Shown: positions 1 through 29,169 of the stretch, piece after piece
Position numbering within the stretch: position 1 is the first letter of the stretch
How the letters are laid out: each line of letters begins with the position of its first letter
Virus record (IMG/VR): IMGVR_UViG_3300020043_000889
Span: 1 to 29,169 of that record
DNA from: a virus
Lineage: Duplodnaviria; Caudoviricetes
Reading direction: 5' to 3' (one strand)
Length of the DNA stretch: 29,169 nt
Position numbers and translations under genes: made by a program
The notes under the pieces: model-generated
The model's database searches: none
Seen by the model: the letters and a program-made list of their open reading frames with translations, nothing else
Told to the model about the DNA's origin: nothing

Positions 1-23
1 TATTGAATTGAGGATTGAACAGC

Positions 24-503
24 ATGGGTGGCAAAGGTAGTGGTGGACATAACAGGAAACCTGTTGAGCGCAAGCAGCGCATTGGCAATCCGTCTGGAAG
101 GAAACTGCCCAAAGACACACCTACTGCATCTGTGACTGCACTTCCAACTTCTCACATCCCTGATCCTTCACGCCCGTTGGGTGAACAGGGTTTGCGTTTG
201 TGGGCGCAGGTCTGGACTTCTGGTGCAGGCTGGTTGAAGCAGCAGATGGATACAGAACTTGTGTTGATGTTGTGTGAAGCGACAGAGGAACGAACAAGGT
301 TGCGTGTGAGGTTGCAACAGAACCCTGATGCGTGGCGTGACCGTAGAGCGTTGCGTGAAATTGATCGGCAGATAATCACGCTGCTTGGTCAGATAGGATT
401 TACTCCATCAGAGCGAGGACTGTTAGGAACAGGGGAAGTGAAACAGCATGAGTTCAGCGAACTCCACAAGCGCATTGCCGAAAAGCGTACTGCCAGCAAG
501 TAA
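24..503 (+). CDS. terS: Terminase small subunit (P27-like)
   Basis: GAGGA at 10-14 precedes ATG at 24. Basic N-terminus (RKPVERKQRIGNPSGRKLP) and C-terminal GFTPSER match the P27-family G(F/L)TPxxR motif. Overlaps terL. Confidence 0.85.
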   Translation: MGGKGSGGHNRKPVERKQRIGNPSGRKLPKDTPTASVTALPTSHIPDPSRPLGEQGLRLWAQVWTSGAGWLKQQMDTELVLMLCEATEERTRLRVRLQQNPDAWRDRRALREIDRQIITLLGQIGFTPSERGLLGTGEVKQHEFSELHKRIAEKRTASK

Positions 504-1959
504 GTGGAAGCCTGCGTTTTATACGCCACGAAAGTTCACATCAACAGATGGTGATGAACTGATTGCTTTTGCTGAAGCGCACTTTCAAGTATTGAAAGGT
601 TTTCGTGCTGGCGCACCATTAGAGTTCACGAACTGGCAGAAGTGGTTGCTGCGTTCTCTGCTTGAGCGCAATGATGAAACTGGCAGGCTGCGTTATCGCA
701 GAGCGTTAATTGGATTACCACGCAAGAACGGCAAGAGCCTCATGATGAGTGCGCTTGGTGTGTTCACCATGATCAGTGGTGAAGCAGGTTCAGAAATATA
801 TGCGATTGCAAACGACAGACAGCAGGCACGAATCATTTTTGGTGAAGCGAAACAACAGATCCAGAACAGCCCGTTACTTAATGCTGAAGCAAAGATTTAC
901 CGTGATGCGATTGAGATGCCTCGTTTCGGTTCAGTGTTTCGTGTGCTGTCTAGTGAAGTGAAAGGTTTGGCTGGACTCAACCCATCAGTTTCCCTGATAG
1001 ACGAAGTATGGGGTCAATCAAACAGCGACCTGTTAGATCAGATGCAGTTGGGTTCAGGCAACCGTATTGAACCAATCAGCATCAGCATCACTACAGCAGG
1101 ATTTGATTTGGACAGTCCAGCAGGACAGATGTACCAGTATGGGAAGCAGGTTGCTGCAGGTGAAGTGGATGATGAAACATTTGGGTTCTGGTGGTGGGAA
1201 GCACCAGAGGACTGTGATCTGAATGATCGTAAAGCGTGGATGATTGCGAACCCGAACCTTGCTGAAGGGTTGCTTGATCCAGAGGATTTGGCTGCAGCAG
1301 TGAAACAGTCTGCTGAATCCAGTGTGCGCAGATGGCGATTAAACAACTGGACTAGAAGCCAAGAATCATGGCTACCTTCTGGTGCATGGGAACAATGTGT
1401 ATCGCATACACATCAACTTGATCCTGATCTGCCTGTGTGGGTGGGAATAGATATGGCGTTGAAGCGTGACACAATCGCTGTCTGTGTGGCACAACCACAA
1501 GAGGACAGGGTTGTTGTTCGGGCAAAGATCTGGAATCCAGAACTGGAAGGTATTGACATTGCTGGAGTGGAAGCACACCTGCGAGAACTGCACAACACCT
1601 ATGAGGTAAGGGAGTTCGTTTATGACCCTGCGTTTTTTGAGCGTTCAGCCGAATACCTTTCTGATGAAGGCATGAACCTAGTTACATTCCCACAGTCAGC
1701 ATCACGCATGATCCCTGCTTGCGGTAACGCCTATGAAATGATTGTTGCCAAAAAGGTTGCACATGACGGATCACCAACCTTCACAGACCAAGTGTTATCT
1801 GCAGCGCAGCGCATGAGCGACAAAGGTTGGACATTAAGCAAAGGCAAAAGCAAACGCAAGATTGACGCTTGTATTGCTATGGTTATGGCATTAGATCGTG
1901 CAACAAGCAAACCTGAAACCCCAGAAGCAGAACCAGCAGTATTGGATATTTGGTCATGA
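448..1959 (+). CDS. terL: Terminase large subunit
   Basis: Walker A LPRKNGKS, Walker B LIDE, coupling motif ITTAG, nuclease motifs GIDMA and KIDACIA. Confidence 0.97.
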   Translation: MSSANSTSALPKSVLPASKWKPAFYTPRKFTSTDGDELIAFAEAHFQVLKGFRAGAPLEFTNWQKWLLRSLLERNDETGRLRYRRALIGLPRKNGKSLMMSALGVFTMISGEAGSEIYAIANDRQQARIIFGEAKQQIQNSPLLNAEAKIYRDAIEMPRFGSVFRVLSSEVKGLAGLNPSVSLIDEVWGQSNSDLLDQMQLGSGNRIEPISISITTAGFDLDSPAGQMYQYGKQVAAGEVDDETFGFWWWEAPEDCDLNDRKAWMIANPNLAEGLLDPEDLAAAVKQSAESSVRRWRLNNWTRSQESWLPSGAWEQCVSHTHQLDPDLPVWVGIDMALKRDTIAVCVAQPQEDRVVVRAKIWNPELEGIDIAGVEAHLRELHNTYEVREFVYDPAFFERSAEYLSDEGMNLVTFPQSASRMIPACGNAYEMIVAKKVAHDGSPTFTDQVLSAAQRMSDKGWTLSKGKSKRKIDACIAMVMALDRATSKPETPEAEPAVLDIWS

Positions 1960-2099
1960 AAATTAGAGAAGTAATCACAACAGCAGTTGAACTTATCGGT
2001 GCGGTCTGTGTTGTAGTCGGCATCTGTTCCTTCAGTGTTCCGATTGGTGTTATTGTGCTAGGTGTTCTCTTGATAGTCGGTGGAGGCTTGGCAGCATGA
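1956..2099 (+). CDS. Small two-TM membrane protein (47 aa) between terL and portal
   Basis: Hand translation MKIREVITTAVELIGAVCVVVGICSFSVPIGVIVLGVLLIVGGGLAA. ATGA overlaps at both ends. Not in the supplied ORF track. Confidence 0.8.
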   Translation: MKIREVITTAVELIGAVCVVVGICSFSVPIGVIVLGVLLIVGGGLAA

Positions 2100-3535
2100 G
2101 TTTGTGGAAAAAATCTGAACAGCGTGCGCTACCAACAAGCATTGACCCGTATCAGATAACTGCACGCCCGTTGTACAACAACTGGTCAGGTGAAATTGTT
2201 ACAGAGATAACTGCTGTTGCACATAGCGCAGTTCTCGCATCTGTGACTATCCTTGCAGATTCCATTGCATCAATGCCCGTTGAACTGGTGCGCAAGAGAG
2301 CAGACAGAATTGAAAAACTACCAACACCATCAGTATTCCAGCAACCAAACGACCACCAAAATATGTTTGAGTTCGTGCATCAAACAATGCTCACTCTTGC
2401 ATTACATGGCAACGCCTACATTTATGCACCAAGAGGTGCAGACGGACTTCCCGTTGAAATGCGCAATATTCATCCCCACGCTGTCAAAGGAATTGCAATC
2501 ACAGACACAGGTGAAATGATTTATGATCTAGGCAAAGTCCAATACTCCAGCAAAGATGTTCGTGCAATCCATTGGGCAATCCTTCCAAACCAGTTGCGAG
2601 GAATCAGCCCATTAGAAACAATGCGCAACACAGTTGGAATGGGCTTGGCAATGGATCGTTTCCTTGCACAGTTCTATGGCGAAGGTGCAACACCATCATC
2701 AGTATTGGAAACAGATGGCTCACTAACCACAGAGCAGGCACGCCAGATCCGTGACAATTGGGTTGAATCACACTATAAACACAGGAAGCCTGCAGTATTG
2801 CAAGGTGGTTTGAAGTGGCGCAGCATCACAACCAGTGCAGCCGATATGCAAATGTTGGAACACAAAGAATCAATCATTCGTGACATTGCCCGTGTGTATC
2901 GCATCCCATTGCACCTGATCATTGGAACTGGTGGCGATTCACAGACCTATCAAAACATTGAAGCATTGGGTTCAGCGTTCTTTAAGTACACACTGCTTGG
3001 TTGGGTTCGCCGTTTGGAATCAGCGTTTAGCGAAATGTTGCCACGCCCACAATCTGTGCGTTTCAATCCAGAGGAGTTTTTGCGTGCAGATCTTGCAACC
3101 AGAGTCCGTGCGCAGCAGACACAGATCATGGCTGGAACAATGACACCTAATGAAGCCCGTGAGATTGAGAACCGTGAACCTTATGAAGGTGGAGATCAAT
3201 TCATTATGGGCGTGGCTGGCGCACCTATCGCTGGTGTTCAGGGTGGAGACTTGCCAACATTGGGTACTGATGCGATACCACCAGAACGCAGTTACCGAAA
3301 CAACGAACCACAGTCATTGATCATCAATGAAACCCCACAAGACATTTCTATAAATATGCCTCAACAGCGTGTCAAGGTTGATTCACCTATTGTGAATCTC
3401 AAACCACAGACCATCAACATTCCTGAAACGGTTGTGAATGTGACCATGCCAGAAGCAAAGATGGTGCGCAGATCTGTTGAGCGTGATTCTGATGGGCGTA
3501 TTGTTTCCATCACAGAGGAAAGAATTGAGGACTAA
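2096..3535 (+). CDS. Portal protein, HK97 family, with C-terminal extension
   Basis: Motifs LALHGNAY, GISPL, IARVYRIP, YQNIE, MTPNEAR and position after terL. Confidence 0.96.
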   Translation: MSLWKKSEQRALPTSIDPYQITARPLYNNWSGEIVTEITAVAHSAVLASVTILADSIASMPVELVRKRADRIEKLPTPSVFQQPNDHQNMFEFVHQTMLTLALHGNAYIYAPRGADGLPVEMRNIHPHAVKGIAITDTGEMIYDLGKVQYSSKDVRAIHWAILPNQLRGISPLETMRNTVGMGLAMDRFLAQFYGEGATPSSVLETDGSLTTEQARQIRDNWVESHYKHRKPAVLQGGLKWRSITTSAADMQMLEHKESIIRDIARVYRIPLHLIIGTGGDSQTYQNIEALGSAFFKYTLLGWVRRLESAFSEMLPRPQSVRFNPEEFLRADLATRVRAQQTQIMAGTMTPNEAREIENREPYEGGDQFIMGVAGAPIAGVQGGDLPTLGTDAIPPERSYRNNEPQSLIINETPQDISINMPQQRVKVDSPIVNLKPQTINIPETVVNVTMPEAKMVRRSVERDSDGRIVSITEERIED

Positions 3536-3918
3536 TGGCAACAGGATTAAGTTCATATTTGGCTGGCTCATGGCTTGATGCTGTTGGCAACAACAGTTCA
3601 TTTGCTGTTGCTTCTGTCTATATCAAACTTCATGTTGGCGATCCGTCAGCAAATGGAACAGCAAACCCTGCAACAGAAACAACACGCAAGGCAGCATCAT
3701 TTGGTGCAGCATCCGCAGGTGTTCTTACTTCTGATGCAGATGTGACTTGGACAAATATTGCTGGATCACAAACAGCAACCTATTTCACAGCATGGGATGC
3801 AGCAACATCAGGAAACTTCTTGTTCTCTGGTTCAATCACAGGAAACCCATACACGGCTGGTGACACTTTCACCATCTCATCTGGTGCTTTGTCTGTTTCA
3901 CTAACTCTCGCAAGTTGA
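3535..3918 (+). CDS. Putative virion structural protein (127 aa, beta-rich, fibre/decoration-associated type)
   Basis: TAATG coupling to portal. YIKLHVGDP...AWDAATSGNFLFSG...GDTFTI pattern resembles small phage structural proteins (recalled, not searched). Confidence 0.6.
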   Translation: MATGLSSYLAGSWLDAVGNNSSFAVASVYIKLHVGDPSANGTANPATETTRKAASFGAASAGVLTSDADVTWTNIAGSQTATYFTAWDAATSGNFLFSGSITGNPYTAGDTFTISSGALSVSLTLAS

Positions 3919-3926
3919 GATAACAG

Positions 3927-4763
3927 ATGAGCGTGCAACGCTTCACGCTAAACAGCAGCGAACTCAATGACGAAAACTTTGGGCTTGATGGTGCATCACC
4001 TGCGTTCAACTTGGACAGTTCAACTCTTGACGGTAACGGCAAACTTGATGGCGCAAACTTCCTCACAGTTGCAACAGCATCAACAACATTAGGTTCTGTA
4101 ACTGCCACAGCCACAGCCAACATCACAAACCCTGTTCAAGCATCAGCATCATTTGGTTCAGCAGCAGGATCAGCAACATCTCTTATCAGCCATCAGGCAA
4201 CTAGCACAGCAAATCTTGGAACTGTCACAGCGCAAGCCACAGCAAAAACAACAAACCAAGACACAGCAGCAGCAACACTTGGCGCACTTGACGCACAATC
4301 CTCCTCAACAACAACACATCTGGTTTCAGGTTCAGCGAACTGTCAAGGTGTTTCTGCTACAGCCAGCGCAATAATCAACAATCAAACAACAGCATCAAGC
4401 CAGTTAGGTGCTTTGACTGCTTCGGCAACATATGAAATTAGTGGGGAGAATATTGCTGCAGCCTTGCTTGGACAGTTAAACGCAACTGCAACAGCAACAA
4501 TCACCCCATCTAAGAAACCTGCAGGTGGTGGTGGCAGGGTATTCATACAACCAAACTTCCCTCAAAGACCAAAACCAGTAGAGCCACAACAGGTTGCTGA
4601 AATTAAACCAGTTGAGGAAAAGAAACCAGTCGTTAAACCCAAGCCAATCAAAACTGTTAAGGCATCATCATCTGTTACTCTTGGTGGTGCTTCTGCGCAG
4701 GCAGTTGGTATTCTTGCATGGATTGCAGAATTGGATGATCTTGAGGTGTTGGAACTGTTATGA
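3927..4763 (+). CDS. Ala/Thr/Ser-rich repetitive fibre-like protein
   Basis: About seven imperfect repeats of an A-x-(L/F)-G-x-(V/L)-T-A-x-A pattern, a Pro/Lys-rich linker and an acidic C-terminus. Confidence 0.6.
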   Translation: MSVQRFTLNSSELNDENFGLDGASPAFNLDSSTLDGNGKLDGANFLTVATASTTLGSVTATATANITNPVQASASFGSAAGSATSLISHQATSTANLGTVTAQATAKTTNQDTAAATLGALDAQSSSTTTHLVSGSANCQGVSATASAIINNQTTASSQLGALTASATYEISGENIAAALLGQLNATATATITPSKKPAGGGGRVFIQPNFPQRPKPVEPQQVAEIKPVEEKKPVVKPKPIKTVKASSSVTLGGASAQAVGILAWIAELDDLEVLELL

Positions 4764-5023
4764 AAGCGTACAAAAAAACTGTTACAGATACCGTTGTTGA
4801 GTTAGTTCCTAGAGACAGCATCAATCGCCCTGTATATGTACAGATTGAAGGAAACAACACTGTTTATATTGGTGGTGCAAATGTGACAGCAGATCAGGGC
4901 TTTCCGATTGTTAAACACGGCGCACCTATTCAGGGTGGGCTTGGTGCAGGTGATGGGCTGTGGGGTATCTGTGCATCAGGTCAAACAGAAGTGATCCGTA
5001 TCATCACGATTGACGCAGACTGA
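4760..5023 (+). CDS. Hypothetical head-module protein (87 aa)
   Basis: ATGA overlap with upstream gene. Compact beta-like sequence (VYIGGANVTADQGFPI). Confidence 0.7.
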   Translation: MKAYKKTVTDTVVELVPRDSINRPVYVQIEGNNTVYIGGANVTADQGFPIVKHGAPIQGGLGAGDGLWGICASGQTEVIRIITIDAD

Positions 5024-5025
5024 TC

Positions 5026-5697
5026 ATGCCTTACGGAATATCAGCAAATCAATCTGATTGTTCTAATTGGGCTGCAGTAAAGATTGAATCAGATGGATCA
5101 GCAACAACGCTTGCCTGCTACACAACCAAACAAGATGCTATTGATCGCATGGTTGCACAATCATTGGCTGAAGGTTTAGAGCCAGTTGGTGAAGTGGGGC
5201 AGCGCAAGATGAGCAAACGCAATGATGAGATGGTGGCGTTCATTGATTCAGCGATAACAATTCTGATGCAGGCAAAGGCTTCGTATGAGGCTGATGAACT
5301 TGAGGATGAACTTGAGGATGAACTTGAGGATGAGCCAGATGAGGAAATTGAGGATTCTGAATATCGGGCAGTTGATTTGTCTGCGCCTGCGTTCATGCGT
5401 GCTTCAGCCAAGCGTGGTCTGGCGTTGCATGAGCAGGGTTTGTCTGGTGATGGGCTTGTTCCACAGACCGTTGAGGATGCACGCAAGATGGCTGCAGGTC
5501 AGATCAGTGAAGCAAAGTGGCGCAAGATTGGTGCATGGATTGCACGACACATTGACGATCTAGACGCTGTGCAAGGTGATGAGATCACTGCAGGTTTAGT
5601 GGCAATGTTGCTGTGGGGTGGTGGTGCAACTAAGGCTTCAGCACGCAGGGCGCAGGAATATGCGTATCGTGTTGTGGAAAGATTAGATTCCGAATAG
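5026..5697 (+). CDS. Hypothetical head-morphogenesis-associated protein (223 aa)
   Basis: Lies in the operon between portal and protease. N-terminal Cys-containing domain, acidic linker, C-terminal domain ending LLWGG. Confidence 0.7.
   Translation: MPYGISANQSDCSNWAAVKIESDGSATTLACYTTKQDAIDRMVAQSLAEGLEPVGEVGQRKMSKRNDEMVAFIDSAITILMQAKASYEADELEDELEDELEDEPDEEIEDSEYRAVDLSAPAFMRASAKRGLALHEQGLSGDGLVPQTVEDARKMAAGQISEAKWRKIGAWIARHIDDLDAVQGDEITAGLVAMLLWGGGATKASARRAQEYAYRVVERLDSE
5293..5328 (+). repeat. In-frame 12-bp tandem repeat GATGAACTTGAG x3 (DELE x3)
   Basis: Three perfect copies read directly, followed by partial GATGAG. Confidence 0.95.
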
Positions 5698-5711
5698 TAA
5701 GGTAGAAAATT

Positions 5712-6308
5712 ATGAGCGAACTTGTGCAATGGGTGGCAACTGAAGTAGATGAGAAGCGCAGCATTGCGTATTCCAATCTTGAGGTTCGTGCAGAGAATGA
5801 AGGCAGAACGATTGTTGGCTATGCAGCCATTTGGGATTCACCATCTGAGTACATGGGTTTCACAGAGTTTGTTAAGCGTGGTGCTTTCTCAAAGACTTTG
5901 AATGATGGTGCTGATGTGCGTTTGTTGATTGATCATGAAGGCGTACCGTTGGCACGCTCTAAGTCTGGCACTCTTGCACTTGAGGAGGATGAGCGTGGTT
6001 TGCGTGTTGAAGCAGAACTTGATCCAATGAACCCTGATGCTGCACGAATTATGTCAGCAATGAAGCGTGGCGATCTGTCGCAGATGAGTTTTGCGTTTCG
6101 CACAGTCAAGGATTCGTGGAACGCTGATCGTTCAGTTCGTGAACTGCGTGAGGTTCAACTGTTTGATGTGAGCGTTGTTACCTTCCCTGCCTATGAGCAG
6201 ACGGTGGCAGAGTTGCGCAAGATAAATGCACCTGTTACTGTTGCACCAGTTTCTACATTGAGCCTGAGAAAAAATCAGGTTGCTTTGCAGAAACTTCGCA
6301 GCCGTTAG
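5712..6308 (+). CDS. Prohead (capsid maturation) protease, HK97 family
   Basis: GYAAIW, LLIDH (catalytic His), MSFAF (catalytic Ser), DVSVVTFPAY. Confidence 0.96.
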   Translation: MSELVQWVATEVDEKRSIAYSNLEVRAENEGRTIVGYAAIWDSPSEYMGFTEFVKRGAFSKTLNDGADVRLLIDHEGVPLARSKSGTLALEEDERGLRVEAELDPMNPDAARIMSAMKRGDLSQMSFAFRTVKDSWNADRSVRELREVQLFDVSVVTFPAYEQTVAELRKINAPVTVAPVSTLSLRKNQVALQKLRSR

Positions 6309-6314
6309 ACAGCC

Positions 6315-6388
6315 GACCTTATTGGTCACTGACCTCCTAACACTGAAAGGAAAACACATATTCAAATCAGATGATCTTGGAGGTCATT
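6315..6388 (+). promoter_or_regulatory. Structured 5' leader of the capsid gene that can sequester its RBS
   Basis: TGACCTCC (6330-6337) is the exact complement of GGAGGTCA (6379-6386). A small hairpin GACC-TTATT-GGTC lies at 6315-6327. Confidence 0.55.
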
Positions 6389-7708
6389 ATGTCATTTAGT
6401 AAGTCACTTATTGAAAAGCGTGATGCTGCGCTTGCAAAGGCAGATGCCATTGTTGCAGCAGCACAAGCAGAAGCCCGTGAACTCACCCCAGAACAGGATG
6501 CAGAAATTGTTGCAGCACTTGATGAGGTTCGTTCATTGGATGAGCAGATTGCAACCCACAGCGAACTTGAAAAGCGTTCGGCTGAGGCTGCAGAACTCCG
6601 CAAGGAAAAGAAGTTTGATGCAGCAGTTGCACCAGCAGTAGTTAAGTCAGAAGCACGCACCTACAGTCCAAAGGCTGAAGTTTCGTTTGTTGCTGACGCA
6701 TACGCTGCACAGTTCAACAACGACTTCGCTGCCAAAGAGCGTCTTGCACGCCACATGCAAGAGGAAAAGATTGAACGCCGTGATGTAACCAGCGCAAACT
6801 TTGCTGGTTTGGTTGTTCCACAATTCCTCACTGACTTGGCTGCACCATTCGCCCGTGCAGGTCGCCCGTTCTTGGATGTTGCTCGCAAGCATCAACTCCC
6901 TGAATCTGGTTTGACCATCAGCATCAGCAAGGTCACAACTGGATCTGCAACCGCAGTACAAACTGAAGGTGCAGCAGTTCAGGAAACCAACATGGATGAT
7001 ACGAAACTTGATGTTTCGGTAGTCACCGTTGCTGGTCAGCAGAATGTGAGCCGTCAGGCTCTTGAGCGTGGCACAGGCATTGACTCATTGGTAATGGCAG
7101 ATCTTGTTTCTGCATACAACACCAACCTTGATTCATTGTTTGTAACCACCAGCGCAACATCACTAACCAATGTGATCTCGCAGGTTGTCACCTACACTGA
7201 TGCTTCACCATCTGTTGCTGAGTTGTATCCAAAACTGTTGGATGCTGTACAGCGCATTCAGACCAACTACTTCGGTGGACCAAACTTCATCTTGATGCAC
7301 CCACGCCGTTTGGCTTGGATTCTTTCAGCACTTGATACCACCAACCGCCCATTGGCAGTGCCAGTAGGTAACGGTGCGTTCAACGCTGTTTCAGTTGGTC
7401 AAGGTTCAGTTGTTTATGGCAACTCTGGCTACACGATTGCAGGCTTGCCAGTAATCACTGATGCCAATGTGATCACAACCAACGGTGCTGGAACGAACGA
7501 GGATGTCATCATTATTGGTAACACCCAAGAAGCACACCTGTGGGAACAGGGTGATGGTTCGCCAATGATGTTGCGCTTTGAGCAACCAAAGGGTGCTGAA
7601 CTTGATGTTCAGATGATCGTGTACGGATACAGCGCATTCACTGCGAACCGTTATCCAAACGCTTTCGCCCTTGTTGGTGGAACTGGATTGGTAACTCCAA
7701 CCTTCTAA
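6389..7708 (+). CDS. Major capsid protein, HK97 fold, with N-terminal coiled-coil delta domain
   Basis: GGAGG at 6379-6383 before ATG 6389. Helical Ala/Glu-rich N-terminus, GLVVPQFL, ILMHPR, IAGLPVITD. Follows the protease. Confidence 0.95.
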   Translation: MSFSKSLIEKRDAALAKADAIVAAAQAEARELTPEQDAEIVAALDEVRSLDEQIATHSELEKRSAEAAELRKEKKFDAAVAPAVVKSEARTYSPKAEVSFVADAYAAQFNNDFAAKERLARHMQEEKIERRDVTSANFAGLVVPQFLTDLAAPFARAGRPFLDVARKHQLPESGLTISISKVTTGSATAVQTEGAAVQETNMDDTKLDVSVVTVAGQQNVSRQALERGTGIDSLVMADLVSAYNTNLDSLFVTTSATSLTNVISQVVTYTDASPSVAELYPKLLDAVQRIQTNYFGGPNFILMHPRRLAWILSALDTTNRPLAVPVGNGAFNAVSVGQGSVVYGNSGYTIAGLPVITDANVITTNGAGTNEDVIIIGNTQEAHLWEQGDGSPMMLRFEQPKGAELDVQMIVYGYSAFTANRYPNAFALVGGTGLVTPTF

Positions 7709-7737
7709 AGCCGATAACTACATTTCGGATTAGAACC

Positions 7738-7784
7738 GAAAGACCGCCAGCATCTTGAACGGTGTTGGCGGTCTTTCTATTTTC
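7738..7784 (+). terminator. Intrinsic terminator after capsid gene
   Basis: 17-bp stem GAAAGACCGCCAGCATC / GGTGTTGGCGGTCTTTC (two G-U pairs), 6-nt loop, followed by TATTTT. Confidence 0.85.
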
Positions 7785-7802
7785 AGGTGTATGATTTGCG
7801 AC

Positions 7803-8000
7803 ATGAACAAACATATTGAAGCCTTACTTGTTGAGCGTTCTGGTTATGAGCGCAGAGGTCTGAAGGATCGTGTGAAAGCCTGTGATGAAGCATTGCGTGC
7901 ATTAGGTCATTCGGTCAAAACACCAGAGGTTGAAACTGCAAGCATTGAACCTGTAGCAGAGCGTGCTACACGCAAGGCTGCACCTAAGCGTAAGGCGTAA
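7803..8000 (+). CDS. Small hypothetical protein (65 aa) after capsid gene
   Basis: MNKHIEALLVER...KAAPKRKA. Start reassigned to ATG 7803 because the track's start lies inside the terminator. Confidence 0.75.
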   Translation: MNKHIEALLVERSGYERRGLKDRVKACDEALRALGHSVKTPEVETASIEPVAERATRKAAPKRKA

Positions 8001-8003
8001 TCA

Positions 8004-8606
8004 ATGGCAATCGTAAATGGTTACTGTTCCCTGCAGGATGTGAAGTCTGCGCTCAGGCTCACAGACAATGTGGATGATGGGCTTCTTGAGAAGGCTATTG
8101 AATCTGCCTCACGCAGAATTGATGGTTACTGTGGCAGGTTCTTTTACAAGTCCACATCAACATCAATCAACATTTACCCAATCAATGAATACTTGTTGCG
8201 TATGCCACAGGACTTGGCAACCAGCACTGTCACGATCAAGATTGATACAGAAGCAAATGGTACTTATGCGACCACGCTGACACAGGGCGTTGATTATATT
8301 CTTGAACCTACTGACGCTGCGCTTCGTGGCTACCCTTATGTTCATGCCCGTATGGTTGGTGGTGCAACCTTCCCTCTATATGTGACACCATCATTCCCAA
8401 CGGTTCAGGTCACAGCACAATGGGGTTGGAACGCTGTGCCTTCTGATGTGTCTCAGGCTTGTGTACTTCTCGCTATGCGCCAGTTCGCCAGATTAAACGC
8501 TGCGCTTGGTGTTGTTGGTTTCGCTGATATGGCGTTGCAGGTTCGTGCTGTTGATCCTGATGTGCGTGACCTGCTGAATCAGTATGTGGTGTTTGGGGCT
8601 ATCTGA
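8004..8606 (+). CDS. Head-to-tail adaptor (gp6/gp15-like)
   Basis: YCSLQDVKSAL, ASRRIDGYCGR, WGWNAVPSDVSQA, DPDVRDLL and position. Confidence 0.85.
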   Translation: MAIVNGYCSLQDVKSALRLTDNVDDGLLEKAIESASRRIDGYCGRFFYKSTSTSINIYPINEYLLRMPQDLATSTVTIKIDTEANGTYATTLTQGVDYILEPTDAALRGYPYVHARMVGGATFPLYVTPSFPTVQVTAQWGWNAVPSDVSQACVLLAMRQFARLNAALGVVGFADMALQVRAVDPDVRDLLNQYVVFGAI

Positions 8607-9013
8607 TGCCAGCAACTGTTTCGCAAGTTGCTGATGGACTGAAGGCAAGACTGGCAACAATCTCAGGGCTGCGCACTTTCAACTATCAGCCTGAGCAGGA
8701 GAACCCACCTTTCGGATACCCACAAATCAACAGCATTGATTACCACAGAGCCTATAGCGGTGGTGATGTGGTCATGAACTGGACTGTGTATGTGGTTGTT
8801 GGTCGTTATCTTGATCGCACAGCGCACGCACAGTTAGATGATTACCTTTCATATTCTGGTGCTAAGAGCGTGCGTGCAGCAATAGAGGCTGATCCGACAC
8901 TTGGTGGCGTGTGTTCAACTCTCATAGTACGCTCAGGTGCAGACATAACCAGTCTTGATGCTGGTGGCGCACAGTTTTTAGTTATTCAAATGCAAGTGGA
9001 AGTTCACGGATAG
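8606..9013 (+). CDS. Putative tail terminator/completion protein
   Basis: Size, position before the major tail protein and DPTLGG motif. Confidence 0.7.
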   Translation: MPATVSQVADGLKARLATISGLRTFNYQPEQENPPFGYPQINSIDYHRAYSGGDVVMNWTVYVVVGRYLDRTAHAQLDDYLSYSGAKSVRAAIEADPTLGGVCSTLIVRSGADITSLDAGGAQFLVIQMQVEVHG

Positions 9014-9023
9014 GAAACATCAC

Positions 9024-9194
9024 ATGACAACTTACAAAGTTTTGAGCGATAGGTTTGCGCTTGGCGAAAAGGGAAAGACAGTGGACAGTGATGCTCTTGT
9101 TGGGTGTAACATTGAGGCATTGGTTGAAGCAGGACATCTCGCTGAAGTCAGTGCAAAAGTTTCAAAGTCAGTAACAAGCGAACAGGATAAATAA
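9024..9194 (+). CDS. Small hypothetical protein (56 aa)
   Basis: Hand translation MTTYKVLSDRF...NIEALVEAGHL...EQDK. AGGA upstream. Fills the gap between neighbours. Confidence 0.75.
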   Translation: MTTYKVLSDRFALGEKGKTVDSDALVGCNIEALVEAGHLAEVSAKVSKSVTSEQDK

Positions 9195-9196
9195 TC

Positions 9197-9607
9197 ATGG
9201 CTCAAATCGTTCTCAAAGATGTTGGAATTACTATCAACGGCACAGAGTTGTCAGATAGATCAAACTCTGTTGAAGTGAATTATGAAGTGGAGTCAGTTGA
9301 AGTGACTGCGTTCGGAGGCAACCGTTCATTCGTTGGCGGCTTGCAGAACAACACTTGCACTGTTGAACTGATGCAGGACTTCGCTGCAGCAAATGTTGAG
9401 GCAACAATTTTCCCATTGGTCGGAACACAGACCACGATTACTTTTGAACCAATCAAGTCTGCTGGTTCACCTTCAGCAACGAATCCTACCTACACAATCA
9501 CTGGCGCATATCTCGCCAGTCACACACCAATCTCTGGTGGTGTTGGTGAACTCTCAATGACTTCATTGACATTCACTGGTGGAACGCTGGTCAAGACAGT
9601 TGCATAA
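9197..9607 (+). CDS. Major tail (tube) protein
   Basis: 136 aa, beta-rich, EVTAFG...FVGGL, NPTYT. Lies directly upstream of the tail assembly chaperone. Confidence 0.85.
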   Translation: MAQIVLKDVGITINGTELSDRSNSVEVNYEVESVEVTAFGGNRSFVGGLQNNTCTVELMQDFAAANVEATIFPLVGTQTTITFEPIKSAGSPSATNPTYTITGAYLASHTPISGGVGELSMTSLTFTGGTLVKTVA

Positions 9608-9637
9608 ATAAATCAAAACAATTAGAAGGAGACTGCA

Positions 9638-9904
9638 ATGAAAATTGCTTTAATGGTTGAGTTCAATGACGGAACAAAGTCTGATGTTGATGCTGTGTTT
9701 GCTGACTTCGTAGCGTTTGAACGCACATGGCAGCGCAGTGTTGCACGCTTTGAAACAGAGATTCGCTTAACGGATCTTGCATGGTTGGCATGGCACAGTG
9801 AGACACGCACACGCAAAACCAGTTTGAAGTTTGATCCTGACTGGATTAACACTGTCACTACGGTTGAGATCCGTGAGGAAGTTGAAGCCCCAAAAGCCGA
9901 TTAG
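9638..9904 (+). CDS. Tail assembly chaperone (G-like)
   Basis: Position between tail tube and tape measure genes. RBS AGAAGGAGA. Slippery site near the 3' end. Confidence 0.85.
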   Translation: MKIALMVEFNDGTKSDVDAVFADFVAFERTWQRSVARFETEIRLTDLAWLAWHSETRTRKTSLKFDPDWINTVTTVEIREEVEAPKAD

Positions 9905-10053
9905 GTGACGATTCCGCACACTGGATTGTCGCCTATTTAGCCTGCGAAACTGGCATTGCACCCAAACATTTATTGGATGAAAGTGATGTGATGATTCAAG
10001 CCATGTTGGATTATCTTTCCAAGAAGGCTGAACGGGCTAATCGCAAACGGTAG
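9889..10053 (+). other. Programmed -1 frameshift site and extension of the chaperone (GT-like product, 9638..10053)
   Basis: In-phase heptamer C_CCA_AAA at 9889-9895. The -1 frame reads SRLGDDSAHWIVAYLACETGIAPKHLL...RANRKR to TAG 10051-10053. Confidence 0.85.
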
Positions 10054-10065
10054 TAACATCTGCAC

Positions 10066-10617
10066 ATGATCAAAGTTGATGTGTATGGTGTGCGTGAAAC
10101 GCTTGCGGAGTTGCGCAAGTATGAGGCTGAGACTTTTAAGCGCATTAAGAAGGATCTGATTCAGTCTGCTCAACCTGCTGCTGATGCTGTGGGTCGTGAG
10201 TTCCCTGATGAACCTTTAATGAATTGGCACACATCTGGTGGAAGGCTTGACAGTAAATCTAATTTGCCTCCTTACAACGGTGCTTCAGCGAAAAGAAAAG
10301 TGAAAGTTGTTGTCAGTACTAAGCGACCAAGAAACATGAACCAATATGGTTTGATTCGTTTGCAGCAGATGGATGCTGGTGGTCAGGTTTATGATTCTGC
10401 TGGTGCTATCACTAAGGCTGCTAGAGGTTCTAGTGCTTCTGCTGGACAGAAGTTTGTTGCCAATCTTGATAAGCGTTCAAAGCAATCAGCAGGGAATGGC
10501 TGGCGTTCCCGTGTAATGTATCCAGAAACGAAAAAGAATATGCCGTTGATTGAAAAGGCTGTTGAGGCTTCTATTCGTAAGATTGATGGTGAATTACAGA
10601 AGCGATTGAACGGATAA
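10066..10617 (+). CDS. Putative neck/tail-completion protein (HK97 gp10-like)
   Basis: Basic protein starting IKVDVYGVRETLAELRK with C-terminal RVMYP, as in gp10-like proteins. Confidence 0.6.
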   Translation: MIKVDVYGVRETLAELRKYEAETFKRIKKDLIQSAQPAADAVGREFPDEPLMNWHTSGGRLDSKSNLPPYNGASAKRKVKVVVSTKRPRNMNQYGLIRLQQMDAGGQVYDSAGAITKAARGSSASAGQKFVANLDKRSKQSAGNGWRSRVMYPETKKNMPLIEKAVEASIRKIDGELQKRLNG

Positions 10618-10621
10618 CCCT

Positions 10622-13138
10622 ATGGCAGTTGGCGTAAATATAGTCAGTACCTTTGACAGCAAGGGCATCAGCAAGGCTATTAAGGACTTCCAAAAGATTG
10701 AGGGTGCAGGCGGCAAGGCTGCATATTCCTTAAAGACTTTGGATCGTGCTGCTTCAAATGGTGTAAAGAATCTTGCCAAGATTGGTGCAGCAGTTGGTGT
10801 TGCTGCAGGTGCTATCGGTTTCAAACTTGCTTCTGCAGCGTATGAATCACAGAAGGTGATGGCTCAAACCACAGCGATCATCAAGGCTACTGGTGGTGCT
10901 GCAGGTGTTACAGCAACACAGGTTTCTAATTTGTCAGAAAAACTTGCACTTCAAATTGGTGTGGATGATGAGTTAATTCAGAAGTCTGCCAACCTGTTAC
11001 TCACTTTTAAGCAGGTGCAGAATCAGGTTGGTGAGAACAACAACATCTTTGATCGTGCTGTTATAACTGCACAGGATTTGGGCAATGTGTTTGGTTCTGC
11101 TGATGCTGCAGCAATGCAACTTGGTAAGGCGTTGAGTGATCCTGTGAAGGGTATTACTGCTTTGCGTAGGGCTGGTATTAACTTCACTGAGCAGCAGAAG
11201 GAACAGATCAAAACACTGGTTGCTTCAGGGGATATGTTGGGTGCGCAGAAACTCATTCTTGCTGAGGTGGAATCACAGGTTGGTGGTACGGCTGCTGCAA
11301 CTGCCACAGGTTTTGATCGTATGCGTGTCGCTATGGGGAATGTGGCTGAGGAGTTTGGTGCAATCCTGATTCCATACATTGAACGCTTTGCAAACTTTAT
11401 TACTCAAAAGGTTGTTCCATATCTGACGAACCTTGCTGATGTTCTTGGTGAGAAGGGTGTTGGTTCTGCAATCGGAATGTTGGCTGGTGATTTCCTTAAT
11501 TTGACTACCAACATGGGCAAGACTGGCAACATCATTTTGGGTATTGCAACAGCGTTCCTGATGTTGAAGGCTGCAACTGTAGCGTTCACTATTGCCCAGA
11601 CTGCCGCAACTATTGCCACTGCAGCATTTGGTATCGCACTGAACGCTACTGGTATTGGTTTGATAGCAGCAGGCATTGCTGCTGTAGTGGTTGGGCTGAT
11701 CGCTTTGTATGTGAAGTTTGAGGTTGTGCGCAAAGTCGTGAACTCTGTAATCAATTTCATTATTGGTTTGATTGAGAACTGGTTGAACACTTGGATTTTT
11801 GTTATCAACAGAATCATTGACGGAATCAACCTGCTGATTAAGGCTGCCAATTTCTTTGGCGCAGGGCTAGAGGAATTAGGTCATATCGGGGAAGTTGAGT
11901 TTGGGCGTATCGGTAATGCTGCTTCTGGCGCACGCAAACAAATCGGCAGTGTTGCTGAGGTTGCTGGTGCTATGGCAGAAAAAGAAGGTGGCGTTCAAAA
12001 GGTTGTCAAAGCGTTGAAAGATATTGGTGGTGGTGCAGGTGGTGGGGCTGCTGGTGGTGCAGCCAAAGCGGTTGAGACTGCGAAAGAAAAACTAGAGAAA
12101 TATATTGATGCGTTGAAGGGCATGAGTTCTGCACAGAAGTCTGCCCGTGATGCTGACAAATCGTTGATGAAGTCACGCACAAGTTTGGCTGAGGCAACCA
12201 CCAAACTCACTGATGCACAAGCATATTTCAATCAGGTTGTTGCAGGTTATGGTGCTAACAGCAAGCAGGCTAAGGATCGCCAGTTGGCTTTGCGTAAGGC
12301 GCAGGGTGCTGTTGAGCGTGCTGGTTATGATGTTGAAAGTTCAGTGTTCGCTGTAACTAGAGCAGAACAAGAGTTGGCTGCAGTTCGTCTTGATCCTGAA
12401 TCGTCTGCGCAGGCTATTCGTGAATCTGAGATTGCTTTGGCTGAAGCGAAACTGGCTGTTAAGGATGCAACTGAATCGCAAGTTGAGGCAACGGATGCTC
12501 TTGCTGAGGCAGAGCAACTTTTGGATGAGGCGATTAACGGTGCGAAAGAAGGCAGTGACGCATACACAGAAGCATTAGACAAATTGAATGATGCTAAGAA
12601 AGCACAGGTTGATGCTACTGATGCTGTGACTGAAGCATTGGAACGCCAGACTGAAGCAGTTGAACGACTTGCTGAGGCAGAGGAAAAAGCACGCAAAGCA
12701 AGAACTGGTGTTGATGCTGGTGACGCTGCTGCTGCAGAAACAAAGGTTGGTGTTGCACCTTCACCTGTTGCCACAGGTGGTTTGTTTGGTTCGTTTATGG
12801 AGGCTGTGCGTGGACTGCATCCAAACAGCAAAGCATTGAAGTCATCTACACCAGTGACTGATGCACGCAAACAGTTCCCGAAACTGTATGCCGAATATAA
12901 GGCAAAAGGTTTGGCTATGGCACAGGGTGGAATCATCACAAAGCCAACACAACTTCTTGCAGGTGAGGCTGGTGCAGAGGCAATCATTCCACTGGACAAA
13001 CTGCAATCAGGAATGACTGTCAATGTCACAATCAATGCTGGTATGGGTACTGATCCAGCGAAACTTGGTGATGAGATCGTTGATGTTTTGACTAGGTATC
13101 AGCGCAGGAATGGTGCGTTGCCACTGAAGGTTGCCTGA
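10622..13138 (+). CDS. Tape measure protein
   Basis: 838 aa, Ala/Gly-rich and helical, QLGKALSDPVKGITALRRAG, hydrophobic middle, C-terminal MAQGGII...GEAGAEAIIPL. Confidence 0.95.
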   Translation: MAVGVNIVSTFDSKGISKAIKDFQKIEGAGGKAAYSLKTLDRAASNGVKNLAKIGAAVGVAAGAIGFKLASAAYESQKVMAQTTAIIKATGGAAGVTATQVSNLSEKLALQIGVDDELIQKSANLLLTFKQVQNQVGENNNIFDRAVITAQDLGNVFGSADAAAMQLGKALSDPVKGITALRRAGINFTEQQKEQIKTLVASGDMLGAQKLILAEVESQVGGTAAATATGFDRMRVAMGNVAEEFGAILIPYIERFANFITQKVVPYLTNLADVLGEKGVGSAIGMLAGDFLNLTTNMGKTGNIILGIATAFLMLKAATVAFTIAQTAATIATAAFGIALNATGIGLIAAGIAAVVVGLIALYVKFEVVRKVVNSVINFIIGLIENWLNTWIFVINRIIDGINLLIKAANFFGAGLEELGHIGEVEFGRIGNAASGARKQIGSVAEVAGAMAEKEGGVQKVVKALKDIGGGAGGGAAGGAAKAVETAKEKLEKYIDALKGMSSAQKSARDADKSLMKSRTSLAEATTKLTDAQAYFNQVVAGYGANSKQAKDRQLALRKAQGAVERAGYDVESSVFAVTRAEQELAAVRLDPESSAQAIRESEIALAEAKLAVKDATESQVEATDALAEAEQLLDEAINGAKEGSDAYTEALDKLNDAKKAQVDATDAVTEALERQTEAVERLAEAEEKARKARTGVDAGDAAAAETKVGVAPSPVATGGLFGSFMEAVRGLHPNSKALKSSTPVTDARKQFPKLYAEYKAKGLAMAQGGIITKPTQLLAGEAGAEAIIPLDKLQSGMTVNVTINAGMGTDPAKLGDEIVDVLTRYQRRNGALPLKVA

Positions 13139-13139
13139 T

Positions 13140-14417
13140 ATGACCACAATGGCTTGGGGTGAGAACATCCAGATTTTCATGGAGTTGGGGTTTCCTGTAA
13201 ATCCTTTCACGCTCGACGATGCCGTGCTTGGCGTTTTAGATGAGGATTATCTTGATGGCACTTTGATTGGTGATGATGTGTCACCTTATGCTCAAGAGGT
13301 TTCTATCTCACGTGGCCGTTCTGACCAGTTGCAGAACTTTAACGCTGGTACTTGCAGTGTGCGTTTGTTGAACCGTGATCGCAGGTTTGATCCAATTAAT
13401 GAAAGTTCCCCATATTGGAATAGCACGCTTGGTGTTTCTGGTGTTGCGCCACGCAGGAAGGTAACTGTTGTTTCTGATGGTGTCGCATTGTTCACAGGGC
13501 GTATCACAGACATTGATGTTTCCTATGAGCCAAACAATCCGAACGCAACCAGTGAGAACAGTTATGTGACTATCACGGCTGCAGATGACTTTGTGCTGTT
13601 GGCAAACACATTCACAGAATCACCTATTACACCAACGCAAGAGTTGTCTGGAACACGGGTTGCAACAATCCTTGATCTGCCAGAAGTCGGATACCCTGCA
13701 ACTAGGGACATTGATGCTGGTTCAGCAACATTGGGTGGTGGCGCAACCTTTGAGATCGCAGGCAACAGCAATGTTCTGACCTATCTGCAGTCAGTTGCTA
13801 CCAGCGAACAAGGCTATTTCTTTGTTGCAGCGAACGGTGATTTGACTTTCACGGATCGCATTGCAGCCTCGTTTGCAACGATCAGCGCATACTTCTCTGA
13901 CGCTGGAACAAACATCCCTTACACAAGCCTTTCAGTTATGTACGGGCAAGAGTTCCTATACAACAAGGTGGTGTGTTCTGTTGAGGGTGGCACAGATCAA
14001 ACAGTGAATGATGTTGCCTCGCAAACTGAATACGGGATTTCAACACTCAACCTTTCAGGTTTGTTGTTGGTTGATGATGCTGCAGCCCTAGCACTTGCAA
14101 CCGATCTGCTGGACAGGTACAAGTTGCCTGAATACAGGTTTGACAAACTGCAGACCATCTACAATCCTTTGAACTCTGTGAAGCAGGCTGATCTAACAGG
14201 GCTTGAGATTGCTGATGTTGTGAGCATTACACGCACCTACCCAACAGGAACACCAGCCAGTGTCACTAAGGAATACAGCATTGAGAACATCCGTCATGTG
14301 ATCAGCCCTAGTTCACACACGGTTGAGTTCGGGCTTGCTGTTGCTGATCTGGTTTACCCATTCACACTGGATGATGCAACCTTTGGTGTGATGGACTCTA
14401 CAAACGCACTAACTTAG
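13140..14417 (+). CDS. Minor tail / tail-tip (hub-like) protein
   Basis: Directly after the TMP. Acidic and beta-rich (ISRGRS, FTGRITDID, EQGYFFV). Confidence 0.8.
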   Translation: MTTMAWGENIQIFMELGFPVNPFTLDDAVLGVLDEDYLDGTLIGDDVSPYAQEVSISRGRSDQLQNFNAGTCSVRLLNRDRRFDPINESSPYWNSTLGVSGVAPRRKVTVVSDGVALFTGRITDIDVSYEPNNPNATSENSYVTITAADDFVLLANTFTESPITPTQELSGTRVATILDLPEVGYPATRDIDAGSATLGGGATFEIAGNSNVLTYLQSVATSEQGYFFVAANGDLTFTDRIAASFATISAYFSDAGTNIPYTSLSVMYGQEFLYNKVVCSVEGGTDQTVNDVASQTEYGISTLNLSGLLLVDDAAALALATDLLDRYKLPEYRFDKLQTIYNPLNSVKQADLTGLEIADVVSITRTYPTGTPASVTKEYSIENIRHVISPSSHTVEFGLAVADLVYPFTLDDATFGVMDSTNALT

Positions 14418-14438
14418 GGTGTTACACTAGGAGGCATT

Positions 14439-15560
14439 ATGGCTAAACAAACATTTACTTCAGGTCAGGTTCTCACTGCAGAACAACAAAACGCTTTGCA
14501 GGCTAATGATTACAACTGGACTGTGAGCAATAAAACGGCAAACTATACGCTTGTTGCAGCCGATAAGGGAACACGAATTGTGATGAGTAACGCTGGTGCT
14601 ACCACAATCACAGTGAACACAGGTTTGTTTGATGCTGGCGATACTTTGTTTATTCAGAACATTGGTGCAGGTACTTGCACTATTACTGCTGGAACTGCAA
14701 CAGTTACAACTGCTGGCTCTTTAGCGTTGGCACAATGGGGAGGTGGCACGCTTTATTTTACAAGTGCTAGTGCTGCTGTTTTTTTTAGTGGTGGTGGTGC
14801 TAACTATGGCACTGCTTCAGGTGGCACATCAACAACTGTAAGCGGAGTTGCCTATCAGTATCTTGCGTTCACTTCATCTGGAAGTTTTACACCAACCAAA
14901 GCAGGCTTGTTTGATGTGCTTGCGTTTGGTGGCGGTTGTGGCGGTTCGGCAGACTTCTCATATAGCGGTGGTGGTGGTTCAGGTGGAATATCACAGCAGA
15001 CTATTTATCTAAACACAGATGCGCAAACTGTCACTATTGGTGCAGGTGGTGCGGTAGATTCCAGTGGAAACCCATCAAGCATTGGAGTAATACCTAACGC
15101 TATTGCGGTGGCTGGTGGAAGTTTTACTGCTGTTCCTGTTTCTTTGCGTTTTGCGCCCTTAGGTGGAATGTCAGGTGCAACTGGCGGTTACAACGCAGGT
15201 GTCACAAATGTTCAAGGTTATGTCGGTGGGACTTCAAACACTAACGCTGGAGGTGGTGGTGGTTCAACTACTGCTGCAGGTGGAAACGCATCAGCAAATA
15301 TCGGAGGTAATGGTGCGGCTGGTTATGATGTGAGCGCATTTATTGGCAGTTCAGCACTTTTGAAGGGTGCTGGAGGTGGTGGTGGAGCAGGTACAACTGG
15401 TGGAACTGGTGGTTCATCAATAGGCGGAAATGGTGCAAGCGGTGCAACCAATGGGACATCTGCTGGTAACAATACTGCTTCTGGCGGTGGTGGTAGAGGT
15501 TCAACAGGAACGGCTGGTGCTGGTGGTTCAGGTATTATTTATATTCGTTGGAAGGTCTAA
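14439..15560 (+). CDS. Glycine-rich tail fibre / receptor-binding protein
   Basis: GGAGG RBS. N-terminal FTSGQVLTA anchor-like motif. Long Gly-rich C-terminal region ending GAGGSGIIYIRW. Confidence 0.8.
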   Translation: MAKQTFTSGQVLTAEQQNALQANDYNWTVSNKTANYTLVAADKGTRIVMSNAGATTITVNTGLFDAGDTLFIQNIGAGTCTITAGTATVTTAGSLALAQWGGGTLYFTSASAAVFFSGGGANYGTASGGTSTTVSGVAYQYLAFTSSGSFTPTKAGLFDVLAFGGGCGGSADFSYSGGGGSGGISQQTIYLNTDAQTVTIGAGGAVDSSGNPSSIGVIPNAIAVAGGSFTAVPVSLRFAPLGGMSGATGGYNAGVTNVQGYVGGTSNTNAGGGGGSTTAAGGNASANIGGNGAAGYDVSAFIGSSALLKGAGGGGGAGTTGGTGGSSIGGNGASGATNGTSAGNNTASGGGGRGSTGTAGAGGSGIIYIRWKV

Positions 15561-15565
15561 CTGTT

Positions 15566-15817
15566 ATGGCGCACTTTGCAAAAGTAGAGAACAGCATTGT
15601 TGGTCAAGTAATCGTTGTATCAAATAACGATTGTGGTGGTGGTGAGTTCCCTGAATCAGAACCAATCGGTCAGGCGTTTATTGCTTCACTTGGTTTAGAT
15701 GGTCAATGGTTGCAGACTTCGTATCACGCAAACTTTCGTGGCGCATATGCAGGCATTGGTTTCACCTATGATGCTGAACTTGATGAGTTTGTAGCACCTG
15801 CACCAATAGAGCCATAA
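15566..15817 (+). CDS. Small tail-fibre-associated protein (83 aa)
   Basis: MAHFAKV...WLQTSY...FRGAYAGIGFTYD...DEF. Follows the Gly-rich fibre gene. Confidence 0.75.
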   Translation: MAHFAKVENSIVGQVIVVSNNDCGGGEFPESEPIGQAFIASLGLDGQWLQTSYHANFRGAYAGIGFTYDAELDEFVAPAPIEP

Positions 15818-15818
15818 T

Positions 15819-17156
15819 GTGTTTCAGTCTCGTTGGCTGATCTTTCTCCCTGTAGCCCTGTTTGCATTATTCGCACCACAGCGTGCTGAAGCATCACAAG
15901 TTGGGTTGCTGGTTCGTGGATATCAGGTAACAGAGATCCCACCAACAAAATCTGATGTTGCTTATCCTTTGTGTGGTAGCAGTGTTGAGCCGTTTATTAA
16001 TGCCACTTGGGATTATGAGCCGTATCAGCAATGTGATTGGGATTTGTTCATGTTGCATTACACGGGCTTTCTGCAGATACCTGAGCATGAAACCATTGAG
16101 TTTTGGGTTGCGTCTGATGATGGTGGCACAGTCAAGATTGGCACTGAGGAGTTTGGTGTTTGGCAGGATCAAGGTTGCAGCGCAACTGAAACAGGTTTGA
16201 TTGATATTGCTGCTGGCACACAGGTTATTGATGCATGGTTTTATGAGAACGGTGGCGGTACTTGTTTCATGCTTGCATGGAACATTGACAACACAGGGTG
16301 GGCGATTGTTCAACCAGAGTTCTTTACTAGTGAACCTTTGACAGTACAGACAACTTCAACACTTGAAACCACAACAACAGAATCAAGTACTACGACAACG
16401 GGGATGCCAGCAAGCACCACCACAACATCTATTTACCTGCCAACCACAACGGCAGCACCACAAACAACAACAGCATTGCCCCAAACAACCTCATCTGTTA
16501 TTCCCCAACCCGATCCTCTACCAGTTCCAATAGTCGTGGCAACCACTTCAATACCAGCCACAACAACCACCCTAGAACTCCTACCAGAAACAACGCTGAC
16601 CACATCCCCACAGACTACAAGCAGCAGTATCCCTGCCACGACAATCGCCCCATTGCCTCCTGTAAGCGTTTCTAACGCACCAGAAACCACAACCAGTACC
16701 TACACAGCACCTGAAACGGGAGAGCCTTTAACGCAAGCGCAATTTGCGGAAGCCCTAACAGCCCTATCAGAAGCAACACCAGAACAGGTGACAGAAATTG
16801 TGGACACAATCCTTGCCAGCGAGGTCACATCAGAACAGGCTGAACAGTTAGTGGCAGCAGTAGAAGTGCTATCTGCAATCACAGGTGAGCAAGCACAAGA
16901 GTTATTTCAAGCGATTGAACCAGCACAACTATCAGAATCAATGGCAGCAGTAATTGCTGACGCAATGAACGATCCTGCTGTATCTGATGAAGTGAAAGAA
17001 GCGTTTGAGGAAACGCTAAACATTTTCGGCAATGACGGATTCTCCACATATGTTCCACTTGATTCAAATGTGAATGTGGCTGTACGGCGCACAATTATTG
17101 CAGGCACTACAATCCTTGTTGCTTTACCGTCACCAGTTCCTACGAGGCGCACATGA
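15819..17156 (+). CDS. Secreted or membrane-anchored PA14-domain protein with Thr/Pro-rich stalk
   Basis: Signal-peptide-like N-terminus, PA14 motifs (YTGFL, SDDG, WFYENGG), mucin-like linker, acidic helical region and hydrophobic C-terminus. Confidence 0.8.
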   Translation: MFQSRWLIFLPVALFALFAPQRAEASQVGLLVRGYQVTEIPPTKSDVAYPLCGSSVEPFINATWDYEPYQQCDWDLFMLHYTGFLQIPEHETIEFWVASDDGGTVKIGTEEFGVWQDQGCSATETGLIDIAAGTQVIDAWFYENGGGTCFMLAWNIDNTGWAIVQPEFFTSEPLTVQTTSTLETTTTESSTTTTGMPASTTTTSIYLPTTTAAPQTTTALPQTTSSVIPQPDPLPVPIVVATTSIPATTTTLELLPETTLTTSPQTTSSSIPATTIAPLPPVSVSNAPETTTSTYTAPETGEPLTQAQFAEALTALSEATPEQVTEIVDTILASEVTSEQAEQLVAAVEVLSAITGEQAQELFQAIEPAQLSESMAAVIADAMNDPAVSDEVKEAFEETLNIFGNDGFSTYVPLDSNVNVAVRRTIIAGTTILVALPSPVPTRRT

Positions 17157-17323
17157 AAAAGATTCACGATTATCTGATTGAGAACGCATGGGTTTGGGCT
17201 GGAACAGGTTTGGTGTTGCTCACTTTGTCTGGAACAACTTTGCGTCAAGCCTTATGGATTACCTGTTTGACGGTACTAGTACACTTCATGGCAACAATGT
17301 TAAAGAAAGGTGATCCAGAATGA
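17153..17323 (+). CDS. Small two-TM membrane protein (56 aa)
   Basis: Hand translation MKKIHDYLIENAWVWAGTGLVLLTLSGTTLRQALWITCLTVLVHFMATMLKKGDPE. ATGA overlaps at both ends. Confidence 0.8.
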   Translation: MKKIHDYLIENAWVWAGTGLVLLTLSGTTLRQALWITCLTVLVHFMATMLKKGDPE

Positions 17324-17580
17324 AAAAGGCTCAAGATGTCGCAGGCAGAATTATTGCGTTGTTTCTCACTAATGCGTTGGGTGTAATCACAGGTGCATCT
17401 GTTATTGCACCAGAGTTGGAGATTTGGAAGGCTGCAGCGTTGGCTGGTGCTGTGTCGGTGTTCAAGGTTGTTGAATCGTTGGCACGGGCTTCTGTTGATG
17501 GCACGCTAACGAAGGATGAAATTGATGCAGCGTTTGGTGCAACACCAAAAAAGATTGCAGCAAAGAAGGCAGCGAAATGA
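17320..17580 (+). CDS. Putative holin
   Basis: Two hydrophobic segments and a charged basic C-terminus, directly upstream of the endolysin. Confidence 0.65.
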   Translation: MKKAQDVAGRIIALFLTNALGVITGASVIAPELEIWKAAALAGAVSVFKVVESLARASVDGTLTKDEIDAAFGATPKKIAAKKAAK

Positions 17581-18083
17581 AACGCCCGTACACAGGAAAC
17601 AAAGATGGTGCTGCAACTGGTGAACATCCACAACTCACTGCACTGATCAAAGAACTAACGAAGGCTTACAGTCCTGCGCTCTGGAACAATGGTTCATGGG
17701 GTGTGAGAAATATGAGAGGGAAGGAATCGTTGAGCGTTCATGCAACAGGTAGGGCTGTAGATATTTCGTGGCGCAACATGGGTGACGGCAAGCGTGGTGT
17801 TGCTAAGGGTGGGCGCAAGTATGCAATGGCTGCAATGGATTATTTGGTGAAGCACGCTGACGCTTTGGGTATAGAAATGATTATTGATTATTTCCCCACC
17901 CCATACGGAAGGGCAGCCAAGTGCGATAGAGACATGGCATGGCAGAAGTACACAAAAGAAACTGTGCATGGCGCACCTAATGGCGATTGGTTTCACTGTG
18001 AGGTTGATGGCAAGAAATCATCTGAGCAGATCAAGGCTGTGTTTGCAGCCAACCCACCAGAGAAGGTAGTGGTTGGTGCATAA
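17577..18083 (+). CDS. Endolysin, M15-like zinc peptidase
   Basis: R...SVHATGRAVD (HxxxxxxD) and DWFHCE zinc-ligand pattern. Confidence 0.8.
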   Translation: MKRPYTGNKDGAATGEHPQLTALIKELTKAYSPALWNNGSWGVRNMRGKESLSVHATGRAVDISWRNMGDGKRGVAKGGRKYAMAAMDYLVKHADALGIEMIIDYFPTPYGRAAKCDRDMAWQKYTKETVHGAPNGDWFHCEVDGKKSSEQIKAVFAANPPEKVVVGA

Positions 18084-18347
18084 ATGGATGCTGGACTTGC
18101 TGCCATAATCGTTGCTTGCATCACAACGCTTGGTGGCATTGTGGTTGGTTTCATGCAATCATTTAAGAAGGAGAGCAAGGAAGCCAGAAGGGAGAACCGT
18201 GAGGATCATGCTGTTGTGCAGATGCAACTCAAGATGATCTACAAAGGTTTGAACAAAGTAGATAACAAGTTAGAACAACACATTCAAGATCACAGAGAAG
18301 GTGAGCATGGGAAAGTTATTACAGCAGATAGAGGCAACGCCAGTTAA
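18084..18347 (+). CDS. Single-TM coiled-coil protein (lysis accessory candidate)
   Basis: N-terminal TM helix then a heptad-like region, adjacent to the endolysin. Confidence 0.65.
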   Translation: MDAGLAAIIVACITTLGGIVVGFMQSFKKESKEARRENREDHAVVQMQLKMIYKGLNKVDNKLEQHIQDHREGEHGKVITADRGNAS

Positions 18348-18537
18348 TACTGGTGGAAAAGAATCAACAGTTGATCTGGCGATTCAATCAATGCAAGGTG
18401 AGGACAGAGAGGACTTGGTGTGCGCTTTGCGTAACACAACAATCTCTGCATCAGTCATATCGCAAGTGTTGCAAGACAATGGTTGCGAAGTCTCAAGAAA
18501 TGCAATCGTGCGTTGGCGAAACAGGGAAGGTGTCTGA
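18307..18537 (+). CDS. Small helical protein, possible HTH
   Basis: SASVISQVLQDNGCEVSRNAIVRWR. TGATG coupling to the next gene. Confidence 0.6.
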   Translation: MGKLLQQIEATPVNTGGKESTVDLAIQSMQGEDREDLVCALRNTTISASVISQVLQDNGCEVSRNAIVRWRNREGV

Positions 18538-19598
18538 TGGGCTTGGGCGATCAAATCAATGAGGCGTTAGAGGTTGAAAGCAATGGTGAGTTGTTGCGTT
18601 TGCGTAAGCAGCGTGACAGTTATGCGAACCAGAATGTGCGCTTGCAAACGAAACTGGATGAGTTAGAGCGTGCGCTTTCTGTGGTGGATCAGGTTGATGG
18701 GCTGACTGTTCAGCCTCCTATTTGGCTTGCACCAGCGAAACCAAAGACCCATGCAGCAACCCTTGTGGTGATGTTGTCTGATACACACTTTGACGAAGTG
18801 GTGAACCCTGACGAAATGGAAGGGCTGAACGCATACAACCGTGAGATTGCAATGTTGCGTTTGGAGAAGTGGACACAGAATGTGATCAAGATGGCACGCC
18901 ACTATTTATCAGGTGTGAACTATGACGGAGTTGTGTTGATTCTTGGTGGTGACATTTTCAGTGGTGACATTCATGAGGAACTAGCACTGACTAATGAGGA
19001 CACCATGATTGGCTCACTGCTGTTTTGGGCTGAACAGGTATCGGCTGCAGTAGAACTACTGGCAACAGAGTTCAAGAAATGTCATGTGGTTTCGGTAGTT
19101 GGTAATCATGGTCGGACTACACGCAAACCTCGCATGAAGCAGCGTGTGAAAACAAACTTTGACTGGCTGTTAGCAAAGATGGTGGAACGCAGTTTCACTA
19201 AAGATAAACGGGTGACATTCACCATCCCTGAATCGGCTGATGCGCTGGTACAGATCTATGACTATGGGCATCTGATTACGCATGGTGATCAGGTTTCTGG
19301 TGGTGGTGGTATCGGTGGTATCTATCCACCAATTATGAGGATGCGTGCAAGAAAACACGCACGGTACATGGTCACTGGCAAGTCATTCCAAACCTTGTGG
19401 CTTGGTCACTGGCATCAGTACATCAGCACACCTTCAATGGTGGTGAACGGATCACTGAAGGGCTATGACGAATATGCAATGTTGATGGGGTTCGGTCATG
19501 AACCACCACAGCAAGCATTGGGAATCGTCACACCAGAACGCAACCTGACAATCCAAGCACCAGTGTTCTGCATGGATCGCAAGAAGGAAGGCTGGTGA
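18537..19598 (+). CDS. Calcineurin-like metallophosphoesterase with N-terminal coiled coil
   Basis: All five motifs present: SDTH, GGDIFSG, GNHG, HGD, GHWH. Confidence 0.9.
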   Translation: MGLGDQINEALEVESNGELLRLRKQRDSYANQNVRLQTKLDELERALSVVDQVDGLTVQPPIWLAPAKPKTHAATLVVMLSDTHFDEVVNPDEMEGLNAYNREIAMLRLEKWTQNVIKMARHYLSGVNYDGVVLILGGDIFSGDIHEELALTNEDTMIGSLLFWAEQVSAAVELLATEFKKCHVVSVVGNHGRTTRKPRMKQRVKTNFDWLLAKMVERSFTKDKRVTFTIPESADALVQIYDYGHLITHGDQVSGGGGIGGIYPPIMRMRARKHARYMVTGKSFQTLWLGHWHQYISTPSMVVNGSLKGYDEYAMLMGFGHEPPQQALGIVTPERNLTIQAPVFCMDRKKEGW

Positions 19599-19601
19599 AT
19601 C

Positions 19602-19865
19602 ATGGCAACTTTTGTAGAGATCGTTTGGCATGATGCGCACGCAGACACAAACACTTGGATTGAAAAAGATGAGATTGATGGCAACCCATGCGTGGTTGTG
19701 TCATGTGGCATCTTGTTGCCTGACACAAAAGCGGATCACATTGTTCTCTCACAATCGTTAAACAGTTATGACCAATACGATTGTGTGTTGTCTGTTCCTG
19801 TTGCAATGGTGCAGTCAATGCGTGTGTTGGGCAGTGGACTGGATGCGAACGAACATCTAGGGTGA
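19602..19865 (+). CDS. Hypothetical protein with WxDA motif (87 aa)
   Basis: VEIVWHDAH...SCGIL...IVLSQS...SVPVAMV. Last gene of the late arm. Confidence 0.75.
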   Translation: MATFVEIVWHDAHADTNTWIEKDEIDGNPCVVVSCGILLPDTKADHIVLSQSLNSYDQYDCVLSVPVAMVQSMRVLGSGLDANEHLG

Positions 19866-19870
19866 GTTCT

Positions 19871-19901
19871 GTCCTGAGTGTTCTCCTTCTCCGCTCAGGG
19901 C
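19871..19901 (+). ncRNA. Anti-RBS stem-loop 1 (candidate regulatory RNA at the 3' end of the late operon)
   Basis: 10-bp stem GTCCTGAGTG / CGCTCAGGGC with 11-nt loop TTCTCCTTCTC. Confidence 0.55.
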
Positions 19902-19907
19902 TTGGTT

Positions 19908-19944
19908 GAGCAGCCCTGCCCCGTAATACGGGGTGGGGTTGTTC
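19908..19944 (+). terminator. Long GC-rich hairpin closing the late operon
   Basis: 17-bp stem GAGCAGCCCTGCCCCGT / ACGGGGTGGGGTTGTTC. Four G-U pairs favour folding of + strand RNA. No clear U-tract. Confidence 0.65.
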
Positions 19945-19946
19945 CC

Positions 19947-20050
19947 AAACCCAATACCTGTATAGGTTTTAATAACTTGCATTGGGTATGGCTGGCAGGG
20001 CATACTTGATGTATGGGGAAGTACCCCACGCTCAAGAGGAGGGCATTATG
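19947..20050 (+). promoter_or_regulatory. Promoter/leader cassette, copy 1
   Basis: AAACCC-N12-GGTTTT dyad, then TTGCAT(19977)-N18-CATACT(20001), then ATGGGGAAGTACCCCACGCTCAAGAGGAGGGCATTATG. Confidence 0.75.
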
Positions 20051-20368
20051 AAAAAGTCAGTGACTTGTAAGAGGTGTGGTCGCAATGATCTTGCTTGGAG
20101 AGAATCCAAAGCAGGCAAGTGGTATCTCACCTACAACGAAGGTGTTGAGATCAGTGGCGAAACTGGAAGGCATATTAAGACTATTCATCCAGCGCATGAG
20201 TGCTTGGTGCGTGACGGTGAACTTACTGAGAAGCGTTGTGATCTCATATTGCGTGGTCGCATCACAACCACTGATGAGGAAATTGCAGAAGCACAAGCAA
20301 TGGAGAACGCAGCGATTGATGCGTTTGAGGCAAAGAACGGTTACAGACCTTTAAGTTGGGCTTGGTAG
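20048..20368 (+). CDS. Hypothetical Zn-binding early protein (106 aa)
   Basis: Strong RBS before ATG 20048. CKRC...HEC. Confidence 0.75.
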   Translation: MKKSVTCKRCGRNDLAWRESKAGKWYLTYNEGVEISGETGRHIKTIHPAHECLVRDGELTEKRCDLILRGRITTTDEEIAEAQAMENAAIDAFEAKNGYRPLSWAW

Positions 20369-20376
20369 GAGGACTG

Positions 20377-20505
20377 ATGGCTACACATGATGAGAAGGCT
20401 TATCTGCATGATCGGATCAATTCGGTCATGCAGATATTGATTGGGATTGTTCAGGAAATGGAAAAGTGGGAAACCGAAGTGCCAACAGATTTGGGGGATG
20501 AGTGA
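20377..20505 (+). CDS. Small hypothetical protein (42 aa)
   Basis: AGGAGG RBS. MATHDEKAYLHDR...DLGDE. Confidence 0.7.
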   Translation: MATHDEKAYLHDRINSVMQILIGIVQEMEKWETEVPTDLGDE

Positions 20506-20660
20506 TGGCACGCCAGAATGAGCAGCGTTGGTTATGTGGTCAGTGTGGTAATCGGATCACAACATATGTGAAAGTCAGTGAGCCACCAGTTTGCAGCAAG
20601 CATCTGAAGCCTGTGCGCATGGCAGAGACATACAAGATCAAGTGGGGTGAGCAGAAGTAA
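20505..20660 (+). CDS. Small zinc-ribbon protein (51 aa)
   Basis: TGATG coupling. WLCGQCGN...PPVCSKH. Confidence 0.7.
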   Translation: MARQNEQRWLCGQCGNRITTYVKVSEPPVCSKHLKPVRMAETYKIKWGEQK

Positions 20661-20715
20661 CTGTGTAACACCCATTGGTTAGAACTAGATCAAACAACAA
20701 ACAGAGGAGAAGGAA

Positions 20716-21657
20716 ATGCAAGTAATACCGAAAGCCAAACATGGCAGCAAAGAATGGTTGCTGGCACGCTGGAAAGATGAGCAAGGGCGTTGTGTCTTTG
20801 GTGCATCAGACATTCCAGCATTAATGGGTGCAAGCCCATACAAAACCAGAGGAGAATTGTTTGCTGACAAAGTGAACGAACCTGTTGAGCAAGAGGAGAC
20901 TGCTGTGTTTAGGCGTGGCAACCTGCTTGAGAAACCGTTGCTTGAGGAAGCGTCACGCATACTTGGCACAAACATATTCACACCAGAAGTGATCTACCGT
21001 GACGGGCGATTGTCAATCAGCCTTGACGGTGTGGACAATGAACAGCAACCAACTGTTGTTGTTGAGGCTAAGACTTCAACCCGTTACAGCATCTACACAT
21101 CAGATGATTTGCCTGATGAGTGGTGTTGGCAGGGTTGGGCGCAGATGGCTGTTCTGAAAGTGCCTGTGTGGTTCGTTGTGTTGGATCGTGATCAGCGCAT
21201 ATCTGTTGTGGAACTACCAGCGAACCTGAAAGCGATTGATGCACTGCAACTTGAGGCATCAGTGTTTGGTGGTTGGGTTGATGGTGATCCTATGGATGAG
21301 GACATAAACAACTTCAGTGCAACTGACATTGCACGCATCTGGAAGGCAACACCAACCAGTGTGGAACTTCCTGCTAGTGCAGTTGATTGGGCTTTACAAC
21401 TGGAGGAGGCACGGGCTTTGGCAAAGCAGGCTGCTGATCTGGAAAGCAAGGCGAAGGATGCGCTTGCACAAATGTTGTTGGGTAATGAGATTGGCACTGT
21501 TGATGGTGTGCAGTTGGTGACTTGGAAGCAACAGGCTGGCAAAGCGTCACTGGACACTAAGCAGTTGCGTGCAGATCACCCAGAGTTAGTAAGTCAATAT
21601 GAGAAACAGGGCGCACCATTTCGTGTGATGCGTGTAACGAAAGGAAAAACAAAATGA
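20716..21657 (+). CDS. YqaJ-like viral recombination exonuclease
   Basis: EWLLAR...FGASDI, RGNLLE, SLDG, VEAKT, QxxAQM. Confidence 0.92.
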   Translation: MQVIPKAKHGSKEWLLARWKDEQGRCVFGASDIPALMGASPYKTRGELFADKVNEPVEQEETAVFRRGNLLEKPLLEEASRILGTNIFTPEVIYRDGRLSISLDGVDNEQQPTVVVEAKTSTRYSIYTSDDLPDEWCWQGWAQMAVLKVPVWFVVLDRDQRISVVELPANLKAIDALQLEASVFGGWVDGDPMDEDINNFSATDIARIWKATPTSVELPASAVDWALQLEEARALAKQAADLESKAKDALAQMLLGNEIGTVDGVQLVTWKQQAGKASLDTKQLRADHPELVSQYEKQGAPFRVMRVTKGKTK

Positions 21658-22442
21658 GTGAGGAAATAAACACAGTGCTGTTGCGTGCAGTGCTAGATCA
21701 ATACGCAGTACCTGATCCAAAGATTGTGGGAACTATCCCACGCAACGGAATCAATCTGGCGTATGTCAGTCACGCTGATATCACACGCATCTTGATTGAG
21801 GTTGATCCAGCGTGGTCTTGGCAGCCTATGGAATGGGTGAATGGCAGACCTGCAATCAATGTTGAGAATGGCACAGCAACCATGTGGGGAACACTCACAC
21901 TTCTTGGAAAGTCAATGATTGGTGTTGGTTCGGTTCGTGCTGACAAACAAGAATATGAGAAGGAATTGGTCGGAGATTTCTTGCGCAATGCAGCAATGCG
22001 CTTTGGAATTGCGATCAGTTTGTGGTCTAAGCAGGACTGGTCAGACAACACCACGATCATCAGCCTTCCAGCAGCACAAGCGAAGCGTGCAGAGGAAGCG
22101 AAACCTTATGTTGGTAATCATCCTGCAAAGGGTATGCCTTCACCAAAGGTTGTGCGTGAGTTCGTGCAAGACAGCGAACCAACACCTGATGAGGTAGCGG
22201 AGATTGCTGCACAGTTCAATGCCACGATTGTTGAGAACATCACACCAATCACTAAGCCTGTTGCCTCATCTGGTGGCAAGGCAAGCGATAAGCAGAAAGG
22301 TCTGATTAGCAAACTTGCCAAAGAAAAAGTGAATGGTGATTGTGTGCCAATCATGCAGCAGTTGTTTAACAAGTCTGCTGTTGGTGATCTGACCAGCAAA
22401 GAGGCATCAGGTCTGATCAAACATCTGATGGAGTTGCGCTGA
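21654..22442 (+). CDS. Single-strand annealing protein, Rad52/Sak-like
   Basis: YVSHADITRIL...DPAWSW...GDFLRNAAMRFGIAISLW. Paired with the exonuclease. Confidence 0.8.
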   Translation: MSEEINTVLLRAVLDQYAVPDPKIVGTIPRNGINLAYVSHADITRILIEVDPAWSWQPMEWVNGRPAINVENGTATMWGTLTLLGKSMIGVGSVRADKQEYEKELVGDFLRNAAMRFGIAISLWSKQDWSDNTTIISLPAAQAKRAEEAKPYVGNHPAKGMPSPKVVREFVQDSEPTPDEVAEIAAQFNATIVENITPITKPVASSGGKASDKQKGLISKLAKEKVNGDCVPIMQQLFNKSAVGDLTSKEASGLIKHLMELR

Positions 22443-22621
22443 TGACTCAACCTTTTGAGGAAATGGATGCGTACAGAAGCGAGATGATCAAGATCTTTGT
22501 TGATATGGCTTCAGCAGCACGGGATGTTGTTAGGTCTGATGGCACTGATCGTTTGTCGTTAGAGAAACTGCGAACAGCCCTGTACGCATACAACAACTGG
22601 ATTGGTGAGAATGAAGCGTGA
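22442..22621 (+). CDS. Small hypothetical protein (59 aa)
   Basis: TGATG coupling. MTQPFEEMDAYRSEMIKIF...GENEA. Confidence 0.7.
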   Translation: MTQPFEEMDAYRSEMIKIFVDMASAARDVVRSDGTDRLSLEKLRTALYAYNNWIGENEA

Positions 22622-22874
22622 TCATTGGCGAGAGGATGCGTTGTGTGTGGGGCAACCATTAGAGGTGTTCTTTGCTTCGCAAACTCTTGCTGAGGATCGT
22701 TGGGATGCAGCAAAACTGATCTGCAAGAAATGCACAGTGAAACGGCAATGCTTGAAACTGGTGATCAATCTCCCAGAGGATGATGACCGTTGGGGTGTGT
22801 TTGGTGGTTTGTCACCTGCAGATAGGCGTGTGCTTCGTGACGACATAAAGAGAGGATTGAAAGATGCGTTGTAA
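22611..22874 (+). CDS. whiB: WhiB-family Fe-S transcription factor
   Basis: W...ALC-x21-CKKC-x5-C and WGVFGG turn. Confidence 0.95.
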   Translation: MKRDHWREDALCVGQPLEVFFASQTLAEDRWDAAKLICKKCTVKRQCLKLVINLPEDDDRWGVFGGLSPADRRVLRDDIKRGLKDAL

Positions 22875-22935
22875 ATGCACATTCAAACGGATTTTGAACA
22901 TAACAATTTGTGAACAAGAGGATGATGATGAGTAG
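22864..22935 (+). CDS. Possible microprotein (23 aa)
   Basis: GAGAGGA upstream. MRCKCTFKRILNITICEQEDDDE bridges whiB and the HTH gene, overlapping both. Confidence 0.4.
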   Translation: MRCKCTFKRILNITICEQEDDDE

Positions 22936-23164
22936 GAAATATGATGTGCGGACTTTCCCTGCTAGGGAACTGGTAAAGAAGTTTGATCCAAATACCAGCG
23001 TGATAACTATTGCGCAGGCTTTGGAAACTAAGCGTTCAACGGTTTACAAGTGGTTTCAGAATGACACCATGATTACGCAGTGGGCTGCTGATCGGTATGC
23101 GGTGAAGTTGGGTATGCACCCATCGGAAGTGTGGGCTGACTGGTTCGCTCTTGAGGCTGTCTAA
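22928..23164 (+). CDS. HTH DNA-binding protein (Cro/XRE-like)
   Basis: IAQALETKRSTVYKW and ADRYAVKLGMHPSEVW. GAGGA at 22918-22922. Confidence 0.8.
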   Translation: MSRKYDVRTFPARELVKKFDPNTSVITIAQALETKRSTVYKWFQNDTMITQWAADRYAVKLGMHPSEVWADWFALEAV

Positions 23165-23337
23165 TGCCTAAGAAACTTTTCACTGTTGAAAAAATGCTTG
23201 AGCATACAAAGCGGTTATTGTCAGAATATCCTGATGGTCAAATTCCTTATGAAGAGTGCATAATTCCCACACATGATTTCTTTCTAGATTTCTGTGAACG
23301 GCTAGTTGCCTTAGAAAAGAAGGTTCAAGGTGGATGA
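23164..23337 (+). CDS. Small hypothetical protein (57 aa)
   Basis: TAATG coupling. MPKKLFTVEK...EKKVQGG. Confidence 0.6.
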   Translation: MPKKLFTVEKMLEHTKRLLSEYPDGQIPYEECIIPTHDFFLDFCERLVALEKKVQGG

Positions 23338-23821
23338 GCGTAAAGGTGAGTGTCAAGGCAATCAAGAGAAATGCAATCTTGATGGTTGCCCGAAGTTTGG
23401 CACTCTTGGTGTTGCAGGTCGTGATGGAAAACGCAGGGTGAAGGGCTGCAGTGATCCTGCTGCAAGAGGCAAGCGTTCTAGACGCAAGGGATTGAATAAG
23501 CAGCGCACAGCACGCAAGAGGCTTGGTGTTGCACCTTCACACAAGTTTGGTGACGGTAATGAGGAACGCTGGAATGATGCGCTGTTTGCAAACGAAGTGA
23601 AAGCAGGGAAGCAGATACAGCCTGCTGTGAACGCTTGGATGCGCATAGAAGCACAGGTGAAGTCCAATGAGGCTGATTATGGTTCACGCAGGAAACCTGC
23701 ACGGGCTGTGCTGATGCCTGATGATTGGGGAAAGGAAGGGCTTGTGATGATTCGTTTGAGTACTTGGGAGGAACTGGTTGCACCAGCAATGCAAGCGTTC
23801 TATGAGGCTGCAGATGAGTAA
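23330..23821 (+). CDS. Putative PD-(D/E)xK-fold protein (resolvase-like) with Cys-rich N-terminus
   Basis: RGKRSRRKG...NEVKAG...GLVMIRL pattern. The catalytic Asp is unclear. Confidence 0.5.
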   Translation: MDERKGECQGNQEKCNLDGCPKFGTLGVAGRDGKRRVKGCSDPAARGKRSRRKGLNKQRTARKRLGVAPSHKFGDGNEERWNDALFANEVKAGKQIQPAVNAWMRIEAQVKSNEADYGSRRKPARAVLMPDDWGKEGLVMIRLSTWEELVAPAMQAFYEAADE

Positions 23822-24248
23822 GCCGTTTGATGCTGCTCTATATCAAGATGATGATGATGCGAAACTTTTGGTGATGGAATGGTTGAACAGCAGAGGTCAC
23901 AATATTTTGGTGAACCCAGATCAGTATGGGATAGATCTAATCGGATTAGACAGAAGCGATAGATCGTGTGCATGGGAAGTTGAAGTGAAACACAACTGGA
24001 AAGGCTATGAGTTCCCATTTGACACGGTTCACTATTCAGTGAGGAAAAGAAAGTTCGTGCAGCCTGATGTGAAAACATGGTTCATTACTTTGAATCATGA
24101 GCGCACACGGGCTGTGGTGTTTAGTCATAAGCACTTCATGGAAGGAAGGCTTGTGCAGAAATCAACTATTTACACACAAGATGAATGGTTTGTTGAGATC
24201 AGTGTTCGTCACGGTATATTCATTGACTTAGAAAAGGAGGGTGTGTGA
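23814..24248 (+). CDS. PD-(D/E)xK nuclease-fold protein
   Basis: YGIDL...WEVEVK motif. ATG 23814 overlaps the upstream stop. Confidence 0.7.
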   Translation: MSKPFDAALYQDDDDAKLLVMEWLNSRGHNILVNPDQYGIDLIGLDRSDRSCAWEVEVKHNWKGYEFPFDTVHYSVRKRKFVQPDVKTWFITLNHERTRAVVFSHKHFMEGRLVQKSTIYTQDEWFVEISVRHGIFIDLEKEGV

Positions 24249-24664
24249 CACCAGCACAAATTGAGGGAATGGTGGACAGGATCTGTGGCTTGTTTCCAAC
24301 AACACAGATTGGTCGCAACACTGTTAAGAACGCTTGGGTTACAGATCAGTTCTTGTTGGATGCAGATGTTGATGATGCACGCAAAGTGACTGACTGGATC
24401 AAAATCAACAGCGAGAAGTTTCCTCATTCGTTGCGTGAACTGCACAGCATATTTCATAAGGTTTCTGGATTGCATCAAATTAAGAGCGAAATTGAGTGCA
24501 AACTTTGCAAAGGTTTGTTGTGGGATGACGGTATTAGTTATTCATCTGATGGGAAACAATTAACACATCAACCCACAGTGGTTTTTCAAGGTCACACCTA
24601 TAAGGTTGTGCGCCCATGTCCTGCGTGTCGTGGAGAGAATTGGACACCACCAGACAACAGATAG
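24245..24664 (+). CDS. Possible helicase loader/inhibitor-like protein with C-terminal Zn finger
   Basis: Helical N-terminus (GLFP...NAW...EKFP) reminiscent of SPP1 G39P-like domains. CKLC...CPAC. Confidence 0.5.
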   Translation: MTPAQIEGMVDRICGLFPTTQIGRNTVKNAWVTDQFLLDADVDDARKVTDWIKINSEKFPHSLRELHSIFHKVSGLHQIKSEIECKLCKGLLWDDGISYSSDGKQLTHQPTVVFQGHTYKVVRPCPACRGENWTPPDNR

Positions 24665-24671
24665 AAGTTTT

Positions 24672-24970
24672 TACAATCGGCTAGTTGCATGACCCACACT
24701 GTTGCAAGGTGAACGGGTAACACACGGAAAGCGTGGGTAGATTGCGCTGCACTGAATTATGTAAGACGAAATAGTTTGGTCAAAAGCGTGAGGCACTGTG
24801 AGTTGATTTGGTAGTTGGAGTGAGGCATCCCAACGGGAGAGCATTACAACTCTGTCTCTGCTGTGATTCAACAAATATATATATTTCATGTTCAACTGCT
24901 ATGCTTAAGACACACGCCGTAGTGAGGCGAACGACCAGCGCAGATGTTGCGCCGTGACGCTCAGGAGAGC
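24672..24970 (+). other. Structured non-coding region, candidate RNA-primed replication origin
   Basis: TACAAT -10-like box, serial hairpins, GGGAGAGC, AT palindrome at 24873-24886, and three GC hairpins with a pas-like sequence. Confidence 0.5.
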
Positions 24971-25033
24971 AACAGCAAGAAACAAACAAACTTTAGTTCT
25001 ATATCTATATACAAACTTAGAGGAGGGAAAGTG

Positions 25034-25558
25034 ATGGCAAGTTTTATGAGGAAAGTATTAGTAAGTGTGATTGTGGTTCTGGCAGGTTTTGCTGGTGTAG
25101 CGCAAGCGTTGAATGTTGATGAGAAGTCTGGTTCTGTTTATGTAAAGAACAGTTATGTGCCTGATCGTGTGATTGAAGTTCCTTATCCTGTTGCATCTAA
25201 TGCAAAGTGTGGTCAGTGGTGGCAGTTGATGCACGATCTTGGGTGGTCTGACAAAGACATTGCCAAAGGGGATGCAATTATTTTTCGTGAGAGCCGTTGC
25301 AATATTGACAGCGTGAACTCTGCAGATCCAACAACCATTGGCAAGCACAAAGGTTCTTTCGGGTTGTATCAGATCAATCTGTATTGGATTAAGAAAACAC
25401 GCTGGTATCCAAATGGATTCCTGCAAACAAAATTAGAGCGAAATTTAGTACCAACTGACTTGCTGCAGCCTGAAATCAATCTTGCTGCAGCCCTAGAGAT
25501 CATCAAACAGAACAGGGCTGATGGGGGCTGTGGCTGGTCTGCTTGGAGGGCTTGCTAA
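25034..25558 (+). CDS. Secreted lytic transglycosylase (SLT/lysozyme-like)
   Basis: AGAGGAGGG RBS, signal-peptide-like N-terminus, FRESRC (catalytic Glu), GLYQIN, GWSAW. Confidence 0.85.
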   Translation: MASFMRKVLVSVIVVLAGFAGVAQALNVDEKSGSVYVKNSYVPDRVIEVPYPVASNAKCGQWWQLMHDLGWSDKDIAKGDAIIFRESRCNIDSVNSADPTTIGKHKGSFGLYQINLYWIKKTRWYPNGFLQTKLERNLVPTDLLQPEINLAAALEIIKQNRADGGCGWSAWRAC

Positions 25559-25562
25559 CGGG

Positions 25563-25669
25563 AAACCCATGCTGGATATGGGGTTTCTGAATGATTTGCA
25601 ATCAGTCGTGGGATTCCCTATATTTGAGGCATGGGGAAGTACCCCAGTCTCAAGAGGAGGGACATCATG
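25563..25669 (+). promoter_or_regulatory. Promoter/leader cassette, copy 2
   Basis: AAACCC-N12-GGGTTT dyad, then TTGCAA(25596)-N17-TATATT(25619), then ATGGGGAAGTACCCCAGTCTCAAGAGGAGGGACATCATG. Confidence 0.75.
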
Positions 25670-25990
25670 GAAACAAGAGTTGTAAGAGGAATTGAAATCC
25701 AAGTAATCACTGTTGATGAATGGGACACAGTTTCATTGGAACAGAAAGAACAGAACGCAAAGAAGCACAATCGTGCAACACATGGCATTGAACCATGTCA
25801 CCTTTGTGGACAAACGATCAGCGACAAGTCGCTTCCTACATCATGGTATGTACATATGTCCACAAATTGCGAACTTTTGCCAATCGGAATTGAAATCGTT
25901 GAAGGTTCACAGGGATACTTCCCAATCGGCGCATCATGCGCAAAGCGAATCCCAAAGGCGTACAAAACGAAAATGGAGGGAATGTTCTAA
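25667..25990 (+). CDS. Hypothetical early protein (Cys-containing)
   Basis: RBS before ATG 25667, with an in-frame alternative ATG at 25631. PCHLCG...FPIGASCAKR. Confidence 0.75.
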   Translation: METRVVRGIEIQVITVDEWDTVSLEQKEQNAKKHNRATHGIEPCHLCGQTISDKSLPTSWYVHMSTNCELLPIGIEIVEGSQGYFPIGASCAKRIPKAYKTKMEGMF

Positions 25991-26051
25991 GGCGAAACTG
26001 GCGCAAGCCAGTCATTGTGGGATGGTCGCCCACGATCTGATGAGCCAGACC
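25991..26051 (+). ncRNA. Type II hammerhead ribozyme
   Basis: GGC-GAAA-CTGGC(GCAA)GCCAG-TC^-ATTGTGGG(ATGGTCG)CCCACGAT-CTGATGA-GCC. All core nucleotides and three stems are present, with a GUC cleavage triplet and a GGTC/GACC pseudoknot. Confidence 0.93.
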
Positions 26052-26072
26052 TGATTCAAGAGGAGGATCAAA

Positions 26073-26612
26073 ATGAAACTGATAGCAGCAAAAGAGTGGA
26101 ACAAAGTGTTTATGGAAAACAGCCAGAAGCACAGAATCAAAGTCATTGCAGAACTTCATTCACTTGGCGGTCAAGAACCATATTTTTCTATTACTGGCGA
26201 AGTTGATCGTCAAGCCAAAAATAATCGTTGGATGCCATTTTTGAGTGGTTGCATCCATCAAGAAATACTTGAACACTTCTCGAACCTTCAACCACTTGTT
26301 GCAGTTCATTTGTCTGATGAGCAAGGTGTGCCAATGCACGCTTACGCAAACGCTGCATATTGGGCTGGCTACACAAAATATCAGCAGCGTGATATTCCAA
26401 AGTTGGCAAAGCACCTGCGTGTAACAGAATGGTTTGCGAAAGACTTGATTGGCTGGCTGGAACACCACTACGGAACAGACTTTGATGAACTAACAACACC
26501 AGCAATGGCATGGGCTGGAACTTGCGCAGAAAACGATCTGTTAGAGCAATGGGAAAACCAAGCAAAGTTGGCAAAGTCAATGCTCAATGCTGTTGAGGAG
26601 GTTTCAGCATGA
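26073..26612 (+). CDS. Hypothetical early protein (179 aa)
   Basis: TCAAGAGGAGG RBS. YFSITGE...GCIH...HLSD...GVPMHA. Confidence 0.8.
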   Translation: MKLIAAKEWNKVFMENSQKHRIKVIAELHSLGGQEPYFSITGEVDRQAKNNRWMPFLSGCIHQEILEHFSNLQPLVAVHLSDEQGVPMHAYANAAYWAGYTKYQQRDIPKLAKHLRVTEWFAKDLIGWLEHHYGTDFDELTTPAMAWAGTCAENDLLEQWENQAKLAKSMLNAVEEVSA

Positions 26613-26827
26613 ATAATTACACTTTGCAGGTGCGCACTCACATCAAATATGGTCAGCGTTACAGCGACACAGTGCGATATGAAGCAAATGATTTAGCACA
26701 GGCACACAGCAAAGGAAGGAAGTTTGCCACCAGTGCATATGGTTACAACAACATCACACACATAGAACTGCGCACACTGGATGTGTGTTGGGAAACAAAT
26801 AACAACAATCAGGAGGGAATCAAATGA
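26609..26827 (+). CDS. Hypothetical protein (72 aa)
   Basis: GAGGAGG RBS and ATGA overlap. Confidence 0.7.
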   Translation: MNNYTLQVRTHIKYGQRYSDTVRYEANDLAQAHSKGRKFATSAYGYNNITHIELRTLDVCWETNNNNQEGIK

Positions 26828-27093
26828 AAGAACCAAAGCGCACACTGGATCACATTGAACTGATCCAATCAGACCTAGCACCAATGTTTGAAGTCAAACT
26901 GCTGGTGGTCATGGAAGGCTATGTGAGCCGTGAGGAAGGAGATCTGACAGCAGCAGAATGGTTATATAACCTTCTGCAAATGGCATCAGATGGACAGGAC
27001 ATTTCACATGGTGCAAGAGAGTTCATGCGTTCAATGATCTCTACTGGAGAGACACAGGTTCACTTGTGCAAGATTGAGCAGGTGCAGGCATGA
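26824..27093 (+). CDS. Hypothetical protein (89 aa)
   Basis: AGGAGG RBS and ATGA overlap. Confidence 0.7.
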   Translation: MKEPKRTLDHIELIQSDLAPMFEVKLLVVMEGYVSREEGDLTAAEWLYNLLQMASDGQDISHGAREFMRSMISTGETQVHLCKIEQVQA

Positions 27094-27263
27094 CCGATAT
27101 ACCTGACATTCAAGTTGCGCTAATTGTTTTCTGTTCAGCAGGTCTGTGGTTCTGTGGGTTCGCTCATGGCAAATGGTATGGAATCCAGAAAGCAGAGAAA
27201 CGATTTGCAACACAAAGAAAAGCATTAGCAGCAGCCAGAAAGCGTGAGAATCCACACCACTAG
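27090..27263 (+). CDS. Small single-TM protein with basic tail (57 aa)
   Basis: ATGA overlap. MTDIPDIQVALIVFCSAGLWFCGFAHG...RKRENPHH. Confidence 0.7.
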   Translation: MTDIPDIQVALIVFCSAGLWFCGFAHGKWYGIQKAEKRFATQRKALAAARKRENPHH

Positions 27264-27277
27264 GTATGCTGTAATTC

Positions 27278-27352
27278 TCCTGCGGTAAGCCACGCATCCA
27301 GTCTTTCCCCCCTCTTGAGGCTGGATCGCCCATCTGCAATGATGGCGCAGGA
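27278..27352 (+). ncRNA. Candidate small RNA with anti-RBS stem-loop 2 (three-way junction)
   Basis: TATGCT -10-like box at 27265. Closing stem TCCTGCG/CGCAGGA. 10-bp stem ATCCAGTCTT/GAGGCTGGAT with 11-nt loop TCCCCCCTCTT. Second hairpin CCATC/GATGG. Confidence 0.65.
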
Positions 27353-27382
27353 ACTAGAAAGCAAGCGAGAACGGAGAAGCCA

Positions 27383-27517
27383 ATGACTATCAATGACCTG
27401 TTGAACGCCATTTACTTTCTGCGAAAGATCAGCGTTGGACAAATGGAGGTGGACAGGTTAGTTGAAACTGTGGAAGCCTTAGAGAACGAAGTTGAACGCA
27501 GAAGGAGAAAAAAATGA
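27383..27517 (+). CDS. Small hypothetical protein (44 aa)
   Basis: GGAG RBS. MTINDLLNAIYFLRK...ERRRRKK. Confidence 0.7.
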   Translation: MTINDLLNAIYFLRKISVGQMEVDRLVETVEALENEVERRRRKK

Positions 27518-27729
27518 GTGAGGACATGAGAGCCGAACTGCAACATTGGCAGGCACGCACAGATGAGATGCAGGTTGCGTTAGAGCGTGTGCGTGAGGAT
27601 AGAGATGAAGCACGCAACAAGGCACTGCTATTGGAAACAACTAATCAGATGTTGATGGATGAAGTGAAGCAGTTGCGTTCAATGATTGAACGAATCCAAG
27701 TAGCAATGTCACAAGGTCAAGAACTCTAG
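27514..27729 (+). CDS. Coiled-coil hypothetical protein (71 aa)
   Basis: AAGGAG RBS, ATGA overlap and heptad pattern. Confidence 0.75.
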   Translation: MSEDMRAELQHWQARTDEMQVALERVREDRDEARNKALLLETTNQMLMDEVKQLRSMIERIQVAMSQGQEL

Positions 27730-27896
27730 TGATTCAACTGTTGTGCCATAAGTGCAATGTGCTTGTGATCCGTGACCGAATCTATGTAAGCGGATGTGGT
27801 TGCGATCCTGATGCGCCGACATGGTGCGCAATACAACCAGATGGAAAACTGATCACCATGAGCCACGCCGAATACACCATTAAGGAAACAGCATGA
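27729..27896 (+). CDS. Small Cys-rich protein (55 aa)
   Basis: TAGTG coupling. LCHKC...GCGCDPDAPTWC. ATGA overlap with the next gene. Confidence 0.65.
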   Translation: MIQLLCHKCNVLVIRDRIYVSGCGCDPDAPTWCAIQPDGKLITMSHAEYTIKETA

Positions 27897-28438
27897 TCCG
27901 AAAAGAACTAGAACACCTTGCCATCAACATTGATGAGATACACACACACCCATCCAATGTGCGTCAAGGAGATGTGGGTGCAATCAGCGAATCACTAAAG
28001 GCTCACGGACAATACAGAGCGATTGTGTTCCAGAAATCAACAGGCAGAATCCTTGCAGGCAATCACACATGGAAAGCAGCGAAGGCTTTAGGTTGGACAC
28101 AGATAGCAGCAACACCAGTCATATGTGATGACCAGCAAGCCCTGCGCATACTGCTGGCAGATAACAAAGCCAATGATCTCGCAACCTATGACGAACCAGA
28201 ACTGATTGAACTGCTGAAGCAACTGGCAAACACAGACGAAGGACTACTAGGAACACTCTTTGATGGTGACGAACTGGATCATTTGATCTCTGATGATCAG
28301 CAAGATCAAACAGGAGATCAACTTTCATTTTCAGAAAAGTATGAAGTTGTTATTGAATGTAAAAACGAAAACGAACAAGCAGAACTTTTGGAAAGACTTC
28401 ACAACGAAGGTCTAACAGTTAGAGCATTAACCATATGA
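27893..28438 (+). CDS. ParB/Sulfiredoxin N-terminal domain protein
   Basis: HPSNVRQGD, GQYRAIV, ILAGNHTWKAA, LADNK. Confidence 0.88.
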   Translation: MIRKELEHLAINIDEIHTHPSNVRQGDVGAISESLKAHGQYRAIVFQKSTGRILAGNHTWKAAKALGWTQIAATPVICDDQQALRILLADNKANDLATYDEPELIELLKQLANTDEGLLGTLFDGDELDHLISDDQQDQTGDQLSFSEKYEVVIECKNENEQAELLERLHNEGLTVRALTI

Positions 28439-29091
28439 GTATCACACTTAAATCAAACATTGTTGAAACACCAAGAGTTATGCAGATAAGAGGAATGTTT
28501 GATATAGAAACACAAAAAACAGAAACAACAACAATAAACGACAATATCCCAGACTTAACAGAAAAAGAATGGAACATTGGTTTAATAGTTGGTGCATCTG
28601 GAACAGGCAAATCAACCATTGCCAAAAAACATTTCAACCAACTGCTAGACCCAGAAGTTCAATGGCAAAACAATGCGCTTATAGATAACTTCCCAAAACA
28701 AAACACACTCAAAGAAATAGTTGCAACGCTCACATCAGTGGGACTGTCAAGCCCACCAACATGGCTGCGACCATACGAAACACTTTCAACAGGAGAAAAG
28801 TTCCGTGCAAACACAGCCAGACTTCTACTAGAACACCCAGAACTGGTAGCAATAGATGAGTTCACATCAGTAGTGGACAGAACAGTTGCACAAATAGCAT
28901 CAACATCAATCAGCAAGACAGTACGAAAAAGAAAACAAAAATTAGTTGCAGTGTCATGTCACTACGACATAATTGAATGGCTACAACCAGATTGGATTTA
29001 CGAACCACAAAGTGGTCAATTCACATGGAGGTCACTTCAACCCAGACCAATCATACAAGCCAACATCATCAAAGTTGATAAAGCAGCGTGA
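28435..29091 (+). CDS. ABC-type ATPase domain protein, probably 3'-truncated
   Basis: Walker A GASGTGKST, signature-like LSTGEK, Walker B AIDEF, H-loop SCH. No TM partner gene. Confidence 0.88.
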   Translation: MSITLKSNIVETPRVMQIRGMFDIETQKTETTTINDNIPDLTEKEWNIGLIVGASGTGKSTIAKKHFNQLLDPEVQWQNNALIDNFPKQNTLKEIVATLTSVGLSSPPTWLRPYETLSTGEKFRANTARLLLEHPELVAIDEFTSVVDRTVAQIASTSISKTVRKRKQKLVAVSCHYDIIEWLQPDWIYEPQSGQFTWRSLQPRPIIQANIIKVDKAA

Positions 29092-29169
29092 CAACTATTT
29101 CTTTGAGTGTGTTTAGTTCTGGGAAGTTATCTATAAGCGCATTGTTTTGCCATTGAACTTCTTGGTCTA
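29085..29169 (-). repeat. 85-nt inverted copy of 28646-28730 at the window end
   Basis: The reverse complement aligns without gaps with 5 mismatches. Confidence 0.92.

Follow-up and report, generated by a model that had tools for sequence, protein, structure and literature searches.

The window, i.e. the complete stretch of DNA analysed here, is a contig of 29,169 bp from an HK97-type siphovirus with genes for WhiB, a RecE-like exonuclease and a single-strand annealing protein, as identified with PHROGs and Pfam, and because of these genes its host is probably actinobacterial. An Acidimicrobiales MAG includes, in its bin, a 31-kb contig with a relative, which is only a hint at the host. The window has no terminal repeat and hence is not a whole genome; in the relative L191, the stretch that is missing from the window contains an HNH gene and three small ORFs, the latter without PHROG match. 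The last ~78 nt of the window (29092-29169) are an inverted copy of 28646-28715 (67 of 70 positions identical), and the ABC-ATPase gene at 28435-29091 is probably cut short by this artefact at the contig end.

The element lies in the gap between a 139-aa gene and an SLT-like lytic transglycosylase gene (Table 1). When considering the ORF map, this gap (279 nt to the first ATG) is the largest non-coding gap of the window, as stated in the preliminary description; the second largest (27264-27513, 250 nt) is found at the same location in relatives. The motifs that had been listed for the gap are all present: TACAAT (24672), GACCCACACTG (24691), ACCC (24692) with GGGT (24715), CACG (24723) with CGTG (24732), ACTGAATTAT (24751) with ATAGTTTGGT (24771) inside CGCT (24745) and AGCG (24785), GTTGG (24814) with CCAAC (24830), GGGAGAGCATTAC (24835), the AT palindrome (24875) and the pas-like pieces (24915-24959). 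The label 'helicase-loader-like' for the upstream gene is not upheld: it has no family match in PHROGs or Pfam, its predicted fold (pLDDT 69.5) has no Foldseek match at E≤0.001, and both leads to a loader are weak (a G39P_N cluster at 0.87, with 11% of members, and lambda P with E 5.5). The 139-aa gene is not found in the 15-kb carriers of the element.

Table 1. Coordinates of the element, its parts and the neighbouring genes in the window
Feature	Position	Strand	Description	Basis or remark
RecE-like exonuclease and single-strand annealing protein	20716..22442	+		PHROGs/Pfam profile search
139-aa gene	24245..24664	+	helical N-domain plus CxxC...CxxC	
Candidate structured non-coding RNA	24673..24841	+	~170 nt; predicted replication pre-primer	covariation; 286 distinct family members, with flanks
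Conserved 5' leader	24673..24690	+	begins ACAA(T/C)	family motif
Hairpin H1	24692..24718	+	outer stem ACC/GGT, internal loop, inner stem CACT/GGTG, loop end YGCA	
Hairpin H2	24723..24740	+	4 bp, GNRA loop, optional extra G; then near-invariant GGTAG	
Stem P4	24742..24791	+	long, variable, 3' bulge	3' strand resembles phage c2 origin transcript
Terminal hairpin	24814..24834	+	5-6 bp, loop of 10-11 nt with RGGCA	in 131 of 149 distinct elements, many stem types
G-run	24835..24841	+	adjoins terminal hairpin, no U-tract	predicted site of RNA-DNA hybrid and of priming
A/T-rich spacer	24842..24896	+	includes AT palindrome 24875-24884	A/C-rich in miniphages
Extended -10 box TGCTATGCT	24897..24905	+		putative promoter of downstream SLT operon
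'Pas-like' hairpins	24915..24959	+	clade-limited	probable 5' leader of SLT gene
SLT-like lytic transglycosylase gene	25034..25558	+	RBS at 25020	SLT_3 E 1.9e-5, below cut-off

The segment 24673-24841 belongs to a conserved family with an RNA-type fold, which spans hundreds of uncultured freshwater phage sequences and is absent from Rfam. The seed search, with a 16-mer from 24722-24737, gives 119 viral loci, of which 74 are true copies; the other 45, together with three matches of a loose pattern, were dropped as unrelated sequence. Further patterns give 88, 86, 111 and 120 viral and 97 metagenomic stretches, which partly overlap, and two pattern scans of GTDB give no contig and two contigs, respectively. 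To counter pattern bias, loci were also fetched by their neighbouring proteins: the family model R1 matches 66 of 80 such loci for the 139-aa protein and 62 of 80 for VRR-NUC, and several of the misses are divergent copies or cut contigs. R1 also misses three carrier candidates: the copy of G006 is recovered by motif, that of G009 is divergent and recognised by its 3' part, and in G007, where no element match is found, the contig breaks at the expected place. The model R2 matches all 49 chosen records, most of which were chosen as known carriers, with a single copy in 44.

The fold is evident from the comparison of the relatives; the window sequence on its own folds no better than shuffled sequences (z 0.6). 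Among the protein-picked loci, H2 is fully paired in 60 of 61 candidates, with 10 different stem types; the search pattern had set the loops and, for the outer pair, the purine/pyrimidine class, and had left the pairing free. With the serial model (H1, then H2), 63 diverse cores are 87.8% paired versus 69.5% when shuffled, and double changes are found at 11 of the 12 core pairs (115 cells versus 30 in shuffles, a value reached in 0 of 500); the H2 pairing served as a filter in this covariation count, the less filtered figure being the 60 of 61. In H1, double changes occur at all five pairs of the inner stem and at two of the three pairs of the outer stem. The 65 distinct H1 inner stems have G-T over A-C pairs in a ratio of 29:11, and GNRA loops of five kinds occur among the family members, which together suggest an RNA on the + strand. 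The serial-stem reading of the gap is backed by this covariation among relatives, the structural conservation that the preliminary description had asked for. A three-way-junction model, with ACC paired to the last GGT, fitted the first set and failed in divergent clades; it was replaced by the serial hairpins.

The terminal hairpin plus G-run is present in 270 of the 286 elements, and a T-run of at least five within 24 nt after the G-run is found in one element only. On the minus strand there is one promoter-like site at 24783-24756 (3 sites versus 2.3 expected), and no terminator. Rfam 15 covariance models give no match for the window (E≤5) or for five relatives (E≤1), and the family is not described in the literature that was searched. 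The tables of the IMG/VR candidate-RNA catalogue (PMC10690425), to which that comparison is confined, contain no motif match, and parts of this RNA may be among the unnamed candidates of the catalogue. Chance matches only are obtained by blastn of the gap, and of a miniphage copy, against INPHARED; the small cultured actinophages RRH1, Decurro and BonaeVitae and the plasmid pAsa1 have no family-model match.

TACAAT could be taken for the -10 box of a promoter. Its first T is present in only 27 of the 155 relatives that have the ACAA motif, and in the window TACAAT is probably the start of the RNA rather than a -10 box. Free-standing podovirus copies have a promoter-like site of the TGnTAnnnT type 7-8 nt ahead of the ACAA(T/C) motif; the window copy has no promoter-like site directly ahead and is likely to be fed by read-through from the early operon. 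Downstream, hairpins of the window's 'pas-like' type are found in 56 of the 286 elements and were not seen in the lysis-boundary copies that were inspected. Because TGnTAnnnT precedes them by 8-26 nt in 55 of these 56, including the window, they are probably the leader of the SLT operon. In another 131 of the 286 elements, from miniphages, the G-run is followed after ~100 nt by GC hairpins with mini-loops of the GNA type, and 99 elements have neither type of hairpin. A motif of the ACATAC(C/A)G type is repeated on both sides of the element (upstream in L075, L097 and L043; downstream of the G-run in many miniphages) and is possibly a promoter or a regulator site.

The carriers are ~30-kb siphoviruses like the window, complete 15-kb 'miniphages' and ~38-kb podoviruses, and four gene contexts are observed. 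In the ~15-kb siphoviruses (G003 and G004 being end-repeat complete), the element follows a VRR-NUC or annealing gene and precedes the HNH-terminase; in a second context, it lies between the 139-aa gene and SLT, as in the window. In the ~38-kb podoviruses it is antisense and divergent to the terminase gene, or antisense between a small gene that closes the lysis module and a phosphoesterase operon. When 82 loci with flanking sequence (80 out of 120 from one pattern search, and 2 from GTDB) are scored with an ORF heuristic, 22 have both neighbours on the opposite strand, and 43 the upstream neighbour. This free orientation speaks against a general role as leader or packaging site. Of 10 complete miniphages, 7 have a gap of 320-400 nt that is filled by the element and is the largest or second largest of the genome.

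Searches of PHROGs and Pfam give no match to an initiator, primase, helicase or polymerase for any of the 51 ORFs of the window, in agreement with the preliminary description, and none of these four functions is found in the PHROG or Pfam scans of 13 end-repeat-complete carriers. An initiator in complete relatives would have spoken against the origin proposal, and no recognisable one is found; the complete miniphages examined likewise have no recognisable replication gene. In the window and in G003 (26 ORFs), every ORF was scanned; G004, G001 and G002 contributed their distinct early ORFs, and G006-G012 contributed representatives. Added to these were 111 further unknowns from pattern and GTDB loci and, from 11 more end-repeat genomes, 146 of the 162 cluster representatives (ORFs of ≥60 aa, all but 16 long ones). 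The DNA-related matches are an SSB in one podovirus, nucleases, methylases, a MoxR-type AAA ATPase with a weak clamp-loader match and one weak processivity-factor match; a match to a 'primase' family falls on a methylase domain. As a positive control, gp23 of Decurro, a phage without the element, is recognised as HTH_36 (E 2e-8). This absence concerns recognisable genes, and the many small carrier ORFs without annotation may include an unrecognised initiator. The relatives found do not include one in which an initiator replaces the element, and the swap comparison is therefore one-sided.

Three observations on gene content are recorded here. Arthrobacter phage Decurro gp23 (L451:14084-14752), annotated only as HTH, has internal direct repeats in its HTH_36 gene and looks, from its sequence, like a lambda-O-type initiator with iterons. 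In the 17-kb Microbacterium phage BonaeVitae, a hairpin-rich gap of 640 nt between HTH genes (L452:15770-16409), which is not matched by the family model, is a possible separate origin candidate. In podovirus carriers (L694:2916-5005 and L834:17237-19499), the MoxR-type AAA ATPase adjoins a 444-aa protein.

From these data we propose that the family element serves as the primer at a protein-free origin, at which host enzymes would carry out replication, a reading that we regard as probable, with reservations. Host RNA polymerase would transcribe the element, from its own sigma-A-type promoter in the podoviruses and by read-through of the early operon in the window. G-clusters favour R-loops, and the folded 5' domains would hold the G-rich 3' end on the template as an R-loop, the RNA of which would be turned by host RNase H and Pol I into the leading-strand primer near 24835-24850. 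Host restart proteins would then load the replisome onto the displaced strand, and phage annealing protein and resolvase would subsequently yield concatemers; the RecE-like exonuclease and annealing protein of the window are likely helpers for this later step. This scheme of transcript, R-loop and Pol I is modelled on what the available texts describe for the ColE1 (PMC3167613) and Ceduovirus (PMC7150918) origins. The working mode would be like that of ColE1 RNA II and of the phage c2 PE1 transcript, homology with ColE1 not being implied.

Among working systems, the lytic phage c2 comes closest, with an origin that is protein-free and transcript-dependent. Ceduovirus origins replicate a plasmid without phage proteins and require a non-coding transcript, and PE1 of the Ceduoviruses (Lactococcus phage c2, bIL67) is, as proposed for the family, a promoter-driven structured non-coding transcript from an intergenic gap of a lytic tailed phage, as described in the available text of PMC7150918. 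The c2 transcript ends with a hairpin and a seven-G run, ~250 nt from its start, and the bIL67 transcript with a hairpin and two G4 tracts. An exact 18-mer of the c2 transcript, on the transcript strand, recurs as the 3' strand of P4 in one member type (3 loci); this length is reached by 0 of 1000 shuffles, and the other strand gives 10. When the P4 profile is run over 93 kb of controls, c2 comes first, with E 0.19 and a score above those of 1000 shuffles. The match is no more than a lead, being post hoc, as it was noticed by eye among 12 control loci, and it spans the 3' half of P4 only. The shared 18-mer and the P4 profile have no match in bIL67, and the core H1/H2 model has none in c2. The Ceduovirus transcript is also longer (~250-330 nt versus 170-230 nt), its host is a Firmicute and its function is shown, whereas the family is known here from sequence.

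RNA-based origins are also described for the non-RepA prophages of the cluster A mycobacteriophages Alma, LadyBird and RedRock (PMC7157519, text available in part). Like the family, these origins belong to actinobacterial phages and have a non-coding RNA and no Rep, and the Alma and LadyBird regions have a hairpin plus GGGGGAGC near the far end. Unlike the family, they are ~600 bp long and serve prophage-plasmid maintenance beside parABS, being dispensable for lytic growth. Their best family-model match has E 1.3, and the window has no ParA and its sole ParB-N gene is 3 kb from the element. The MRB plasmids of the Vibrionaceae, likened to the family by description only, are a Rep-less, RNA-based replicon with an antisense RNA I, unrelated to ColE1 (PMC3035462, in its available part), which implies that RNA-based origins arose more than once.

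Some observations count against the origin reading. Two copies of the element are found ~11 kb apart in three podovirus records, the podovirus copies are oriented opposite to most of the genes, so that forks would run head-on, and the GC skew at four-fold sites has mixed signs and shows no agreement with the orientation of the element. The paired copies, in G019 (L833:6770-6836 and L834:15539-15609), G020 and G021, differ in subtype and are both antisense to genes.

The main rival reading, unlikely in our judgement but the most serious one, is a small RNA acting in trans as a decoy or sponge for a host protein, e.g. RNA polymerase or a defence factor, replication being started by recombination or by an unrecognised small protein. 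Such an RNA would be in agreement with the promoter-like sites of its own, the free orientation and the two copies of the podovirus records; the invariant loop and junction bases suit protein binding, and an annealing protein and a resolvase-type nuclease are common among the carriers. An intrinsic terminator in just 1 of 270 elements is, however, unusual for a discrete sRNA, and the element is kept in 15-kb genomes in which the near-universal early genes are only the annealing-type gene and SLT. Recombination-dependent replication alone still requires a first round.

It is improbable that the element is a single-stranded DNA signal, folding as DNA in a lagging-strand or single-strand origin. 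GNA mini-loops are stable in DNA, and the mini-loop GC hairpins of the miniphages would fit this; the core, however, has GNRA tetraloops and sits behind promoter-like sites, and the mini-loop module, missing in the 99 elements noted above, precedes late genes and may be their leader. A packaging RNA, or a cos/pac-linked signal, is very improbable: its location just ahead of the HNH-terminase in miniphages and beside the terminase gene in some podoviruses is suggestive, but in the window the small terminase is >4 kb away, many podovirus copies are at the lysis/early boundary, and the siphovirus and podovirus carriers have different terminase families. Highly improbable, too, is a cis-acting leader or antiterminator of the downstream operon, or a 3' UTR of the early operon, as the same-strand position between operons in the siphoviruses might suggest; it is largely refuted by the loci with both neighbours on the other strand, and the four contexts and the extended -10 box of the window's own downstream gene also argue against it.

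The preliminary description had read the gap as a possible origin like that of ColE1, complete with a PriA primosome assembly site (pas). The three collinear look-alikes on which this was based do exist, when compared with the ColE1 record NC_001371, which was used here and is not pBR322 itself, and none is significant against shuffles. The best local alignment, that of the pas-like piece, is equalled by 70, 339 and 750 of 1000 shuffles in three scorings. The window element has at most 8 exact bases in common with the RNA II region, and the best family-wide match to RNA II, a 13-mer found in 22 of 440 family sequences, is equalled in 71 of 500 and 110 of 1000 shuffles. R1 and R2 have no match in four ColE1-type origins, and blastn of the gap against PLSDB gives only 27-nt arsH matches. 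A true ColE1-family origin (an RNA II homologue plus n'-pas) acquired by a phage has practically negligible probability, its folds and lengths also being different. The insignificant pas match, for hairpins that are clade-limited and behind an extended -10 box of their own, removes the PriA-site step and leaves the primer idea standing. What is retained of the primer-RNA origin is the structured RNA-type element of ~170 nt, its end with hairpin and G-run, and the carriers without recognisable initiator; the ColE1 kinship, the pas and the TACAAT promoter are given up.

The logic proposed here is nevertheless that of the ColE1/pMB1 origin, i.e. a folded transcript, a G-rich 3' end, and host RNase H and Pol I (PMC3167613 and PMC3035462, in the parts available), and, like a ColE1-type replicon, the window and the carriers have no Rep protein recognisable by profile searches. 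Compared with ColE1/pMB1 RNA II, the family element is much shorter, has a different fold and no conserved pas, and no clear antisense RNA I is seen.

RNA-based, initiator-free phage origins are already in print, for prophages (PMC7157519) and for lytic Ceduoviruses (PMC7150918), as far as the available texts go, and the kind of mechanism is not new; the new part is the RNA family, absent from Rfam 15 and from the literature searched. More tentative, and falling somewhat short of an even case, is the wider proposal that this compact, mobile primer-RNA gene would be the lytic origin of abundant freshwater actinobacterial phages, from 15-kb miniphages to 38-kb podoviruses, would replace all initiation proteins and would have a structural module in common with the origin RNA of the dairy phage c2; RNA-primed, protein-free origins would then be widely used by small tailed phages of different phyla. 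For freshwater metagenomes, a peak of ~15-kb 'miniphages' is described in bioRxiv 670067, in the available main text of which the word 'replication' does not occur. If the origin reading is right, protein-free RNA origins would no longer be confined to a few plasmid families, cluster A prophages and Ceduoviruses but would include a widespread lytic group, and Actinobacteria would gain a very small replicon. The family provides a clonable candidate origin of 170-230 nt; its natural variants number in the hundreds, and mutagenesis can be guided by them and by the fold derived from covariation. If the origin reading is wrong, a well-conserved phage RNA family absent from Rfam remains.

The genomes of the small carriers have further features. 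Two long records of the set searched with R2 resemble doubled miniphage genomes, and records of 25-30 kb (G002, i.e. L211-L212, G054 and G060) resemble two related 15-kb genomes arranged head to tail, as shown for G002. Complete siphoviruses of ~15 kb are very common (L213 and L214, i.e. G003 and G004, and many protein-picked loci); these encode an in-frame fusion of HNH and large terminase as well as a protease-capsid fusion. Many ~15-kb siphovirus contigs stop ~550-650 nt past the element, within or just after the HNH part.

Follow-up and report, generated by a model that had tools for sequence, protein, structure and literature searches.

The gap between the stop codon of the first gene in an operon of small genes and the ribosome binding site (RBS) of the next gene is filled, in the phage genome analysed here, by a pseudoknotted type II hammerhead ribozyme. 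We favour, with moderate confidence, the view that this ribozyme likely cuts the polycistronic message constitutively and that each piece keeps a terminal hairpin.

Fold and position of the ribozyme

The window, by which we mean the whole stretch of DNA analysed, is an entire virus record of 29,169 nt that is ~90% complete. It carries genes for a terminase, a portal, capsid and tail proteins, a RecE-like exonuclease, an annealing protein and a WhiB factor. Compared with 3,024 phage records, the terminase was best matched by a Pontimonas phage (38.6%) and by phiC31-like Streptomyces phages. Because of these matches and of the WhiB factor, the host is probably an actinobacterium. An 85-nt inverted repeat at the contig end (28646-28730 / 29085-29169, 94% complementary) may be an assembly artefact. 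The ribozyme locus lies within a run of small genes 3' of a lysozyme-like gene. This operon would be an early one, judging from the type of its genes and from a sigma-70-like promoter candidate (Table 1). The candidate is not significant alone, because the promoter scan of the window returned 9 sites versus 13.7 expected; counts in the promoter and terminator scan were no higher than chance. The predicted leader at 25631-25662 is nearly identical to another at 20013-20044, both with a short hairpin and an extended Shine-Dalgarno (SD) sequence, and each stands before a separate run of small genes. No Pfam or PHROG family was matched by the upstream gene (25667-25990). Overlapping ORFs in other frames (25713-26054 and 26015-26206 on the plus strand, 25836-26159 on the minus strand) were dropped, since homologs back 25667-25990 and 26073-26612.

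Table 1. Features of the ribozyme locus and of the candidate small RNA (positions in the window)
Feature	Position	Strand	Remarks
Sigma-70-like promoter candidate	25596-25624	+	TTGCAA-17-TATATT, 9/12 match; similar boxes at the same place in relatives
Predicted 5' leader	25631-25662	+	Short hairpin, then extended SD TCAAGAGGAGG (25650-25660)
Upstream gene	25667-25990	+	107 aa; TAA adjoins the ribozyme; homologs at 74-89% identity with the same end point
Stop codon TAA of upstream gene	25988-25990	+	Directly 5' of stem II
Type II hammerhead ribozyme, whole	25991-26051	+	Rfam RF02276 match 25990-26054, 48.7 bits
Stem II 5' strand and core GAAA	25991-25997	+	GGC 25991-25993; G12-A13-A14-A15.1 at 25994-25997
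Stem III hairpin	25997-26012	+	25997-26002 / 26007-26012, GCAA loop; pair probability 0.98 in 25631-26110 context
Predicted cleavage site	26013-26014	+	GUC^A, between C26013 and A26014 (NUH rule)
Stem I hairpin	26014-26036	+	26014-26021 / 26029-26036, 8 bp, 7-nt loop
Pseudoknot, loop I with 3' tail	26024-26051	+	4 bp, GGUC 26024-26027 / GACC 26048-26051
Core CUGAUGA and stem II 3' strand	26037-26046	+	CUGAUGA at 26037-26043
RBS block	26052-26070	+	Weak predicted hairpin, loop exposes AAGAGGA; extended SD TCAAGAGGAGG at 26056-26066
Downstream gene	26073-26612	+	179 aa; PHROG 17696 (unknown function); homologs
Candidate small RNA	27278-27352	+	Conserved and structured; hairpin loop 27306-27316 complementary to extended SD

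The element at 25991-26051 is, by its sequence, a canonical type II hammerhead in which loop I and the 3' tail form a pseudoknot. The Rfam model RF02276 (Hammerhead_II) was matched over its full length, with 48.7 bits against a gathering cut-off of 37 (E 2.7e-07). It was the sole one of four Rfam matches in the window at E<=5 to score above its own cut-off, and 0 of 14 control genomes matched this model. At the cut-off level, the genome holds one hammerhead copy. Its topology is that of type II, stems I and III being closed by loops and stem II open. The core nucleotides are all canonical, and CUGANGA, GAAA and NUH meet at a three-way junction. Stem II is formed by GGC 25991-25993 with GCC 26044-26046, pairs that are preserved in 96% of the cells of the alignment described below. 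In hammerheads, numbered here in the customary way for the core, the cut follows an NUH triplet; because of G26011-U26012-C26013, it is predicted before A26014. The minimum free energy fold is the three-helix junction, with a z-score of just -1.47. Pair probability in stem I is 0.97 for the inner pairs and 0.54 for the terminal A-U, and stem II reaches 0.08 in long context under a pseudoknot-free model. The first-pass annotation had described a complete type II hammerhead starting directly after the stop codon TAA and ending 4 nt before the RBS. Each part was found in the place assigned to it, and the hammerhead-model search together with the compensatory pair changes bears out the identity. 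Two other ribozymes were considered and ruled out: the PK hammerhead of Zhan et al. 2024, described in that source as having a pseudoknot in place of helix II and a pistol-like connectivity (PMC11300833), since stem II is present here, and the glmS riboswitch-ribozyme, since no glmS Rfam match was obtained in the window.

The RBS block behind the ribozyme leads to the ATG of the downstream gene at 26073. The extended SD TCAAGAGGAGG occurs in exactly three copies in the window, each upstream of a start codon, and in none of 100 shuffles. An identical block is located 3' of a tRNA-like module, presented below, in L122, L133, L136 and L205; the block is thus not a part of the ribozyme. In a model without pseudoknots, the predicted cost of opening the SD is 3.7-4.1 kcal/mol in the uncut and 3.7 in the cut message (2.9 in whole-leader context). 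A cleavage-gated RBS, with the SD hidden until the cut, is unsupported, as this cost hardly changes in the pseudoknot-free model.

Close copies and covariation

Close copies of the ribozyme were retrieved by pattern scans in L001, L024, L061, L078 and L098, making six with the window. The metagenome pattern scan gave 49 matches, with hammerheads in L024 and L037 only and the others due to chance; the eight matches of a looser viral pattern comprised three new contigs, one known contig and four chance hits. In 6/6 close copies, the TAA at the front terminates the upstream ORF in frame; these copies are flanked by four kinds of upstream gene and five kinds of downstream gene. L024 is identical to the window at 25988-26078, a stretch that begins with the stop codon and reaches into the next gene as far as its second codon, and both flanking genes differ. 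Variation of the core among the close copies is found at N7 (26041) only, in L061, L078 and L098, and N7 is a tolerant core position of hammerheads. The L001 pseudoknot is GGUU/AACC in place of GGUC/GACC, i.e. one pair is altered on both sides; compensatory pseudoknot changes are also seen in the copies of Streptomyces phage Animus. Stem III of L001 differs from that of the window, with a mismatch adjoining the core.

An alignment of 11 rows (9 distinct) was built from the six close copies, one copy from L037 and four Streptomyces phage copies picked by likeness out of 13. Paired cells amount to 94.6%, against 28-41% with slid partners. Compensatory changes were found in 7/21 pairs, including 3/6 pairs of stem III and 2/4 pairs of the pseudoknot changed on both sides, and in 23 cells versus 8.2 after shuffling; the observed pair count was reached by 61/500 shuffles and the observed cell count by 0/500, and the pair figures are indicative only and inflated because the rows are few and related and the structure was derived from the window sequence.

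The ribozyme is present in 4/23 family loci and is, on this distribution, a dispensable element. Assembled Logan contigs of four sequencing runs, out of five with small word shares, were compared with the window. Contigs of run X4 carry the ribozyme block with further, different flanking sequences, which supports mobility of the ribozyme and has no bearing on transcription or cutting. Two X4 contigs cover the ribozyme, with a mutual overlap of 30 nt; as neither extends 31 letters to both sides of the cut site, they are uninformative on cleavage. Runs X1 and X2 each gave a single contig, on the small RNA region; since these runs may be DNA and were found through that very region, they carry no weight here.

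The slot between stop codon and RBS

In the operons of this family, gaps of ~80-110 nt from the stop codon to the extended SD hold a hammerhead of the window type, another type II hammerhead or a tRNA-like module. Some relatives have an unrelated hammerhead in this slot, others a tRNA-like fold, and others nothing. In the tRNA-like module, a closing stem is combined with a T-loop arm, a small loop that bears GG, and a 3' hairpin, and an anticodon arm is absent. A viral scan returned at least 122 loci. Among the matches listed, 82 distinct cores were counted, 40 of them with both stems (e.g. L004:4915-4975, L136, L114-L234), and an SD plus start codon follows 37 of these 40 versus 3/42 of the others. 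Also among the matches listed, compensatory changes affect 5/11 pairs in a first type (14 rows) and 9/16 pairs in a second type (20 rows), the rows having been preselected for the stems; the module begins 6-16 nt past the stop codon in 26/29 cases. ARAGORN reported no tRNA gene at 12 module loci, and Rfam scans of the loci matched no family to the module. An HDV-like ribozyme was rejected by eye, since the tail offers no partner for P2 and P1 is not directly followed by GG. The 3' hairpin in L067 and L116 can be read as a GAAA-closed stem II similar to window 25989-25997, as though the catalytic part had been deleted; this resemblance may be due to chance. The module is a possible site for RNase P or RNase Z, or possibly a new ribozyme.

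For the L024 gene that follows the hammerhead, L136 has a 94% identical homolog; there a tRNA-like module precedes the gene, and the RBS block is the same. Of the 20 distinct regions upstream of homologs of the downstream gene, one has a hammerhead, nine have a tRNA-like module and ten are plain junctions or promoter leaders; this pool is module-enriched (among the matches listed), includes one weak match and excludes matches short of the relevant protein end. As for the upstream gene (four homologs), a tRNA-like module follows one and neither element follows the other three. Both elements are present in L061, L078 and L098, in different gaps. This distribution of sequences suggests that hammerhead and tRNA-like module are interchangeable parts of the slot. 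A broader picture, which we advance tentatively as a possibility, is that of an mRNA-processing socket in a plug-in operon: the hammerhead would be functionally equivalent to a so far undescribed tRNA mimic that lacks an anticodon and is either processed by RNase P or Z of the host or is a new ribozyme in its own right. Both would release downstream mRNAs that have a structured 5' end together with the standard extended SD, through which a single small RNA of the phage would silence all the units.

Other type II hammerheads were detected with a pattern finder in seven further loci, with GAAA 3-16 nt past the stop codon and an RBS downstream; six of these were scanned with Rfam, giving two matches at E<=1 and none above the cut-off. 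At the unrelated locus L037, less than 2 kb of sequence contains four type II hammerhead patterns, all followed by an RBS and one of them above the Rfam cut-off. The cultured Streptomyces phage Animus (L111, 41500-50793) contains nine type II hammerheads above the cut-off in 9.3 kb, and 9/10 of its intergenic gaps of 79 nt or more hold one hammerhead each. Streptomyces phage Hank144 (L112) contains four in 5 kb, again one to an intergenic gap, and its best copy starts 15 nt past the annotated stop codon. These hammerheads of Animus and Hank144 (Janusvirus) are unannotated in their records. They closely resemble the window ribozyme in stem I, loop, core and pseudoknot, and have the same layout of stop codon, ribozyme and RBS; they differ from it in number (9 and 4 copies within the stretches analysed), in the spacer between stop codon and ribozyme, and in belonging to phages with a cultured host. 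A short repeated motif is seen 5' of several of them.

The first-pass annotation had further predicted that the RBS behind the ribozyme is a target of the candidate small RNA. A scan for this RNA gave 43 matches, of which 22 with the whole fold were kept and 21 dropped, that is 23 loci with the window. Among the 11 loci with loop type A, TCAAGAGGAGG is found upstream in 9, the remaining two loci being incomplete, and the other motif in none. Among those with loop type B, the other motif is found in 12/12, one having additionally a distant type A motif. This covariation of RBS and loop represents one clade split that includes near-duplicate genomes, not many independent events. A near-identical hammerhead occurs in both small-RNA clades, and the RBS behind it carries the motif of the clade in the window, L024, L061 and L098, and neither motif in L078 and L001. 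Ordered by the duplex energy of pairing with the loop, the RBS behind the ribozyme comes fourth among 49 start regions, one of which was set one base off its true position, and the RBS of the upstream gene comes first. When opening costs are included, the window small RNA binds the RBS of the ribozyme with -8.3 kcal/mol versus -7.5 to -8.9 at non-cognate sites, i.e. no energetic preference was found by this measure. A type B pair of small RNA and RBS does show a preference (-11.0 vs -8.5). The prediction is thus supported in that the motif tracks the loop type, and unsupported as regards energetic specificity; on these pairing models, a link between the small RNA and the RBS of the ribozyme is plausible.

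Proposed role and alternatives

The fold, the position and the reuse between different genes were read directly from the sequences, and from them we infer the cutting and the ends of its products. A cut at 26013/26014 would give the upstream mRNA a 3' end that is capped by the stem III hairpin and bears a 2',3'-cyclic phosphate. The downstream mRNA would begin with a 5'-OH inside stem I, as expected from hammerhead chemistry and from the fold, followed by the RBS block; the new 5' end is predicted to have 0-1 unpaired nt. This start would reproduce the layout of hairpin plus extended SD seen at 25631 and 20013 in the promoter leaders. The downstream genes would so form a self-contained and probably longer-lived translation unit, whatever gene has recombined in front, and the hammerhead would be one of several interchangeable parts for the slot. 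A weak point is the pseudoknot of only 4 bp. In a test construct of Perreault 2011, shortening of the pseudoknot from 6 to 4 bp lowered the rate ~20-fold (PMC3088659); by analogy, the window ribozyme may be slow.

The 5'-OH end is a second concern. In Bacillus subtilis, the 5'-OH mRNA left by self-cleavage of glmS is degraded by RNase J1 (PMC3997798), and by analogy such an end can be an entry site for RNase J, which counts against protection. The cut could then destabilise the downstream message and, jointly with the anti-SD small RNA, serve to switch off the early genes. The glmS precedent, the 5' exonucleases of mycobacteria (PMC7509114) in view of a probably actinobacterial host with a WhiB factor, and the RBS motif following the loop type of the small RNA all point in this direction. 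We nevertheless regard it as unlikely, since the new 5' end is predicted to lie within an 8-bp hairpin, the alternatives in the slot (tRNA-like fold, promoter leader hairpin) are all 5' structures, and a hammerhead in nearly every operon gap of Animus is hard to reconcile with pure destruction.

Another view is that the block matters mainly as DNA, as a shared linker for swaps of single genes by the phage's own recombinase, cleavage being incidental or neutral. The identity of window and L024 at 25988-26078 between unrelated genes, the further flanks in the X4 contigs, and the RecE-like exonuclease and annealing protein encoded by the phage are in line with this. Compensatory changes and the restriction of variation to N7 argue instead for selection on the RNA fold, and the same kind of slot is filled by unrelated hammerhead sequences. 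This makes a pure linker distinctly unlikely in our opinion, and linker use and RNA function are anyway mutually compatible.

Translation-gated cleavage appears very unlikely. In this scenario, a ribosome located at the adjoining stop codon would mask stem II and GAAA, and cutting would depend on the frequency of translation of the first gene, which the small RNA could lower. The stop codon is indeed 3 nt from G12 in 6/6 close copies and 3-7 nt away in 6/7 of the other hammerheads, and the RBS of the upstream gene pairs best with the small RNA loop. Tight spacing is, however, common in this compact operon, as seen also for the tRNA-like module among the matches listed; the best Hank144 copy stands further from its stop codon, and the predicted cost of SD opening is unaltered by the cut. 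That the element is inactive or a chance look-alike is extremely improbable in view of the fully canonical core, the E value and the compensatory changes, even though 4/18 consensus hammerheads failed to cut in Perreault 2011 (PMC3088659).

Constitutive cutting between genes, the reading that we prefer, can be compared with known systems. The kind of ribozyme and its setting have been known since 2011, and as a ribozyme this copy is ordinary. The engineered RiboJ insulator is a hammerhead 5' of an RBS that gives a uniform hairpin 5' end regardless of the upstream sequence. RiboJ has another topology and an added hairpin and sits after a promoter; the window ribozyme is natural and inside an operon. 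In prophages, clustered hammerheads cleave in vitro, and processing into gene-length mRNAs was proposed by Perreault 2011 (PMC3088659). These type II hammerheads (RF02276) share with ours the core, the topology, a pseudoknot of >=4 bp, the site between variable small genes and the proposed mRNA processing, as far as described in that source (PMC3088659); they are clustered, whereas the window genome has one copy. Exchange with a tRNA-like module and an RBS tracking an anti-SD RNA, both observed here, are not mentioned in the accessible text of PMC3088659. In phage T7, as reported in PMC4858673, RNase III cuts the polycistronic early message between genes into mono- and dicistronic mRNAs. A polycistronic early message cut between genes is also what is predicted here, with the difference that T7 relies on a host protein enzyme acting on a long hairpin, whereas here the RNA would cut itself and leave a 5'-OH. 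The glmS ribozyme likewise self-cleaves 5' of a coding region to give a 5'-OH mRNA, as predicted in our case, but it is of another class, is ligand-dependent and leads to decay (PMC3997798); the window element is without a ligand domain. The purpose of bacterial and phage self-cleaving ribozymes is described as still open (PMC6765202).

New here are a covarying tRNA-like module, not known to Rfam, in the same slot before homologous genes, and nine hammerheads in the cultured phage Animus. A literature search, mostly of papers free of subscription and of their main text, gave no paper on Streptomyces phage hammerheads, the tRNA-like module or the anti-SD RNA; these RNAs could be contained in the motif files that accompany PMC5737381 or in the PMC3088659 alignments. 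As a cultured phage that harbours nine ribozymes closely related to that of the window, Animus makes the function directly testable. The family constitutes a natural substitution series, in which the element preceding the same genes may be a hammerhead, a promoter hairpin or a tRNA-like fold, or may be missing. Such a series favours a function in the generation of mRNA ends and draws attention to an RNA motif without an Rfam family.

Follow-up and report, generated by a model that had tools for sequence, protein, structure and literature searches.

The window analysed here, a 29,169-nt virus record, carries on its plus strand a gene for a predicted tRNA-shaped RNA (core 27278-27356) whose open loop mirrors the ribosome-binding sites (RBSs) of the phage's own repeated leaders and changes together with them in related phages. 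This double correspondence makes it likely that the RNA pairs with those messages, and such pairing would switch off their translation. Judged from sequence and predicted folds, the RNA is on balance probably a trans-acting antisense repressor of leader translation, one that would work like the C4 RNA of phage P1 but is not C4. A first-pass annotation of this DNA had put forward a trans-acting RNA that silences a regulon of early genes addressed by a shared RBS barcode. All sequence strings it quoted are present at the positions given for them, and the idea of a silencing RNA gains from conservation, co-variation and a -10 box; membership of the transglycosylase gene is, however, doubtful, and the barcode is relative rather than strict.

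The RNA, its promoter and its genomic setting

The core, defined by folds, alignment and a covariance model (R1), comprises a 7-bp acceptor-like stem (27278-27284 paired with 27346-27352), a 2-bp D-like stem (27285-27293), a long hairpin predicted in place of the anticodon arm (27296-27326), a T-like arm of 5 bp with the loop UGCAAU (27330-27345) and a CCA-less tail (27353-27356) that reads ACUA here and mostly so across the family. The three-way junction reported by the first-pass annotation is real: the fold has an energy of -31.9 kcal/mol (z -3.0) and beats 199 of 200 shuffles, the remaining one being equally good. The tRNA-like scaffold had been overlooked, however, and the core is redrawn accordingly. 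Model R1 gives the window RNA, a member of its training set, 96.4 bits; a search of Rfam with the window RNA returned no family above cut-off.

The RNA is present in 60 contig groups of related uncultured phages, many of them close kin, which were gathered by pattern scans of viral and metagenome contigs, plus protein scans, and which contain 36 distinct cores; viral matches to loose patterns that lacked the scaffold were set aside as chance after folding. Among 19 loci fetched by way of the ParB protein alone, 16 have the RNA, and the other three each extend no more than 600 nt upstream of ParB. RNAalifold applied to 28 sequences gave 14 pairs, seven with double changes and none broken. When all 36 distinct RNAs are aligned, pairing reaches 98% in the acceptor-like stem and 100% in the D-like and T-like stems, and the covariation score is 0.456 as against 0.162 for shuffled and at most 0.127 for slid alignments. 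Only 73% of the long hairpin is paired in the same alignment, because its register shifts; folded singly, all 31 distinct versions give the hairpin. Counted by group, the seven acceptor-like pairs are complete in 55 of 60 groups and six of seven form in the other five, while the T stem has five of five pairs in all 60. The invariance of the D-loop and T-loop motifs is partly forced by the search patterns, and two held-out RNAs differ in the T-loop (UGCGAU, UGUAAU); from an invariant G and an invariant C we infer a contact between the two loops. One divergent member (L243 5002-5082) has a rewritten T-arm region and retains the -10 box, the closing stem and the antisense loop. Structural conservation, which had been named as a check on the original proposal, is thus found, as covarying stems across the 36 distinct RNAs.

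The TATGCT box to which the first-pass annotation had drawn attention (27265-27270) is conserved as TANNNT and is the predicted -10 element of the RNA's own promoter. All 60 groups, with 50 distinct upstream sequences between them, have such a box ending 7-9 nt ahead of the first stem, against a background of 1.3%; no consensus -35 was seen upstream of the RNA in the window. Transcription would begin 1-3 nt ahead of the acceptor-like stem and continue into the downstream genes. With no terminator-like site found between the RNA and the gene at 27383-27517, the RNA is probably the first part of a longer transcript, from which it would have to be cut at its 3' end. RNase Z acts on CCA-less precursors, and the host's tRNA 3'-processing enzyme would free a stable RNA of about 79 nt. 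The predicted start leaves a 5' leader of 1-3 nt, and the overall shape fits a tRNA-processing substrate; the tRNA-like body would supply both stability and the processing signal.

The small conserved plus-strand gene directly 3' of the RNA (27383-27517), homologues of which, 61-98% identical, also adjoin the RNA, probably shares its transcript. Control of this gene in cis was ruled out: its RBS pairs weakly, with a mean loop duplex of -7.8 kcal/mol over 57 groups. The corresponding mean for the best cassette leader is -19.7 kcal/mol (36 groups), a best-of figure and therefore biased. In four relatives the RNA sits 3.8-4.6 kb ahead of the large terminase gene; some relatives have a further barcoded cassette between the two. 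It is this position, together with the missing -35, that suggests that the RNA is made later than its predicted targets.

Every family-matched gene of the window is on the plus strand. Head and tail genes (15-15560, from family matches) are followed by genes for an exonuclease, a RecE-like exonuclease, an annealing protein, WhiB, an SLT-like transglycosylase, small proteins, a ParB-like protein and an ATPase. The WhiB gene (Pfam match, E 1e-14) points to an actinobacterial host. The four near-complete relatives measure 31.8-32.6 kb, and none of the four has a tyrosine integrase or a serine recombinase, so that an integrated lysogen is not evident. A blastn search with 24800-28500 against 50,697 GenBank phage records gave no match; a scan of GTDB genomes for the RNA pattern gave six matches, none with the fold, and accordingly neither a prophage nor a host was recognised there.

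Some further features of the record deserve mention. It is 2.6-3.4 kb shorter than the near-complete relatives. An 85-nt inverted repeat lies at the contig end (28646-28730 and 29085-29169), where the ATPase gene stops at position 212 of its 357-position profile; repeat and cut gene are probably an assembly artefact. The adjacent ORFs 5026-5697 and 5712-6308 match successive stretches (1-174 and 218-379) of one profile, the head maturation protease phrog_80. Upstream of the transglycosylase gene, a conserved non-coding stretch with several small hairpins (24905-25033) recurs in relatives and has no match in Rfam.

Repeated leaders and predicted pairing within the window

Three leaders, all on the plus strand, were delimited from sequence and folds. 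Leader cassette 1 (19977-20050), whose layout is the same in relatives, consists of a promoter-like TTGCAT-18-CATACT, a 5' hairpin (20014-20028), a Shine-Dalgarno (SD) hairpin GCUC-AAGAGGA-GGGC (20030-20044) and the ATG at 20048. Leader cassette 2 (25596-25669) has a promoter-like TTGCAA-17-TATATT, a 5' hairpin (25632-25646), an SD hairpin GUCUC-AAGAGGA-GGGAC (25647-25663) and the ATG at 25667. Both promoter-like sites are of the sigma-70 type and both 5' hairpins are GC-rich. Leader 3 (26052-26075; SD hairpin UGAUUC-AAGAGGA-GGAUCA, ATG at 26073) adjoins on its 5' side a type II hammerhead (25990-26054; Rfam RF02276, E 2.7e-7, 48.7 bits against a cut-off of 37), whose predicted cleavage site in the message follows GUC near 26013. 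The genes headed by these leaders, the predicted targets, are 20048-20368 (a weak match to phrog_11871 and none to Pfam), 25667-25990 (no PHROG or Pfam match) and 26073-26612 (phrog_17696, E 3e-18). The repeat originally described as a 13-nt leader is therefore real, and its sites were placed correctly, but the unit is longer (promoter, 5' hairpin and SD hairpin) and its hairpin nature had gone unnoticed.

In relatives, leader slots lie behind promoters, hammerheads or anticodon-less tRNA-like cassettes. The A-type and B-type leaders form small hairpins whose loop holds the SD and whose stems covary (GCUC/GGGC, GUUC/GGAC and AUUC/GGAU around AAGAGGA; CCCU/AGGG around GAGG); the C-type leaders are mostly unstructured. 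Type II hammerheads stand directly 5' of barcoded leaders in the window and in L012, L014, L039, L103, L122, L138, L159, L246 and L243, some of them with CUGAAGA in place of CUGAUGA. The tRNA-like cassettes form a second family of 24 distinct sequences, with a T-loop TTCRA followed by a small GGC...GCC hairpin, and precede barcoded leaders in relatives where the window has its hammerhead (L007 4676-4746, L011 5650-5720 and 6017-6087, L246 4350-4415, and others). They had no match in Rfam in eight related loci, and may punctuate the early transcript.

The antisense seed, delimited by complementarity and fold, spans 27306-27319 and combines the open loop with a GAG at the top of the stem. The 13-mer loop of the first-pass annotation is indeed complementary to the leaders, but only 27306-27316 (UCCCCCCUCUU), mostly C and U, is predicted to be unpaired; the last GAG belongs to the RNA's own stem, which has two G-U pairs at this end. 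With up to one mismatch, CTCAAGAGGAGGG occurs at three sites in the window (20031 and 25649 on the plus strand, 27307 on the minus strand), where 0.03 occurrences are expected by chance and none of 100 shuffles reached three.

These features suggest a course of events. The RNA, likely transcribed from its own promoter, would pair in trans with the hairpin leaders that head accessory cassettes. The loop CCUCUU would kiss the leader loop AAGAGG first, and pairing would then zip to 12-14 bp as the G-U-rich stem top opens; the resulting duplex would cover the SD and so shut off translation.

Predicted energies give a more measured picture. Among 1,446 sites in a plain duplex scan the leaders rank 2, 4 and 20; the antisense strand of the RNA gene itself comes first and the RBS of the transglycosylase gene fifth. 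A scan that took accessibility into account and gave each start region 60 nt of upstream sequence placed the leaders at ranks 4, 7 and 22 among 47, rather than first, the outcome for which a genome-wide ranking had been proposed as a check. The top nine of the 47 are all strong-SD sites, eight of them within 20-27 kb. With predicted 5' ends, applied to the three leaders only, net binding is -12.5, -11.2 and -8.3 kcal/mol, the best other site having -11.9; co-folding of leader 3 gains a mere -0.8 kcal/mol. Ranks and net values together make the predicted binding plausible but modest, and partly generic anti-SD; the scores leave out loop-loop kissing. The transglycosylase RBS (25019-25030), which had been counted in the regulon, does match at 11 of 12 positions. 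The match is mostly SD core, however, and in several relatives it is interrupted by an inserted C, which makes it a doubtful target and probably not a true member.

Loop and leader across lineages

If the loop reads the leaders, then the two should correspond in each lineage. Cassette leaders were defined independently of the RNA, doubtful ones being retained, and this gave 70 leaders in 36 of the 60 groups. With row and column effects removed, binding is better for the cognate loop than for the other classes in 30 of 36 groups; permutation of classes gives p 0.004 (seven classes) or 0.042 (four lineages, the smallest value that four allow). A-loop phages (25 groups) have 44 A-type leaders, one A2-type and no B-type, and phages with B or B3 loops (17 groups) have 58 B-type and two A-type leaders. 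A loose A-rich C2-type motif is present in all classes and is non-specific. In L138 and L159 the loop matches the phage's own promoter leader over 14 nt, and in L073 loop and leader are altered together.

When run on 75 sources, the covariance model added four RNAs to those found by the patterns; one is weak (E 0.12), and all four match their own leaders (L220 B with B; L246, L237 and L243 A with A). The transglycosylase tree places the A-loop phages L237, L246 and L243 inside the B clade (support 95/84) and separate from the A clade of the window, which means that loop and leader switched together there; a quick RecE tree did not include these three. Co-variation of loop and leader, one of the checks proposed by the first-pass annotation, is thereby borne out across lineages (44 to 0 for A, 58 to 2 for B), two phages being counter-examples.

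The correspondence has its limits. Independent switches number only about three to four, the RNA is inherited along with the leaders, and phage modules are subject to recombination. L144 and L145 combine a C1-like loop with four B-type leaders, a mismatch to the rule that possibly reflects a recent module exchange after which the match has not yet been restored; L005 and L010 have a B loop and yet one A-type leader each. In raw energies the C1 loop binds best on six of seven leader classes, and the cognate class is not the top binder for rows A, B, B3, C1b and C2. B-type pairing past the SD requires a 2-nt bulge, and the C2-type extensions look like generic SD context. Of the barcode as first conceived there remains a pairing extension that follows the leader type of the lineage; the specificity is relative only, given the raw binding of C1, the equal standing of other early RBSs and the mismatched pair L144 and L145.

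An alternative, which we consider unlikely, is that the RNA is a broad trans-acting anti-SD brake. It would act on any RBS that is strong and rich in purines, in early phage genes as in the host, and the lineage match would merely tune it. The pyrimidine-rich loop, the strong-SD character of the nine best start regions and the fact that non-cognate loops bind the leaders almost equally are what such a brake would predict. It fits poorly with the A-type loops, which keep UUGAG across divergent scaffolds even though they are imperfect anti-SDs (a C faces the A of GGAGG), and with a pairing extension that follows the phage's own leader type.

Pairing might also play no part. It is quite unlikely that the leader hairpins are protein-binding or translation elements, the RNA a tRNA-like 5' cap or processing signal, and the loop a non-pairing inverted copy of the leader. 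Similarity of the loop would then be kept by descent or by recombination. In favour are the phage's genes for an annealing protein and a RecE-like exonuclease, the leader stems that covary by themselves, the 24 other tRNA-like cassettes of the relatives that have no such loop, and the several cluster K phages that retain the SAS repeat (below) without an antisense loop. On the other side, the loop of L243 was kept while the surrounding stems and T-arm were rewritten, and a constant mismatch or small indel relative to the leaders persists, which copying would erase.

The same pairing could have another outcome. A part of the SD is held in the leader stem, as it would be if the RNA opened the leader hairpin to activate translation, and the discrete loop and leader types recall the C4 specificity of P1 and P7 (PMC5320573), as they would if the RNA mainly silenced co-infecting kin in the manner of P1/P7 heteroimmunity. 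We consider both very unlikely: the duplex that would have to activate would cover the SD itself, and the four near-complete relatives have no integrase or recombinase of the two kinds searched for. Finally, it is highly improbable that the motif is a DNA operator used in both orientations (as the TTGA...TCAA inverted repeat of some promoter leaders might suggest) or the minus-strand RBS of an antisense ORF (27031-27411, where an ATG follows the motif on that strand in the window), given that promoterless leaders behind hammerheads and tRNA-like cassettes retain the motif, that the inverted copy tolerates indels, and that the ORF itself was ruled out, being 8-88 codons long or startless across the 36 RNAs and having no family match.

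A possible wider scheme and comparison with known systems

If the RNA is indeed an antisense repressor of its leaders, then one RNA, with no repressor protein, would control the phage's changing set of accessory genes, and a newly acquired gene would join the regulon just by landing behind a standard leader. The scaffold is a tRNA mimic not catalogued before, with a loop re-specified in nature, and as such is relevant to RNA biology and to synthetic regulators in actinobacteria. A tentative and rather unlikely generalization is that phages use a two-part RNA addressing system: a hairpin RBS gives each accessory cassette its address, and a small RNA, here a re-programmable loop on a tRNA mimic, reads the address and shuts the early regulon as the phage passes from early to late expression. 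On this view the SAS repeats of cluster K would be such addresses, and the lone reversed SAS in the late leader their antisense reader. The cluster K parallel makes the role of SAS, open since 2011, directly testable in a cultured phage and a laboratory host.

SAS is a 13-nt asymmetric repeat with symmetric ends; in cluster K mycobacteriophages and cluster EF Microbacterium phages it marks the RBS of non-structural genes and often follows a SigA-like promoter (PMC3203893, PMC11373665, PMC7302621; treated also in PMC12699233). A single SAS in opposite orientation is reported for four K1 phages, and the same paper leaves the role of the repeat open, naming an RNA or a protein partner as possible (PMC3203893). 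The window leaders resemble SAS in standing 4-6 nt before the ATG (the SAS criterion is 3-9 nt), in belonging to the non-structural region and in being conserved past the SD. Their sequence is distinct, however, and there are three copies in the window and up to 5-6 in the relatives' stretches, as against 11-19 per cluster K genome.

The sense strand carries the reversed SAS of Adephagia (58682-58694) and Anaya, which in both phages occupies the loop of a long GC-rich hairpin. The Adephagia hairpin (L258, JF704105 58655-58720) lies in the gap between genes 92 and 93, where late transcription starts (PMC11373665). The anti-SAS loop is present in five of 12 cluster K genomes (Adephagia, Anaya, LastHope, Amelie and, in another place, Kratio) and degenerate and C-rich in two (Amgine, TClif); in the remaining five it is absent, at that hairpin in Yuna, Keshu and TBond007 and genome-wide with up to two mismatches in TM4 and Pixie. 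Random 10-mers fall in such a loop in about 5% of cases (27 and 30 of 600). Amgine, TClif, Yuna and Keshu still have 14-18 SAS copies, so that leaders of this kind can persist in phages in which no antisense loop was found; the patchy distribution cuts both ways. In Microbacterium phage AnnaSerena no reversed SAS was found with up to two mismatches, the four sites with three mismatches being outside such loops. The reversed SAS of Kratio (L262, KM923971 813-825) follows a tRNA-Trp and is inside an annotated hypothetical gene; L259, L267 and L268 are the other loci among the five with the reversed SAS in such a loop. The gene 92-93 gap itself (L258-L259, L267-L273) is a conserved multi-hairpin region of more than 200 nt with matches in 177 phage records, which often annotate it as a hypothetical gene; five stretches of it gave no Rfam family above cut-off. 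The reversed SAS occupies a plain GC-rich hairpin in only some subclusters, whereas the window loop stands on a tRNA-shaped scaffold, and R1 found no match in five cluster K genomes; the cluster K element is an analogue, not a homologue, of the window RNA.

For the scaffold the systems to be compared are tRNA, the tRNA-like structure (TLS) of tmRNA and bacterial Y RNA. Like a tRNA, the RNA has a 7+5 bp stack of acceptor and T stems, a T-loop-like UGCAAU, a D-like loop that contains G and a 3' NCUA, and ARAGORN at a relaxed score calls two distinct members (L017 and L018) tRNA-Lys. It departs from tRNA in lacking an encoded CCA, a TTC-containing T-loop and the anticodon stem of 5 bp with its 7-nt loop. 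In the window RNA the predicted central loop has 11 nt and stands on a 10-bp stem; this loop varies with leader type, and the tRNA model RF00005 did not match the RNA. PMC10690425 contains unannotated IMG/VR models, and the RNA could be one of them. Titles and abstract openings in the literature, a coverage that takes in few of the subscription papers, describe neither the tRNA-shaped RNA nor an anti-SAS RNA.

The CI RNA of satellite phage P4 is a small processed RNA with loops that pair with the leader of the phage itself; it acts on its own transcript to bring about termination and immunity. The window RNA shares with CI its small size and a loop that matches the phage's own leaders. It differs in that its predicted targets are the RBS hairpins of other cassettes and in that no coupling to a terminator was seen.

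Closest in proposed mode of action is the C4 RNA of P1 and P7. This RNA has about 77 nt and three stems, its loops pair with the phage's own mRNA over the RBS, loop and target differ together between phages, and host RNase P handles it (PMC5320573, PMC12197685; C4 is also treated in the supplement of PMC2864571). The window RNA, too, has a loop that is complementary to a phage RBS and co-varies with it, two counter-example phages apart. The C4 model RF01695 gave no match up to E 5 in the window and up to E 10 locally. C4 has the loops a' and b', whereas the window RNA has one pyrimidine-rich antisense loop, its other loops being conserved D-like and T-like motifs. C4 is directed at one antirepressor operon; the predicted targets here are several dispersed leaders, and no antirepressor of an icd/ant immunity operon is among the RNA's neighbours. 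The window, moreover, is from an actinobacterial phage whose four near-complete relatives are without integrase.
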